This document shows, in pieces, positions 1 through 48,696 of a stretch of DNA of 48,696 nucleotides. Both the position numbers and the translations under genes were made by a program. The notes beneath the pieces were generated by a model. That model saw nothing but the letters and a program-made list of their open reading frames with translations. It made no database searches and had not been told where the DNA came from. Positions within the stretch are counted from its first letter, which is position 1, and every line of letters begins with the position of its first letter. The stretch covers positions 186,001 to 234,696 of the forward strand of contig JANJGN010000926.1 in the NCBI GenBank assembly GCA_026770705.1, in the 5' to 3' direction. The DNA comes from Isurus oxyrinchus. Taxonomy: Eukaryota.

Positions 1-345
1 TCTGGCTACGATGAGATGGATAAGAATGGAGCCAGGGGAGAGCAGTCCCACCCAGCTGGACGACAGTGGACAGGTGTTGGAGGAGGATGGTGTGGTCGAG
101 CGTGTCAAAGGCTGCAGACAGATCGAGAAGGACGAGGAGGGAAAGTTGACCTTTGTCACAGTCACACAGGATGCCATTTGTGACCTTGATAAGAGCTGTT
201 TCAGCACAGTGGCTGGGGTGGGAACCTGATTGGAGGGATTCAAACATGGAGTTCCGGGAAAGATGGAACCGGATTCGGGAGATGGAAACACGTTCAAGGA
301 CTTTGGAGGGGATAGAGAGGCTGGAGATGGGACAGGGGTTTACAC
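1..345 (-). mobile_element. L2-clade LINE ORF2 reverse transcriptase fragment
   Basis: Minus-strand translation gives ...SKVLERV...FESLQSG..HCAETALIKVTNGIL...LLDLSAAFDTLDHTILLQHL...GTALPWLHSY, the typical L2/CR1-group RT motifs. Confidence 0.85.
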
Positions 346-1614
346 GGACAGTGTGAGGGGTGGAAGGTGTAGTGGGGAGGAGACTCTTCACTCAGGGGGG
401 AGGTGTCATCACCCCTCAGCTCGGTTTACGTTACAGCTATGATGTGGATTCAATCACACACAATAAGCTCATGGATCTGGGAGCAGAAATAGGCAAATCA
501 TTAAAAATAGTGACGCTGGTTAACACGACCAAAAAACAAGCAAATCAAACACTATTATTTCCCATTGAGTGTTGGATGTGAATTGTTGAGTAATTATAAC
601 ACAGCACTTACCAGAAACGTGAAGCTGGGTTACAGGGTAATAGTTATGGCTCGGACGATTGCCAAATTTTATCGTGAAAAGATAATGTCCTGCATCTTCC
701 CGTCTGATGTTGTTTATAATCAGGGAACAGTCACCATCTTTCAGGTCTCCAGACAGCCAGGTCCGATGGTGGAACTGTGATAACTCGCGACTGTGACCCT
801 TGGAGTGAAAGGCTATAGACCATTTAGACCATTTGTTCCGTATGTATCTTCTCATTTTCCAGATTCAGACCTGTGGTTTCTTTACCAAATCTGATGGATA
901 ACTGTAATGACATGGTATCTGTACACACGAACCTTCCTGCGCTGTCACCTCTCGTGGAGTATCACCTTTCCACTCTTGTGACAATCCAACTGGGGAGAGA
1001 AATATCAATATTTAACTCTGGATGTTTTGTTGATTCACTAAGCTCGATATCCACCCCCTCCATCACTCGGGCACAGTGGCTGCAGTGTGGACCATCTACA
1101 GGACACACAATGAACTCCACAAGGTATCAAACCAGATGGAAGAGAATCCTGGACACAAAAGCGGAAAAGTTCATTCTACATTGGTTCATGGTCCTCAGGA
1201 CCCTGTTTGTGCAGAAGCCTGTTCTCCAACAGAACTGAAGTTGGGGACAATGCATTTGGAATTCCACTGTCCGGGGCATTGGGTTAACTTGCTGAGTTTG
1301 TTTTAAATCTAACATCTATTTTTGGTCTGTTGCCTTAAAGGGAGTGTAACTGGGAGTCAGGTTAATTAGGAATTTTAGGAGTTATTATAGCAGTCATTGT
1401 AGTCTTATGTATGTGCTTAAAATCTTTTATTTTGATGACAAATATTTTAATTTATTTTTTTAACTCTCTAAAGGTCTTGGTGTAATTATTGCTTCTGAAT
1501 TCAGTGCACACATCTCATAATAAATACAAATTGCAAAATCATGATGATCGTGTGACCACCTTTCTCTCATGGACTTGGTCTGCCTGGCACACATCACCTG
1601 CCAAGTGATAACAC

Positions 1615-2909
1615 TGTTGTAAACTGCCTTTCAGGGACAGCAGCATGACATCACTCGAGGGGAAGTGTGTCATGTGATTTTTAGGAACTGGTGTTCGCTT
1701 AAGTAAGTTCTATGTGTATTTGTGTGTGTTAGGCAAAAGGTCTATCTTCAAGTTCAAGTTTAGTTTGTATTTCTGTATTTGGGTGTTGAGAAAAGGGGGA
1801 ACTTGAGTTAAAAAGAAGCCAGCATTCCATTGAGGTTTAATGACTGTTGAAGGGAAGTCAAAACAAATACAAGGTGTAAGAAACTGTGCTGTTGCCTAGC
1901 AACAGTGATCCAGAGGGAAGGACCCACAGAGAGAGAGAAAAACAGAAAAGTACTTTCAGTTCAGTTGAAAGGAGTTGCCAGGAGACGCAGCAAAGGAGCG
2001 GGACAGATAGTCAGTCCCAAAGTAAAGAAGAAGCCAAAACTATCGAGTTTGACAGGAGAAAGGGCCCAAGAAAACCTTCTAGTCAAATCTGGAAAAGGCC
2101 CTGTAAAATGAAATTAAGAGTGAGGAGCAGAAGAAGGCTTCAAGCATAAAGGGAGAAAGCAGCAGGACACAGGCCTAAAGCAAAATAGGCTTGTGAGAAG
2201 CCAGAAGATCCTAGGAGACACCACAGGTTGGTGACTCATTACTACGGCCATGTGAAGCCATGGTGTTCCATTGACACGGCTGAGCATTGGAGAGACAGGG
2301 CATGGAAGGAAGGCTGAATGCACGTGGCGATCCAGGGAGCAGGAACATGGGAAGGAGAGTTTGAAATAGTGAAAGTGGACCCTTGTGGAAGGTGTCTGAG
2401 TGAAAGTGTCATGTTGGAGAAGATTCCAAAGTGAGTTCTTGGAGAGTGGAGATTGGAAACCCTCATATGGATATCTCAGTTCAGTGAGACTGGTTGGCTC
2501 ACAGTGTAACAAGCGTCTGGGGACAGATGAGACATAGAATTTGTTTCAAGTGGGCTCTGCCACTTGCTTTCAGAATGTTGTGTCCCTGACCACAGGTCGT
2601 CTATTGGTTTACACGGACTGTGTACTTAGTGTGAACATGAGAATATAAGATAGTTATCGTAATTTGTGTTCTACTTATGTGTCTGTAAAGGTATAGGTTT
2701 GGGTGAAGGAGTAATGTAATATAGTTTGTCTTTCCTAGTTTAATAAATGTTTTATTCTTTTGTTAGACGTTCATCAGATGATTCCTGTGACTCTGTTCAG
2801 TAGCCGCACTCCACATTCCTAAATAAAAAATAAAAGTTAGGACCTATCAAGCTGAGTTCCACCCTGGGATCTGACTTGCCCAGTAGTAACATCAGCTGGG
2901 ATGGTAACA
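1615..2909 (+). mobile_element. LTR-like element (probable solo LTR) in the copy A intron
   Basis: Starts TGTTG, ends TAACA, has AATAAA near its 3' end (~2742, ~2822), and is absent from the equivalent introns of copies B and C. Confidence 0.45.
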
Positions 2910-5330
2910 CCATCCAGTCCAAGTTTCACTTTGGCCTGTGAGCAGAACACAGCTCACACAGTTTGGCTGCAGGTGTCTCCCAGCTTTCTATCCTTGTATA
3001 TCTGTTCTCATGTCCCTGTTCTAAATAACTGAACCCACAATGTATTTACCCAATTCCGTATCAGTGGCTGGTGCCTTTATATCATTATAAAAACACAACA
3101 TGGTGATCAGTGGTGGCCAAACATTCTGGCAGCAAGATTCAGTACAGGTATGACGTGGTGAACAGCCTTCGATCGAGCTACATGACATGAGACGACCCTC
3201 GACGCTTTGGTCAGACCACAACAGAGACACAGCATCAGAGAGGGTTGAAATCGCAGTGTACTGACTGCTCAGGAAACCTTTGAAGACACAGTGACGGGAA
3301 AGAGCTCAAGTAAAGAGCTGGGGAGCAGACGGATCCCTCGTGGTGAGATTACAGCACACGGCCTGTAGGTCAGTGAGTGGGACAGTGTGTATCGCCAAGA
3401 CCAGCAGCGGGTTAGCTCAGTCAGGGAAGGCGAGTGACCAGGGTGTGGGCTGGATCGATAGTGAGCGAGGGAGAGTCAAACACACAAAAACCATTATAAA
3501 AATCAGCCCAGAGAAGTTAGTGATTATAACGGGCGGCTTCGAGATTGCTGAACAGTAAATTGAATAAAAAACAAAGACTCCATTACTCCGTGGTGTGTTC
3601 CTGCCACAACCCGTCTTCGTGGGCGGAGCTTCGGAAAAGCGCACGAAAGGGGCTAAAGCGACACTCATCCCAGGTCCTGTAGGAGAAGGAAGGTCAAAGG
3701 AATATTGTCAGAATGTCCACGAAATTCCCCAGTTTGAACTGGGATGTAGCTGACCGACTATCTGAATTCAGAATGTTTAAACAACGTACAGAGCTCTGGT
3801 TGCCTGATTCAGGTGTGACTGAACCAGACGAGCAAGCCATAAAAATTCACCTCGCGATTGGGAATGAAGGTCTACACAGGCTGAGCACATCAGGATTAAC
3901 AGCAGAAGAGCGAAAGGATCCCCAATAGATACGGACGACATTGGAAGACAGGTTCAGAATCAGGTGAAACTCCATATTCATCAACTAGAGTTTATGTCAT
4001 TTCATCAGCCTACACAATCCATAGACCACTTCATCAGCCGATGTAGAGAAAAGGGTACGCACTGTGATTTCAAACACAGAGCCTGCAGACAGAGTTGTTG
4101 AGTTGGTGATCACATCCACTCCCATGGAAGCCTTCCAGAAAGATCTGCTAGATAAGACCAAAACCTATAGCATTGAAGAGCTACTCAAGGATGGACATAA
4201 ATACGAAGTGATCCTCGCAGGTCAACGAAGCTTACAGGTCCTCAGTACAACATCAATTGTTGACACACTCACTAGAACATCCAAACCTAGTGAGACGTGT
4301 GGAAGGTGTGGCCTTCTGCAGGCACCAAGGAAATGCCCAGCTTTCCACCAATCCTGCAAGGCTTGTGGCAGAAAGGGCCATTGACAGCGGCAGGGCACGA
4401 GAGCAAAGGCTGATGCAGCTACAAAGAGCCGTGCGCTGATCCAATCAAACCCTGCACAATGGGGAACCTTCAAGCAATAAGAATGACCATCCGCTATCCC
4501 ATCAGGAACATATACATGTGGTGACTGACAAACCAGGAAATGGCGATGATGTACACGACGAGACTAGGAGCGGTTCCACCTCTCACACATATCCTGACGT
4601 GGCTTGCCAATAAATTGTGGATTGTGGTCTTTATTGATCTCTCTGGGCACATCAAATTAACTGAAAATGTTCCCATAGGGGTGGGATTTTCTGGCCCCAC
4701 CCACTTCCATGATTGTCCGGTCCCGCCGAAAGCCAATGGATTTATGTCTGTCCCAGTCTCAGAAACTATCCCATCAGCTCAGTTCATGACATAACATTGA
4801 AATATGCAGACAGATTCAACAATATTGGCAGGTTCAAGGGAGCTGCAACATTACACCTGCAGGAGAATGCAAGTCTGTCAGACTCCTTGCATTAAAATTA
4901 ATACAATCCAACTTTGCCACACTATCTTGAGCCTTAAATGGCCAATAATTTCTATGCCTTCCAGTTTCATTTGCTCTCTCTTCTAATTTTGGCCGTGCAT
5001 CTCTCTCTGTTGAACCTCCTCTCGGGATCCGATCCCCTGCCATATTAGTTTAAAGCCTCCTCAGTTGCATCAAGGGTGTAATGTCAATTGAAACCAGGGA
5101 CAACATCGAAGAATAACAATCCCACAGATCAACGTGAGCAATTAAAGAAACCTCCAGACAATTTTGCCACCACAAGATCTCGATATAACAGCAGATTACC
5201 TCTACGCTTTAGAGACTCAAATATTCAACAGATCTATACACTTATATAATTGTCAAGAAATATGAAAATGATACCAGGAACCTCTTGTTCCCTGTCCTTC
5301 TCAAAGATCCATCCCTGCAGCAGGAGCCTG
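2910..5330 (+). mobile_element. Degenerate Ty3/Gypsy LTR retrotransposon (LTR end, PBS, gag, pol remnants)
   Basis: ACAACA|TGGTG LTR/PBS junction at ~3100. Gag-like MSTKFPSLNWD...FRMFKQRTELW with stops and frameshifts. Zinc knuckles CGRCG..QAPRKCPAFHQSCKACGRKGH at ~4300-4381. Confidence 0.75.
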
Positions 5331-6758
5331 AAGAGTTACTGATGTGGGGCTTAATTTATCAGATTGTAGAATGATCCGGAAATGAAGGATGCCATTTGGC
5401 CCATCGAGCCTGTGCTGGGCCTTTGAAAGATCTGTCCAATTATTCCCACTCTCACCTCTGCTCTCTCCTCCACAGCCCTGCAAAATGTCCCCTTCAAGTA
5501 TTTATCTAGTTCCCCTTCTGAAAGTTCCTGTTGAATCTGCTTCCACCGCCCTTTCAGGCAGTGAGTCAATGGTCTCTCTCTGAGCTGCAAAGTGCTAATG
5601 TTCTGAGAACTTTAAACTCTGCAGCAGATCAGAAACAATCATGATAACTCAGAATATTTGACAGCTTTACACACAGACAGCTTTGCCTTCCTTCTCTCTT
5701 TCAGTTATCTTGCTCCCTTATTGAAGTATCTAGCAAGGTGAGAATGGACAGGAAGTGTGACACTGAACAGCCTGTCTATTCTAGGAGCTGCTGTGTTGTC
5801 TTCATGGGAAATTCTGACTAAAATCAGCAATAGACACAAAATTTCAGGGCATTGTTATCCGAGTCCCAGCATCAGGATAGACCTCATCCCCCAGTTGGTA
5901 TTCCTGATTCTCTATTCAGCTGATCACTCCCCTGTCACTGGCTGAACTACACTGACTCCCAGTCCAGCAATGACTCAAATTTCAAATTCTCATCATTGAT
6001 TTCTTACCCCACCATCCCCCCTCTACACTCTCTATCTGTGTAACCTCCTCCAACCCTAAATCCCTCTGAGATCTCTGCACTCCTCCAATTCTACTGTCAG
6101 ACAGGGAGTCAGTGTATATCAGTGAGCACAGGGGTGATGGGTGAATGGGACTTGGTGTGAGTTTGTACACTGGCTCACTGCTGAATCGGTTGCCAATCAC
6201 ACTCAATAAGAATGATCTTTTACAAAGACTATTAGCCATAAAACTGTCCGAGCTGACGACGTTATTACCTTGGAGAAGTGACAGGAGGAAGTAGGATTTC
6301 CCGATCATTGTCCACTCCCAGATACTTCATAAGCTTCTGACTCTCAAACTCTGAAAGAAAAAAGAGTTAATGAGACCTCACCTCTTGTCCGACAGCTCTC
6401 AAGAGATCAGAACTGTTTTTGGACAATGTCTTTACAGAGTAATTTGATTCTCTGTGGGATGATAGGTGCTCTGCAGAGAGTTACAAGGCTTTAAGAAATA
6501 AAAACATTGAAGGATTTGCATTTCTATAGCACCTTTCACCACCTCAAGACGTCCCAAAGCTCATGTCTCTGCACTTCCCTCATCCCTTGAGCTAGAAAGA
6601 TGTTCTGTACAACAGACTTGAGTCTCACACCCAGATCTCAATAACCAGTAGAAATCTTTCAAAGGCATCAATCATTGGAATCGGTCTTTATAAAGTCACA
6701 ACATCAACAAAGGACGGTGTTGGTCGTGGAAGTGAATTCCAGTCGTTCCGTTACTTAC

Positions 6759-6899
6759 CCAGGACCTGTCCGACTGCTCGCCTGGGGAGGAACTGCCCAC
6801 ACGCTCTGCTTGGGCTGAATGACCTCTTCCTGTGCTGCTCCCTCTGTGTGTTTAATTAGAAAGGGTGGATGTGTCACTGTGAGACAAAATGAGGAAGTG
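6759..6899 (-). promoter_or_regulatory. Non-coding first exon and promoter of copy A, with PU.1/ETS motif
   Basis: Donor GG|gtaagt at 6759. AAAATGAGGAAGTG at 6886-6899 is conserved at the same place in copies B and C. Confidence 0.6.
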
Positions 6900-7124
6900 G
6901 GTAATCAGTGAGAAGATCGAGGATGTTTTGTGCTCTCAGCAAAACGTTTACCATGTGTGATCTGTCAGCTCATATTTGGGCAGCTGTAGTCATGAAGCTT
7001 CTCCATTGGCTCCGTGGGATTAGACTCCTCCCCCTCACCACAGAGGCTGAAACTCAGGCGATAGAGTCCCCAACACAGGTCTCGGGCCGTATGATACATT
7101 TCAACGAGCCCTGTTATCATTACG

Positions 7125-8108
7125 GAGGGAGTGCTGCACTGTCAGCGGGACTCTACTGTGGGAGTGCTGCACTATCAGAGGGTCAGTAATGGGAGAGTGC
7201 TGCACTGTCAGAGGGTCAGTAATGAGGGAGTGCTGCACTGTCAGAGGGTCAGTAATGTGGGAGTGCTGCACTGTCAGAGGGTCAGTAATGAGGGAGTGCT
7301 GCACGGTCAGAGGTTCAGTACTGAGGGAGTGCTGCACTGTCAGAGGGTCAGTAATGTGGGAGTGCTGAACTGTCGGCGGGTCTGTATTGAGTGAGTTCCG
7401 CACAGTCAGAGGGTCAGTATTGAGGGGGTGCCGGACTGTGGGAGGGTTAGTACTGAGGTAGAGCCGAGTGTGAGAAGATATCCTTTCATGGCAAAGTTTA
7501 ACTGGAATTTATTTAAACAGAATTCTTGTACTGTGTGTTATTGCAAAAGAAAGGATTTGAGGAACTAAGTCTTGTTCCCGTAAGCCTAAAAATAATTTTC
7601 ACCGATTCAATGATTTAGCATTGAAACCTCCCTCTTTGGGCACCAGTCTTGATTGAATCAACTCGAACAGCACCATGGGAGGGTGAGTACTGAGGGAGTG
7701 CTGCACTGTGGGAGGGTGAGTACTGAGAGAGGGCTGCGCTGTGGGAGGGTGAGTACTGAGGGAGTGCTGCACTGTCAGAGAGTCTGTACTGAGGGAGTGC
7801 TGCACTGTCAGAAGGTGTGTACCGTGGGAGTGCTGAACTGTCGGAAGGTCAGTAGTGAGGGTGGGATACAGTGTCAGAGGATCAGTACTGAGGGAGTGCT
7901 GCACTGTGGGTGGATGAGTACTGAGGGATTGCTGCACTGTCAGATTGTCAGCCATGAGGGTGTGCTGCACTGTCAGAAGGTCAGTGCTGACAGGGTGCTG
8001 CACTTGAAAAGGGTCAATAATGAGGTAGTGCAGCACTGTCAGAGGGACAGTAATGAGGGAGCGCTGCACTGACCGAGGGTCAGGATTGAGGAAACGCTGC
8101 ACTGTCAG
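7125..8108. repeat. 33-bp minisatellite arrays (GAGGGAGTGCTGCACTGTCAGAGGGTCAGTACT), two blocks
   Basis: Tandem units visible at 7125-7460 and 7675-8108; they produce the periodic 11-aa pseudo-ORFs in the track. Confidence 0.92.
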
Positions 8109-8821
8109 TTCTGTGCGTGGTCTGCAATGTCCTAAGTGCATTCTAGGCACAGCCCAAGATTCCGCCTGATGTCTGTGTAACAACAACATCATGTACATGT
8201 CGAGAATAATTCTCACTGTGTTGGTGCAGCAAGACAGTTTTGGAATGGCACCACCACTGGCAGGAGTGTGCAGCTGCAATGTGACGTGTTTACATTGAAA
8301 ATTTCCATTATAAAGATGGCCACAGGAATTCATCTGACTGGAAAAAGTGACAACATGAAATAATGTCTTTGAGCCAAGAATCTGGCAGCAAAATAAGAAT
8401 CTTAATCCATAAGTATCTACAGAAAAGGCTGAACATTTTAATCACTTGTGTTAATCAATGTAATTTTATTCATAACCCAAATGCTTCTTACAATCTATCG
8501 CAGCATGAAAAAGGTGCAGCATTCAGAAAGCACATTCCAATCAGAGAACAGAGTTTAGCAACGTCACATTTCTGTTCATTCCTATTCGACCATGTTGGCT
8601 GCACACAGCCAGACAATGCCGTGGTTATGATGTGTCCACACAGCAGGACTGGGGAGCACCAGGTATAAGGAAAAGTTTCAGCTTGCTGAGGAGAAGAAGG
8701 AGAATCTCTCGTTCCAGGTTTCTCTCCGTACATTAAGAAGCAGGCATGCCGATGTTTCATTGCACTCTGTCTGCTGATGGGAGTCCGCTTGGAAATTGCT
8801 GTTTGTGCTGATGGAAAGAAT

Positions 8822-9430
8822 AAGCTTTTCATAAATGGAGGGATTGAGTACAAACACAGGGAGGTTATGCTGAACATTTATAAAGCTCTGGTTAGGTCAC
8901 AGCTAGAGTATTGTGTCCAGTTCTGCTCTCCTCACTTTGGGAAGGAAGTGAGGGTCCTTGAGAGGGTGGGGAGGAGATTGAGCAGAATGGGTCCAGGGAT
9001 GAGGGATTTTAGCTACAAGGTTGGGTTGGAGAAGCTGGGGTTGTTCTCCTTGGAGCAAAGGAGATTGAGGGGGGATCTGATCGAGGTGTACAAGATGATT
9101 ATGGGTTTAGATACGGTAGACAAAGAGAAGCTGTTGCCATTAGCTGATGGGACAAGGACTGGGGGACACAGATTGAAGGTTGTGGGCAGTGGGGGGATGT
9201 GAGGAGGAACTTTTTTACACAGCGAGTGGTAATGAGCTGGAACTCGCTGCCTACGAGGATGGTGGAAGTGGAGACGATGAACGATTTCAAAAGGAAATTG
9301 GATGGACACTTGGAAATAAACATGCTGGGATACGGGGATAGAGCGGGGGAATGGGACTGAGTGGATTGCTCTACACAGAGACAGCATAGACTTAATGGGC
9401 TGAATGGTCTCCTACTGTGCTGGAATGCCT
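8822..9430 (+). mobile_element. CR1-type LINE 3' end (ORF2 C-terminus and 3' UTR)
   Basis: YKALVRSQLEYCVQF.SP...LERV.RR...LEKLGLFSLEQRRLRGDLIEVYK...TGGHRLK; tail gggctgaatggtctcct. Confidence 0.9.
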
Positions 9431-9543
9431 CTCTGATACGAAGGTGATTCTAACCAGGACACTGACCAGTTTCATTACAACTTAACACAACATCACACGT
9501 TATTTGTCCGCACTGACTGACCAGATTCTTGCTTTACAAAGCT

Positions 9544-9683
9544 TCAAACAGTCTGTCGACTTCCTTTCACTGTTTGTCTCTCCCAGACACAGACTCCAGT
9601 GATAGTGATAACCACAGCCACAAGGAATATCACAGCTCGTATTCCCAGGATCAGGATCACATGCAGAATCTCTCCTCCACTGT
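9544..9683 (-). other. Transmembrane/short-tail exon of copy B with intramembrane Arg
   Basis: tttctttctgtgtgttctctag|AC AGT GGA... encodes (H/D)SGGEILHVILILGIRAVIFLVAVVITITGVCVWERQTVKGSRQTV*. Confidence 0.8.
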
Positions 9684-10074
9684 CTAGAGAACACACAGAA
9701 AGAAATCATCACTGACTCTCCGCTTTCAATCTCTCACTCTGGCTGAACAATCAAGCTTCATATCACTGCAACATTTGCTGTAATATTGACCCATCCACTG
9801 GGATTCAATGTGGAATGAATGTTTTCATTGGAAACACTCTAAGAGTGGACAATCGGAACTTTCCCCTTAGCGTGGAACATTGTTGAGAATGGATCATTGT
9901 GCTGTTGGACTCCCTGTCCAATGTTTCTCTCCATCGCTGTGTACAGGATTGTGCTGTAGAAAATTCTGGAAACGTTTAGTGCAGGGTGGAAATCCATCTC
10001 GGACGCGTGTGCGAATCGGGCAGTATCGAGATGGACTCCCCCACGGACTTACACCCCCCGCTTAATAAACAGTT

Positions 10075-10450
10075 CCAATCTTTACCCAGAGAGAGGGGAG
10101 AATGTGGAACTCACTCCCACAGGGAGTGGTTGAGGTGAACAGTATCGATGTATTTAAGGGGCAGGAGGGTCGGTAACCAGAGGGACACAGATTGACCAAC
10201 TGGAGGGGGAGATGAGGAGAATTTGTTTTGACAGAGCGAGTTGTTGTGATCTGGAAGGTGCTGCCTGAAAGGGCGGTGGAAGCAGATTCAATAGGAACTT
10301 TCAAAAGGGAAATTGGATAAACACTTGAAGGAGGAAGATGGGGTAAAGTGGAGTGGTGGTTAGTGGATCTGATTGGATAGAACATTGAAAGACCTGGCAC
10401 AGGCACAATGGGCTGAATGGCCTCCTCCTGTGCTGTATCATTCTCCGCTT
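10075..10450 (+). mobile_element. CR1-type LINE 3' fragments
   Basis: gagttgttgtgatctggaa...gtggaagcagattcaataggaactttcaaaaggg...gggctgaatggcctcctcctgtgctgt, matching the LINE tail at 8822-9430. Confidence 0.75.
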
Positions 10451-13400
10451 CCATGATCTCTCCCCCAGTCAGTAACCATTCCAGATCCCTCTTGAAGGCG
10501 ACAGAGAAACAGGAACTACCACACCCACTGACAGCACATTCTCAAGGATCCCTACTCTTTGGGAAAAGATGAACTCCCCAACATCCAGCCTATTCCTGCT
10601 TCCCAGAGAGTGTAAACCCTTCAGGGAGGCGCTGAGGAAGTTTTCAATAAAATGAATTATCAAATCTATCATTTGAGAAATAATTTAATTCTGATGAACT
10701 CACAGCTTGTGTAGCAAACTGGGAAGTGGAGTTGCTTGAAAAGCTGGGAAACACAAGGATTAAGTGCTACAATGCCACCACTGGTGGGAGACTGTAACTA
10801 CAGTGTGACGTTTACATAGGCAGTCATCATTATAAACAGGGGCATTGGACATACTGGGAAATATGTGCACTGGAAAGGTGAGTAAATGATGTAAGATTTT
10901 CACCAGCAGGAATTCTCTAACTAAACCTCTCCACCTCTCTCTTACTCTCAGATACACAAACAAAATCACACCGAATCAGATAAGGAGGAGTTGGGGCCGG
11001 TGATTGTTCGAAGGGTTAGCTTTCAGGAAGCTTCTTAAAGGGAGAGAGAGAGTTGGAGAGGCAGAGAGTATCTGTGAGTGTCTCTATGCATCTGAGTGTC
11101 TGTAATAGACTTTTTAATTTCCATATTCTTCCATAAATATGATTGGGAACACAAATCCCAGAATCCAGGCCAACTCTCCAGTGCAGTACTCAGGTAAGCC
11201 ACAGGGGAGTGTGTGCTAGTGTGTTTGTTCGTGAGTGTGTCTTTGTAATTGCTCATACATGTGTGTCTGCACGTGTCTATTTAGTTCTGTATATTTGTGT
11301 GTGTTTGTGCAATGTTTGAATCTGAGAGAGATGTTGATGTCTGTGTACACTCACGTTCCACAGTGATGGTTATGAACCCCTCCACTGCTCCATGTTCATT
11401 CTCTGCCACACACTGATAGTCTCCAGTGTCCCGATATGTAATGGGAGGAATCACCAACCACAGCTCATTGTTGGAACTTGTTCTGTTCATTTGGACATTA
11501 AGATGTCAGGGCAGGAATCAAGAAGCCCGTTCGCAGGATTACCAACAGAAAGTGAACCACAATTTATACTTAATGGGAAGAGAGTGCTGATTGGTTGGCA
11601 AGTGGTCTCTGATAGGTGGACGTGTTGCCATGGAGAATGGTGTGTGCGAGATGTAAACTTTAGACAGCTTGTCTCTTTATTCAGCAATAATCAAATAAAG
11701 ATCAATTAACTTCAATCGACTGTGAAGCACTTTGAGAGGTCTGAGAATGTGGACACTGAGAACGGGCTGCACTGTCAGAGGGTCAGCGCTGAGGGAGTGC
11801 TGATGTAGAATGAAAGGTGTATGTACTTACCTTGCACAGTTAGTACGAGGGTCCGCTCCGATGAAACAGATGGATATCTCACTCTGCAGCTGAGTGTGTG
11901 TCCGTGGTGTTTGAGTGATGGGATCAGGGTCAGAACAGAAGTATAGGTCAGAGTGACACCATGCTGAGTTACAGTGTTTGAGACTGATCCAGGTACGTCA
12001 GTGGGAGTTTCCCAGGTTAAGACAGGCGCTGCTGTTCCATTGCACGTTGTGTTGATGGTGCAGCTTACATCCACATGCTTTCCTGCAATAATTTCAGCAG
12101 GGAATATCGTGGGTGTATCTGTGAAATCTAACAGACAGAGAATGGATCCTTTTAGAGAAATATAACGTGAAGCATCAGTTCAAATAGAAACCACAGTCCC
12201 ACAAGAGAAAGCACTTTTACAAGGATGATATCAGAACTGAGAGGTTACAATGATCAGGAGAGATTTTCTTGCTCTTTGGCAGTAGTGTTTCTGTCTCTCA
12301 GCTTAATACACGTTCACTCCGAGACATGTGAATTGAGAACACTGGATGAGAGAAGAGGCTCAGACCAGAGATTGGAGTTCAAAGCAGAATACTGCGGATG
12401 CTGGAAATCTGAAACAAAAACAAAAATTGCTGGAAAGACTCAGCAGGTCTGACAGTATCAGTGGAGAGGAAGCCAGGGTTAACGTTTCGAGTCCGTATGA
12501 CTCTTCATCAGACCAGAGGTTTGAGTTCACTGGCTTCTCATTTCCTCAGTGATCTGGGTGATTTATTACCTTGTGGTTTGTTGGATCTTGCTGTGCACAA
12601 ACTGACTGCTGTGTTTTACATCTGTGACTACAATTCAGGAATAATTTCAATGGCTGTGAAGGGATTTGGATCCTCCTGAGGTGGTAAATTGCGCTGCAGA
12701 AATGCACATCTTTCTTTTATCGATACGTCAGACTTTTAAACAGGACAGGAGAGATTGATGAGAGTGGATAACCTGATAATACAGTTAATGCTTTTCATCA
12801 TTGATATTAAAGTGAGTATTAGACGTTGCTTTAGGACTGAACTGGAAGCTATCACCAGGTTATTGAGAATCAGATAGCAAGTTATAATAAGCTGTGTTTT
12901 GTGTTAATATGTAAACGTCACAGATTGTGTTATCTCCCATTGAGTGTTGAATGTGAATTGTTGAGTAATCATAACACAGCACTTACCAGAAACGTGAAGC
13001 TGGGTTACAGGATAATAGTTGTATCTATTCCTGCTGTCAAATTCTATTCTGAAAAAATAAGGTCCTGCATCTTCCCGTCTGATGTTGTTTATAATCAGGG
13101 AACAGTCGCCATCTTTCAGGTCTCCAGACAGCCTGGTCCGATGGTGGAATCTTTGATCCCTGTGACTGTGACCCTCGGAATGAAAGGCTATAGACCATTT
13201 CGGCTGTGGGTTCCCATCTATTCCTTTCAACCAGATTCCGACACGTGATCTCCCTACGAAATTTGATAAGTAACTGTAATGACATGGAATCTGTACACAC
13301 GAACCTTCCTGCGCTGTCACCTCTCGTGAAGTGTCGCCTTTTCAATCTTGTGACAGTCCAACTGGGGAGAGAAATATCAATATTTAACTCTGGATGGTTT

Positions 13401-14554
13401 GTAGATCCACTAGACTTGATATCCACCCTCTCCATCACTGGGGCACAGTGGCTGCAGTGTGGACCATCTACAGGACACACAAGGAACTCCCCAAGGTTTC
13501 ACAATGGATGGAAGAGAATCCTGGACACAGGAGTGGACAAGTTCATTCTACATTGGCTCATGGTCCTCAGGACCCTGTTTAGTGAAGCCAGTCTTCCACC
13601 CAACACAGAGTCTACAAGATACACAGGGAAACTGTGTAAACATCTCATCTCTCTACACTGACTGGTTTGAGCTTCGGTTTAACTTTCAGTATTTTTAAAT
13701 TTCCATATTGTGGTTGCTATGGTGAAACTGTGCAGGAAGAGTGAGGGCTGGACCCTCTGTCTATTCTCACTGCAGCTGTGATGTGGTCGTGGTGATTCTC
13801 AGTAAAATGAAACCCTCTGAGCTCCTCCATCCCCGAGGTTTAGGGAGTGAATTCCAGAGCTCAGGCCCCAGGCAGCTGAAGGCCCGGCCGCCAGTATTGG
13901 AGTGATGGGAATCGGGGGATGGTCAAGAGGCCAGAATTGCAGTAACACAGAGATCTGGGAAGTTGTTTGGGTGAGTTGCAGGAGGTTACAGAGATAAAGA
14001 GATAAGAATGATCTTTTACAAAGAATATTAACCATAAATCTGTCCGAGCTGATGATGATATTACCTTGGAGAAGTGACAGGATGAAATAAGATTTCCCGA
14101 CCATCGTCCACTCCCAGATATTCCATCCACTTCTCACTCTCAAGCTGTGAAAGAGAAAGGAGTTAATGAGACCTCACCTCTTGTCCGACAGCTCTCGAGA
14201 GATCAGAACTGCTTTTAGACAATGTCTTCACAGATTAATTTGATTCTCTGTGGGATGATAGGTGCTCTGCAGAGAGTTACAAGTCTTTAAGTAAGACAAA
14301 CAATGATTGATTTGCATTTCTATAGCACCTTTCACTATCTCAGGACATCCCAAATCTCATGTCCCTGCACTTCCCTCATCCATTGAGCTAGAAAGATGTT
14401 CTGTACAACAGACTTGAGTCTCACACCCAGAATTCAATAATCAGTAAAAATCTTTCAAAGGCATCAATCATTGGAATCTGTCTTTATAAAGTCACAACAT
14501 CAACAAAGGACGGTGTTGGTGGTGGAAGTGAATTCCAATCGTTCCGTTACTTAC

Positions 14555-14695
14555 CCAGGACCTGTCCGACTGCTCGCCTGGGGAGGAACTGCCCACACGC
14601 TCTGCTTGGGCTGAATGACCTCTTCCTGTGCTGCTCCCTATTTGTGTTTAATTAAAATGGGTGGATGTGTCACTGTGAGTCAAAATGAGGAAGTG
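14555..14695 (-). promoter_or_regulatory. Non-coding first exon and promoter of copy B (AP-1 TGAGTCA adjacent to PU.1/ETS motif)
   Basis: Donor at 14555; TGAGTCA at 14676-14682 followed by AAAATGAGGAAGTG at 14682-14695. Confidence 0.6.
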
Positions 14696-14799
14696 CTTGG
14701 TACCAAGTGAGAAAGCAACTCTTTGCCTCGCACTGTTAGAAAACTGTTAACCCTTTGCGTGCCAATAATGTGGTTGAAGGGCCATCGACTGTTCATATG

Positions 14800-16075
14800 C
14801 AACAAGCTCGAGGGTTTGAATGGGCCTCCTCCTGTTCCTGTGTAACAGGCTCGAGGGGTCTAAATGGGCCTCCTCCTGTTCCAGTGTAACATGATTGTGT
14901 GGCTGATTAAGCCTCCCCCTGTTCCTGTGTAACAGTCTTTGGCAGGGCTGAATGTGCCTCCTCCTATTCCTGTGTAACAGGCTCCAGGTGCTGAATGCCC
15001 TCCCCCTGTCCTTGTGTAACAGGCTCGAGTGTCCGAATAGGCCTCCTCCTGTTCCTGTGTAACAGGCTCAAGAGGCTGAATGGATCTCCTTGTTTTCCTG
15101 TGTTACAGGTTAGATGGTCTGAATGGGCCGCCTCCTGTTCCTGTGTAACAGGTTCAAGGGGACAGAATGGGCCTCCTCCTGTTTCTGTGTAACAGCATCA
15201 TGGGGCTGAATGGGCCTCCACCTGTTCCTATCTAACAGGCTTGAGTGGCTGAATGGGCCTCCTCCTGTTCCTGTGTAACAGGCTTGATGGGGCTAAATGG
15301 AGCCCCTAATGTTCCTGTGTAACAAGCTTGTGGAGGCTGAATGGGTCTCCTGTACCTGTGTAACAGGCTCAAGGGGACAGAATGGGCCTCCTCCTGTTCC
15401 TGTGTAACAGGCTCGAGGGAACAGAATGAGCCTCCTCCTTTTCCTGTGTAACAGGCACGAGGGACTGAATGGGTTTCCTATTCCTGTGTAAGTGGGTTGA
15501 GAGACTGAATGTCCTCTTCCTGTTCCTGGGTAACAGGCTCGAGGAGCTGAGACTCTCTCCTGTTCCTGTGGAAGGGTGTTGAGGGACTAAATGTCCTTTT
15601 CCTGTTCCTGTATAATAGGCTCAAGAGGCTGATGGGTTTTCTCCTGTCCTCATGTAACAGGCTTGAGTGGCTGAATGGTCCTCCTCCTGTTCCTGTGTAA
15701 CAGGCTTGAGGGAATGAATGGGCCTCCTCCTGTTCCTGTGTAACAAGCTCGAGGGGGCTGAATGGGCCTCCTCCTGTTCCTGTGTAACAGGCTCGAGGGA
15801 ATGAATGGGCCTCCTCCTGTTCCTGTGTAACAGGTTCGAGGGGGCTGAATGGCCTCCTGCTGTTCCTGTGTAACAGGATCAAGAGGCTGAATGGGCCTCC
15901 TCCTGTTCCTGTGTAACAAGCTCGAGGGGGCTGAATGGGCCTCCTCCTGTTCCTGTGTAACAGGCTCGAGGGGCTGAATGTGCCTCTCCTGTTCCTGTGT
16001 AACAGGCTCGAGGGGGCTGAATGGCCTCCTGCTGTTCCTGTGTAACAGGATCAAGAGGCTGAATGTCCTCCTGTC
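14800..16075. repeat. ~42-44-bp minisatellite (GTTCCTGTGTAACAGGCTCGAGGGGCTGAATGGGCCTCCTCCT)
   Basis: Roughly 30 tandem units visible; the unit contains the LINE-tail motif gggctgaatggcctcctcct. Confidence 0.92.
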
Positions 16076-16079
16076 ATTA

Positions 16080-16295
16080 AAAATAAATACTGCAGATGCT
16101 GTAAATCTGAAATAAACACAGAAAATGCTGCATTAACTCAGCAGGTCTGGCAGCAGCTGTGAAGAGAGAAACAGAGTTTTTGCTTTGAGACTCTGAAGAA
16201 GGGTCATACGGACTCGAAATGCTAATTCTGTTTATCTCTGCACAGATGCTGCCAGACCAACTCAGTTTCTCCAGCATTTTCTGTTTTTGTATCAG
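16080..16295. mobile_element. Palindromic short interspersed element (Penelope/MER6-like); partial copies at 12382-12510 and 36735-36820
   Basis: Arm acagaaaatgctg...cagcaggtctggcagca...gagagaaacagag and its reverse complement flank ctgaagaagggtc. Confidence 0.6.
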
Positions 16296-17408
16296 GTGCC
16301 CTCTTGTTCCTGTGTAGCAGGTTCGAGGGGGCTGAATGGCCTCCTCCTGTTCCTATTCAATGGGCAGTCAAAGAATGTCTGATTTTGGACCTCGAACCCA
16401 ATTCTGTCCTCAGGACATTGACAGAAGGAGAGACCAGTTACAGGTTAATGCCGGAGGATTATTTATTTTCCCAATCTTTTATCCAAGTATCTCATCAAAC
16501 ACAGAGCAGAACCAGGATCAAGGATGTTGGTCTCTGTGATCTGTAACACATCGCACAGTCCACCCATCCACTCAGCCTTCAGGATGGATGCTCATTGTAC
16601 TCTCCAAGTGTGAAAGACTAAAATGATGGTTTATTGCAGCTATATCTCATTCTGTTGTCAAAGCTGTCTCATCCATCCATGACATATTGAAGAAGGTAAA
16701 CCTGCAACCAATTTTTCACATCATAATTTCCTATGTTCATTGGCAACATCAATGTAAACATGTCACGCTGAAATGATGTCCTGCCACCAGTGGTGGCACT
16801 GTATCACATCTGTTATCCTCTGAGCTGCAGAGAATTTCTCAAATCTCCAATCAAATTGTTTCCCTGTTTCCGGGATTGCTGATGGTTTTGCTCTTTAACG
16901 ATGAAGTGTAAAATCCAAATATATATCTGAAAATACATTTGACTACAAAATGCTGAGTAAATTTTACCAATCTCTTCTGCTCCAATTATCCACCGATCCT
17001 GCATTTCCTGAAGTCTACACTGGCTAATGAATATTCTGTAAAAACTGACAGACAGGAAGGTGAATAACAGAATGAAAATTAACTCATAATCACGGACACG
17101 GGATTGAATTTGTCCGTTCTGTCCTGGTACATCATCGAACGATATCTAAAGACATTTACAATCAGATTGGAGAGAAGGATGTTTCCAACAGTGAGGGACA
17201 AATCTGAAGGAGGATGTTCGAATTGAAACCCACAGACAATCATCCTGGATAGATCATTCCGAAGAAATTCCATCAGTTTGTAACAAGAGGTTTAAATCCA
17301 TTTCCTGGGAGTGAGTTCCTGTGGATATTAGGAAGGTAAATTGGAGTTTTGAATGATTCTCCCGTTCTGTATTCTCCCCACACTGTGTGTGTCTCATTCT
17401 TGCTCAGT

Positions 17409-17525
17409 TTATAAATTCCCATAAACAGAATCCTTGGCAAAATCACAGTTTGCGTAAAGATCATCATCTGTATCAGGATTGACTCCACGGTTAGATTTCA
17501 TTTCCAGATCCTTCTCATCTTTCTT
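17409..17525 (-). CDS. Orphan terminal cytoplasmic-tail exon with tyrosine motifs (ITIM)
   Basis: catttctgtttctattacag|AAG... encodes KKDEKDLEMKSNRGVNPDTDDDLYANCDFAKDSVYGNL*; minus-strand AATAAA at 16630-16635. Confidence 0.7.
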   Translation of the reverse strand, partial: KKDEKDLEMKSNRGVNPDTDDDLYANCDFAKDSVYGNL

Positions 17526-17662
17526 CTGTAATAGAAACAGAAATGATCAGAGTGACAATCAGAGTGATCAGTGTTTAGTATTATTGATCCAAATCGAAAA
17601 TTCCACCCACAATACATACATTAATTATTGATACTGTTGGATGCTGGTCACGAGTTTGTTGG

Positions 17663-20600
17663 GACTTATGGATCCAGTCTTGTTTTGGAGAGGCTGAGTA
17701 GGTACAATAGACAGAGTAGATCAGCAGACAGTTCTTAGATGAAACACATTCTGCTTATTTACAAAGGAACTCAGCAGCTACACTTGTGTGCTTTCAACTC
17801 AAGCCCTGTCTCCGCATTACAGGCTCTAACCATAGGTGACCGACTACTGAGGTACCTGCGCCACTCGGCTGTTGGACACTGATATAAGAGTTAAACAGGG
17901 ACTTCTATTAGTGAAAACCAAAGGTCAGCAGAATTCTCCAGGTGAACCTTGTGCACCATGGGGCTGACATCAGCAGAACTCTCCAGAAAGGCCTTGAAGA
18001 TCACAAGGGATTAACTCGAGAAGAGACATAAAGAGATGCTGAGGGTAAACAGATCAGGTAAAGGCAAACAGCACCAGGCTAGAACGAGATAAACAGCTCT
18101 TGCTTGGGTAAGGAGCAGATATATACCTGGGACTGGGAACATCTGCTTATTATGTGATTATGTACTGACAAGATTTGAATTTAAATAACCCAATGTGTAC
18201 GTGACTAACTCTGTGAACAAAAAAGATGGTTTCCCTGTAATGGGTAGAGTTCTGTTTTTAGCCAGGCCTGAGGTTGATTCTGAGAACACACCACAACACT
18301 GAGCTCATGTTATCTTCCATTGTAACCTTCTTCTTAAAGGTATATCACACATCAGATTACCACCACCCTCCCCCTTTACTCAGAAACACATTTTACACTT
18401 ACTTTTACCATTTTCTCAAAGTATCAGATGATTTACACAGATCAGTAATTTACAAATTCAGTCTTTCTGGGGGGTTTCCTTATGCGTCTGGAACGTCTCA
18501 GATCCACAGCTTCAGATGCTTTGTCAGGAGTCTCCTTTTCTGATGTTGTCCCAACACCAGCTTCTTCGGTGGACACCTGCAAACCTGTTTCCTCAACTCT
18601 TGCAGGTACAACGGACCCTTCAGACACATCTGTTCTCAGCTGAGTTCTTTCAACAGGAGACATAGACACAGCCGTGAAGACTGGTGGGGTTGTTTCTTGG
18701 TACTTTGTTTCTCTCCTCCTTATATGACCCACATGTCTCCATATGACTCGGTCTTCCACTTTCACATGGTGAGAAAGAGTTCCAATCGCTGCATTTATTT
18801 CACCCGGTGACCACTTTGGCCCTTCTCTAAAATCGTTCACATATACCGTCTCTCCTACGGTCAGCTTCCTGTCATGGCTATGCCAGTCATGTCCAGTTTC
18901 CTGTCTTCCTGGACTCCTTTCCACCTTCCCGCTGACATTTAGCATGACTGATGTTGCAAATGTGACGTGAGAAAAAACTTTTTCACACAACTAAGTTTTG
19001 GGCCTGGAATGCACGGCCTGGACGTGTTGTGGAGGCAGGTTCAATCGAGGCATTCAGGAGGGCATTAGATGGTTATTTGGATAGAGAAAAGGTGCAGGGG
19101 CATGGGGAAAGGCAGGGCAATGACACTAGGTCATGATGCTCATTTGGAGAGCTGGGATAGACATGATGGGCTGAATGGCCTCCTGCTGTGCCATTAAGAC
19201 ACTGTGATCCTGCAGAGGAGACTCTGAAAGGCAAACCGGTTTATTGATACAACCCTTTGTGTGTATTAATTGTGACAAACTTCTGGGAGGCCTTCTCGAA
19301 CTCCAATTGTTGATAAGCATGGCTCATATCAGCTCCGTGTAGGCCGTTCCAGTCAATTCTTGTCATCTCCACAAACACTTTGGCCAGGCTCAGGTCCAGG
19401 GACTATTGGTGCTGCCCATTCTGAGGACAGCACAGATTGTATCACTCCCAGTTTCTAGAACCTGCCCAATTCAGCATCTGCCTTTTCCCACATTGCATAA
19501 GGTACTGGTCGTGCCTTCATAAATCAGAGGGGTAGAGTCTGGATCCACATGAATTTTTGCTTGCAGCCCCTGGATCTCCCCGAGTTCATCTTGGAAAACT
19601 GAGATGTATTTTTGTAGTAGCTCAGGTAGCCCACTGGCTCTCAGTTGGAAGATCTCAGACCAATCCAGCTTAATATCTTTCAGCCAGTTTCGTCCAAGGA
19701 GGCTTGGTCCCTCACCAGCTCCCATCATCAAGGGTCATTTTACTGATTGACTTCCATACTGTATAATAACCCTGCTTATGTCTTTGGCTTGAATGTCTTC
19801 TCCCGTGTAAGTTTTCAATTAGTCATCTGTTTCTTCCAAATTTAATTGACTTTCCCCATGATTCCAGTATTTGAAAGTATGCTCCCCAATTAGCGTAGTG
19901 TTAGCTCCTGTGTCCACCCCCATTCTGAGAGCTCTATCATTCACCCTCACTGTTACATAGATTGGCTCTGTTCTTCCTACCTTTAAATTATACAATGAAT
20001 AACTATCTGAATCTGTTACTTCAGGCTCTTCTATGTTATGGATCTCACAGGGTTTTCTCTCTTGATTGAAACTCTGCCTGATTCTATCCTTGCAATCTCT
20101 CATGGGCTCTCTGTTTCGATGACAGTAAAAACAATTGATTTTTTTAAAGTTCCATTCACTACGAGGTTGTCTGCTTCACCTCTGTTCCCATTATTCCATG
20201 TTTTCTCTGCTAAGTCATTCCTTTTTATTTGCTGCTAGTGGTGGAGGTTTCCCGTTTCTCATCAGAGCTGTACATTTTCCCGCACTTCTTGGCTGAGGCT
20301 CCTCACCCAACATGAGGACGGTGACATTTTGCACTCTCCATATGTTTTTCGAGTCCCTCACTGCTCTTTCCATAGCCAGCACTATTCCCAGCGCCTTCTG
20401 AATATCCAAATCTGTTTCAGACAGTAATCTCTTCTGAATCACATCTTCATTTATACTGCACACCAGTCGATCTCTCAGCATATCATTTATAGATTTACCA
20501 AACCCACAATGTCCTGTTAACTGTTTCAGAATTTCCACATAACATGCAGCTGCCTCCCCTGGGACTCTATTTCTTGAGTTAAATTTGGACCGTTGCATCG

Positions 20601-21005
20601 TTACCGAGGGCTGGGGCTGGGAAGGAATCTTCACAAGGTTCACAAGATCATCTAAACTTTTTGAATCCATGGCACCGGGTGGCATTAAAGTTCGCATCAA
20701 TCCCTAAGTCTTACTCCCACACGTGGATAAGAGGGTCGCTCGCCTCTTCTCCTCCCCATCAATGTCATTCACTTGGAAAAAGAATGCGAGAGGTTCACCA
20801 TAATGAGACCAATCGCCCACCGTTGGGTCGAAAGGATCAACTCTTCCAAACTGCAGCATTCTTCGAGGGGACTGCTTCGGTTATTAGGATGGAAATTATA
20901 TTTATAATCACTGTGCGAGGCACGGCCAGATTTCAATTCGCTTGCTTTCATTCCTTGCTTTTTCTTCCTTGTTTTTCACCTCATCACCAGTTTATTCAAC
21001 CCTTG
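17663..21005 (-). mobile_element. Degenerate Ty3/Gypsy retrotransposon (gag, protease, RT start, integrase C-terminus, PPT, 3' LTR)
   Basis: Gag MLRDRLVCSINEDVIQKRLL; protease VDTGA; GPSLLGRNWL; integrase tail RRSRRIRKPP; PPT AGTAAAGGGGGAGGG at ~18366-18380; large internal deletion. Confidence 0.85.
17870..18298. mobile_element. Solo LTR nested in the Gypsy 3' LTR
   Basis: 429-bp block with inverted termini TGTTG...CAACA interrupting the LTR; no clean target-site duplication seen. Confidence 0.5.
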
Positions 21006-21039
21006 TCACTATTTTAGTTGACCAATGGGTTCGGTTTAC

Positions 21040-21680
21040 ATTCCCTCGGTACTGAGCCTGCGACAGTGCAGCATTCCCTCGGTACTGACCCTCCAGCAGT
21101 GCAGCACTCCCTCAGTACTGACCCTCCGAAAGTGCAGCTCTCCCTCAGTACTGACCCTCCGACCGTGCAGCACTCCCTCAGTACTGACCCTCCGATTGTG
21201 CAGCACTCCCTCAGTACTGACCCTCCGACTGTGCAGCACTCTCTCAGTACTGACCCTCCCACAGTGCAACACTCCCTCAGTACTGACCATTTGACAGTGC
21301 AGCTCTGTCTCAGTACTGACCCTCTGACAGTGCAGCACTCCCTCAGTACTGACCCTCTGACAGTGCAGCTCTACCTCTGTACTGACCCTCTCACAGTGCA
21401 ACAGTCCCTCAGTACTGACCCTCCAACAGTGCAGTACTCCCTCAGTACTGACCCTCTGACAGTGCAGCACTCCTTCAGTACTGACGCTCCGATTGTGCAG
21501 CACTCCCTCTGTACTGACCCTCTGACAGTGCAGTTCTCTCTTAGCACTGACCCTCTGACCTTGCAGCACTCCCTCAGTACTGACCCTCTGACTATGCAGC
21601 ACTCCCTCAATACTCACCCTCCAACAGTGCAGCTCTCTCTCAGTACTGACCCTCCGATTCTGCAGGACTCTCAGTCCTGA
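21040..21680. repeat. 33-bp minisatellite array (reverse orientation relative to 7125-8108)
   Basis: About 19 units of CAGTGCAGCACTCCCTCAGTACTGACCCTCTGA. Confidence 0.92.
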
Positions 21681-21908
21681 CACTGAGTGCTGATCTGGTT
21701 TGCCAGCCTGAATTTTGCCAAATGAATCTCGAACAGGTGACCATCCACTCAGAGAGTGAGAGAGGGTTCGAAACCCAGTGACCCACAGGAGAAATTCCTG
21801 GTCAATGACTTTCCACTTTTGAGCAGAAATATCATCACAAGTCCAGAACGCAAAGGGTTAACAGCTTCAAAAAACTCAAAACATCAGCTGCTCTGTCACT
21901 TTGATCTG

Positions 21909-22048
21909 ACTTCCTCATTTTGTCTCACAGAGACACATCAACCCTTTCTAATTAAATACACAGAGGGAGCAGCACAGGAAGAGGTCATTCAGCCCAAGCA
22001 GAGCGTGTGGGCAGTTCCACCCCAGGCGAGCAGTCGGACAGGTCCTGG
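21909..22048 (+). promoter_or_regulatory. Promoter (PU.1/ETS motif) and non-coding first exon of copy C
   Basis: ACTTCCTCATTTT at 21909-21921; donor GG|gtaag at 22048; inverted near-copy of 6759-6899. Confidence 0.6.
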
Positions 22049-22492
22049 GTAAGAAACGGAACGATTGGAATTCACTTCCACCACCAACACCGTCCTTTGT
22101 TGATGTTGTGACTTTATAAAGACAGATTCCAATGATTGATGCCTTTGAAAGATTTCTACTGATTATTGAGATCTGGGTGTGAGGCTCAAGTCTGTTGTAC
22201 AGAACATCTTTCTAGCTCAAGGGATGAGGGAAGTGCAGAGACATGAGCTTTGGGACATCCTGAGGTGGTGAAAGGTGCTAAAGAAATGCAAGTTCATCGT
22301 TGTTTTTCTTCCTTAAAGCCTTGTAACTCTCTACAGAGCACCTATCATCCCACAGAGAGTCAAATTAGGTCTGTGAAGACATTGTCTAAAAGCAGTTCTG
22401 ATCTCTCGAGAGCTGTCGGACAAGAGGTGAGGTCTCATTAACTCCTTTCTCTATCACAGTTTGAGAGCGAATGAAATACCTGAGAGTGGACG

Positions 22493-22532
22493 ATGATCGG
22501 GAAATCTTACTTCCTCCTGTCTCTTCTCCAAG
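22493..22532 (+). CDS. Siglec-like copy C, signal-peptide exon
   Basis: MIGKSYFLLSLLQ + G|gtaata; acceptor at 22459; phase 1. Confidence 0.8.
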
Positions 22533-23455
22533 GTAATATCATCGTCAACTTGGACAGATTTATGGTTAATAGTGTTTGTATAAGACCATTCTTATTGAGC
22601 TCTGATAGGAAACCGATTCAGCAGTGTGCCAGTGTACAAACTCACACCAAGTCCCATTCACCCATCACCCCTGTGCTCACTGATATACACTGACTCCCTG
22701 TCTGACAGCAGAATTGGAGGAGTGCAGAGATCACAGAGGGTTGTAGGTTTGGAGGGGGTTACAGAGACAGGGAGTGTAGCGGAGTAATGGAGGGATTGGA
22801 AATCAAGTGTAAAAATAATCACATCGAGGCATTGCTGGACTGGGAGCCAGTGTAGGTCATCGAGTCACTTGTGGGGTCGGGGTGGAGGTTTGGGGAGGTG
22901 AAAGTTTGAGTAGAAAATCGGACGCAAAATTCAGGGGATGAAGTCTAACTTGATGCTGAGGGTCTGACAGCAATGGCCTGAAATTAGTGTCTTTTGCTGA
23001 TTTTAGTCAGAATTTCCCATGAAGACAACACAGCAGCTCCTAGAATAGACAGGCTGTTCAGTGTCACACTTCCTGTCCATTCTCACCTTGCTAGATACTT
23101 CAATAAGGGAGCAAGATAACTGAAAGAGAGAAGGAAGGTAAAGCTGTCCGTGTGTAAAGGGGTCAATATTCAGTTTGTATATTTGTCTTTGCTCTTGACA
23201 CATGCAGAGCTCAGGCTAGAGGCGCTTTGTTAGTGTGTTTCACAGTGTCTGCTGGAGTAGGGTCAGTGCTGAGCTTGGGGACAAGTCAGTCTACAATGCT
23301 GCATCGGAATCAACAATACAACAATATGGGGTTTCGATCAGAAATAATCCATTAGACAATGAGGATCCAAAGAGATTCCTTAGACAATGAAGTGACAATG
23401 AAGATTCAGTTGACATTGAGGATCCAGAATTAAATATAGATATTTCTCTCCCCAG

Positions 23456-23824
23456 TTGGACTGTCACAAGAGTGGAAAGGTGACACTCCACAAGAGGTGA
23501 CAGCGCAGGAAGGTTCGTGTGTACAGATTCCGTGTCATTACAGTTATCCAGCACATTTGGAAAGCCAACCACGAGTCGGAATCTGGTTTAATAACGAGAA
23601 ACACAAATTCGACAATCCCTTTGCCTTTCACTCCAAGGATCACAGTCACGAGTTACCAAGGTTCCGCCATCGGACCCAGCTGTCTGGAGACCTGAAAGAT
23701 GGCGACTGTTCCCTGATTATAAACAACATCAGACGGGAAGATGCAGGACCTTATTTTTTCAGAATAGAATTTGGAAGTACAAATAACTACAACTATTACC
23801 CTGTAACCCGGCTTCACATTTCTG
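23456..23824 (+). CDS. Siglec-like copy C, V-set Ig exon (intact, essential Arg present)
   Basis: 369-nt phase-1 exon VGLSQEWKGDTPQEVTAQEGSCVQIPCHYSYP...GIW...RTQLSGDLKDGDCSLIINNIRREDAGPYFFRIEFGSTNNYNY; Cys pattern fits the Siglec B-E intra-sheet disulfide. Confidence 0.92.
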
Positions 23825-24750
23825 GTAAGTGCTGTGTTATAATTACTCAACAATTCACATCCAACACTCAATGGGAAATAACACAAACTGTGACGTTTAC
23901 ATATTAACACAAAACAAAGCTTATTGTAACACACTGTCTGATTCTCAATAACCTGCTGATAGCTTCCAGTTCAGTCCTAAAGCAACCTCTAATACTCACT
24001 TTAATATCAATGATTAAATAGATTGAGTGTGTCCATCAGTGTTATCAGGTTATCCAATCTTATCAAGCTCTCTAATCCTGTTTTAAATTCCCACAAATTG
24101 ACAACAGAATGACTTGCATTCCTATAGCGCCTTTCACCACATCAGGACGATCCTTAATCGATTCACAGCCAATGAAGTGATTCTTGAAGCACACATTCTC
24201 TCCACTCTCTGGGTAAAGAAGTTTCTCCTGAATTCCCCATTGGAGTTATTAGTGAGGATCTTATATTGTCAGCCTCTGGTTTTGTTCATTTGTTCCATGT
24301 CTACTCGATCAAAACCTTTCACTACTTGAAAGATCAAATGAGGTCACCCCTCAACCTTCTCTGTTCACGGGAACAGAGACCCAGCCTGTTCAGCCTCTCC
24401 TGATAGGTAAAGCCTCACATTGCTGAGATCATCCTTGTGAAGCTTTTTACCACCCTCTCCAGTGTCTCTATATCCTTTTCCAAATGCTGAGTCTGTTCTC
24501 CCCTAGCTGTGAGCTGTTCCTCCACCCTCACCCAGTCTGGTCAAATCAAGGGTCACTGAGTGAGAGTGTATTAATCTGAGTGACAGAGATTCAACAAGTG
24601 TAAAAAGAGACAATTCTAAAATGATCATTGTAACCTCTCAGTTCTGATATCATCCTTGTAAAAGTGCTTTCTCTTGTGGGACTGTGATTTCTATTTGAAC
24701 TGATGCTTCACGTTATATTTCTCTAAAAGGATCCATTCTCTGTCTGTTAG

Positions 24751-25047
24751 ATTTCACAGATAAACCCACGATATTCCCTGCTGAAATTATTGCAGGAAAG
24801 CGTGTGGATGTAAGCTGCACCTTCAACACAACGTGCAATGGAACAGCAGCACCTGTCTTAACCTGGGACACTCCCACTGACGTACCTGGATCAGTCTCAA
24901 ACACTGTAACTCAGCATGGTGTCACTCTGACCTATACTTCTGTTCTGACCCTGATCCCATCACTCAAACACCACGGACACACTCTCAGCTGCAGAGTGAG
25001 ATATCCATCTGTTTCATCGAAGCGGACCCTCGTACTGACTGTGCTAT
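24751..25047 (+). CDS. Siglec-like copy C, C2-set Ig exon
   Basis: 297-nt phase-1 exon DFTDKPTIFPAEIIAGKRVDVSCTFNTTCNGTAAPVLTW...TSVLTLIPSLKHHGHTLSCRVRY; extra Cys for the interdomain bond. Confidence 0.9.
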
Positions 25048-25214
25048 GTAAGTACAAACACCCTTCATTCTACATTAGCAGGAATAGTATCAAATGTGCA
25101 CAGCAAGCTCCCACATACTGCACTTTGTTTATAAACAAACCATTGGTGTTTAACTAGTAAAAAGTGAGCCCTGACAGGCAGTACATCCTTACTACTGACT
25201 CTCCGACAGTGCAT

Positions 25215-26950
25215 CATGGACTCATAGACTCATAGACACTTACAGGACAGAAGGAGGCCATTTAGCCCATCTTGTCCATTCTGGTCAGCAACTCCCTCCC
25301 TAAGTGCATCACCTCACATTTTTCCAGGTTGAAGTCCATTTGCGTCGTGATCATTCCCCCTATATTTACGTCCAATTCATTTATATACACCACAAACAGC
25401 AAGTGCCCCAGCACTGAGCCCTGTGGAACCCCACTGGAAACAGACATCCAGTCACAGAAACATCCCTCCACCATCACCCTCTGCTTCCTGCCTCAGCCAA
25501 TATTGGATCCAACGTGCCACTTTGCCTTGGATCCCATGGGCTCTTACTTTCTTGGCCTCTCTGCCAAGAGGCACCTGATCAAAAGCCTTCCTCAGCCCAT
25601 GTCGACCACATCAAAGGCATTACTCTCATCAACACTCCTGGTTACCTCCTCAAAAGATTTGATCAGGTTTGTCAAACATGACCTTCCCTTAACAAATCCA
25701 TGCTGAATATCCCAGATTAATCCTTGTCTCTCCCAGTGCAGATTCATTCTGTCCTTCAGAATTCTTACTAGTAACTTCCCCACCACCGAGGTTAGACTGA
25801 CTGGCCTGTAATTTCCTGATCTATCCCTTCCTCCCTTTTTTAATAATGGGACAACATCAGCCATCCTCCAGTCCTCTGGCACCTCACCTGTGGCCAGAGA
25901 GGATTTGAAAATTACTGCCAGGGCCCCTGATATCTCTTCCCTTTCCTCCCTCAACAGCTTTGGATTCATCTCATCTGGGCTTGTGGATTTATCCACTTTT
26001 CAGGCCACTAAACCCACTAGTACCTCCTCTCTCTGTGTTAATTTCCTCTCATATTTCACTGTCCTCCACCCTGATGTTATACCTGCATCATCCTTTTCCA
26101 TTGTGAAGACTGATGCAAAGTATTCATTGAGGACTGTACCCACGTCTTCCAGGTCCACACACACATTACCTCGATAGTCCCTAATCGGCCCCACTCTTTA
26201 CCGAGTTATTCTCCTGTTCTTTACATATTTAAAAAACCCCTCTGGGTTTTGCTTTATTCTACCCACCAGTGCTTTCTCATGCACTCGCTTATCTTTCCTA
26301 ATGTCCTTTTTCAGTTCCCCTCTGCACTATTTGTACACCTCTAGGGACTCTGCTGTATTGAGCCCTCAGTATCTGCCATAAGCTTCTCTTTTTTCTCAAT
26401 CCTAACCTTTACGTTCCTTTTCTTCCAGGGTTCTCCAGACTTGGTCTCCCTCTTTGTCTTTACAGGAAGATATCTGCTCTGTACTCTCGCTATTCCCTCC
26501 TTGAATGCCTCCCACTGCTCTGACACAGTTTTATCTGCAAAGAGCTTCTCCCAGTCCACTTGGGCCCAATCATATCTCATCTTAGTAAAATTAGCCTTTC
26601 CCCAGTTTAGAATTTTTATTCCCAGCACAAACTTATCCTTCTCCATAACTGTCCTAAATCCAATTGAGTTACAGTCACTATCTCCCCTACTGATACGCTT
26701 TCCACCTTTCCCTGCGCTTTTCCATATATTAGGTCCAGAACTGTCCCCTCCCTTGTTGAGCTTTCTATGCACAGACTAAAAATCTTCTCCTGGATGCAAC
26801 TTCAGAATTTTTCTCCCTCCCTACCTTGCTCACTAAAGCTGTCCCAATTAATATTTGGGTAGTTAAAATCCCTGAGTATTACTGCTTTATTATTCTTACA
26901 CATCTCTGAAATGTGATCACATGTTGGATTGTCCATCTCTCCCTGACTGT
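25215..26950 (-). mobile_element. CR1-type LINE ORF2, degenerate with internal deletions
   Basis: NYRPVSLTSVVGKLL...QHGFVKGRSCLTNL; VSSGVPQGSVLG.LLFVVYIN; LNEYFASVFT; tail aatggcctccttctgtcctgtaag with tctatgag repeats. Confidence 0.92.
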
Positions 26951-27022
26951 TTGTTGGTTTTATATCTTGAGTCTATGAGTTCACTGGTTGAGTAAACTCA
27001 AATTGCACTCCTTCATATACAC

Positions 27023-27892
27023 TTGTTAGTTGATGCTCGCTATCAATAACCAAGAGAGACCGACATTGGAACAAGCTGATTATTTATTGCAAGAGGGCAG
27101 AGCACTAAATTTTTGCATGTTCCCACACCCACCTCCAGCTCTAGACTTACAGTGAACCAGTAGCCCGCACTGTACAATGATTGGGCAGCACTGTCACATG
27201 GTTTATCCACTTGCATTCTCTTAACTGTACATGGAACTCCACTTTACCACATCCTTCCCCCTTTACTTAAAAAGTGCAGTTGACAAACTTAATAACAAGT
27301 GAACTAATTACACTAATAACTATTTACAAATCAAGTCTCTCAGGAGGCTTTCTCGAATGTTTCTCCTTCCAAATTTTGGGACCTGTCCTCTACATGTGGC
27401 CCAGACTCAAGTGGAGATGAAGACTTCATTTCTTCTTGTGGGACCAGCGTTATTTTGGGGAAATGATCCACATGTCGTTTACTGATACATGAGAGGAGAG
27501 GGATCCAGTTACTGCACTCACCTCGCCTAACAGCCAATTGGACCCATCTCCATAGTTCATCGCAAGGACTGCACCTCCCACAGTGAAAGTTCTTTCCCAG
27601 CATGACCATCGTGCCTGGTCTCCTGCGTCTCTTGGCTTTTCTCCAGCCTCCCCTTTAAATCCGGCTGGATAAGGGTCAGGTGGGTGCGGAGATGTCTCTT
27701 CATTAGTAGTTCTGCAGGGCCAATGCTGGTCGTTGTTTGTGGCCTGGCCCAGTTTGTGAAGAGGAACCGGGACAATCTCATGCCGATGGAATCCCCTTCC
27801 ATCTTTCTCACCCTGGATTTAAAGGTTTGGATGCCCTGCTCAGCCCTGCCGTTCGATGCTGGGCGGTAGGGTGAGGGTTTGATATGGGTGAT
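27023..27892 (-). mobile_element. Gypsy 3' fragment: integrase core end, PPT and 3' LTR
   Basis: HIKPSPYRPASNGRAEQGIQTFK...PAELLMKRHLRTHL; PPT at ~27251-27268; ~230-bp TG...CA LTR at 27023-27250. Confidence 0.8.
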
Positions 27893-28024
27893 GAAGTGCT
27901 GAATAGTAACTGAGGGCTGTGGTCTCAGGTGGTTTGGAACAATTTTTATTCACTGGTTGAAAGTCTTCGAGTCATGTCAGAGATTTTGGAGGAACATCGG
28001 GACCGGAGGAGGTGTTCTCCTGCT

Positions 28025-28450
28025 CCATATCTCTCTCTCTTCCTCTCATCCACTCCTCCTCTCCCTGTCTCTCTCTCTCCTACTCTTCCTCTCAATTGCC
28101 CTCTCTCCCAATCTTTCTCTCCTCTCTCCCTTTTCCTGTCTCTCTCTCTCTCTCTCTCCCTGTCTCATTCTCCCACTCAGTATCTCTCCCTCTCTCTCAC
28201 ACTATTTTTGTACCTTTCGCTCACTCTGTAACTCTCCCTTCCCTGTTAATTTCTCTCTCTTGGACAATCTCTCTTCCCTTTTCACTTTCCCTCACTCTGC
28301 ATCTCTTCTTTAATTTCTCCCTCTGTCACTCTCTCCCACCTATGTTCTTTCCCTTTCACCCCTCCCCGTCCCACTCTCTGTCTCTCTCTTCCAATCCCTC
28401 CCTCCCCCATTCCATCCCTCTCTCCGACTCTCGACTCCCAGCCTCTCTTT
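28025..28450. repeat. CT-rich low-complexity tract
   Basis: Degenerate (CT)n; similar tracts at 31590-31820 and 32330-32480. Confidence 0.85.
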
Positions 28451-28869
28451 AACCCACTCCCAGGCTGGATCAGTCTCCCTCTCACTATTCCCGGCGTGGG
28501 TTACATTTAAAATTCCTGTGGGGATATGTTCACTTCCTTGGAATTGTCTCTTCCCAGCTTTGCAAAAAAAGGGGGGGGGGGCTCGATTTCAAACATGCCT
28601 CCTGAGTATAACCGAGACAGACTGCCACTGAAATCAGCTTGAAATCAGAAAACTTTCTGTGGAAGAAACGAGCAGGGAGAAACCTTAAAATAAGGAATGA
28701 ATTTCCACCTACCGTGTCCGGGGAATCCACAGATTTCTCAATCGTCGAAGAACCTAAAGCAGTGTCAACCTGCAAAAAGAAAGAATTTATCAGGGAGAAA
28801 GTGAGAGGAGGATTGAGGGAGAGGGAGAGAGAGAGAGAGAGGTACAGGAGAGAGAGGGGGAGGAGGACA

Positions 28870-29430
28870 GACTTGCATTTCTCTAACGCCTTTCACCACA
28901 TCCCAAAGCATTTCACAGCCACTGAAGGAGGTTTTTGAAGTGCACTCACACTGTAGGAAATGTGGCAGCTGATTTGTGCACAGCAAGATCCCACAAATAG
29001 CAATGTGATCATGGCCTAGATCATCTGTTTTTGGTGATGTTGGGTGAGGGATAAATATTGGTCCCAGGACACCGGGGAGAACTCCCCCTGCTCTTCCTCC
29101 AAATAGTGGCTGTGGGATCTTTCACACCCGCCCGAGAGGGCAGACGGGGGACTCAGTTTAATGTCTCATTCAACATTGTTGCGCTCCCTCAGTACTAACC
29201 CTTTGACACTGCAGCACTCCCTTAGTATTAACCCTTCGATAGTGCTGCGCACCCTCAGTACTGTCCCTCCGTCAGTGCAGCTCTATTTCAGTACTAACTC
29301 TTCGACACAGCAGCACTCCCTCAGTACTGACCTCCGACAGTATAGCACTCCCTCAGTACTGTCCCTCCAATAGTGCAACACTTCCACACTACTGACCCTC
29401 TGAGAGTGCAGCACTCCCTCAGCACGGAGC
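28870..29430 (-). mobile_element. Deu-domain SINE (SacSINE1/AmnSINE1-like) with internal 33-bp tandem expansion
   Basis: Reverse complement of cccgtctgccctctc...aagatccca...gaagagcaggggagttctccccggtgtcctgg..aatatttatccctca; runs into 33-bp units at 29180-29425. Confidence 0.8.
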
Positions 29431-29487
29431 GTTGATCTACATTATGGGACTGAATTCCCTGGAGTGAGACTCAGACCAGTGATTTAG

Positions 29488-29825
29488 GTAGGGTTGTCGG
29501 GGCTGGAGGAGGTTACAGAGATAGGGAGGGCTGTAGAGGCTGTAGGAGGTTACAGAGAAAGGGAGGGTTGTAAGGGCTGTAGGAAGTTACAGAGATAGGG
29601 AGGGTTGTAAGGCCTGGAGGAGGTTACAGAGATAGGGAGGGTTGTAGGGGCTGGAGGAGGTTACAGAGATAGGGAGGGTTGTACGGGCTGGAGGAGGTTA
29701 CAGAGATAGGGAGGGTTGTAGGGGCTGGAGGAGGTTACAGAGATAGGGAGGGGTGTAGGGGCTGGAGGAGTTTACAGAGATAGGGAGGGTTGTACGGGCT
29801 GGAGGAGGTTACAGAGATAGGGAGT
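29488..29825. repeat. 37-bp minisatellite (GGAGGAGGTTACAGAGATAGGGAGGGTTGTAGGGGCT); reverse-orientation array at 32480-32760
   Basis: About 9 tandem units visible. Confidence 0.9.
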
Positions 29826-30187
29826 GGCTGAGGAGGGATTGAAAACAAGAATGAGAATTTCAGGGGAAATGACAGAAGGAAATGATGTTAAATTCATAGA
29901 GGGCGACAATATTAAAGGCACGAACATAATAATATCAAACTGCGGAAGTGACCAGTCTATCTGGGTGGTAGACGTAGAGTCATGTGCAAGAAACACCTCA
30001 CCCAGAGGGACATCTCTTAGCTTAACCTCGACAAGGAGAAGAAGTGACTCAGCTGCAGGGAGAGCAGCAAAGTCAGAGTGAACAAGACAAGTCGCCATTT
30101 CATCTGGGAGCTTCCCATCTCTGCCTGTCTCTTCTGATCTTCTGGCTCTGCTTTGATGCTTTGGTTTGTAACTAGAGGAGCTTCCTG

Positions 30188-30400
30188 CTCTTATACCTGA
30201 AACACTTGAAGGGGACAGCCGCGGGTGGGTAGCTGTGTGGTATCGCACCCATTTCTGGATATTGCAGTGTCGATGTTCCCTGTCCCACTGGCCTGGGACC
30301 AGCAGTAAGGTCACTGGGACATTGACTGTCTGGCGCCGAGAACTATCAGTCCCTCCGCAACGCCCTTCACCTTGTGCAAATATGTGTTCATATTGACGCA
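30188..30400 (-). promoter_or_regulatory. Candidate promoter: TATA, STAT-like, BMP/SMAD and C/EBP motifs
   Basis: TATAAGAG 30188-30195; TTCTGGATA 30253-30261 (imperfect STAT); GGCGCC 30332-30337 next to GTCT 30328-30331; TTGTGCAA 30372-30379. Confidence 0.45.
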
Positions 30401-30789
30401 ACACAACATAGCAAAAACATAGGGGCTGGTTCTTATGTCGGCAAATCAGGTGAAGCGCACGCCCCCTAACCCCTTACTCCTCTCATTGCTCCTCCTTCCT
30501 GCCAGACACTTACTATTTTACAAATTGTGTGCGTTGCTTTTATTTCGGACAAGGGGCCTCGAGGGGGAACTGATTTACGCTGAGGTTTAGGGGTTAACAG
30601 CCATGTCATGTGTTGATCGGTCAGTGTTTACCATGTGGAGACTGTCTGTCACCAGCTTTGTTCATGGTTTATCCAGGAACATTGAAGGGCATGAACGTTC
30701 TTGCTTTGTATGGAACAAGTCACCAACTGGGTTCAGTCATCGACTCAGACTCACATCAACATAAACTGGCTTCTGACAGGTAAGTTTCT

Positions 30790-31395
30790 ATTACATAAGG
30801 GTAGGAGGAGGCCATTTGGCCCCTCGAGCCTGCTCCACCATTCAAAGAGTTCATGGCTGATCTGCAAACTAGCCCCATATGCCTTTGTCCCATCTCCTTT
30901 AATACCTTTGGATAACAAAAATCTATCAGTCTCACAGGTTTAAAATGAACAACTTGATCGTGCATCAGTTCCTGTTTGGGGAAGAGAGTTCCAAATTTCT
31001 CCCACCCTTTGTACTTCCTAATTTAATTCCTTTTTAGGCTCTGATCCCGAGTCCCAGACTCCCCCCAACCAGGGGAAATGGTTTCTCTTTATCGCCCCCG
31101 ATCTGTTCCCCTTAATATCATGCGAACTTTCATCAAATCTCCTGCTTAACATTCTAACTTCCAGGGAATACAAGCCGAGTTTGTGTTTAATCTCGCCTTG
31201 TGATTTAACCCTTGGAGTCCCGGTCTCATTCTGGTAAACTGACACTGCTCTCCCTCCGAGGTCAATATATCCTTCCTAAGGTGTGGGGCCCAGAATGTCT
31301 CACAGTGACTCCAGGTGTGGTCTAGCCAGGGCTTTATGTAGACTGAAGCATGACCTCTGCCCCCTTATATTCTAATCCGTGAGATAGAAAGGGCA
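30790..31395 (-). mobile_element. CR1-type LINE 3' fragment
   Basis: GLEYKGAEVMLQ..., KLGLYSLE.RML, and 3' tail caggctcgaggggccaaatggcctcctcct. Confidence 0.75.
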
Positions 31396-31989
31396 GAGTT
31401 CCAGAATTGTTGTGTTTATTCGACAACAGAATAACAGAGGAAGGTTTCCTCTCTGCCCTCTTCAGCCCCACTGGGAAGGTCAGGATGAGAAGGTTGGGCT
31501 GGGTCCCCTGTACTGGACACTCGCTGAATCTTCCAATGATAGTTCTGGGCTGGATTTCAAAACGCATAGACAAGGATTCAGTGTTCCATCACATTCTGCC
31601 TTTGTCTCTTTTCCTCTCGTTCTCTTTCTCTACCATCCTCTCTCTCTATCTATCTATCTTTCTCCTCATTCTCTCCTGCTTCATCTCTATCACTTTCTTT
31701 CTACTTCTTTGTGTGTCTCTGTCTGTCTCTCTCTCTCACTCTTTCTTTCCTTGTCCTTATCTCTTTCAGTGTCTCCCTCTTTCTCTCTCTCTCTCTCTCT
31801 CTAAATGTGCCCCTCTCTAACAGTTTGGCCCAGTACTCTTATTTCCCTGTTTTACTGGTGTTCCATTTGAAGGTATACAAGACCAGATCAGACCAGAATG
31901 TTTATTTTCCAGTGTTTACTGTGTTTTTTTCATTCTGGGTGTCTCTCGACTCTGTCTGTCCCTCTCTGTCCTTTTATTTCATTCTTTCA

Positions 31990-32320
31990 TGTGATGTGGA
32001 CATCACTGCCTAGGCCAGCATTTATTGCCCAACCCTAATTGCCCTTGTTCAGAGGCCACTTTTTAAAAGTCAACCACATTGCTGTGGGTCTGGAGTCACA
32101 TGTAGGCCAGACCAGGTAAGGACAGCAGATTTCCCTCCCTAAAGGGCATTTGTGACCCAAATACAAGAATCGGCAATGGTTTCCTGGTCATCATCGGACT
32201 TTTAATTCCAGGTTTTTATTGAGTTCAAATTCCACCAACTGCTGTGGTGGGATTCTAACCAGGGTCCCAGGAGCATTACGCTGGGTCTCTGGATTACTGG
32301 TCCAGTGAAAATACCATCAG
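31990..32320 (-). mobile_element. tRNA-derived SINE-like element
   Basis: Minus-strand head cactggaccagtaatccagagaccc...ggttagaatcccacc (B-box-like) followed by a conserved-looking body. Confidence 0.5.
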
Positions 32321-33989
32321 GCCAACACCTCCCCACTCTTCCCTTCCACCATCTTTCACACTTGTTCTGTCTCTCTCTCACTCTCCTTCTCTCTTCTCCC
32401 TCTCTCAGTCTCTGTCTGTCTCTCAATCTCTCTATCGCTCTCTATCTCCTGGAGGCTCTCTCTCTGACTGTCTCCCTCCCTATATCTGTAACCTCCTCTC
32501 TCTCTCCCTTTCCTCCAGCCCCTACAACCCTCCCTAAGGCAGCCTCCACCTGCCTCTACAATCCTCCCCATCTCTGTAACCACCTTCAACCCCTACACCC
32601 CTCCCTATATCTGTAACCACCTCCAACCCCCACAACCCTCCCCATCTCTGTAACCACCTTCAACCCCCACAACCCTCCCCATCTCTGTAACCACCTTCAA
32701 CCCCTACACCCCTCCCTATACCTGTAACCTCCTCCAGCCCCTGTAACCCTCCCTATCTCTTTAAGGGTTCTCAAAATTCCCACATTTTCCATATCATCAA
32801 CAAGGATATCACTTTTGCACCTTTAAACTGCTGAGTTAAGTGGAAAACCCTGCAGACAGGAGGCTGGGCCCATGAAGGCCTGGGGCTGCCCATGTCCGGG
32901 CTTATTGAGAGCAGTGTGGAATGTTTGGCCTGAAACCAGACAACGAGAGGAGACAGAATACGCATTCTTCCCTTTAATACAAACAACCCAGAGAAAGACT
33001 TCACTTCACACGCAACTGAAGCCCATCTAAATCTTGCATCAATAATCGCTCCTAACTTCTGAGGCCGGCAATTTAATTATGCGAACCCATCAATACTCCA
33101 CACATACAATGGCTTTCAGTTCAAAACTAGTTACTGGGCAGGAAGACAATGATAAACATCATGCGAGCCCATTAACAACAACGAGACATCAATCACCTGG
33201 GGAAGCCCACCAAAGACAAACAAAGAACGAACCTTGATTTGGATTGCGATAAGAAACTCGAAAGGCAGTATAACTGGGCAGTCAGTTGGGAGAGAAACCA
33301 GCCAGCAGAAGGGTTGCAGTGTTGAAAGCTGACACAGGGCAGTGAGCAGTTGGGAGCGGTTGAAACAGAGTTTAAGCAAGGAGATCTGGAGGTTTGCAGG
33401 CCCACAGGCAACATCACGGTGAGGGGCACGGGGTGGCAGGCTCAACCGAAGATACAAGGCCACAACCGCTGCCCTCCATGAAGATCGACCACCCACAACC
33501 GCGCCATCCACCCAACTGAAGACCCTTCACAGATTCCACAGACCAGGACCACGTGGGGATGACAGGCCCCAGAGGACACTAAGAGCGTCCCCCAAAACTG
33601 CAACCGGCTTACCTGGCTGGATTTCCACCTGTCAAGGAACCCTGGGTTGGTGAGCGTGACCCCTGACCTCTCCTAGTGCAATTTAGTTAGGGATGGGGGG
33701 TGGGACAAGGGTAAGGGCATTAGTAGCGTGATTCTCCCTCGTTATGCCATGTGTTCCCTATTCTTAACTCAGTGTACTTTGTAAGTCTGTATAATCTCAG
33801 TGTCATCCTAATGTTAGAAGTTCATTTGTGACTTCAGTAAACTCAGTTTTTGTCTTGCACCAAAACCAGTTGTCTGCTGCACTTTGTGACAAGCCCCGAA
33901 TAAGTCCAAGGTCTAGAACCCAGGGATTGGGAGCGATTCAGACGGCTCAGAAGTCGCAGGTGAAGCTGACACACACCACCACACCCTAC

Positions 33990-34490
33990 AAGGGGCTGAA
34001 TGGCCTCCACCTGTTCCTGTGTAACGGGCATCAGTGGCTGAATGGGCCTCGTCCTTTTTCTGTGTAACAGGCTCAATGGGGCTGAATGGGCCTCCTCCTG
34101 TTCTTGTCTAACAGGCTCGAGGGGGCTGAATGGGCCTCCTCCAGTTCCTGTGTAACAGGCTTGAGGAGCTAAATGGGCCTCCTTCCGTTCCTGTGTAACA
34201 GACATCAGTGGCTGAATGGGCTTGCTCCTGTTCCTGTGTAACAGTCTTGAGGGGGCTGAATGGCCTCTTCCTGTATCTGTGTAACAGGCTCAATGGGCTG
34301 AATGGCCCCCTTCTGTTCCTGTGTAACAGTCTCGAGGGGGCTGAATGGGCCTCTTCCTGTTCCTGTGTAACAGGCTCGACGGGCTGAATGGCCTCCTCCT
34401 GTTCCTGTGTAACAGGCTTGAGGGGGCTGAATGGCCTCCTCCTGTTCCTGTGTAACAGGCTCAAGGGGCTGAATGGCCTCCTTCTGCTCT
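33990..34490. repeat. ~43-bp LINE-tail-derived minisatellite, same family as 14800-16075
   Basis: About 12 units of gggctgaatggcctcctcctgttcctgtgtaacaggctc. Confidence 0.9.
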
Positions 34491-34714
34491 GTAAACTTGT
34501 TGTGATACTGTAACTGCCTCTTTGGTTTCATTCAGCTGAATCTTCAGCTCTTCAGTCTCTTCCTTGTATCTCTTGCCTTCCTCCTGGAACATTGGACATG
34601 GTTGGGTCTTCCCTGCCAACTGTTTCTTCAGTTTGCTCAGAGCGGCACAGAATTCGCTTTCTTTCTCTTCAGGATTTTCCAGTGGAACCAACTCTGACCT
34701 GAGGGACACTTGCA

Positions 34715-35857
34715 GCCTGTGAGGATGCTTCAATTCTTCAAACTCATTCCGAGATACACTCTCATATTCCCCCAGCAACTCAGCAACTCCTCCAGTGAAA
34801 CATTTCAGAGCAGCTGAGCTTGGTTTTCTGGAACCAGTCTCGGCCCAGAAGACTAGGGCCCTCACCTGTCGCTATGATCACTGGAAGCTGGGCTGTCTGC
34901 TGCCTGTAGGACACAGGTACTGGGACCAGGTCCTTTCCCTGTATGGATTCTCCAGTGTGTGTCTTCAGCTGATCCATTGTTGGCTCTAAATTCAGCGTCT
35001 GGGTTCCTTCATTTAGCTGTTTAAATGTGGGCTCTTCCACCACTGTGTCTGAGGCTCCCGTATCTGCCCCATTACTAGTGGCTGCCCATTCACTTGGGTT
35101 GTGATGGTTATAGGTTCAGTTTTTACCACTGTGACATTGGACAGGGAATAGACATCGGTATCAGCAGCTTCAGGCTCTGTGATATTATTCACTTCCATCA
35201 TGTTGGTGCACTGTCTGATGGGCTGTCTCGATTTCACCCTGCATTGCTTTATTACCCGCCCCTTTCTTGTGGCAGTGATGGCATTCTGCCCCCTTGAACC
35301 TGCAGGTGTCCGGTACGAGCTCACCCCCCCCACATCGAGAACAGACCAACTTCGGAGTTGCTGCTGAAATACTCCCACAAAGCCTTTTAGTTTCTGGAGC
35401 GGCAGAGACTGTCTCTCGCTTGGCGGCTGTCTCTCTCTCTCTCTCTCTCACTCCAGTTTGAGCCTCACGCCCGGTGGTTGGTTCCTGTCCCAGCTGAGGA
35501 CTGGTGCCATGTTGTACATCCTGTAAATCCCGCCAGTCTCTCCCAGCACTTTCCATGCCTGGCGCTATTTCCATAGTGCGCTTCAAATCGATGTCGGCTT
35601 CTGCGAGTAAACGGCTCTGAATGGCGTTGGGGTGAACGACACAAACCAATCGGCCCCGCAACATGTCATTGAGTGTGTCTCCGAGGTCCCAGTGCTCAGT
35701 CACCTGCTTCCACTTCACTGTATAGGTTGCGATGGACTCTCCCTGGGCCCTTACTCTGGAGTTAAACTTAAACCTCTGCATTATTACCCACGGCTTCAGC
35801 TGAAAACACATCTTCATGAGGTCGACTAATTGGTGAAAAGATTTAGAATTGGGTGCA
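34715..35857 (-). mobile_element. Gypsy gag-protease fragment, same family as 17663-21005
   Basis: VIMQRFKFNSRVRAQGES...MLRGRLVC; CSRCGG...CRFKGAECHHCHKKG; EPEAADTDVYSL; GEGPSLLGRDW. Confidence 0.85.
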
Positions 35858-37010
35858 ATACACGTCACTGTCTTCAGCTCTGAGACTATCAGTCCTCACC
35901 AAACAATTCTTCCCTTCCAAGTCGCCGATTATTTTAGCACGTCCCACGAATGTGGCCACCCCATAATTGGGATCTTTGGTGTATGTGATGGTATATTTCC
36001 ATCTATACCAATATTTATACCAAGCTCCGTGCAGTGCTGTGTAAGAGTGGGAAGGAAAGTCAAAGCTACACGGAATAACCACACAAGAGCTGCTGATGGC
36101 CCTCCGAGGCAGCGCCTTCATAGACCATCCCTCTGACGTCACTCCTGAAAGGCAACAAGGGAGGGGACTGGACATCAAAAAGCAGAATATTACTTCAATG
36201 GAGAGAGTCTACAGAATGCGGTACAGAGGGATCTGGGTGTCCTTGTACATGAATCACAGAAAGTCAGCATTCAGGAACACCACGGAATGAGGAAGGCAAG
36301 TGGAATGTTGGACTTTATTGCAAAGGGATGGAGTATAAAAGGATGGGAGTCTTGCTACAACTGTACAGGGCGTTGGTGAGATTGTATCAGGAGCAGTGTG
36401 TACAGTTCTGGTCTCCTTACTTAGGGAGGGATAGACTCTGCATTGGACGCAGTTCAGAGGAGGTTCACTGGGCTGATTCCTGGGATGAAGGGGGTTTGTC
36501 CTGTGAGGAAATGTTGAGCAGGTTGGGCCCTGTATCCATTGGAGTTTAGAAGAATGAGAGGTGATCTTATTGAAACATATAAGATTCTGAGGTGGTGGGG
36601 GGTTTGACAGGGTGGATGCTGAGGGGATGTTACCCCTTGTGGGGGAATCCTGTGAAGCAATAAGGATGTTTTACTGCATTAAAGGTGCTATATAAATGCA
36701 CTGTCATTCCTATTGAAACAAGCTCTCTGATGCACAAACAGAAAATGCTGGAAAAACTCAGCAGGTCTGACAGCATCTGTGGAGAGAGAAACAGAGTTGG
36801 TGTTTCGAGTCCGTATGAGGCTTTTGCTTTTGCTATATTCTCTGACTCGCTAATCACTCACTCTCTGTGTGATCACTAACCCTGTTCTCTAAAATTAAAT
36901 GTTCACTTCCTCACTCCAGGAAAGAATCCAATTCCCTGAGTTCCGATCAGTAATGAATTTGTACCTTGCAGCAAGCTGATGAAGATCAATATCAGACCGA
37001 CCTCTCCCAT
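35858..37010 (-). pseudogene. MAG/Siglec-like gene copy D: signal exon 36965-37010, truncated V-set exon 35858-36144
   Basis: MGEVGLILIFISLLQ|GVTSEGWSMKALPRRAISSSCVVIPCSFDFPSHSYTALHGAWY...FVGRAKIIGDLEGKNCLVRTDSLRAEDSDVY, then an abrupt switch to gag. Resembles the MAG V-set pattern (CVSIPCRFDFP..VHGVWY..FQGR..LGDL..NC). Confidence 0.8.
36170..36645 (+). mobile_element. CR1-type LINE fragment in the copy D intron
   Basis: MEYKRMGVLLQLYRALVR...CVQFWSPYL; agaatgagaggtgatcttattgaaacatataag. Confidence 0.85.
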
Positions 37011-37279
37011 CTTCAGTTCCTCATCTAAATGGAAAATGATAAAGACAGAGACTTTTTCATAAATTGTCCCCAGTGTTTCTTCCTCAAACAACAACAACTT
37101 GTGTTTAAATGGCACCTTTCAGGGAATTAAACAGCCCCAGGGAATTATCTAATGTCAAGACAAAGAAGGAGAGATTGAGAAGGGACATCGCAAACCGATT
37201 CACCAAACACGGCAAAAATTCATTGTTCCCTCACTCCCTGTGCTGGGTGTCCAGCTTTTTCTCTCAGTGAGTTTAGTCC

Positions 37280-39660
37280 TCACAATCTCTATCTATCGCA
37301 CTCTTCTGCTCTATCTCTCTCTCTCACACACACACATTCTCTCTCTAACACTCACAATCTCTATCTATCACACTAATCTGCTCTCTCTCTCTCTCTCACA
37401 CACACAATCTCTCTCTAACACTCACAATCTCTCTCTATCACACTCTTCTGCTCTATCTCTCTCTCACACACACACCTTCTCTCTAACACTCACAATCTCT
37501 CTCTATCACACTCTTCTGCTCTATCTCTCTCTCTCACACGCACACATTCTCTCTCTAGCACTCACAATCTCTCTCTATCGCACTCTTCTGCTCTATCTCT
37601 CTCTCACACACACACCTTCTCTCTAACACTCACAATCTCTCTCTATCACACTCTTCTGCTCTATCTCTCTCTCTCTCACACACATTCTCTCTCTAACACT
37701 CACAATCTCTCTCTATCACACTCCTCTGCTCTATCTCTCTCTCACACACACACACACACATTCTCTCTCTAACAAGCACAATCTCTCTCTATCACACTCT
37801 TCTGCTCTATCTCTCTCTCACACACACACATTCTCTCTCTAACAAGCACAATCTCTCTCTATCGCTCTCTTCTGCTCTCTCTCTCTCTCACAAACACACA
37901 CATTCTCTCTCTAACACTCACAATCTCTCTCTATCGCACTTTTCTGCTCTCTCTCTCTCACACACACATTCTCTCTCTAACCCTCACAATCTCTCTCTAT
38001 CACACTCTTCTGCTCTATCTCTCTCTCACACACACACCTTCTCTCTCTAACACTCACAATCTCTCTCTATCACACTCTTCTGCTCTCTCTCTCTCAAACA
38101 CACACATCCTCTCTCTAACACTCACAATCTCTCTCTATCACACTCTTCTGCTCTGTCTCTCTCTCTCACACACACACATTCTCTCTCAAACAAACACAAT
38201 CTCTCTCTATCGCTCTCTTCTGCTCTCTCTCTCTCTCACACACACACATTCTCTCTCTAACACTCACAATCTCTCTCTATCACACTCCTCTGCTCTATCT
38301 CTCTCTCTCTCACACACACACATTCTCTCTCTCTCACAAACACAATCTCTCTCTATCACACTCTTCTGCTCTATCTCTCTCTCTCACAAACACAATCTCT
38401 CTCTATCGCACTCTTCTGCTCTATCTCTCTCTCTCACAGACACACATTCTCTCTCTAACACTCACAATCTCTCTCTATCGCACTCTTCTGCTCTATCTCT
38501 CTCTCTATCGCACACACATTCTCTCTCTAACACTCACAATCTCTCTCTATCACACTCCTCTGCTCTATCTCTCTCTCACACACACACACTTTCTCTCTCT
38601 AACACTCACAATCTCTCTCTATCGCTCTCTTCTGCTCTCTCTCTCTCTCTCTCACACACACATTCTCTCTCTAACACTCACAATCTCTCTCTATCGCACT
38701 CTTCTGCTCTCTCTCTCTCTCTCTCACACACACGTTCTCTCTCTAACACTCAGTCTCTCTCTATCACTCTCTTCTGCTCTATCTCTCTCTCTCTCACACA
38801 CACATTCTCTCTCTAACATTCACAGTCTCTCTCTATCACACTCTTCTGCTCTCTCTCTCTCTCTCACACACACACATTCTCTCTCTAACACTCACAATCT
38901 CTCTCTATCGCACTCTTCTGCTCTCTCTCTCTCTCTCACACACACACATTCTCTCTCTAACACTCACAATCTCTCTCTATCGCACTCTTCTGCTCTCTCT
39001 TTCTCACATGCACACACCTTCTCTCAAACTCACAATCTCTCTCCGTTGCACTCTTCTGCTCTCTCTCTCTCTCTTTCACACACACATATTGTCTCTCTAA
39101 CACTCACAATCTCTCTCTATCGCACTCTTCTGCTCTATCTCTCTCACACACACACACACATTCTCTCTCCAACACTCACAATCTCTCTCTATCGCACTCT
39201 TCTGCTCTCTCTCTCTCACACACACACATTCTCTCTCTAACACTCACAATCTCTCTCTATCACACTCCTCTGCTCTATCTCTCTCTCACACACACACACT
39301 TTCTCTCTCTAACACTCACAATCTCTCTCTATCACACTCTTCTGCTCTCTCTCTCTCTCTCACACACACACATTCTCTCTCTAACACTCACAATCTCTCT
39401 CTATCACACTCCTCTGCTCTCTCTCTCTCTCTCACACACACACATTCTCTCTCTAACACTCACAATCTCTCTCTTTCACACTCCTCTGCTCTCTCTCTCT
39501 CTCTATCACACATGCATTCTCTCTCTAACACTCACAATCTCTCTCTATCACACTCCTCTGCTCTATCTCTCTCTCACACACACACACTTTCTCTCTCTAA
39601 CACTCACAATCTCTCTCTATCGCACTCTTCTGCTCTATCTCTCTCTCTCTCATACACACA
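37280..39660. repeat. ~62-68-bp compound CT/CA minisatellite
   Basis: About 35 units of ctctctctaacactcacaatctctctctatcacactcttctgctctatctctctctcacacacacacatt. Confidence 0.92.
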
Positions 39661-40669
39661 TTCTCTCTGTCTCCCTCCCTCAAATACATTGTCTCTCTCT
39701 CTCTCAGACACAAACACTCTCTCACACACTCACACACTTTCCCTAAAACTAACACAATCTCCCTTTCTGTCAAGCACACACTCTCTCTCACACACACACA
39801 CACACTCTCTCAGACACACACATTCTCTCTCTCTCAAACATTTAACATTTCTCTTCATCTCGATCTTCTGCTGTCTCCCTCTTTCTCTCCCTCGCACACA
39901 CACACACTCTCTGTCACAAACACACGCTCTCTCCCACACACTCTCTCTCGCACACTCTCACATGCACACTCTCTCCCTCATATACAAACACTCTCCCTCA
40001 CACATGCACACACTCTCTCTATCTCTTTTTCTCTCTCACACAGTCTCTCTGTCTCTCTCTGTCTCTCAGACACTCTCTCTCTCTCTGATACAGAATGTTT
40101 TAAGACCTGCTCATGATTTCAGCTCAAAACCCAGGTAGATTCTCCCCAGTGAGGGAGTGGTGAGGGAGTGCTGCACTGTCAGAGGATCAGTACTGAGGGC
40201 GTGCTGCACTGTCAGAGGGTAAGTACTGAGGGAGTGCTGCACTGTCGGAGGATCAGTACTGAACACAATGTCCATTCAGAACAGCTCGGTCCCCGATCAG
40301 AGAAACAGCCTCAGACAGAACCAACTGACGCTGGAATCCATACAATTCATCAACGTGTTGGGAGTTAGTTTGATGTCGGAGATGGAGTGTTACTGGGAAG
40401 GAGGGAACCCATCAGGATGAACAGCTCAATGTACGACAAGGAAAGGATGAGCTAAGAGGGGTTGGCCACGGACAGACGGAGCGTGTGAAGACTCAACAAG
40501 CTAATGGCAGGTGAAGAGCTGGAAAGGTGTCTTTTCAACACAAGGTTTAGACACACAACTCGATGTTTGATCGGGTATTTCAAACCAGAGAAACTCTTTA
40601 CAGGGTGAATGGACCTTGTCAATAATCCATCCAGCTAACCTCGCCTGGAGATTAGTCCAATATTCGACA

Positions 40670-40930
40670 CTAAACCGAGACCCCCGTCTGCCCTCTCGGG
40701 CGGGTGTGAAAGATCCCACAGCCACTATTTGGAGGAAGAGCAGGGGGGAGATCTCCCCGGTGTCCTGGCACCAATATTTATCCCTCAACCAACATCACCA
40801 AAAACAGATGCTCACATTGCTGTTTGTGGGAGCTTGCTGTGCGCTAATTGGCTGCTGCGTTTCCTACATTACAACAGTAACCACACTTCGAAAAAAGGGT
40901 GAAATCAACTGTAAAGTGTTCTGGGACATC
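40670..40930 (+). mobile_element. Deu-domain SINE (SacSINE1-like) 3' part
   Basis: aaaccgagaccccgtctgccctctc...ggagcttgctgtgcgctaattggctgctgcgtttcctacattacaacagt. Confidence 0.8.
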
Positions 40931-40985
40931 CAGAGACCATGCTGTACAGAAGAGATTTGACAGGAGCAGCAAGTGTTTTACTTAC

Positions 40986-41235
40986 AGGAGAATGAGTCCC
41001 CAGGGTTGTAGAGTCAATCCTGTCAGATGAATGTCTAACTGGAGACACTTCAGGGAGCTGATCTAATTCTGGAAATGTTCAGTTTACCAGGATCGGAGGA
41101 GAGATGATCTTCCTCTCCTGACTGCATCGGACACGAGGTGAACTGGCTCTGGGAGGAGGGTCAGTGTTAACCCAGTTTTTCTGTGTTTGAGGGAGATGTG
41201 AAACTGGGGAAGTCACGTGGTTTTTTGGTGTGGTC
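40986..41235 (-). promoter_or_regulatory. Candidate non-coding first exon and promoter of copy D
   Basis: Donor CT|gtaagt at 40986; AAACTGGGGAAGT (PU.1-type) 41201-41213, CACGTG 41214-41219, TGTGGT nearby; same motif orientation as in copies A and B. Confidence 0.45.
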
Positions 41236-41397
41236 ACTCCATGTCTTTATTTGGTGCAGCACTCATTTAGTTCATGTCGTTGTTTCAATGCTACAAAGCC
41301 ACAACGCATTCTGGACTATTTCTGCCTGACCTGCTGTCAGATACACACAGTCTGACAGAGAGGCGGAAAAGTGGTCCCTAGCAACGTGTGAAACTGT

Positions 41398-41645
41398 NNN
41401 NNNNNNNNNNNNNNNNNNNNNNNNNNNNNNNNNNNNNNNNNNNNNNNNNNNNNNNNNNNNNNNNNNNNNNNNNNNNNNNNNNNNNNNNNNNNNNNNNNNN
41501 NNNNNNNNNNNNNNNNNNNNNNNNNNNNNNNNNNNNNNNNNNNNNNNNNNNNNNNNNNNNNNNNNNNNNNNNNNNNNNNNNNNNNNNNNNNNNNNNNNNN
41601 NNNNNNNNNNNNNNNNNNNNNNNNNNNNNNNNNNNNNNNNNNNNN
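41398..41645. other. Assembly gap (N run)
   Basis: Run of Ns. Confidence 1.
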
Positions 41646-42139
41646 ACATAAACGTTCTCTCTCACTCCCTCTCTCAAATGCACAATCTCCCTCTCTCTCA
41701 AACACGCACACCACCTCTCTCTCGCACACTCCCTTTCTCAAACACACACACCCTCTCTCTCACACACACACACACATACACACATTTTCACTCGTTCACT
41801 CTCTTAAACACACCCACACTCCCTATCTCAAACACACACTCTCTCACATACACAAACTCTCTCACACACACACTCTCTCTTTCGCACACACACTATCTCA
41901 CACACACATTCTCTCTCTACCTTTCTCTCTCACACATAAACTCTCTCTCACTCTCACACAGACATTCTCTTTCTCTCACACACACACTCTCTCTCTCAAA
42001 CATACACACTCTCACTGTCTCACACTCACATTGTCTCTCTCTCTCACACACTCACTCTTTCTTTCTGTCTCCGAGACGGAAGTTTGGGGTTTTGAGGCCA
42101 TCTCAAGGTTTCAGCTCAAAACGCAGATGGACACTCACC

Positions 42140-42570
42140 AGTGAGGGAGTGCTGAGGGAGTGCTGCACTGTTGGAGGGTCTGCACTGAGGGAGTGCTGCA
42201 CTCCCATATAGTCAGTATTGAGGGAGTGCTGCAATCCCAGAGGGTTCGTACTGAGGGAGTGCTGCACTGTCAGAGGGTTAGTACTGAGGGAGTGCTGCAC
42301 TGTTGGAGGGTCAGTATTGAGGGTGTGCTGCACTGTCAGAGGCTCAGTGCTGAGTGAGTGCTGCACTGTCAGAGGGTCAGTACTGAGGGAGTGCTGCACT
42401 GTCAGAGGGTCAGTACTGAGGGAGTGCTGCACTGTCAGAGGGTCAGTACTGAGGGAGTGCTGCACTGTCAGAGGGTCAGTACTGAGGGAGTGCTGCACTG
42501 TCAGAGGCTCAGTGCTGAGTGAGTGCTGCACTGTCAGAGGATGAGCGCTAAGGAATGCTGCTCTGTCAGA
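42140..42570. repeat. 33-bp minisatellite array
   Basis: About 12 units, several perfect; a short array of the same unit lies at 40160-40262. Confidence 0.92.
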
Positions 42571-42759
42571 CCTGCCATATTTCAGATGATGTTTGAAATT
42601 AGCAACATGCCTCATGTATAATTATATATCATCAGCTCAAAATAAATAGATTATTCCTGTACGTTTCACTTTACTGTAAATTGTTTGCAGTTTCATTTCC
42701 TTAGAAACCAGGCTTGTGTGATCACCACTTTTAAATAACGTTAATAATAAAGATTCGAC

Positions 42760-43801
42760 AATACACACACACAGAGGTACACACACACACACGCACAGAC
42801 ACAGACACACAAACACACACACACACACATGTTCACACAGACACACACATACTCACACGCGTTCACACATGTTCACACAGACACACACACACTCACACAA
42901 GTTCACACAGACACACGCAGACACATACACACAGACACATAGACACACGCAGACACACAAAAACACTCACACATGTTCACACTGACACACGCTTCCACAG
43001 GCAGACACACCCACACACTGACACAGAAAGACAGACATACACACACACACTCACATAAATTCGCACAGACAGGCACAGAGACAGACAGACACACACACAC
43101 ACACATAGGCAGACACACACACACACATGCCCAGACACACGACAGAATTAAAAAGTTAGAGTCCAATATAAATTTAAAAGAATATATGATTAATACCTTT
43201 GCTTGTCTTTGAGAAATAAATTGTTGAAGGTTGCAGCTGTTCAAGGTTAATTGGTTTCCTGTGGCATCCTGGTGGTGATTTGATTCAGATTTGCACTTTG
43301 TTAAAGACGCTCTGTTAGCTTCAGAAAGAGAGAGAGAGAATTTCTGCTCTTTTCCAGCAATGTGTTTGGGTGACTGCCATCTTTCTTTTTCCTCGTACTT
43401 TCTCTTATATCTGCTTGACGGAACCTATTGTTAAACTCCTGTCTGTATATTCCCAAAAGGGAATTCGATCAGCATGTCTTGCATTCATTTTTACAGACCA
43501 AGTAATCCCATTTTTTGATGTTTGCATCTCTGAAACATTTGATGCATTTCAAGATACAAATCAACAGGAGATGGAGGCATTTCATCCTCCACAAGGGGTG
43601 TTGAATGTTTGATGAATATCTGCATGGTGAGCAGATCCCATTACCTTGATAGACCTACAGTGATCAGAGTCCAGCGCTTTGCATTTTTAAGAGAGCCCCT
43701 GTTTCAAGCGGACACTGACACACCTCAGTGAGAACTTTCATGCAACATGTCTGAAGTGCAATTCATTTGAAGCTTTGTGTGTGTGTGTGTGTGAGGGTGG
43801 A

Positions 43802-43835
<34 letters not shown>

Positions 43836-44127
43836 GTTTGTGTGTGTGTTTATGTGTGAATGTTGTTACAACTGGTTGACGGGGAGTGAACTGGCTCCCT
43901 TTCTATTCAAACCCCCTGGTTGGTCACAAAAAAGGGTTTAAAATATATTTTCCCCCAAATGCAATTTCCAAAACAATTAAACCACGTTTGGTTGAGTCAA
44001 AGAAAGAGTAATTTTACTAGTTACCTAACTGGAGAAAAAGTAATAAAACTGTGACAAAACACACACAAACGTACACACGCTCACACACACAGGCACACAC
44101 ACACACCCATACACACACTCACACACC

Positions 44128-44160
<33 letters not shown>

Positions 44161-45170
44161 TCATGCACACTGGCACACATGCATACACAATCAAACGCAC
44201 ACACGCACACACACACTCACACACACACACACACACACAGACAGGTACACAGACACGCATAGTCATACACAAATGCACACACACAGAGACACACAGACAG
44301 GCTCACACACACACAGACAAACGCATGCACACACACACAAGCTCACACAGACAAGTACAAAGACACACTACGCATACACACAGACAGGCACAGACACACA
44401 CACACACGCTCACACAGGAAGGCACACATACACACACACATACACAAACACACACACACTCACAAACACACACAGATATCAGAGGTCATATAATTATAGA
44501 GTGCAATAAAAATTTAAAAGAGGATATGATTAAATTGTTTGCTTGTCTTTGAGGTGTAGGTTGTGAATGTTGAAGCTGTTTTAAATTAGTTGGTTAGCTC
44601 TATAATCCTGTAGTTCATCTAGCTCAGACTTGGACGTGTTTGAAGACATTCTGTTAGCTTCAGACAGAGAGAGAGAGAAAGCGAAAGAGGGACAGAGAGA
44701 GAGAGAGAGAGAAAGAAAAATCATTTCTGTTCTTTTCTAGCAGGGTTTTTAGATGACTGCCATATTTCTTTTTCCCCTCCTTTTTCTTATAACTGCTTGG
44801 CAGAACCATTTGTTAAACTTCTGTCTGTATATTCCTGAGAGGGAATTCGATCAACATGTTTTACATTCATTGTTATAGTCCAAGTATTCCCATTTTTTAT
44901 CTTTGCATCTCCAAAACATTTGATGCATTTCAAGATATAAATCAACAAGAGACGGGGGTATTGCATCCTCCACAGGGGGTTTTGAATGGCTGATGATTAT
45001 CCGCTTGGTGAGCAGTTCCCACTGTTTTGATAGAACTACAGCTGATCAAAGTCCAGCACTTTGCATTTTAATGCCTTCCTTTTAAGAGTGTTCCTGTTTG
45101 AAGTGGACCCTGACACAAGCCAGGCATGAACTTCCATGCAACAGGTCTGCAGTGCAATTCATTTGAACCT
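42760..45170. repeat. Diverged direct duplication (CA microsatellite plus ~600-bp unit) at 42760-43772 and 44055-45170; possibly LTR-like
   Basis: Both copies run aatttaaaag..atatgattaa...ctgttagcttcaga(GA)n...gggaattcgatca...catttgatgcatttcaagata...gtgcaattcatttgaa. Confidence 0.8.
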
Positions 45171-45445
45171 TTCCAGAGAAGTGATCAACTTCACAGTATC
45201 AGCAATCAGATGACTTGTGTCAGCCATTTTTCATCTGAGTACAATCTTGTATTTCTTTGAAAAAAAGGTCACTTTCAGACAGTTCAATATATCTTTGGTC
45301 TGTTAGTTAAGTTGTAGGAAGCTCTTAATCGCAGTTTGCTGTTGTTGGGATAATGTCTTTGTGTGTGTGTTTGTGCATGTGTGTGTGAGTGTGTGAGTGA
45401 ATGTGTGTATGTGAGAATGTGAGTGTGTTTGTGTCTGTCTGTAAG

Positions 45446-45673
45446 NNNNNNNNNNNNNNNNNNNNNNNNNNNNNNNNNNNNNNNNNNNNNNNNNNNNNNN
45501 NNNNNNNNNNNNNNNNNNNNNNNNNNNNNNNNNNNNNNNNNNNNNNNNNNNNNNNNNNNNNNNNNNNNNNNNNNNNNNNNNNNNNNNNNNNNNNNNNNNN
45601 NNNNNNNNNNNNNNNNNNNNNNNNNNNNNNNNNNNNNNNNNNNNNNNNNNNNNNNNNNNNNNNNNNNNNNNNN
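45446..45673. other. Assembly gap (N run)
   Basis: Run of Ns. Confidence 1.
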
Positions 45674-46139
45674 AGTGAAACCTCCCTGAGTGTCGCCGGT
45701 GTGTTTAACATTTAAGCCACACAGACAGGATGTGGTTAAAAGGTGAAACCACAAGGAGTGAGTGACTTTCTCAGTGACTGTCTCTCTGTGGGTTTCCTGT
45801 GGGTTTCTGTGAACTGCCTGTGGTTTTAAAAAGAATCTTCCAACCCCACATGCACGGCATCAAATAAGGAATTGGAAGCTGCTGCTCAGAGAGTAACTAG
45901 TCCCCCGAGAATTCACAGCCCCTCAAACACAGATTAACAGCATTAATCCTGACCGTCAGCCCACTCACTCATTGCCTCTTGTCTCAGACACTAGAAAGTG
46001 GAAGTTAAGGCCGGATTTTCACTCCCGGGTCGGGGGTCACAGAGACGGCAGAATTCACGGCTCCACCAACTCCACCTCTAAACATGTCAGTCCCAGATTC
46101 CGATGTGTGGTCCAGGGGTCGGGGGCTGTGGGTGGGTCG

Positions 46140-46728
46140 GTCATGGTGGTGGGGGTGGGGGTGAGGGTGGGGGTGGGGGGGGGTGGTGGTGTTGGGGGTG
46201 GTGGTGGTGGTGGTGTTGGGGGTGTTGGGGGTGGTGGTGTTGGGGGTGGTGGGGGGTGGTGGTGTTGGGGGTGGGGGGGGGTGGAGGTGTTGGGGGTGTT
46301 GGGGGTGGGGTGGATGGTGGTAGGGGTGGGGGTGTGGTTGTTGGTGGGGGTGGGATGGGGTTCGGGGTGGGTGTGGAGGTGGTGGGGGTGGTGGGGGGGT
46401 GATGGGGGTGTGGTTGGGGAAGGGGGTGGGTTGGGGGAGGGTGTGGTGGTGGTGGGGGTGGGGGAGGGGGTGGTGGTGTGGGGGTGGGGGAGGGGGTGAT
46501 GGTGGTGTTGGGGGTGGAGGTGGGGTTGGTGGGGGTGGGGATGGAGGTGGGGTTCGGGGAGGTGGGGTTGGTGGGGGTGGGGATGGTGTTGGGTGTGGGG
46601 GAGGGTGTGGTGGTGGGGGTGGGGGAGGTAGGGGTGGTGAGGGTGGGGGAGGGTGTGGGGGTGGGGGTGGGGATGAGGGTGGGGAGGGGGTGGGGGAGGG
46701 GGGGTGGAGGTAGGGGTGGTGGGGGTGC
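46140..46728. repeat. G/T-rich simple repeat (GGGGT/GGT)n
   Basis: Nearly continuous G runs. Confidence 0.95.
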
Positions 46729-46814
46729 AGGTCAGGTCCCTCGGGCACCGATAAAAAGCGGGGCCTTCAGAAAGGCCCATTTGAGAGGTGGGTGGTCAAT
46801 GGTGAAGACCCTGT

Positions 46815-48696
46815 GCCTCCTCCCCCTCCTCATCCCCTTCCTCATCCCCTCCCCCTCCTCATCCCCCTCCTCATCCCCTTCCTCATCCCCTCCCCCTCCT
46901 CCTCCCCTCCTCATCCCCCTCCTCATCCCCGTACTCATCTCCCTCCCTATCTCCCTCCTCATCCCCCTCTTCATCCCCCTGCTCATTTCCTCCTCATCTC
47001 CCTCCTTATCCCCTCCTCATCCCCGTCTTCATCGTCCTCCTCACTCCCCTCCTCATCCCCCTCCTCATCTCCCTCCTCATCCCCCACCTCATCCCCTCCT
47101 CATTCCCTCCTCATCCCCCTCCTCATCATCCTCCTGACCCCCCTCCTCATCCCCTCCTAATCCCCCTCCTCATCCCCTCCTCATCCCCCTCCTCATCCTC
47201 ATCCCCTCCTCATCCCCACCTCATCCCTTCCTCATCCTCCTCCTCATCTCCCTCCTCATCACCTCTTCATCCCCCTCCTCATCCCCCTCCTCATCCACTT
47301 CTCATCCCCTCCTCATCCCCCTCCTCATCTCCCTCCTCATCACCTCTTCATCCCCCTCCTCATCCCCCTCCTCATCCCCTCGTCATCCCCTCTTCATCCC
47401 CCTCCTCATCCCCTCCTCATCCTCCTACTCATCTCCCTCCTCATCCCCCTCCTAATCCCTTCCTCCTCCTCCTCCTCATCTCCCTCCTCATCTCCCTCCT
47501 CATCCCCCACCTCATCCCCTCCTCATTCCCTCCTCATCCCCTCCTCATCCCCCTCCTCATCCCCTCGTCATCCCCTCCTCATCCCCCTCCCTATCCCTCT
47601 CCTCATCCCCCTCCTCATCCCCTCCTCATCCTCCTCCTCATCTCCCTCCTCATCCCCCTCCTCATCGCCTCATCACTCTCCTCATCCCCCTCCTCATCCC
47701 CTCCTCATCCTCCTCCTCATATCCCTCCTCATCCCCCTCCTCATATCCCTCCTCATCCCTATCCTCATCCCCTCATCATCCCCTCCTCATCCCCCTCCTC
47801 ATCCCCTTCTCATCCTCCTCCTCAACTCCCTCCTCATCACCCTCCTCATCCCCCTCCTCATCATCCTCCTCATCTCCCTCCTCATCCCCTCCTAATCCCC
47901 CTCCCTATCCCTCTCCTCATCCCCCTCCTCATCACCTCCTCATCCTCCTCCTCATCTCCCTCCTCATCCCCCTCCTCATCGCCTCCTCATCCTCCTCCTC
48001 ATCTCCCTCCTCATTCCACTCCTCATCCCCTCCTCATCCCCTCCTCATCTCCCTTCTCATCCCGCTCCTCATTCCCTCGTCATCCCCTCCTCATCCCCTC
48101 CTCATCCTCCTCATCATCTCCCTCCTCATCCCCCTCCTCATCCCCTCCTCATACTCCTCCTCATCGGCCTCCTCATCCCCCTCCTCATCCCCTCCTCATC
48201 CTCCTCCTCATCTCCCTCCTAATCCCCCTCCTCATCCCCTCCACATCCTCCTCCTCATCTCCCTCCTCATCCCCTCCTCATCCCCCTCCTCATTTCCCTC
48301 CTCATCCCCCTCCACCTCCCCCTCCCCCTCCTCTTCCCCTCCTCATCTCCCTCCTCATCACCTCCTCATCCCCCTCCCCCTCCCACTCCTTGTCCCCCTC
48401 CTCATCTCCCTCCTCATTCCCCCCCTCATTCCCCTCCTCATCCTCCTCTTCATCCCCTCGTCATCCACTCCTCATCTACCTCCTCATCTCCCTCCTCTTC
48501 CCCTCCTCATCCCCCTCCTCATTCCCCTCCTCATCCTCCTCTTCATCCCCTCCTCATCTACCTCCTCATCTCCCTCCTCTTCCTCCTCCTCTTCCCCCTC
48601 CGCATCATCTCCCTCCTCATCTCCCTCCTCATCCCCTCCTCATCCCCCTCCTCATCCCCTCCTCATCCTCCTCCTCATCTCCCTCCTCATCCCCCT
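46815..48696. repeat. ~12-13-bp C-rich minisatellite (CCTCCTCATCCC)n
   Basis: Continuous to the end of the window. Confidence 0.95.

Follow-up and report, generated by a model that had tools for sequence, protein, structure and literature searches.

The window, a 48,696-nt stretch of an Isurus oxyrinchus contig, is probably (we put this at about 75%) the decaying edge of an elasmobranch Siglec-like cluster, in which a unit comprising a relic of a small cytoplasmic exon (cyto1), a leader, a V and a C2 exon was duplicated in part, both in tandem and in inverted orientation. Its ectodomain exons belong with alternative signalling ends, and no working pair stands in it as assembled. Exon borders, reading phases and family membership are established, as are the splicing of C2 to a terminal exon with an arginine in its transmembrane segment (Arg-TM) in RNA-like contigs and the presence of both ends on closely related shark ectodomains.

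In the V exons, Pfam profiles detected V-set (3.4e-12 and 1.9e-11) and Ig_CD22 (1.9e-09 and 8.1e-11) domains, and the top 17 relatives found with the main V exon in a search of solved structures were all Siglecs. E-values were 2.4e-16 for Siglec-8, 1.7e-15 for Siglec-5, 4.7e-15 for MAG, 9.5e-15 for sialoadhesin, 5.9e-08 for CD22 and 1.2e-07 for Siglec-15. The main V type thus matches CD33-related Siglecs slightly better than MAG or sialoadhesin, whereas the best solved relative of the C2 exon is domain 2 of MAG (Siglec-4; 3.5e-07), ahead of CD33 (9e-05); the placement relative to CD33-related Siglecs and MAG, read from these E-values, is tentative. Several family members are called 'MAG-like' by NCBI, but the shark architecture has two to four Ig domains and immune-type tails, in contrast to the five domains of MAG. 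The F-strand arginine is present in copies 2 and 3, where YFFRIE aligns with YFFRLE of Siglec-8, but not in copy 1 (LFTIKF), and V domains with YFFRIE may, by analogy, bind sialic acid. The Siglec cysteine pattern was also found: CxxxxxC of strand B (SCVQIPC) and DCSL of strand E (GDCSLII) in the V exon, and an extra Cys in the C2 domain (VSCTxNTTC). Both V-exon motifs line up with Siglec-8, and the corresponding disulfides presumably form.

Three V exons of this type occur in the window (989-612 and 13361-12987 on the minus strand, 23456-23824 on the plus strand), together with two C2 exons. The first-pass annotation had described near-identical V+C2 genes, which suits the C2 exons (92% amino-acid identity) but not the V exons, at only 70-74%. 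At the nucleotide level, the V framework is 86-94% identical, and a central stretch of ~125 nt drops to 61-71% with indels.

Copy 2 is the sole leader-V-C2-Arg-TM chain in the window: 283 codons with canonical splice sites, all in phase 1, and one TGA. Its minus-strand exons comprise a leader encoding the signal peptide (14065-14104; MVGKSYFILSLLQ), 85% identical to the leaders of shark models and beginning at 14144 when used as an internal exon; a V-set exon (12987-13361; V-set 3.4e-12, Ig_CD22 1.9e-09) with YFFRIE; and a C2-set exon (11831-12127; C2-set_2 3.3e-08) with canonical AG/GT borders in phase 1, up to 96% identical to Carcharodon models. The in-frame TGA lies in the V exon at 13342-13344, where copies 1 and 3 read TGG in the three-copy alignment; no alternative base is listed there, and the read coverage of that base is not displayed. 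Since this is a single nonsense codon, copy 2 would be either a null allele or a pseudogene of very recent origin. Between its C2 and Arg-TM exons lies half an Ig exon (11356-11505, minus strand), which has lost its 5' part and keeps the 3' half of a membrane-proximal Ig3 type. Against the second half of the Ig3 domains of two shark models (P0246 and P0252) its identity is 90-92%, and a paralogous contig, unlike the window, continues with ESFPASNLTW beyond 11507.

The other two copies are less complete. Copy 1 has a leader (6269-6308, minus) and a V-set exon (612-989, minus) that is dead, with an in-frame TGA at 865-867 and the ligand arginine lost; its gene continues beyond the start of the window. 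In-frame TGA codons therefore interrupt two of the three V exons of the main type. Copy 3, on the plus strand, has a leader (22493-22532; MIGKSYFLLSLLQ), a V-set exon (23456-23824) with an intact ORF and YFFRIE, whose best solved-structure relatives are Siglec-8, -5, -10 and CD33, and a C2 exon (24751-25047) whose likeness to copy 2 stops ~33 nt beyond the donor. Across 21848-25080 it is the inverted counterpart of copy 2. No TM exon was found downstream of it on the plus strand, and the read-through ORF of its C2 exon resembles Cetorhinus isoform X6; copy 3 is an inverted leader-V-C2 fragment that could yield at most a secreted product.

A cyto1 copy lies upstream of each of the three leaders: at 6759-6843 (minus) for copy 1, at 14555-14639 (minus; GSSTGRGHSAQAERVGSSSPGEQSDRSW), ~450 bp upstream of the leader, for copy 2, and at 21964-22048 (plus) for copy 3. 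The exon of copy 2 is 81-96% identical to the one that immediately follows the membrane segment in inhibitory models, where a cyto1-type exon precedes the ITIM exon directly or through one further cytoplasmic exon. Its acceptor is AT in place of AG.

The separate ITIM-bearing terminal exon that the first-pass annotation placed at 17409-17525 is borne out by its sequence and by the C-termini of RefSeq proteins. Read on the minus strand from 17525 to 17409, tattacag is followed by AAG AAA and the translation is KKDEKDLEMKSNRGVNPDTDDDLYANCDFAKDSVYGNL and a stop; it contains DLYANC and ends in SVYGNL, which conforms to the ITIM consensus [S/I/V/L]xYxx[I/V/L] and is also a YxN motif. The 3' UTR extends to an AATAAA near 16630-16640. 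The C-terminus of Carcharodon 'MAG-like' P0246 is 89.5% identical over 38 aa, and basking shark (Cetorhinus) 'Siglec-13' models P0158 and P0159, which carry the V/C2 type of the window (V 82% and C2 95% identical to copy 3), are 82% identical. The tail pair of CD33-related Siglecs, a membrane-proximal LxYAxL with a distal TEYxx[IV], is absent from the tail exon of the window. The ITIM exon lies upstream of copy 2, the gene linked to the Arg-TM exon, and on the same strand; the exon inventory of the whole window turned up neither an uncharged TM exon nor a second cytoplasmic exon, and as assembled the ITIM exon is stranded without a TM partner.

A fourth V exon of the window, divergent but of Siglec type (35858-36151, minus), ends after DSDVY, where it is interrupted by a retroelement gag ORF; its leader is at 36954-37010 (minus). 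The first-pass annotation had overlooked this exon, as well as the half Ig exon, the three cyto1 copies and the TGA codons of two V exons. Carcharodon 'MAG-like isoform X4' (P0246) begins with a V that shares 90% identity with the divergent one, and its residues 1-19 are 89% identical to the leader; the closest solved relatives of the divergent V are sialoadhesin and MAG, and the Siglec arginine is not found in the P0246-type V (YYFYVD). The best match of the ITIM exon is thus the tail of a protein whose N-terminal V is of the divergent and not the CD33-like type. The ITIM exon may be the last exon of a P0246 orthologue whose first exons are the leader (37010) and the divergent V (36151), its middle having been lost to retroelement insertions and to the inserted inverted unit. 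We regard this as a serious possibility, somewhat short of even odds: the minus strand of the window has counterparts, ~90% identical, of both P0246 ends in the expected sequence of leader, V and tail, and the break in the V exon coincides exactly with the start of the gag ORF, but the P0246 model could be a chimera of neighbouring genes, and its C2, Ig3, TM and second cytoplasmic exons are all missing between 35.8 and 17.5 kb. The repeat-rich cluster may also be misassembled between 17 and 37 kb.

It is less probable that the ITIM exon was the original 3' end of copy 3, with an inversion of ~21.85-25.1 kb having flipped leader, V and C2 away from the tail. The inverted relation of 21848-25080 to copy 2 and the two Cetorhinus models that join a V and C2 like those of copy 3 to this type of tail are consistent with such an event, but even with it undone, the stretch from the C2 exon to 17525 lacks an uncharged TM, a cyto1 of its own and a second cytoplasmic exon. 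Moreover, the ITIM exon is closer (90%) to the P0246 tail, and 37010-35858 corresponds to the leader and V of P0246 in the appropriate orientation. The inverted block also includes the cyto1 relic upstream of the leader; a simple inversion accounts for this less well than an inverted duplication of the whole unit.

The activating-type end is the terminal exon at 9544-9683 (minus), which encodes a stalk, a TM segment with one arginine (ILGIRAV) and a 12-residue tail free of tyrosine. From 9683 to 9544, ctctag is followed by AC AGT GGA, and the translation is SGGEILHVILILGIRAVIFLVAVVITITGVCVW ERQTVKGSRQTV and a stop. The acceptor is AG, in phase 1, and fits the C2 donor of copy 2; the arginine, the only one in the hydrophobic span, sits about one third in and adjoins a histidine. 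The C-termini of the great white shark (Carcharodon carcharias) RefSeq models P0164 and P0167 ('Siglec-12'/CD33-like) are 93% identical to this exon over 45 aa, and that of P0189, a 270-aa V-C2-Arg-TM model, is 89% identical, whereas the searches run here detected no relatives of the cassette outside elasmobranch models. Because the Arg-TM and ITIM exons both match exact C-termini of shark RefSeq proteins, they are not chance ORFs. The Arg-TM exon with a 12-residue, tyrosine-free tail had likewise been proposed from the letters alone, and these matches agree. Judged by its sequence, 9544-9683 is the activating-type cassette of the Siglec-like family, with the basic TM residue and short motif-free tail of paired receptors, though in the assembly a TGA interrupts its gene.

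RNA-like contigs confirm the splice. In contigs of runs X6 and X17, 11831 is joined to 9683 (C2 to Arg-TM) exactly at the predicted borders, which are GT..AG in minus-strand reading and CT..AC on the plus strand; the joint was missing from both DNA runs, X1 and X5. Runs X6 and X17 come from two organisms, and their RNA nature is a guess; the contigs cross the joint with a shorter side of only 28 nt at a likeness of >=95%, and could derive from a close paralogue instead of copy 2. The half Ig exon at 11356-11505 is skipped in these spliced contigs. Run X6 also contains a joint between 14144 and 14555, which splices the copy 2 leader exon to cyto1, and no leader-to-V joint of copy 2 is listed among the spliced contigs. 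We found neither an unrelated family behind the ITIM exon nor an absence of Ig-to-Arg-TM splicing in intact paralogues, the two outcomes that the first-pass annotation had named as refuting its proposal.

These contigs also bear on whether copy 2 still functions as a gene for an activating receptor, with its TGA a consensus error, a segregating null allele or a codon bypassed by an AG 18 nt downstream. The rest of the 283-codon chain is intact with canonical splice sites throughout, the C2-Arg-TM joint occurs in RNA-like contigs at a likeness of at least 95%, and the downstream AG (aaaag before GC GAC ACT) is in frame, keeps phase 1 and would remove only six residues near the mature N-terminus. 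However, the TGA stands in the assembly with no alternative base reported, the downstream AG has no pyrimidine tract and the leader-to-V joint is not listed; copy 1 also has a nonsense codon in its V exon, and decay is therefore common in the cluster. We consider a working copy 2 unlikely.

Under the preferred reading, ectodomain exons of sialic-acid-type V-set receptors would join alternative signalling ends. The Arg-TM end would anchor the receptor through a segment with a buried arginine and would lack a tail for signalling, and by analogy such a receptor would reach the surface and signal only with an ITAM adaptor bearing a membrane aspartate, for which the sequence is compatible with either the FcR-gamma or the DAP12 type. 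The other end would run from an uncharged TM through cytoplasmic exons to the terminal exon at 17409-17525, whose DLYANC and SVYGNL tyrosines, once phosphorylated, may recruit SH2 phosphatases and/or Grb2. Adaptor-coupled receptors of other Ig families likewise pair a conserved TM arginine with a short tail. That the Arg-TM forms are instead tail-less decoys or regulators competing for ligand, the arginine serving retention or another partner, is very unlikely: the position of the arginine beside a histidine one third into the span does not by itself tell the partner and anchorless read-through models exist, but ILGIRA and the short tail are conserved across three shark orders (lamniform, carcharhiniform and orectolobiform), with a related form in stingray.

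Automated annotation of other shark genomes already includes this family. The V exon search returned 1598 proteins at E<=1e-3, the closest being shark RefSeq models named CD33-like, Siglec-12, -13, -14 or MAG-like. Elasmobranch models with the V/C2 type of the window have three ends: the Arg-TM cassette, a DLYANC...SVYGN[LVI] tail and a classical LxYAxL + TEYxxI tail (8, 28 and 14 of the fetched proteins, respectively). These are gene models, and P0162, P0163 and P0252 are clearly read-through chimeras. The proposal of a paired activating/inhibitory family thus stands at the family level, where an Arg-TM and an ITIM-tailed Carcharodon model are 91-92% identical over V+C2, three types of end occur and C2 is spliced to Arg-TM, but not for the window itself, where a nonsense codon interrupts copy 2 and the ITIM exon has no TM or second cytoplasmic exon. 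The window contains no ITIM-bearing member that has an uncharged TM and whose ectodomain is near-identical (V exons 70-74% identical). Models XP_041037180.1 (P0014, 'myeloid cell surface antigen CD33-like'), P0189 ('CD33-like') and P0164/P0167 share the exon set and order of the window (leader, V, C2, then Arg-TM or TM and cytoplasmic exons), with 89-98% identity in the C2, TM and tail exons. They are intact predicted ORFs from other species, whereas the window copies are interrupted or incomplete.

Mammalian CD33-related pairs (Siglec-5/14, Siglec-11/16) similarly carry the conserved arginine (YFFR[IM]E) in a V-set domain that precedes C2-set domains, and place basic-TM, near-tailless members beside tyrosine-tailed ones on very similar ectodomains, as in Carcharodon. 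Human activating Siglecs are often null or pseudogenic, a state that the TGA of copy 2 parallels. The window V exons, however, differ by ~26% in amino acids, far more than those of Siglec-5/14, and the window tail (DLYANC...SVYGNL) is of YxN type and not LxYAxL + TEYxxI. The classical LxYAxL + TEYxx[IV] pair is found in 11 models among paralogues of other sharks, whose tails align collinearly but weakly with CD33-type tails of turtle and tree-shrew (E 0.012-0.28 in a database of ~270 sequences). It is possible, if doubtful, that elasmobranchs hold a true CD33-related-type Siglec system older than the cartilaginous/bony split, in which exon shuffling and unit duplication bring hypervariable V exons together with three interchangeable ends (the Arg-TM adaptor cassette, the classical ITIM + TEYxxI tail and the YxN double-tyrosine tail); in that case, Siglec pairing would not have originated in mammals, and its absence from teleosts would be a loss.

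CD72/CD22-type tyrosine motifs bind both SHP-1 and Grb2. Sequence homology of the shark tails with these proteins is limited to the motif, a Y-x-N core in an ITIM-like context ([SA][VI]Y[GA]N[LVI]), which in the shark tails lies at the extreme C-terminus.

Two signalling exons had been proposed on the minus strand, one encoding an arginine-containing transmembrane span (the Arg-TM exon, 9683-9544) and the other a terminal cytoplasmic tail (the ITIM exon, 17525-17409). Given the AG acceptors found at these coordinates and the Arg span and SVYGNL tail that they encode, with frames and stops legible in each, both exons are real and were correctly placed. The Arg-TM exon follows a ctctag acceptor and, read in frame with a phase-1 donor, encodes (D)SGGEILHVILILGIRAVIFLVAVVITITGVCVWERQTVKGSRQTV, in which a hydrophobic span containing just one Arg is followed by a 12-residue tail devoid of Tyr and a stop codon. 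The ITIM exon, preceded by tattacag, encodes KKDEKDLEMKSNRGVNPDTDDDLYANCDFAKDSVYGNL up to its stop codon, with an AATAAA ~780 nt downstream. Its SVYGNL fits the ITIM consensus, and its two tyrosines are also both YxN. A reading of the ...RQTV end as a PDZ ligand was dropped because Thr occupies position -1 instead of -2.

Judging from sequence similarity, both signalling exons belong to a Siglec-like family. The Arg-TM exon aligned with the very C-termini of two great white shark (Carcharodon) gene models named 'Siglec-12' (P0164 and P0167) at 93% identity over 45 aa, and was 89% identical to a 270-aa V-C2-ArgTM model (P0189) and 78-82% to catshark and bamboo shark models; a stingray model carries a related ...AVRGVLFLLATVAVI... 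span at its end, with an 11-residue tail. The ITIM exon was 89.5% identical to the C-terminus of a Carcharodon 'MAG-like isoform X4' (P0246), 82% to P0158 and P0159, two 'Siglec-13' isoforms of the basking shark (Cetorhinus), and 55-66% to further models. Region-restricted searches returned at least five proteins with the Arg-TM cassette and at least two with the ITIM tail, all of them Siglec-like. Among all fetched proteins, which are gene models and include three evident read-through chimeras (P0162, P0163 and P0252), 8 ended in Arg-TM, 28 in YxN/ITIM and 14 in the classical LxYAxL plus TEYxxI arrangement, the last group including three from tetrapods. The V+C2 regions of the Carcharodon Arg-TM models are 91-92% identical to that of an ITIM-tailed model (P0151), and therefore the paired activating/inhibitory design put forward by the first-pass annotation holds at the family level. 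It is not supported for this locus, which as assembled is no functional pair: the window is a broken example that displays the dynamics of the cluster, not a new kind of system.

The Ig exons, with each exon used as a separate query, group with Siglecs by sequence, with Pfam calls of V-set, Ig_CD22 and C2-set_2. A full HMMER scan with the V exon of copy 3, one of three leader plus CD33-like V units, matched 1598 proteins at E<=1e-3, the closest being NCBI shark, ray and skate models, which places the window in an elasmobranch, and the window exons are 89-98% identical to Carcharodon carcharias models, as would suit a species fairly closely related to it. All of the 17 top-scoring solved structures for the V exon are Siglecs (Siglec-8 at 2.4e-16, then Siglec-5, Siglec-10, CD33, MAG at 4.7e-15, sialoadhesin at ~1e-14 and Siglec-7), and its scores were far weaker with the CD22 and Siglec-15 structures. 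The Siglec cysteines are present, YFFRIE aligns with YFFRLE, and the closest solved relative of the C2 exon is MAG domain 2. Automatic annotation gives the family name in ~20 elasmobranch genomes, and Siglec-like genes are also named in bonytongue fishes (Arapaima, Scleropages), a mormyrid, turtles and a frog. A teleost-based study reported that inhibitory CD33-related Siglecs are absent from fish genomes (PMC7226832), and our literature search on shark Siglec pairs found no paper describing them.

The window was mapped by tblastn, with its own exons first, 19 homologues next and finally all ~270 fetched homologues. Copies 1 (leader 6308-6269, V 989-612) and 2 (leader 14104-14065, V 13361-12987) lie on the minus strand and copy 3 (leader 22493-22532, V 23456-23824) on the plus strand. 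The family exons also include one C2 exon on each strand (12127-11831, minus; 24751-25047, plus) and a third Ig exon of which the 3' half is present (11505-11356, minus), together with a divergent leader (37010-36954) and V exon (36151-35858) on the minus strand. The searches with 19 and then ~270 proteins revealed no further family exons in the window, nor did they, or a hydrophobicity scan, reveal an uncharged transmembrane exon or a second cytoplasmic exon. Two plus-strand ORFs resembling transmembrane segments (1366-1422 and 40808-40864) match no family protein and were set aside; the latter, LLFVGACCALIGCCVSYITTVTTLRKKGE, is isolated and unmatched among the fetched Siglec family proteins.

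Self-alignment defined a repeat unit in which 14760-11798 matches 21848-25080 in inverted orientation at 83-91% nt identity, while 6914-6206 and 1228-555 match copy 2 directly at 86-92%. A small cytoplasmic exon of the inhibitory tail, cyto1, occurs three times (14639-14555 and 6843-6759, minus; 21964-22048, plus), encoding 28 residues (GSSTGRGHSAQAERVGSSSPGEQSDRSW), each time ~450 bp upstream of a leader exon and with a conserved donor GT. It is possible that this upstream cyto1 is a scar of duplication and has come to serve as a 5' non-coding exon. The acceptor of the copy 2 cyto1 is AT, not AG, and three Cetorhinus/Carcharodon RefSeq models (P0162, P0163 and P0252) contain the same out-of-frame read-through from cyto1 into the next gene.

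The V+C2 ectodomains had been described as near-identical, which is accurate for the C2 exons (92% aa identity) and roughly so for the V frameworks (86-94% nt), but not for a ~125-nt central V segment (61-71% nt, with indels) or for whole V exons (70-74% aa). Only copy 2 reaches the Arg-TM exon, and its leader-V-C2-Arg-TM chain is complete, with canonical sites, every exon in phase 1 and 283 codons; codon 20 (13344-13342) reads TGA, against TGG in copies 1 and 3. The V exon of copy 1, a gene that extends past the window edge, carries a GGA-to-TGA change at 867-865 and has another residue in place of the ligand arginine (LFTIKF). Copy 3 retains an intact leader-V-C2 ORF, but homology stops 33 nt beyond the C2 donor, where a LINE fragment follows, and a same-strand search of the window found no membrane exon for it on the plus strand. 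Reading through its C2 donor (24751-25157, plus) leaves 36 codons open, and this stretch resembles the end of a Cetorhinus 'Siglec-12 isoform X6' model (P0157; 86% over 133 aa), so that a secreted V-C2 isoform is, at most, conceivable for this copy. A 147-codon ORF occupies a second frame of the copy 2 V exon region at 13037-13480 (minus), entered from an upstream ATG (14127) of the leader exon; the peptide recurs in the tails of the Cetorhinus models P0162 and P0163, and the open frame is conserved, although it is probably an annotation artefact.

Logan contigs from four runs, two of DNA (X1 and X5) and two guessed to be RNA (X6 and X17), were aligned to 9400-15399. A joint between 9683 and 11831 omits 2147 nt, reads CT..AC on the plus strand (GT..AG on the minus strand), coincides exactly with the donor predicted for C2 and the acceptor predicted for Arg-TM, and skips the half Ig3 exon. 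It was present in X6 (organism A) and X17 (organism B), the status of both as RNA being a guess, and in neither of the two DNA runs. In contigs covering 9400-15399, the expectation that transcripts of this V family would reach a signalling exon is supported for C2 joined to the Arg-TM exon. The contigs point to transcription of, at a minimum, the C2-to-ArgTM form, in runs guessed to be RNA and possibly from a paralogue, given that the shorter side of each joint spans only 28 nt and paralogues are close enough to yield an identical junction. A second joint, between 14144 and 14555 (in X6), ties the displaced cyto1 to an acceptor that precedes the leader ATG by 40 nt, in agreement with the RefSeq read-through models. 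A loose contig end at 14555 gives KRGE..., with which a second cytoplasmic exon begins, and another contig extends beyond 11507 and encodes ESFPASNLTW, from the front half of the Ig3 exon. Neither part is present in the window, and these contigs must derive from paralogues. No alternative letter is listed at the copy 2 TGA, coverage at that base not being demonstrated.

Because the ITIM exon precedes copy 2 on their common strand, it cannot serve that copy. We slightly favour its origin as the terminal exon of the divergent-V gene (leader 37010, V 36151-35858), because the parts are in the right order on the right strand, both ends of P0246 match at ~90% identity, its leader and V doing so against 37010-35858, and the inverted block has its own upstream cyto1 relic, as expected of a duplicated unit; P0246 is, however, possibly a chimeric model. 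Alternatively, the exon may once have formed the 3' end of copy 3 before an inversion split the two; the ITIM-tailed P0158 and P0159 are 82% identical to copy 3 in V and 95% in C2. Under the divergent-V origin, the gene has lost all its middle exons, the V being broken off after ...DSDVY exactly at the start of a retroelement gag ORF (35868-35185). The divergent leader and V (35858-37010, minus) represent a second Siglec-type gene, with sialoadhesin and MAG as closest solved structures, and the Carcharodon counterpart has Y at the ligand Arg position.

Beyond the architecture, splice and family relationships shown here, well-studied Ig receptors suggest how such proteins might work. The buried Arg of the Arg-TM form, about one-third into the span from outside, would pair with a membrane aspartate of an ITAM adaptor, a position compatible with an FcR-gamma-like or DAP12-like partner. 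Phosphorylated SVYGNL and DLYANC would recruit SH2 phosphatases and possibly Grb2, and the hypervariable V segment may tune glycan or pathogen recognition. On the present data, sharks and rays have a large, fast-evolving Siglec-like family bearing activating-type and ITIM-type ends, which makes it testable whether inhibitory/activating glycan-receptor pairing is an old vertebrate strategy or was reinvented. The window pictures the turnover of such a cluster, through unit duplications in which a cytoplasmic exon is carried along to a place ahead of the next leader, inversion, retroelement hits and single nonsense mutations within otherwise intact genes.

The cluster is interrupted by elements at 18442-20700, 34461-35868 and 25262-26772 (all minus). 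Two are degenerate fragments of LTR-type retroelements with gag and protease, an integrase-like end being present in one of them, and the other is part of a LINE reverse transcriptase (Pfam RVT_1, 1e-07). A regex search of 26-32 kb found no hepcidin-like cysteine motif. Four arrays of a 33-bp minisatellite, in both orientations, flank the receptor units (7125-8108, 21042-21657, 29184-29422 and 42148-42570) and yield long spurious ORFs (LSTDPLTVQHS repeats). A 43-bp minisatellite occurs in the interval that separates the ITIM exon from copy 2 (14789-16072, 30 copies) and again adjoins the retroelement at 34.5 kb (33991-34486, 12 copies). N runs occur at 41398-41645 and 45446-45673, and the distal window is filled by long low-complexity arrays (37279-39668 and 46816-48696), made up of CT/CA-rich repeats of 70-72/144 bp and an array of 12-bp CCTCATCCCCCT units (64% GC).

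What the first reader, a model, noticed from the sequence alone, without database searches (positions are those of the whole stretch)
9544..9683. Transmembrane exon with intramembrane arginine (ILILGIRAVIFLVAVV): activating-receptor signature
A strong polypyrimidine acceptor opens a phase-1 frame of ~25 hydrophobic residues interrupted by one Arg in the outer third, followed by ERQTVKGSRQTV*. This placement resembles Siglec-14 (Arg, DAP12) and FcR-gamma-coupled receptors. The exon is in frame with both the third-Ig donor and the C2 donor, so exon skipping would give a two-domain V-C2-TM form.
Basis: partly seen in the sequence, partly recalled or inferred. Interest (0 to 1): 0.8.

Follow-up and report, generated by a model that had tools for sequence, protein, structure and literature searches.

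The report
Shark Siglec arginine-anchor exon, dead gene
This is a genuine copy of a conserved shark exon that gives Siglec-like immune receptors a membrane anchor with a buried arginine and a very short tail, the usual build of an activating receptor, but the gene it closes here carries a premature stop and is probably a pseudogene.

Summary
On the minus strand, window 9683..9544 is a phase-1 terminal exon behind a strong acceptor. It reads a 29-residue hydrophobic stretch with one Arg (codon 9639..9637), then a 12-residue tyrosine-free tail and a stop. It is not chance: the 45-residue peptide alone finds 8 shark Ig-receptor proteins among 1.84 billion (best E 3e-13). Among 105 stored proteins, 16 end in this cassette. 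Closest are great white shark proteins (42 of 45 identical). The two-domain V-C2-TM form is the annotated form in relatives. A C2-donor-to-TM-exon joint appears in contigs of 4 of 4 runs, though these contigs may come from paralogues. This copy looks dead: the V exon has an in-frame TGA where two paralogues read TGG, and the "third Ig" exon is only a 3' half. The adaptor is unknown. The scan has already noted this cassette several times on other DNA of this genome, and public automatic annotation holds it. It is ordinary for a paired-receptor family.

The parts
9544..9683 (-). Terminal exon. It holds 2 bases of a split codon, 45 codons (stalk SGGE, TM with Arg, 12-residue tail) and the stop TGA at 9546..9544.
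   Evidence: HMMER E 3e-13 to shark proteins that end in the same cassette. 42 of 45 residues identical to Carcharodon P0017/P0018.
9637..9639 (-). CGA codon of the intramembrane arginine (residue 15 of the exon peptide).
   Evidence: The column is R in 17 of 17 aligned rows, 15 of them distinct. A motif-free phmmer finds the same 16 proteins.
9684..9710 (-). Polypyrimidine tract and AG acceptor of the TM exon.
   Evidence: Read. The joint 9683<->11831 with GT..AG ends on the minus strand appears in contigs of 4 of 4 runs.
11356..11505 (-). Remnant of a third Ig exon, 3' half only (E-F-G strands), with a phase-1 donor after 11355. It is skipped in the observed joint.
   Evidence: Pfam I-set positions 50-90 of 90 only. 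There are stops upstream in all three frames. tblastn with P0022 matches only residues 280-329 of its 236-329 domain.
11831..12127 (-). C2-set exon, open, with phase-1 acceptor and donor.
   Evidence: Pfam C2-set_2 E 3.4e-9. 92-96% identical to Carcharodon and Cetorhinus proteins.
12987..13361 (-). V-set (Siglec-type) exon with an in-frame TGA at 13344..13342. It keeps the YFFR sialic-acid motif.
   Evidence: Pfam V-set E 2.5e-12 and Ig_CD22 E 1.7e-9. DNA alignment with paralogues B and C, which read GAG TGG where A reads GAT TGA. Translation.
14065..14104 (-). Leader exon coding part (MVGKSYFILSLLQ plus 1 base), with donor GT at 14064..14063.
   Evidence: The same leader type is seen in P0011, P0012 and P0022.

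Best explanation
Window 9683..9544 (minus strand) is a true copy of a conserved 'activating' membrane cassette of galeoid sharks. The cassette is one terminal exon that supplies a short stalk, a transmembrane helix with a single arginine about one third of the way in from the outside, and a 12-residue tail without signalling motifs.

In intact relatives this exon is spliced directly to the C2 exon (or to further Ig exons) of Siglec-like receptors. From the general rule for immunoreceptors, I infer that the arginine pairs with an acidic residue in the membrane span of a separate ITAM-bearing adaptor chain. On that reading, ligand binding would activate the cell, whereas sister genes with a neutral anchor and ITIM/ITSM tails would inhibit it.

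The copy in this window closes a gene made of leader, V, C2, an Ig3 remnant and TM. That gene has a premature stop six codons into its V exon and only half of its third Ig exon. It is most likely a young pseudogene whose TM exon is still undamaged.

Shown here: exon anatomy, homology, conservation of the Arg, the damage to the gene, and the existence of the C2-to-TM splice in transcript-like contigs. Inferred: adaptor pairing, the activating function, and that the spliced contigs include or exclude this copy.
For: - Exon anatomy and frame.
- Homology of the exon searched alone: 9 hits at E<=1e-3 among 1.84e9 proteins. 8 of the 9 are shark Ig receptors that end in the cassette.
- Of 105 stored proteins, 16 match the exon at E<=6.8e-11 and 16 of 16 have the Arg. 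The core ILGIRA-IF is invariant in 17 of 17 rows.
- These proteins have tails of 6-17 residues and no ITIM match, apart from one odd model, P0099.
- Sister proteins with neutral TMs carry tails of 55-194 residues, many with ITIM/ITSM matches.
- The V-C2-TM architecture with the junction residue predicted by the window's donor (G+AC = Asp) is seen in P0001, P0011 and P0020.
- The joint 9683<->11831 appears in 4 of 4 runs, and the joint 12127<->12987 in 1 of 4.
- Damage to this copy.
- The general rule for stimulatory receptors comes from passages of PMC3031540. The Siglec-14/DAP12 pairing comes from passages of PMC4042635.
Against: - The spliced contigs were laid at 90% likeness or more, with only 23-31 letters on the short side. 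A tandem V-V joint in the same output shows that contigs of paralogues are among those laid. Expression of this copy is therefore not shown.
- Unspliced contigs crossing 9683, nearly identical to the window, also exist (records 2, 9, 18). The runs are only guessed to be RNA.
- The TGA rests on one assembly. I could not see reads at 13342..13347, because 197 rows of differences were not shown.
- The TM exon shows no decay at all: the frame is open, the stop is at the same place as in 5 relatives, and identity is 93%. This fits a live gene as well as a young pseudogene.
- No adaptor was examined. One paper reported that no FcR-gamma was found in the shark data of 2014 (PMC4016189).
Confidence: 0.75

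Rival explanations
1. The gene is alive. The TGA in the V exon is an assembly error, a null allele of one haplotype, or is bypassed, for example by use of another V exon as in the tandem V-V relatives. Gene A would then make a working V-C2-TM activating receptor.
For: - The TM, C2 and leader exons are fully open, with intact splice sites.
- The TM exon is 93% identical to the great white shark proteins and stops at the same place.
- The C2-to-TM joint is present in 4 of 4 runs.
- Tandem V-V proteins exist (P0014, P0017, P0018), and a V-V joint was seen.
Against: - The stop lies in a stretch that is otherwise conserved with two paralogues, which read GAG TGG.
- A second lesion, the half Ig3 exon, is in the same gene.
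- No protein identical to these exons came back from the protein searches.
- A neighbouring copy, gene C, also has its own stop, so pseudogenes are common in this cluster.
Confidence: 0.2
2. The arginine is drift in a dead exon. This is the reader's own refuting case: intact relatives would have a neutral residue there.
For: The host gene is damaged.
Against: 16 of 16 homologous cassettes in annotated proteins of 8 shark species keep Arg, inside the most conserved block of the exon. The neutral TMs of sister proteins are a different, non-homologous sequence type (E>=0.095).
Confidence: 0.02
3. It is a chance open frame in an intron or intergenic DNA, not an exon.
For: None beyond the small size of the exon (140 bases).
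Against: E 3e-13 to C-termini of annotated proteins. The splice joint falls exactly at 9683. There is a strong acceptor. The stop position is conserved.
Confidence: 0.01

Closest known systems
Automatically annotated shark Siglec-like proteins that end in the same cassette. Examples: Carcharodon carcharias P0017/P0018 ('Siglec-12', accession not looked up), P0020 ('CD33-like'), Scyliorhinus canicula P0011/P0012, and S. torazame XP_072325011.1.
   Same: The same terminal exon: 78-93% identical, with the ILGIRA core and the Arg, a short tail, and in 5 of them the same stop after RQTV/RQPV. The same V-C2-TM build and the same junction residue.
   Different: Those models are open from leader to stop. 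The window's gene has a TGA in its V exon and an Ig3 remnant in the C2-TM intron.
Human Siglec-14 (activating) paired with Siglec-5 (inhibitory). Source: PMC4042635, passages read.
   Same: A Siglec-type V-C2 ectodomain. An activating partner without ITIM that relies on a separate ITAM adaptor. Sister genes with similar ectodomains and ITIM tails. That Siglec-14 uses an Arg is recalled and comes from no call.
   Different: No orthology was shown. The best solved-structure matches of the relative P0020 are CD33 (1e-26), MAG (1.8e-24) and Siglec-5 (1.6e-23), and no tree was built. TM homology to Siglec-14 was not tested. The adaptor in sharks is unknown.
Siglec-15, which has a TM lysine, couples to DAP12/DAP10 and is conserved from fish to mammals. 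Source: PMC7226832, passages read.
   Same: An activating Siglec whose coupling depends on a basic TM residue.
   Different: It uses Lys, not Arg. It is a single conserved gene rather than a cassette shared by an expanded cluster. It is a weaker match for P0020 (8.4e-11).
Skate MDIRs, a cartilaginous-fish multigene family of activating and inhibitory Ig receptors. Source: PMC3031540, passages read.
   Same: It shows that the activating/inhibitory paired build is already described in cartilaginous fish.
   Different: The ectodomain family is different (CD300/TREM/pIgR-like). No sequence comparison was made here.

Membership tests
Adaptor-coupled (activating) Ig-superfamily immunoreceptor | Single-pass TM helix with one basic residue inside the hydrophobic core | tested here: met
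   R15 lies within the 29-residue hydrophobic run. The best 19-mer has a Kyte-Doolittle mean of 2.95.
Adaptor-coupled (activating) Ig-superfamily immunoreceptor | Short cytoplasmic tail without tyrosine motifs | tested here: met
   The tail is 12 residues, ERQTVKGSRQTV, with no Tyr. The cassette-bearing relatives have no ITIM or ITSM match.
Adaptor-coupled (activating) Ig-superfamily immunoreceptor | Basic residue conserved among homologues | tested here: met
   16 of 16 cassette proteins keep it, and the column is R in 17 of 17 aligned rows.
Adaptor-coupled (activating) Ig-superfamily immunoreceptor | Inhibitory counterparts with a related ectodomain, a neutral TM and an ITIM tail | tested here: met
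   Examples are P0021, P0022, P0026, P0029 and P0044, with neutral TMs, tails of 59-111 residues and ITIM/ITSM matches. An ITIM-like terminal exon lies in the window at 17528..17412.
Adaptor-coupled (activating) Ig-superfamily immunoreceptor | Physical association with an ITAM adaptor through a TM acidic residue | not testable with these tools
   This needs co-expression and co-precipitation. No adaptor sequence was available to me.
Adaptor-coupled (activating) Ig-superfamily immunoreceptor | Open reading frame from leader to stop in this copy | tested here: not met
   There is a TGA at 13344..13342 in the V exon. The third Ig exon is truncated.
Siglec family (I-type lectins) | N-terminal V-set domain of the Siglec/CD22 type | tested here: met
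   Pfam V-set 2.5e-12 and Ig_CD22 (PF24518) 1.7e-9 on the V exon alone.
Siglec family (I-type lectins) | Essential arginine of the sialic-acid site (F-strand YFFR motif) | tested here: met
   The V exon reads GPYFFRIEF. In the relative P0020 the same string aligns with the YFFR of solved CD33 chains. That this Arg is the sialic-acid contact is recalled knowledge.
Siglec family (I-type lectins) | C2-set domain(s) after the V domain | tested here: met
   Pfam C2-set_2 3.4e-9.
Siglec family (I-type lectins) | Binding of sialylated glycans | not testable with these tools
   This needs a glycan-binding assay of an intact paralogue.
CD33-related Siglec subgroup / orthologue of Siglec-14 | Orthology by tree and synteny with the mammalian CD33-related cluster | not tested
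   I have only similarity ranks (CD33 > MAG > Siglec-5). The source names are automatic. I do not file it as a CD33-related Siglec.

The most novel reading that the evidence does not exclude
The Arg cassette is a mobile signalling module. One terminal exon, kept almost unchanged across lamniform, carcharhiniform and orectolobiform sharks, has been attached by exon shuffling to at least four different ectodomain families: Siglec-like V-C2, CD22-like multi-Ig, a single-V sialoadhesin-like form, and SLAM-like. A whole set of unrelated shark receptors would then feed one adaptor chain. Dead copies such as this one would be the litter, and perhaps the donors for gene conversion, of that process. 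The invariant ILGIRA-IF face would be the adaptor contact.
Probability: 0.4. Interest if true: 0.6.

Novelty: new member of a known kind. Interest (0 to 1): 0.3.

Why it matters
For this exon alone it matters little. It is one more copy, probably a dead one, of a cassette that public annotation already contains and that this scan has noted several times on other DNA of the same genome.

The family behind it is of moderate interest:
- A paper on fish Siglecs states that fish genomes lack CD33-related Siglecs. It does not mention sharks (PMC7226832, passages).
- A 2014 survey found no FcR-gamma in shark data (PMC4016189, passages).
- My searches of the held library listed no paper on activating Siglec-like receptors of sharks.

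Paired activating and inhibitory Siglec-like clusters in sharks, with a conserved Arg anchor, would push this regulatory design back to early jawed vertebrates. They would also give a clean system for asking which adaptor is the ancestral partner.

Tried and rejected
- I looked for a second copy of the TM exon in the window by tblastn and blastn and found none.
- The search for homologous proteins on the cassette region of P0001 and P0002 gave only 3 and 2 hits because of its length window. The wider set came from a whole-protein query with P0012.
No dN/dS was done, and none is claimed.
- I considered that the half Ig3 exon could be a frameshifted full exon. tblastn with P0022 finds nothing of the first 44 residues of that domain upstream, so I read it as truncated.
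- I considered assigning an adaptor (DAP12 or FcR-gamma) from the position of the Arg. I rejected this as not decidable from sequence, and I had no adaptor sequence from any tool.
- P0008, the 9th HMMER hit, is a repeat protein that matches only the tail piece of the query. I dropped it as spurious.
- P0099 carries the cassette at residue 54 of an odd model. It is kept in the Arg count but not in the tail statistics.
- Literature: I saw only search listings. I read passages (find mode) of PMC4016189, PMC3031540, PMC7226832 and PMC4042635. Supplementary files were not opened. Those of PMC4016189 (which shark data were screened) and PMC7226832 may bear on the claims of absence.
Every exon was translated and searched on its own.

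Full report
WHAT IS THERE. The finding's coordinates hold an exon on the minus strand. Behind a long pyrimidine tract and an AG (…tttctttctgtgtgttctctAG), the exon starts at 9683. Two bases complete a split codon. The frame then reads SGGEILHVILILGIRAVIFLVAVVITITGVCVWERQTVKGSRQTV and stops at TGA 9546..9544. The hydrophobic run is 29 residues long (I5 to W33), with a best 19-mer Kyte-Doolittle mean of 2.95. Its only strongly charged residue is R15, codon CGA at 9639..9637. This is the seventh residue of the best 21-residue core, about one third of the way in from the outside. The tail has 12 residues and no tyrosine. Open TM-like 25-mers are rare in the window. There are 31 in six frames, 28 of them inside low-complexity arrays, and this exon is one of 3 elsewhere. 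The window holds no second copy of the exon.

THE GENE IT CLOSES. All parts lie upstream on the same strand.
- A leader exon at 14104..14065 reads MVGKSYFILSLLQ plus one base.
- A V exon lies at 13361..12987.
- A C2 exon lies at 12127..11831.
- A piece of a third Ig exon ends at 11355.

Each exon was translated and searched on its own, and I built no joined model. The V exon hits Pfam V-set (2.5e-12) and the Siglec/CD22 first-domain family Ig_CD22 (1.7e-9). The C2 exon hits C2-set_2 (3.4e-9). The V exon keeps the YFFR motif. In the relative P0020 the same string aligns with the YFFR of solved CD33 structures. With the C2 donor the junction codon is G+AC, which is Asp.

THE COPY IS DAMAGED. Six codons into the V exon, gene A reads GAT TGA. 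Two paralogous V exons in the window (23.4 kb on the plus strand, 0.8 kb on the minus strand) read GAG TGG there, within otherwise near-identical sequence. The translation is GLSQD*KGD…. The 'third Ig' is only a 3' half. It matches I-set profile positions 50-90 of 90, and stops precede it in all three frames. A full-length relative, Cetorhinus P0022, aligns only with residues 280-329 of its 236-329 domain, and nothing of the first 44 residues is found upstream. The neighbouring gene C has a stop of its own, so dead copies are common in this cluster. The leader, C2 and TM exons of gene A are undamaged.

IS THE ARGININE CONSERVED?
- The 45-residue peptide alone was scored against 1,835,955,588 proteins. 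It gave 9 hits at E<=1e-3.
- Eight of these are shark Ig-domain receptors whose C-terminus is this cassette, with a best E of 3e-13. The ninth is a repeat protein that matches only the tail piece, and I dropped it.
- Their sources name Scyliorhinus torazame, Chiloscyllium punctatum, Hemiscyllium ocellatum, Rhincodon typus and Mustelus asterias.
- A whole-protein search with the S. canicula relative P0012 added 95 elasmobranch Siglec-like proteins.
- Among all 105 stored proteins, a motif-free phmmer with the window's peptide finds 16 cassette proteins at E<=6.8e-11. All 16 have the arginine.
- In the alignment of 17 rows (15 distinct) the block I-L-G-I-R-A, then I and F two and three places on, is invariant. 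Flanking columns vary. The rows were picked with a motif, but one search finds the same 16 without it.
- The next-best match is a stingray protein (P0093, E 0.017) with a different short-tailed TM that also holds an Arg.
- All further matches (E>=0.095) are neutral TMs of another sequence type. These are followed by tails of 55-194 residues, many with ITIM/ITSM matches.

The Arg is therefore ancestral and conserved, not drift. The species with the cassette belong to Lamniformes, Carcharhiniformes and Orectolobiformes. No squalomorph, Heterodontus or batoid protein in my set had the cassette, but sampling is thin.

WHICH SPECIES, WHICH FORM. The nearest proteins are from the great white shark. 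P0017 and P0018 share 42 of 45 residues of the TM exon, and P0020 shares 40 of 45. The C2 exons are 92-96% identical. The window is therefore from a lamniform or a close relative. P0020, P0011, P0012 and P0001 are V-C2-TM proteins, and three of them (P0020, P0011, P0001) have Asp at the junction, as the window's donor predicts.

READS. No listed run is on record as RNA; the label is a guess. I laid Logan contigs of four runs on 9300..13700 at 90% likeness or more. Runs X1-X3 are one sample of organism A, and X5 is organism B.
- All 4 runs have a contig joining 11831 to 9683, skipping 2147 bases with GT..AG ends on the minus strand. This is the C2 donor joined to the TM acceptor, passing over the Ig3 remnant.
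- One of the 4 runs has the V-to-C2 joint 12987 to 12127.
- These contigs can come from paralogues. The short side of each joint is 23-31 letters. One contig joins a V-exon end back to a V-exon start, which is the tandem V-V build of other family members.
- Contigs that run unspliced across 9683 and are nearly identical to the window also exist (2 other letters in 310).

So the splice is real in the family, but transcription and splicing of this copy are not shown. I could not see the reads at the TGA.

HOW IT MOST LIKELY WORKS. The anatomy and its conservation are shown. From the established rule, I infer that in intact family members the arginine pairs with an acidic residue in the membrane span of a separate ITAM adaptor, and that the receptor activates. 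The rule is that stimulatory Ig-superfamily receptors have short tails and a positive TM residue that recruits an ITAM adaptor, while inhibitory ones have long ITIM tails (passages of PMC3031540). The Siglec-5/Siglec-14 pair with DAP12 is an example (passages of PMC4042635). Sister genes with neutral anchors and ITIM tails would inhibit. Which adaptor is used cannot be read from the sequence. A 2014 survey found no FcR-gamma in shark data (PMC4016189). For the copy in this window the most likely state is a young pseudogene with an intact last exon (0.75). A live or polymorphic gene remains possible (0.2).

WHAT IT IS LIKE, AND WHAT IT IS. It works like an activating paired receptor of the Siglec-14 or Siglec-15 kind. 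It is a member of the Siglec family by domain criteria. I do not file it as a CD33-related Siglec or as an orthologue of Siglec-14. Only similarity ranks are available (CD33 1e-26, MAG 1.8e-24, Siglec-5 1.6e-23 for P0020), and the names in the databases are automatic.

THE CASSETTE ELSEWHERE. The same exon ends proteins with other ectodomains:
- CD22-like multi-Ig proteins (P0004, P0005, P0010);
- a single-V sialoadhesin-like protein (P0006);
- two SLAM-like or unnamed two-Ig proteins (P0007, P0009);
- a pIgR-like model (P0013).

This suggests exon shuffling of a signalling module.

NOVELTY AND SCORE. The build is a known kind. The cassette is already present, unremarked, in public automatic annotation of several sharks. 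This scan has noted and followed up the same cassette on other DNA of this genome, including another dead copy. My eight literature searches listed no paper on it. As a single exon in a probably dead gene it is ordinary, so interest is 0.3. The family-level question (shark paired Siglec-like receptors, a shared Arg module, and the identity of the adaptor) is worth more.

Noticed in passing
window 613..990 (minus), leader 6270..6308 (minus): A second Siglec-like copy, gene C. Its V exon has its own in-frame TGA (VGIW reads V*IW) and reads T instead of R in the YFFR sialic-acid motif. Its leader, MIGKSYFLLSLLQ, is intact and identical to that of Cetorhinus P0022.
   Followed up: partly
window 22303..25080 (plus): Gene B has a leader block and open V and C2 exons, 83-91% identical in DNA to gene A. 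The paralogy ends about 30 bases past the C2 donor, and RT-like ORFs follow. No Ig3 or TM exon for it lies in the window.
   Followed up: partly
window 17412..17528 (minus): A terminal-exon-like piece, 82% identical to the C-terminus of the inhibitory Cetorhinus P0022, with two tyrosine motifs (…LYANC…, …SVYGNL). It lies upstream of gene A's leader and belongs to no V/C2 exons in the right order.
   Followed up: partly
window 14516..14719 (minus), 6735..6845 (minus), 21956..22087 (plus): A piece resembling a cytoplasmic exon (residues about 360-404 of P0022) occurs three times, each a few hundred bases upstream of a leader copy. It seems to be part of the duplication unit of the cluster. Its origin is unexplained.
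   Followed up: no
window 1366..1440 (plus): An open, neutral TM-like segment (mean hydropathy 2.62) on the plus strand outside low-complexity DNA. It may be the TM exon of a plus-strand gene that starts before the window.
   Followed up: no
window 12987 / 13360 (read laying, run X1): A contig joins the end of a V exon back to the start of a V exon with one other letter between. This is the tandem V-V architecture seen in P0014, P0017 and P0018, so contigs of paralogues are among those laid.
   Followed up: partly
window 35843..36178 (minus): An open V-like exon of another type: Pfam V-set only at E 0.017, and 28-31% identical to the Siglec-like V domains.
   Followed up: no
window 8777..9202 (plus), 18442..20700 (minus), 25592..26772 (minus), 34461..35868 (minus): ORFs that look retroelement-derived (RT-like, gag/protease-like) are scattered among the receptor genes. 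One lies within about 350 bases downstream of the TM exon's stop. The first AATAAA after the stop is about 1.07 kb away, at 8470. The ORFs were named from their look only and were not searched.
   Followed up: no
P0093 (Hypanus sabinus, stored protein): A stingray Siglec-like protein has a different short-tailed TM (11-residue tail) that also carries an Arg. It may be a batoid counterpart of the shark cassette.
   Followed up: no

What the first reader, a model, noticed from the sequence alone, without database searches (positions are those of the whole stretch)
16630..17525. Orphan ITIM-containing terminal exon with its own 3' UTR and poly(A) signal
The 117-nt exon encodes ...DDDLYANCDFAKDSVYGNL*. 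SVYGNL matches the ITIM consensus (S/I/V/L)xYxx(I/V/L), and both YxN motifs fit Grb2-SH2 preference. AATAAA lies ~780 nt downstream. On its upstream side there is only a Gypsy element and then copy C on the opposite strand, so its parent gene is detached.
Basis: partly seen in the sequence, partly recalled or inferred. Interest (0 to 1): 0.75.

Follow-up and report, generated by a model that had tools for sequence, protein, structure and literature searches.

The report
Stranded tail of shark Siglec-like gene
This is the last exon of an ordinary shark immune-receptor gene family (Siglec-like, already annotated in other sharks), left without its membrane-anchor exon in a transposon-riddled gene cluster, so this copy likely makes no receptor.

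Summary
The exon is real. Its 38 residues match the last 38 of a white-shark 'MAG-like' protein at 34 positions. The same tail ends Siglec-like proteins in five shark genera. In one public run, two contigs join the family's penultimate exon onto this acceptor position, but they come from other copies, not this allele. In the window, the transmembrane and penultimate exons are missing, so 'detached' holds. A Gypsy element sits 108 nt upstream of the acceptor and lacks its 5' LTR. The parent is most likely copy C, flipped in place (about 0.45), or copy D (about 0.30); misassembly is not excluded. Across 8 homologous loci, YxN is kept at each tyrosine in 7 but the terminal ITIM in only 3, so the tail looks more like a Grb2-type dock than a dedicated ITIM. 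Use of the poly(A) signal is unproven. Verdict: ordinary pseudogene debris in an immune-gene cluster; low interest.

The parts
17409..17525 (-). Coding part of the terminal cytoplasmic exon (phase 0; 38 aa plus stop; YANC and SVYGNL tyrosines)
   Evidence: 34/38 identical to the C-terminus of Carcharodon XP_041037222-5
16630..17408 (-). 3' UTR as far as the first AATAAA (16635-16630); homologous sequence is covered by contigs of related copies
16462..16467 (-). Second AATAAA, an alternative poly(A) signal
17526..17633 (-). 108 nt of presumed native intron left between the LTR and the acceptor AG
17634..20990 (-). Degenerate Gypsy-type element: PBS-like motif at 20990, gag/protease remains, polypurine tract at 18377, 3' LTR about 18366-17634; no 5' LTR anywhere in the window
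   Evidence: PBS, PPT and LTR-end patterns are recalled features
21042..21657 (+). 33-bp tandem array that precedes copy C and abuts the cut 5' end of the Gypsy element (inferred breakpoint near 21030)
21966..25047 (+). Copy C: tail-exon-1-like upstream exon, leader, open V-set exon (Arg kept), open C2 exon; no later family exon found. Leading parent candidate
34786..35856 (-). Second Gypsy-type gag/protease piece, starting about 60 codons into gag and fused to copy D's V exon; a same-strand integrase/PPT/LTR piece lies at about 27949-27020
35858..36144 (-). Copy D: 5' part of a V-set exon, cut off before the position of the Siglec arginine
36965..37010 (-). Copy D leader exon, 15/15 identical to the white-shark proteins P0002-P0005 and P0016; phase-1 donor
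9546..14637 (-). Copy B, downstream pseudogene: stop in V, half a C2 exon, a different TM-like exon with an arginine and a short tail
613..6841 (-). Copy A, 5' part of a downstream pseudogene (stop in V); the rest would lie outside the window

Best explanation
The feature is the last cytoplasmic exon of a shark Siglec-like receptor gene, stranded without its transmembrane and penultimate exons and likely non-functional here, and its most likely parent is copy C, inferred to have been flipped in place. Shown: the exon's identity, the absence of the middle exons from the window, a Gypsy element 108 nt upstream of the acceptor with no 5' LTR, and copy C's 5' block abutting that cut end on the other strand. 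Inferred: a Gypsy element inserted in the last intron; later an inversion with a deletion removed the membrane-proximal C2, TM and first two tail exons plus the 5' LTR and turned the front half round. In intact relatives the exon is predicted to supply two phosphotyrosine docks (YxN, Grb2-type; in some copies also an ITIM for SHP-1/2) to a leukocyte surface receptor. The exon's family identity is near certain (about 0.97); the confidence figure covers the whole statement, parent included.
For: Identity: 34/38 to the Carcharodon C-terminus, with the exon boundary at the same residue. 14 of 28 fetched proteins hit the peptide, 13 after dropping the unrelated repeat protein P0028. Junction: 2 contigs of run X1 carry a 15-nt loose end behind 17528 that reads as the end of the family's penultimate exon and has no exact match in the window. 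Missing exons: no tblastn hit to the family TM exon or the penultimate exon with 11 homologues or with sliding 35-aa pieces of P0004; no hydrophobic TM stretch on the - strand between 17525 and 37010. For copy C as parent: copy-C-type ectodomains carry this tail at 5 of 8 loci, D-type at 2, and one fragment has no ectodomain. C is the only one of the four family copies on the + strand, and it stops after its first C2 exon, so what C lacks is the missing exons plus this one. The second Gypsy's gag and integrase/LTR pieces are in order on the - strand between D and C, which would confine the flip to the C block if they are one element. Neighbours A and B carry stops in V.
Against: The closest tail (white shark) is attached to a D-type front, and D lies upstream on the same strand in the right order. 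No breakpoint was matched to an un-rearranged haplotype, because no genome was held. The exon's frame, acceptor and both tyrosines are undamaged, which fits a recent break or an assembly error as well as a dead gene. The junction contigs are from other copies (all four runs differ from the window at full depth at 17026, 17043, 17167, 17202, 17277 and 17299), and the runs are only guessed to be RNA. Signalling is predicted from motifs only.
Confidence: 0.45

Rival explanations
1. The parent is copy D: one gene ran from the leader at 37010 to this exon, as in the white-shark MAG-like model. Its middle was deleted and an inverted partial duplicate (copy C) came to lie inside it. The exon is equally dead.
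For: P0002 maps leader (15/15), V (86/95) and last exon (34/38) in order on the - strand. The V exon is fused to mid-gag with no LTR at the joint, which looks like a deletion junction.
Against: D's V exon is closer to the white-shark CD22-like protein P0016, which lacks this tail (91/95, leader also 15/15), than to P0002 (86/95). 10 of the 14 D-type hits lack this tail. It needs an inverted insertion from elsewhere.
Confidence: 0.3
2. Assembly artefact: a collapsed or misjoined repeat-rich cluster. In the animal the exon still ends an intact, expressed receptor gene.
For: The exon is undamaged and about 97-98% identical to listed contigs of related copies (e.g. 7 differences in 468 nt). The window is full of tandem arrays and has two N gaps.
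Against: No N gap lies between 16630 and 37010. Both junctions fall in or beside transposon remains, and neighbours A, B and D are independently damaged.
Confidence: 0.17
3. Shared-tail locus: D-type and C-type ectodomain cassettes are alternative fronts spliced onto one common TM and tail, and the window is a broken version of such a locus.
For: The same TM and tail follow a D-type front in the white-shark model and a C-type front in the basking-shark models. Both fronts lie upstream of one tail exon in the window.
Against: All are computed gene models. Exon shuffling between tandem genes or chimeric models explain the pattern as well, and no species was seen with both fronts on one tail.
Confidence: 0.04
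4. Exapted decoy: the same-strand LTR drives a transcript of the exon, and the ATG at 17501 gives a soluble 30-aa peptide carrying both tyrosines that would compete for SH2 proteins.
For: The LTR ends 108 nt before the acceptor, on the same strand; the ATG at 17501 is in frame. The frame is intact.
Against: Three out-of-frame ATGs lie between the LTR end and 17501. That Met is conserved in ordinary tails, so it needs no new role. No listed contig piece bridges the LTR and the exon (table cut).
Confidence: 0.03
5. Chance motif in non-coding DNA.
For: Stop-proximal ITIM-like matches are no commoner than in shuffles (21 against 35).
Against: E = 2e-13 hit at 90% identity to the C-terminus of an annotated protein, with family exons on both sides.
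Confidence: 0.01

Closest known systems
Carcharodon carcharias 'myelin-associated glycoprotein-like' isoforms X1-X4 (XP_041037222-5)
   Same: Last exon 34/38 identical, same boundary, same YANC and SVYGNL motifs; its leader and V match copy D.
   Different: The white-shark model has C2, TM and two earlier tail exons; here the TM and penultimate exons and D's C2 exons are missing. Its V lacks the Siglec arginine.
'Siglec-13-like / Siglec-12-like' proteins of Cetorhinus, Mustelus and Chiloscyllium (P0006-8, P0011-13)
   Same: Homologous last exon (53-82% over the aligned part) behind a copy-C-type front; C's C2 exon is 95% identical to P0006.
   Different: Intact gene models. The terminal ITIM is kept only in P0006/7 and P0012. 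The names are automatic labels; orthology to mammalian Siglec-12 or -13 was not tested.
Mammalian inhibitory Siglecs (CD33-related Siglecs, CD22) and fish MAG
   Same: V-set plus C2-set ectodomain; best solved relatives are Siglec-8/5/10, CD33 and MAG. Tails combine ITIM and Grb2 tyrosines, as in CD22 (PMC3342095, passages).
   Different: The shark tail conserves tandem YxN more than the ITIM. No binding or signalling data were found for the shark proteins, and this copy has no TM exon.

Membership tests
Terminal exon of the shark Siglec-like (MAG-like / Siglec-13-like) family | Sequence homology to the extreme C-terminus of annotated members | tested here: met
   34/38 to P0002-5, 82% to P0006/7, lower to six other loci
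Terminal exon of the shark Siglec-like (MAG-like / Siglec-13-like) family | Phase-0 acceptor at the homologous boundary, joined to the penultimate exon in related copies | tested here: met
   AG at 17527-17526; X1 loose end encodes the end of the penultimate exon; 2 contigs of 1 run, RNA status a guess
Functional inhibitory Siglec-like receptor gene at this locus | Same-strand leader, V, C2, TM and tail exons in order | tested here: not met
   TM and penultimate exons absent from the window; leader D spliced straight to the exon is out of frame
Functional inhibitory Siglec-like receptor gene at this locus | Transcripts bearing this allele's own letters | tested here: inconclusive
   All four laid runs differ from the window at six positions at full depth, so they are other copies or species
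Siglec | V-set domain with the sialic-acid-binding arginine (position recalled; the importance of such an arginine is stated in PMC7226832 passages): copy C as parent | tested here: met
   C's FFRIE aligns with Siglec-8 FFRLE; all 10 C-type homologues have it
Siglec | The same arginine: copy D as parent | tested here: not met
   All 16 D-type homologues fetched have Tyr there; D itself is cut before this position
Siglec | Sialic-acid binding | not testable with these tools
   Needs a glycan-binding assay on an intact relative
ITIM-bearing inhibitory tail | Signature [I/V/L/S]xYxx[L/V] (PMC7226832), conserved among relatives | tested here: inconclusive
   Met in this copy; kept in 3 of 8 homologous loci when I is allowed at +3
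ITIM-bearing inhibitory tail | Phosphorylation-dependent SHP-1/SHP-2 recruitment | not testable with these tools
   SHP genes are reported from sharks (PMC12151841 passages); binding not tested
Grb2-SH2 docking tail | pY-x-N motif (preference recalled; 'YXNV' mentioned for Grb2 partners in PMC5302901) | tested here: met
   Two YxN here; 7 of 8 loci at each of the two positions; binding untested
CD33-related Siglecs or MAG (Siglec-4) orthologues | Orthology by phylogeny and synteny | not tested
   Only similarity rankings were seen: MAG best for the D-type protein, Siglec-8/5/10 and CD33 for C's V with MAG within 5 bits

The most novel reading that the evidence does not exclude
The stranded exon has been reused: the Gypsy LTR 108 nt upstream drives it as a stand-alone transcript, and its internal ATG yields a free 30-residue peptide with two YxN tyrosines and an ITIM, a soluble decoy for Grb2 and SHP phosphatases in shark leukocytes.
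Probability: 0.03. Interest if true: 0.7.

Novelty: new member of a known kind. Interest (0 to 1): 0.2.

Why it matters
As a stranded exon it matters little: it is one more fragment of birth and death in an immune-receptor cluster, and a warning that gene models here can be chimeric. The side result is of modest use to comparative immunologists. Sharks of five genera have multi-copy Siglec-like receptors whose tail exon is found behind two different ectodomain types and keeps tandem YxN sites better than the ITIM, whereas PMC7226832 (passages; a teleost study) states that fish genomes lack inhibitory CD33-related Siglecs. If the decoy reading held, it would be a transposon-made signalling micropeptide derived from a receptor tail.

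Tried and rejected
No whole genome is held for the window, so the missing exons could not be sought elsewhere in the assembly. No RNA holder was listed on record; 14 of 20 runs were only guessed to be RNA and none held half the words. In one search, X2, X5 and X6 had no cover in the bin 17580-17653 and X1 had little; this is not used as evidence. The longest X6 piece (839 nt) stops fitting at 17529 with 451 letters left over, but those letters were not shown, so it is not counted as a junction. Pfam gave nothing for the 38-aa peptide. The search of 50%-identity representatives gave 2 hits: one true tail (P0029, unnamed) and one repeat protein (P0028, rejected). A 5' LTR, and an LTR split across an inversion, were sought and not found. 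24 of 72 ORFs listed between 17600 and 37500 were scanned and part of the rest: apart from the Ig exons, only reverse-transcriptase and protease remains and weak chance hits came back. The orientation of the 33-bp arrays was rejected as proof of inversion because such arrays occur in both orientations in the window. Leader D spliced directly to the exon gives a frameshift and an early stop. Six literature searches for this shark family listed no paper on it, and one search was uninformative; the library lacks most subscription journals, so this does not show the family is undescribed. No supplements were read. Three look-ups of earlier findings were empty. No structure or complex prediction was run.

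Full report
OBSERVATION. On the - strand an AG at 17527-17526 follows a pyrimidine-rich tract, and 17525-17409 encodes 38 residues and a stop, ending ...DDDLYANCDFAKDSVYGNL. AATAAA lies at 16635 (773 nt past the stop) and again at 16467. A stop-proximal ITIM-like match is not unusual in itself (21 in the first 37 kb against a mean of 35 in 30 shuffles), but the double-YxN form is (0.07 per shuffle).

IDENTITY. A 45-residue query (the exon plus seven intron codons) found 2 proteins among 7 candidates, both Carcharodon 'MAG-like' isoforms (E 2e-13 and 2e-12; accessions). The exon matches their last 38 residues at 34 positions, with the same boundary. A search with the white-shark TM and tail gave 12 hits among 125 candidates, a search with the D-type V exon 14 among 64, and the representative library 2. 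Of the 28 proteins fetched, 14 hit the peptide; dropping the repeat protein P0028 leaves 13, which I reduced to 8 loci by name and contig length. They are from Carcharodon, Cetorhinus, Mustelus, Chiloscyllium and Scyliorhinus, plus one unnamed fragment. The exon is therefore a standing module of a multi-copy shark Siglec-like family. That the window is from a shark close to the white and basking sharks is inferred from these identities.

SPLICING. Contigs of four public runs, all only guessed to be RNA, cover the exon and 3' UTR. In X1, two contigs have a 15-nt loose end behind 17528. It translates as the end of the family's penultimate exon (W-A-L-R-N before the shared CAG) and has no exact match in the window. 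So this acceptor position is joined to the penultimate exon in a related copy. These contigs are not this allele: all four runs differ from the window at full depth at 17026, 17043, 17167, 17202, 17277 and 17299. Contigs of X1, X2 and X6 run past the first AATAAA; one X5 contig stops 26 nt after it. Contigs cannot show ends, so the poly(A) site is open.

SURROUNDINGS. Read 5' to 3' on the - strand: copy D leader (37010-36965) and half a V exon (36144-35858), fused to the middle of a Gypsy gag with no LTR at the joint; repeats, with an integrase/PPT/LTR piece at about 27949-27020 and LINE remains; copy C on the opposite strand (21966-25047; open V and C2 exons, nothing after); a 33-bp array; a Gypsy element from a PBS-like motif at 20990 to an LTR ending at 17634, with no 5' LTR in the window; 108 nt of intron; the exon; then copies B and A, both with stops in V. 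The family TM exon and penultimate exon are not in the window on either strand (11 homologues; sliding pieces), and no TM-like stretch lies on the - strand between the exon and D. The first tail exon has three homologues in the window, but each sits about 440 nt before a leader exon of A, B or C, none upstream of the exon on its strand.

PARENT. For copy C: C-type fronts carry this tail at 5 of 8 loci; C is the only + strand copy of four; its truncation and the missing exons are complementary; its 5' block abuts the cut end of the Gypsy element; and an in-place inversion would make it the nearest upstream gene. For copy D: same strand, right order, and the closest tail sits on a D-type front. 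Against D: its V is 91/95 identical to a CD22-like protein without this tail and 86/95 to P0002, and 10 of 14 D-type hits lack the tail. Each history needs about two events, and I judge an inversion with deletion a little simpler than replacement by an inverted duplicate. My split is C 0.45, D 0.30, misassembly 0.17, other 0.08. The order of events is inference; no un-rearranged haplotype was available.

HOW THE TAIL WOULD WORK IN INTACT COPIES. Over the 8 loci the proximal Tyr and the Cys three residues on are kept in 8, YxN at the proximal Tyr in 7, YxN at the last Tyr in 7, and a full terminal ITIM in 3; the penultimate exon adds a YENC in the white-shark, basking-shark and one Mustelus protein. 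I infer a Src-family-phosphorylated tail that docks Grb2-type adaptors, with SHP recruitment in some copies. The pYxN preference of Grb2 is recalled; PMC5302901 (passages) mentions YXNV in Grb2 partners; PMC3342095 (passages) describes CD22 as having both ITIMs and a Grb2 tyrosine; PMC7226832 (passages) gives the ITIM signature and reports ITIMs in fish MAG; PMC12151841 (passages) reports SHP genes in sharks. None of these passages concerns this family, and no binding was tested here.

COMPARISON. It works like the tail of CD22 or of CD33-related Siglecs. It is a member of the shark family that RefSeq labels MAG-like or Siglec-13-like. C-type V domains keep the arginine that aligns with Siglec-8 FFRLE; D-type have Tyr there. 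Orthology to any mammalian Siglec was not tested. As a gene, this locus fails the test of a complete receptor.

NOVELTY AND SCORE. New member of a known kind, probably a pseudogene fragment; interest 0.2. Six searches listed no paper on the shark family, in a library that lacks most subscription journals; supplements were not read. The boldest reading not excluded is an LTR-driven 30-residue decoy peptide from the ATG at 17501; three out-of-frame ATGs precede it and nothing shows the transcript, so I give it 0.03.

Noticed in passing
window 6841-6759 (-), 14637-14555 (-), 21966-22048 (+): Each of copies A, B and C has, about 440 nt before its leader exon, an 83-nt exon-like piece with AG and GT ends that is about 89% identical at protein level (copy C's) to the family's first cytoplasmic exon. 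Basking-shark models P0009/P0010 read through such a piece into a neighbouring gene's leader and V out of frame, so the duplication of a tail exon as a probable 5' UTR exon is shared.
   Followed up: partly
window 9682-9546 (-): Copy B ends in a different TM-like exon with an arginine in the hydrophobic stretch and a short tail without tyrosine, the usual mark of an activating paired receptor (recalled). No homologue search was left for it.
   Followed up: partly
window 11505-11353 (-): Only the second half of the membrane-proximal C2 exon survives in copy B, 92% identical to the white-shark protein.
   Followed up: partly
window 36144-35858 (-) and P0002-P0005, P0016-P0027: A shark and skate V-set type with Tyr in place of the Siglec arginine occurs on proteins with several different C-terminal ends and with one to about nine repeated C2 domains: a modular family that may not bind sialic acid.
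   Followed up: partly
window 16470-17525 in run X1: Contig word depth of related copies is in the thousands to about 20,000 in X1 against tens in X2 of the same sample, with several variant contigs; the tool warns that this is a poor measure of expression.
   Followed up: no
window 14789-16072, 33991-34486 (43-bp), 7125-8108, 21042-21657, 29184-29422, 40161-40262, 42148-42570 (33-bp), 29485-29824, 32556-32764 (37-bp): Three recurring tandem-repeat families; N gaps at 41398-41645 and 45446-45673; low-complexity sequence from 46100 to the end.
   Followed up: no

What the first reader, a model, noticed from the sequence alone, without database searches (positions are those of the whole stretch)
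23456..23824. Hypervariable loops in V-set exons against near-identical frameworks and C2 exons
Copies A/B/C differ sharply in three patches: B-C loop (PSDLVKKPQ / LSNFVGRSR / PAHLESQPR), C-C' region (KMRRYIRNKWSKWSI / LKGIDGNPQPKWSI / FNNEKHKFDNPF) and F-G loop (GNRPSH / DSRNRY / GSTNNY). Indels preserve frame (exons of 378, 375 and 369 nt). LSGDLKDGDCSLIINNIRREDAG is invariant, and the C2 exons of B and C differ at about 6 of 99 residues. The C-C' loop sets glycan specificity in Siglecs, so this suggests diversifying selection.
Basis: partly seen in the sequence, partly recalled or inferred. Interest (0 to 1): 0.7.

Follow-up and report, generated by a model that had tools for sequence, protein, structure and literature searches.

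The report
Shark Siglec receptors reshuffle binding loops
Three copies of a shark gene resembling sugar-sensing immune receptors differ almost only in the loops predicted to grip the sugar, two copies carry stop codons, and the pattern likely comes from DNA exchange between copies that evens out the scaffold while old loop variants are kept and recombined.

Summary
V exons A (612-989, -), B (12987-13361, -) and C (23456-23824, +) differ at 42-47% of bases in the B-C and F-G loops against 4-6% in the framework. The B and C C2 exons differ at 6 of 98 residues. They belong to an expanded shark and ray Siglec-like family.

The finding does not mention that A and B carry in-frame stops, or that A lacks the essential arginine. 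No later family exon was found for C.

Its prediction (dN/dS above 1 in the loops) holds only if loops and framework share one synonymous clock (omega 6.9). With the clock freed, omega is 1.3 and not different from 1.

The B/C intron is a sharp-edged patchwork from 1% to 35% divergence. In related sharks the 5' and 3' halves of the V exon reject each other's trees, and loop types occur in all four combinations. Best reading: conversion between paralogues homogenises framework and C2 while old loop variants persist and are reshuffled, probably under selection for diverse ligand binding.

The processes are known from mammalian Siglecs and CEACAMs. I found no paper on this shark family. No binding data exist.

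The parts
23456..23824 (+). Copy C V-set exon (369 nt), open frame, essential Arg present
   Evidence: Pfam V-set E 2.5e-13; Siglec fold
23548..23574 (+). B-C loop of C (residues 31-39)
   Evidence: 14/27 variable columns; between model strands 22-29 and 39-44
23587..23622 (+). C-C' loop of C (residues 44-55), length-variable between copies
23680..23748 (+). Invariant D-E-F core, 69 nt with one synonymous difference among the three copies; likely region of exchange between 5' and 3' loop sets
   Evidence: split point used (the exchange role is inferred)
23761..23763 (+). Essential F-strand Arg (R102 of C)
   Evidence: aligns with the FFR(L/V)E motif of Siglec-8 and -5; Arg in 126 of 135 homologous V domains
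23773..23790 (+). F-G loop and start of G strand of C (residues 106-111)
   Evidence: 14/18 variable columns
21964..22048 (+). Upstream exon spliced to the leader exon in relatives' RNA contigs
22493..22532 (+). Coding part of the leader exon of C (MIGKSYFLLSLLQ)
   Evidence: splice 22530->23454 in 3 of 4 runs
24751..25047 (+). C2-set exon of C; last family exon found for this copy
   Evidence: splice 23823->24750 in 4 of 4 runs
24622..25080 (+). Likely conversion tract shared with B 11798-12256: 97% identity over 459 nt, 1 difference in 129 intron bases, sharp 5' edge
24011..24185 (+). Deeply diverged but homologous intron segment (40/164 differences to B)
24519..24621 (+). Deeply diverged intron segment (36/102 differences to B) abutting the tract
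12987..13361 (-). Copy B V exon (375 nt), in-frame stop at codon 6 (13342-13344)
11831..12127 (-). Copy B C2 exon
11350..11505 (-). 3' half only of B's third Ig exon (end coordinate approximate); 5' half not found
9547..9684 (-). Transmembrane exon with an Arg and a short tail, downstream of B (activating-type, inferred)
   Evidence: 93% to P0027 301-346
14065..14104 (-). Coding part of the leader exon of B
612..989 (-). Copy A V exon (378 nt), in-frame stop at codon 41 (865-867), essential Arg replaced by Thr (673-675)
6269..6308 (-). Coding part of the leader exon of A
17412..17528 (-). Orphan cytoplasmic exon ending in DLYANC...SVYGNL (ITIM-like)
   Evidence: 82% to P0034 425-463

Best explanation
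These are paralogues of an expanded shark Siglec-like receptor family in which gene conversion or unequal crossing-over likely keeps the V framework and C2 exon nearly identical, while the predicted sugar-binding loops persist as old, divergent variants that are likely reshuffled into new combinations under probable selection for varied ligand recognition. Shown: Siglec fold and motifs, loop-restricted variability, sharp-edged identity tracts in the B/C intron, conflicting trees for the two halves of the V exon, and stops in A and B. Inferred: conversion as the cause of the tracts, exchange within the invariant core, selection as what keeps the loops apart, sialic acid as ligand, and a donor role for the broken copies.
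For: (1) The B vs C intron is a patchwork: 12/186, 40/164, non-homologous middle, 36/102, 1/129 differences, with breaks at about 24015 (permutation p 7e-4) and 24622 (p 3e-4). (2) Against the deep intron segments (76/266), synonymous sites are too similar in the framework (5/54, p=0.002) and in C2 (3/78, p=5e-7), while the loops (19/45) are not significantly more diverged (p=0.08). (3) A loop synonymous rate 5.5 times the framework's fits better than a shared one (p=0.018). (4) Among 29 lamniform-type V domains (26 from two named species plus A, B, C), two C-C' types and two F-G types occur in all four combinations (3, 4, 10 and 4 domains; 8 others). B-C tracks C-C' (Mantel r 0.71) but F-G barely does (0.12). 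(5) The 5' half rejects the F-G-defined clade (AU p 5e-5) and the 3' half rejects the C-C'-defined clade (p 0.0085). (6) A's C-C' loop matches a basking-shark domain at 12 of 15 residues. A's and B's F-G loops each differ at 2 of 18 nt from loop variants in RNA contigs of a related organism (my comparison table 7), but at 11 of 18 from each other. (7) The family has both ITIM/ITSM-like tails (58 of 85 with a membrane segment) and Arg-bearing short tails (7), as in paired receptors. Theory: peaks of divergence under conversion mark targets of selection (passages of PMC3924837).
Against: Only three local sequences, two of them broken, so all codon tests are weak. With the fourth patch included, the freed-clock model is not significantly better (p=0.11) and omega is 2.1. 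The site-incompatibility test is significant in basking shark (p 2e-4) and white shark (0.005), not in three carcharhiniform sets (0.19, 0.10, 0.54), and mixed for the 29-domain set (0.035 and 0.54). Frameworks are closer to same-order, other-loop domains than to other-order, same-loop domains in only 17 of 38 cases (10 of 11 in lamniforms, 7 of 27 elsewhere), so homogenisation is not family-wide. All 10 domains of one of the four combinations belong to the 'second V' class, so the test mixes two positional classes. Homologues are predicted proteins from assemblies of tandem repeats, which can be chimeric. Loop types were defined after seeing the data. Peaks of divergence can also persist because divergence itself blocks conversion.
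Confidence: 0.62

Rival explanations
1. Classical positive selection: recent duplicates whose loops accumulated amino-acid changes faster than neutral by point mutation, with the framework held by purifying selection.
For: With one synonymous clock, omega in the loops is 6.9 (p 1e-6), or 4.6 with the fourth patch (p 5e-6). Loop pN of 0.40-0.47 is far above the 0.08-0.09 divergence of the 5' non-coding blocks. Fast Ig1 evolution is documented for primate Siglecs (passages of PMC6288428). B's and C's C-C' loops have no close match among 135 homologues (nearest distance 0.67 and 0.50).
Against: Loop pS is also raised (0.46-0.52 against 0.09-0.17). The neutral yardstick varies from 1% to 35% along one intron. 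Loop types are shared across species and recombined.
Confidence: 0.2
2. Old paralogues with birth-and-death evolution: loops are merely relaxed surface positions at neutral divergence, frameworks are conserved by purifying selection, and no selection for diversity is needed.
For: Within-loop pN/pS is about 1. Loop divergence is not significantly above that of the deep intron segments (p=0.08). Ig loops tolerate change (general knowledge).
Against: It does not explain 128/129 intronic identity with a sharp edge or the low synonymous divergence. Some loop types are conserved across orders (a PWAP-type C-C' loop in 21 domains of 5 groups), which relaxed sites would not keep. The two half-trees conflict.
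Confidence: 0.13
3. Artefact: the differences reflect pseudogene decay or mis-assembly of near-identical tandem copies.
For: A and B have stops, B's third Ig exon is half missing, and C is inverted with no later exon found. The window has two N gaps.
Against: Decay would spread changes evenly, but they cluster (p 1e-4). The same positions vary among 135 domains from open reading frames of 18 species. The same loop variants occur in independent RNA contigs.
Confidence: 0.05

Closest known systems
CD33-related Siglecs of mammals (Siglec-5, -7, -8, -9, -10, CD33)
   Same: V+C2 architecture, essential Arg, tandem cluster, faster change in Ig1 than in Ig2, loss of the Arg and null copies, and loops B-C, C-C' and G-G' tuning ligand choice (passages of PMC6288428 and PMC10877568).
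   Different: Only about 30% identical, equally to MAG and sialoadhesin, so orthology is not shown. Many shark genes carry several tandem V domains.
Paired Siglec-11/16 and Siglec-5/14
   Same: Conversion between neighbours, activating and inhibitory tails, non-functional copies as donors (abstract of PMC5701461; passages).
   Different: There conversion covers the ligand-binding exon and keeps specificity alike. Here framework and C2 are homogenised while the loops stay different and are recombined within the exon.
Primate CEACAM N domains
   Same: Positive selection plus recurrent conversion of the outer Ig V-type domain (abstract of PMC8860441).
   Different: Protein adhesins are the demonstrated selective agent there; no ligand or pathogen is known here.
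MHC, R-gene and opsin-type divergence peaks under conversion
   Same: Islands of divergence amid homogenised flanks; pseudogenes kept as templates (passages of PMC3924837).
   Different: Different gene families; a donor role of A or B was not shown.
[quoted passage not shown]
   Same: 110 proteins from sharks and rays, up to 82% identical to C, closest in basking and white shark.
   Different: Names are automatic; no functional or evolutionary study found in my searches.

Membership tests
Siglec | N-terminal V-set domain followed by a C2-set domain | tested here: met
   Pfam V-set, Ig_CD22 and C2-set_2; leader-V-C2 splices in relatives' contigs
Siglec | V domain with Siglec fold | tested here: met
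   Best sequence hits are Siglec-8, -5, -10, CD33, MAG; top Foldseek matches are sialoadhesin, CD33, MAG and Siglec-7, TM 0.8-0.87
Siglec | Essential F-strand arginine (copies B and C) | tested here: met
   126 of 135 homologues
Siglec | Essential F-strand arginine (copy A) | tested here: not met
   ACG (Thr) in A
Siglec | Cys on strands B and E plus an extra V cysteine and an extra C2 cysteine (disulfide pattern recalled, not from a call) | tested here: met
   C21, C26 and C84 in 133, 135 and 135 of 135 homologues; three Cys in the C2 exon; bonds themselves not tested
Siglec | Binding of sialylated glycans | not testable with these tools
   needs a glycan array
Siglec | Membrane segment with ITIM-type tail or charged residue | tested here: inconclusive
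   Present in the family and as separate exons in the window, but none found downstream of C with 61 queries
CD33-related Siglec subfamily | Orthology or common cluster origin with mammalian CD33-related genes | not tested
   no tree with mammalian Siglecs and no synteny (no genome held)
Positively selected loops (site-model sense) | dN/dS above 1 robust to synonymous rate variation | tested here: inconclusive
   6.9 with a shared clock, 1.26 (n.s.) with a free clock; three sequences only
Concerted evolution by gene conversion | Sharp-edged tracts of excess identity, including non-coding DNA | tested here: met
Concerted evolution by gene conversion | Paralogues closer to each other than to orthologues across taxa | tested here: inconclusive
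   10 of 11 in lamniforms, 7 of 27 elsewhere, protein level only

The most novel reading that the evidence does not exclude
Lamniform sharks run a germline combinatorial repertoire of sialic-acid receptors: a small set of ancient B-C/C-C' and F-G loop cassettes is swapped across an invariant core between tandem V exons, with stop-carrying copies such as A and B kept as donors, giving CDR-like mix-and-match glycan specificities on both activating and inhibitory receptors.
Probability: 0.3. Interest if true: 0.7.

Novelty: new variant of a known kind. Interest (0 to 1): 0.42.

Why it matters
It would place the Siglec arms-race pattern (cluster expansion, paired tails, conversion, null copies) in cartilaginous fish. 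It would also show a different use of conversion than in primate paired Siglecs: recombining specificity loops rather than equalising them. Nearly identical scaffolds with discrete natural loop types are a ready panel for testing which loop sets glycan specificity. It is also a caution: dN/dS from such paralogues depends on which synonymous clock is assumed.

Tried and rejected
No whole genome was held, so copy number, synteny and a full codon alignment could not be obtained.

C-C' dN/dS was not used: the values swing with gap placement (pS 0.25-1.0).

Invariance of the 69-nt core was not taken as proof of conversion on its own, since it is also the most conserved part across 135 domains.

RNA contigs hold at most 0.33 of the words and carry other letters. 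They show that the family is spliced in relatives, not that copy C is expressed; 'RNA' is a guess for these runs.

Family-wide concerted evolution was rejected (17 of 38).

The downstream-exon search failed on an option and was rerun. The loop-parsing pattern parsed nothing; alignment columns were used instead. V domains were kept only if they scored at least 60 bits and covered the query from position 15 or earlier to 110 or later, and identical domains of one species were counted once.

Earlier scan findings: none by place or by sequence.

Literature on shark Siglec evolution: searches (listings of at most 25 papers) showed no dedicated paper; the whale shark genome paper mentions Siglecs once. 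The library lacks most subscription papers, and the Cao and Crocker review was not held. No supplements were read.

Full report
Observation. The window holds three near-identical V-set exons: A 612-989(-), B 12987-13361(-) and C 23456-23824(+), of 378, 375 and 369 nt. Two C2 exons differ at 6 of 98 residues. Differences cluster in the B-C loop (14 of 27 columns) and F-G loop (14 of 18), against 1 of 69 in the core; permutation p is 1e-4. The C-C' loop differs in length and sequence. The finding does not mention that A has TGA at codon 41 and Thr in place of the essential Arg, or that B has TGA at codon 6. B's third Ig exon lacks its 5' half. C is inverted relative to A and B, and no later family exon was found up to the window end with 61 queries (18 plus-strand hits at E up to 1, the only strong one an intron read-through; the same queries found B's later exons).

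Identity. C is a Pfam V-set/CD22-like domain followed by C2-set. Its best solved relatives are Siglec-8, -5, -10, CD33, MAG and sialoadhesin. The predicted model (pLDDT 88) matches them at TM 0.8-0.87 with about 30% identity. All 110 homologues found among 139 candidates come from sharks and rays, the closest (78-82%) from basking and white shark, so the host is probably a lamniform shark. From them 135 distinct V domains were extracted: Arg is kept in 126, and variability peaks in the same loops. Contigs of four runs of related organisms, guessed to be RNA, show the leader-V splice in 3 of 4 and the V-C2 splice in 4 of 4 at the predicted ends. They do not show expression of C itself. For Siglec-9 and -7, selectivity is attributed to the C-C' and B-C loops and the F/G strands (passages of PMC10877568).

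Loop pN is 0.40-0.47, but loop pS is 0.46-0.52, against framework pN 0.03-0.04 and pS 0.09-0.17 (path averaging can inflate pS in multi-hit codons). A codon model on 15 gap-free loop codons gives omega 6.9 with a shared synonymous rate (p 1e-6). With a free rate it gives omega 1.26 and a 5.5-fold rate scale, and the free model is preferred (p 0.018). With the fourth patch (30 codons) the free model is not significantly better (p 0.11) and omega 2.1 does not differ from 1 (p 0.13). So dN/dS above 1 is neither shown nor excluded.

Why the clock is unreliable. The intron between V and C2 of B and C runs 12/186, 40/164, non-homologous, 36/102 and 1/129 differences, with sharp breaks near 24015 and 24622. 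The 459-nt block around C2 is 97% identical. A and C are identical over 57 intron bases after the V exon. Relative to the deep segments (76/266), framework and C2 synonymous sites are too similar (p 0.002 and 5e-7), while the loops are only marginally more diverged (p 0.08). The frameworks therefore look young, rather than the loops simply fast. This is the divergence-peak pattern described for duplicates under conversion (passages of PMC3924837).

Loop shuffling. In 29 lamniform-type domains, two C-C' types and two F-G types occur in all four combinations (3, 4, 10 and 4; 8 others), and F-G distances barely track C-C' distances (r 0.12, against 0.71 for B-C). Trees of the two exon halves reject each other's main group (AU p 5e-5 and 0.0085; the 3' tree has few columns and rough bootstrap values). 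A joins a 5' half typical of first V domains with an F-G loop typical of second V domains. A's and B's F-G loops each differ at 2 of 18 bases from variants in a relative's contigs, but at 11 of 18 from each other. Against this: the incompatibility test is not significant in three carcharhiniform sets and is mixed in the pooled set; framework homogenisation holds in 10 of 11 lamniform but 7 of 27 other cases; and one of the four combinations consists only of second-V domains.

Mechanism. Most likely (0.62): tandem paralogues exchange DNA through long identical stretches. Exchanges that would erase a loop difference are removed or blocked, and exchanges across the core give new loop combinations. 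The family has 58 ITIM/ITSM-like tails among 85 proteins with a membrane segment, and 7 short Arg-bearing tails; both exon types lie in the window. This fits a paired-receptor arms race as reviewed for human Siglecs (passages of PMC6288428; PMC13358205). That charged membrane residues couple to activating adaptors is recalled knowledge. Ligand, selective agent and donor role are all inferred.

Comparison and verdict. It works like CD33-related Siglec clusters; orthology was not tested. It differs from Siglec-11/16, where conversion equalises binding (abstract of PMC5701461), and resembles CEACAM domain conversion (abstract of PMC8860441). Five searches listed no paper on this shark family, within a library that lacks most subscription journals; the whale shark genome paper has one passing mention. 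Real feature, known processes, a plausible new variant: interest 0.42.

Noticed in passing
homologues P0001-P0110 (not in the window copies): An extra Cys in the B-C loop marks V domains that follow another V domain: 33 of 44 such domains against 3 of 91 others (pattern-based classing). It may replace the C2 cysteine as partner of the preceding V's free Cys, which would make part of the B-C variation structural. A, B and C lack it.
   Followed up: partly
window 21964-22048(+), 14556-14639(-), 6760-6843(-): The exon upstream of each leader is spliced to the leader in some contigs, but in another it follows a membrane-exon end, and it appears as cytoplasmic tail in P0034: possible dual use as 5' exon and tail exon in head-to-tail genes.
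   Followed up: partly
window 35858-36151(-): Truncated V exon of a different, sialoadhesin-like subfamily (65% to P0033), breaking off just after the F-strand Tyr; probably a pseudogene fragment.
   Followed up: partly
window 17412-17528(-): Last cytoplasmic exon with two tyrosine motifs but no matching membrane or Ig exons found upstream on that strand, suggesting rearrangement around the inverted copy C.
   Followed up: partly
window 25048-25157(+): Read-through of C's C2 exon gives about 35 more residues before a stop, like predicted protein P0015; a secreted V-C2 form is possible.
   Followed up: no
window 990-5651(-): A's leader-to-V intron is about 5.3 kb against 0.7-0.9 kb in B and C, and its downstream intron departs from B/C after 57 nt.
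   Followed up: no
window 7050-8180, 20940-21760, 29140-29460, 40100-40270, 42050-42640; 14770-16070, 33990-34490; 29450-29900: Minisatellite families of 33, 43 and 37 nt; the 33-nt arrays lie upstream of A and C in matching orientation, and one unit borders the B/C C2 tract.
   Followed up: no
window 25270-26780(-), 27400-27950(-), 18445-18990(-), 20218-20703(-), 35188-35895(-): Decayed retroelement-like reading frames (by look of the translations); not searched against any library.
   Followed up: no
window 37280-40090, 46100-48696; N runs 41398-41645 and 45446-45673: Long low-complexity arrays and two assembly gaps in the distal half, which could hide exons of C.
   Followed up: no

Follow-up and report, generated by a model that had tools for sequence, protein, structure and literature searches.

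HAMP adjoins MAG in mammals. The HAMP, USF2 and MAG genes have been described in the vicinity of FFAR2 (PMC4453067), and a functional hepcidin gene is described as having three exons plus two introns (PMC6240063). Both BMP elements of human HAMP have the motif GGCGCC, and the proximal element acts together with a STAT site close by (PMC3879105); SMAD1/5 sites are often paired with GTCT/AGAC (PMC3203580). In the teleost Larimichthys crocea, six hamp genes have been reported, one of them silent and inactive (PMC6240063). The ferroportin of cartilaginous fish carries the hepcidin-binding cysteine (PMC8235187), and hepcidin has been reported in nurse shark plasma, while the whale shark predicted proteins are described as containing no orthologue (PMC9207270). 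Hepcidin does not appear in four supplement files of a white shark heart transcriptome (PMC3832898), which says little, because hepcidin is a liver gene. Among the best-ranked open-access matches, we found no paper on the structure or loss of a shark hepcidin gene.

We analysed a 48,696-nt stretch of Isurus oxyrinchus DNA (hereafter the window), the features of which are presented in Table 1. The minus strand at 30118-28713 contains, as judged from homology, exon 1 and exon 2 of an intron-containing hepcidin gene fragment, which also has promoter motifs upstream. A database search with the stop-to-stop frame that includes exon 1 (57 residues) gave two candidates, both of them isoforms of the Cetorhinus maximus (basking shark) locus LOC144671611 (E 7e-7), and when the window was searched by tblastn with the two exon parts of the basking shark protein, exon 1 (E 5e-15) and exon 2 (E 1.6e-7) were both identified at levels beyond chance. 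Isoform X2 of this locus (P0002) consists of a signal peptide, a part resembling exon 2 of the window, the sequence REKR and an 8-Cys peptide. It matches the Pfam Hepcidin model PF06446 with an E value of 1.5e-11 and the solved human hepcidin 1m4f with an E value of 0.028, the three-part precursor layout being common to human HAMP and the shark relatives. The hepcidin-like identity proposed in the initial annotation is therefore upheld: the best match is not a different secreted protein, and the support that had been foreseen, a continuation into an RxxR site and an 8-Cys peptide, is seen in it.

Over exons 1 and 2, the window shares 45 of 50 residues with isoform X2, as well as the MGSSQMK start, the exon boundary, the 57-nt length of exon 2 and the linkage to Siglec genes. 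Two hepcidin-2-like proteins of the catshark Scyliorhinus canicula (P0003 and P0004) have the same layout and share 29/50 and 32/50 residues with the window (20/31 each in exon 1; 9/19 and 12/19 in exon 2). When P0002 was used as a query of the 50% library, 13 matches were obtained, all with hepcidin-like Cys patterns except two aberrant isoforms. Two components of the hepcidin family are thus present in the window: a signal-peptide exon homologous to hepcidin precursors, judged by sequence identity, and a short phase-0 pro-region exon 2. In the relatives, exon 1 ends with ...SLSK, followed by V/I-D, which places the junction of exons 1 and 2 in phase 0, exactly at 30026/28769. Donors and acceptors were scored with the splice consensus motifs. 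The acceptor of exon 2 is intact (a pyrimidine tract and CAG), and its donor, ACG/GTAGGT, matches 6 of 9 consensus positions.

The TATA box, hydrophobic frame, donor one base short, 57-nt exon and isolated AATAAA described in the initial annotation were all recovered at the same places on the minus strand. The signal peptide also stands, with a different start: upstream of the ATG at 30103 (MKWRLV...), which had been taken as the initiation codon, lies an in-frame ATG at 30118 that adds MGSSQ. All three named intact shark hepcidins begin with MGSSQMK, so the start codon of the window copy is 30118, five codons before the earlier one, and the distance from the TATA box to the ATG is 77 nt. FXYD, DAP10/12, LEAP2, SCPP and KRTDAP were also considered as identities of these exons, and were dropped because the database search gave the hepcidin locus only (2 of 2 candidates). 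A Siglec leader was dropped likewise; the Siglec leaders in the window have a different sequence.

Table 1. Features of the hepcidin fragment and its surroundings (positions in the window)
Feature	Position	Strand	Remarks
Siglec copy C, convergent	22466..25151	+	leader, open V exon (23449-23823) and first C2 exon (24738-25052); no later exons
LINE fragment	25215..26990	-	RVT_1 E 1e-7 for 25595-25999; ends read by eye
Gypsy-type LTR retroelement, 3' remnant	27024..27898	-	C-terminal half of an integrase, then a polypurine tract and a single LTR
AATAAA of the initial annotation	27945..27950	-	chance-level frequency
Start of intron 2	28030..28712	-	ends in a purine-rich low-complexity tract
Hepcidin exon 2 (pro-region)	28713..28769	-	57 nt, phase 0/0, intact splice sites; 16/19 residues identical to P0002
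Intron 1	28770..30025	-	1256 nt, packed with 37-bp and 33-bp tandem repeats
Damaged exon-1 donor	30020..30029	-	only good GT in GAG/GTTAAG, phase 2; phase-0 boundary AGG/TTAAGC without GT
Hepcidin exon 1, coding part	30026..30118	-	signal peptide; ancestral phase-0 boundary reached after 31 codons; 29/31 residues identical to Cetorhinus P0002
TATA box TATAAGAG	30188..30195	-	
Candidate BMP/SMAD element	30323..30337	-	GGCGCC (30337-30332), directly followed by AGAC; GTCA after a 5-nt spacer
C/EBP-like site TTGCACAA	30372..30379	-	weak; 277/5000 shuffles
Orphan sialoadhesin-like V exon, upstream	35858..36151	-	end cut off; runs straight into retroelement sequence

In contrast to isoform X2 of the basking shark and to the two catshark hepcidins, both of which are intact, the window copy is damaged at two separate places, which lie at least 1.3 kb from each other. 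The first lesion affects the exon-1 donor. As had been claimed, this donor falls short of phase 0 by one base: its GT is located at 30026-30025, within a sequence that matches 5 of 9 consensus positions. Since this donor is in phase 2 and the acceptor of exon 2 in phase 0, splicing at the remaining GT results in a frameshift, reading R-L-T-L-L-stop, with the stop codon (28756-28754) five codons into exon 2. The unspliced frame ends with ...SRLS and a stop three codons into the intron; no open frame is kept across the junction of exons 1 and 2. Among the alternative splice sites inspected (11 GT/GC in exon 1 and 3 AG near exon 2), there was no credible rescue of the frame: a single GT/GC position is in phase 0, but it scores 3/9 and falls within the signal peptide, and the AG positions all fail to fit phase 2. 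The lesion would stem either from one lost base or from a substitution at position +1 of a consensus-like donor; the second suits the better-looking downstream bases, but requires one extra change. Any transcript from the surviving promoter is predicted to encode at most a signal peptide of 33-36 residues, without the hormone.

The second lesion is the absence of exon 3. For the cleavage site (RxxR) and the 8-Cys mature peptide (PF06446), both present in P0002, there is no counterpart in the 48.7 kb of the window, on either strand (two N gaps upstream are unreadable), and the three-exon layout is accordingly incomplete. Both strands were searched with the last exons of P0002 (38 residues) and of the two catshark proteins, and the best match (E 0.03) was located inside a TG microsatellite; as a positive control, exon 2, which with 19 residues is half as long, was found at E 1.6e-7. 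A plus-strand exon 3 and a decayed remnant of this exon were rejected as well, for the best local scores belong to TG microsatellites or to the 33-bp repeat. The last exon of basking shark isoform X3 also has no match in the window. The initial annotation had reported no Cys-rich exon between exon 2 and the AATAAA, and this is now seen to hold for the rest of the window. With an out-of-frame donor and no exon 3, the window copy, as assembled, cannot encode hepcidin.

It is very unlikely that exon 3 lies outside the window, either past position 1, at a downstream distance of over 28.7 kb, or moved by an inversion, with the Siglec genes nested in a long intron 2. In the basking shark models, exon 2 joins three different last exons, one of them inside a Siglec, so long-range splicing does occur there. 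However, intron 1 of the window copy is only 1.26 kb long, the truncated LTR element described below indicates a deletion, and the out-of-frame donor of exon 1 would preclude the hormone regardless.

The region on the 3' side of exon 2 consists of (i) approximately 200 nt of ordinary intron, (ii) a purine-rich tract extending to 28030, (iii) approximately 130 nt containing the AATAAA, and (iv) the C-terminal half of an integrase. The AATAAA, which had been regarded as a poly(A) signal, does not exceed chance level, as the window contains 46 copies of this hexamer, so that the probability of meeting one in the 768 nt that follow exon 2 is 31%; the integrase match starts about 50 nt away from it. 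The integrase is recognized by two models, both weakly (IS481, E 0.003, from about 27898; rve_3, E 0.09), and Atlas K02A2.6-like/rve clusters match the retroelement at 0.92. Its polypurine tract (27264-27252) is followed by an LTR at about 27251-27024 (ends read by eye). The window contains no partner LTR, and the element lacks its 5' half and second LTR. Pfam analysis of three frames read through 28100-27560 found nothing, and PDB and plasmid searches around the AATAAA and the edge of the retroelement yielded no match.

LTR elements insert as whole units, and a 3' stump is therefore a sign of a later deletion. We infer that the 5' end of the LTR remnant marks the deletion junction. The homology of Siglec copy C to the fuller copy B stops at 25080, and copy C is without its subsequent exons. 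Since the hepcidin gene lacks exon 3 and the convergent Siglec C lacks its 3' exons, it is likely that a single deletion took both tails. The hepcidin gene would once have been arranged tail to tail with Siglec C, and a deletion ending inside the LTR element, at about 27900-28030, would have removed the last exon of the former and the 3' exons of the latter.

An assembly artefact, in which an intact hepcidin gene has been affected by a mis-joined or collapsed contig near 27900-28500 and by a base error at the donor, is unlikely, although several properties of the window are in its favour. A low-complexity tract lies exactly at the junction, there are two N gaps (41398-41645, 248 nt; 45446-45673, 228 nt), the duplicated Siglec blocks are 83-92% identical in a window rich in near-identical repeats, and the promoter, exon 2 and its splice sites are intact, the agreement with the working gene being the 45 of 50 residues noted above. 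This explanation nevertheless requires two independent errors, and there is no N gap between exon 2 and the junction. Moreover, real decay is evident nearby, since two of the three Siglec V exons (in Siglec A and B) contain in-frame stops that arose by substitution, and the upstream sialoadhesin-like exon represents a second clean fusion to the interior of a retroelement.

Siglec exons are located on both sides of the hepcidin fragment, which establishes its linkage to genes of this family. All of these Siglec neighbours are broken, as read from their exons (an orphan last Siglec exon is present at 17528-17412), and the hepcidin piece is, by the same reading, one fragment among many. The upstream V exon shows 65% identity to a sialoadhesin-like protein of Heptranchias (P0055) and 32-33% to other shark Siglecs, and in the PDB it matches sialoadhesin (E 1e-9) ahead of MAG (3e-8). 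The adjacent MAG locus proposed in the initial annotation is consequently not supported. For Siglec C, MAG and Siglec-8 score equally, the other Siglec V exons of the window belong to a shark-expanded Siglec group, and no MAG or USF2 gene is shown in the window. The query with one Siglec V exon gave 105 proteins of 160 candidates, with E values up to 1e-20; the named ones were all from sharks and rays, and the closest among the 105 (75-76%) were those of the basking and white sharks, which points to a lamniform origin; the tandem repeats of the window are likewise of a shark type. The best identity of the Siglec coding exons of the window to named basking and white shark Siglecs is approximately 92-93%. 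The idea that hepcidin was carried within a Siglec segmental duplication is not supported either: the homology blocks shared by the Siglec copies stop at 25080 and exclude hepcidin.

The linkage itself finds support in two other sharks. The hepcidin gene of the basking shark and five of its nine Siglec matches are on contigs of equal size, and the same applies to the two hepcidins and all 11 Siglec matches of the catshark, which supports the location of hepcidin and Siglec genes on one contig in both species. In basking shark isoform X1, exon 2 is joined to an antisense match of the intron between the Siglec leader and V exons, with 77% identity over 79 residues to window copy A and 82% over 56 residues to copy B, and a TAG acceptor is found at the matching place of copy B. 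This antisense Siglec sequence indicates that an opposite-strand Siglec is located downstream of hepcidin in the basking shark, too.

In the 5' flank of the fragment, the upstream motifs listed in the initial annotation were retained in part. GGCGCC and a C/EBP-like site are present, but STAT sites occur only with one mismatch and far from GGCGCC. The GGCGCC of the candidate element, located 137 nt upstream of the TATA box, is the sole copy in the window (1 seen vs 1.15 expected; 71/100 shuffles). When the 300 nt preceding the TATA box were shuffled 5000 times, 345 of the shuffled sequences contained it, which makes its position suggestive only. The combination with an abutting AGAC was obtained in 30/5000 shuffles, this composite pattern having been picked after the sequence was seen. 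We therefore regard GGCGCC-AGAC as a candidate BMP element whose presence is suggestive only, a lead rather than a result. C/EBP and STAT consensus motifs are those known for HAMP promoters. No exact STAT site (TTCNNNGAA) was detected within 505 nt upstream; the one-mismatch sites at 30679 and 30552 are 340 and 215 nt from GGCGCC, so none is next to the proximal BMP element. The window thus has neighbours of the Siglec family in common with human HAMP and may share a proximal GGCGCC element with it. It differs in that no STAT site accompanies this candidate element and no second GGCGCC occurs in the 6 kb scanned upstream.

The persistence of the TATA box, GGCGCC-AGAC and the C/EBP-like motif would also suit a retained regulatory role, in which a BMP-responsive promoter still fires and produces a non-coding transcript antisense to Siglec C; basking shark isoform X1 is an antisense read-through of this kind. 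We consider such a role the least probable of the alternatives: Siglec C is itself truncated, young pseudogenes hold their promoters through inertia, there were 0 Rfam matches, and isoform X1 may be a minor mis-splice.

It is most probable (we estimate roughly 0.6) that the fragment is an unprocessed pseudogene, a dead duplicate of hepcidin left in a rearranging Siglec cluster. Provided that the assembly is correct, both disabling lesions, the donor and the missing exon, are present, and the introns and promoter of the parent have been kept (intron 1, the start of intron 2 and the TATA box). An intact parent copy would be situated elsewhere in the Siglec cluster, and the dead copy would have acquired its donor lesion by the loss of one base or by a +1 substitution. 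The duplication postulated in the initial annotation is not visible within the window, which contains no second copy of either hepcidin exon, yet it remains the likeliest reading in view of the two catshark hepcidins, the Siglec-linked loci and the expansion in teleosts (PMC6240063). The catshark genes, whose products are identical at 47 of 50 residues over exons 1 and 2 and differ in their mature peptides, provide a precedent for hepcidin duplication in sharks. The hamp cluster of L. crocea illustrates, as described, duplication followed by the decay of a copy, as proposed here, but the decayed croaker copy retains three exons, whereas the window copy has lost the mature-peptide exon (PMC6240063).

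The exons of the fragment are still 90% identical to those of the working gene, and its promoter motifs and the splice sites of exon 2 are intact. This preservation weighs against a dead duplicate, as it would equally be expected of a gene that is live or mis-assembled. With the catshark as the outgroup, three of the five differences between the window and the basking shark are derived in the window, none in the basking shark, and two are unpolarised. Two of the five affect sites invariant in four intact sequences. Such changes would hint at relaxed constraint, but their numbers are too small for significance.

The basking shark, the closest relative, has a single annotated hepcidin locus (5 matches of 12 candidates), a point that weighs against a dead duplicate. 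Were the window copy the orthologue of LOC144671611, with no intact copy left, it would represent the loss of a sole gene, which is decidedly unlikely. Its Siglec-linked position and orientation do match those of the single basking shark locus, and no white shark hepcidin occurs among the same 5 matches of 12 candidates, as compared with 12 white shark Siglec clusters. However, annotation often misses this small gene: the contrast between nurse shark plasma and the whale shark predictions (PMC9207270) makes absence from annotation weak evidence, and the basking shark hepcidin gene is itself labelled "uncharacterized". The search with P0002 also gave two further shark-like matches without species assignment, and the hepcidin-binding cysteine in the ferroportin of cartilaginous fish (PMC8235187) also speaks against such a loss. 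There is likewise only a very small probability that deletion of a sole gene has left a lamniform lineage without a hepcidin-ferroportin axis, the stranded promoter being transcribed antisense to a Siglec.

A hepcidin pseudogene is of a known kind and, as a pseudogene, matters little. The promoter, through one candidate motif in one decaying copy, would hint that hepcidin has been under BMP-SMAD control for as long as there have been jawed vertebrates, and that the STAT site coupled to it in human HAMP may have arisen later or have disappeared from this copy. Should this be the only copy in the species, it would constitute a natural hepcidin knockout, of real interest for iron biology. The analysis identifies basking shark LOC144671611 isoform X2 as hepcidin, and places hepcidin inside a shark Siglec cluster, where it is exposed to the turnover of that cluster. 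The HAMP-Siglec neighbourhood of mammals is thereby extended to cartilaginous fish, as represented by three sharks.

Each of the three Siglec copies located in the window (A, B and C) is broken. The V exon of copy A carries an in-frame stop codon and an FFRI motif whose Arg has been replaced; the remainder of the copy lies past the left edge of the window. Copy B also has an in-frame stop, close to the start of its V exon, and no match to a cytoplasmic exon was found after the transmembrane exon. Most of the leader-V intron of copy C is gone, the homology leaping from position 5652 to position 1023 of copy A.

Features of the window
Feature	Position	Strand	Remarks
Siglec A	490-6400	minus	leader near 6323-6270; V exon 990-613
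Siglec B	9547-14146	minus	leader, V, two C2 and transmembrane exons
Siglec C	21848-25080	plus	orientation opposite to A and B
Orphan Siglec last exon	17412-17528	minus	82% to basking shark Siglec tail
Sialoadhesin-like V exon	35858-36151	minus	acceptor intact
Repeat 5′ of each Siglec leader	6735-6864, 14516-14719, 21943-22123
Presumed LTR retroelement fragments	3683-4794, 18200-20703, 34700-35895
Tandem-array region (~11 kb)	37279-48696		mainly 70-72-bp, 33-bp, dinucleotide and 12-bp arrays

The orphan last exon contains two tyrosine motifs (LYANC and VYGNL), and no gene body for it is present upstream on the minus strand of the window. The sialoadhesin-like V exon is joined mid-exon, without an LTR, to a retroelement gag-like sequence; this fusion, which lies upstream of the promoter of the hepcidin gene, is likely to constitute a second deletion junction. 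From the ORF list, three more regions are taken to be fragmentary LTR retroelements, with presumably gag/protease/integrase-like frames. The tandem-array region includes two N gaps, and its 12-bp array continues past the end of the window.

Several NCBI shark Siglec models translate the repeat found upstream of the leaders, which suggests read-through or exonisation in these models.

Although labelled "uncharacterized", locus LOC144671611 of Cetorhinus maximus (P0001, P0002, P0005) is the basking shark hepcidin. Of its isoforms, X2 (P0002) alone encodes the hormone. The tail of X1 is Siglec intron sequence read in antisense, and that of X3 may be a piece of a LINE reverse transcriptase. Between the Cys clusters, P0002, the catshark protein P0003 and P0006 (another shark-type hepcidin) have a 4-residue, partly basic insertion, which is lacking in human hepcidin and likewise in catshark P0004. 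Because of this insertion, the three mature peptides are longer and more cationic.
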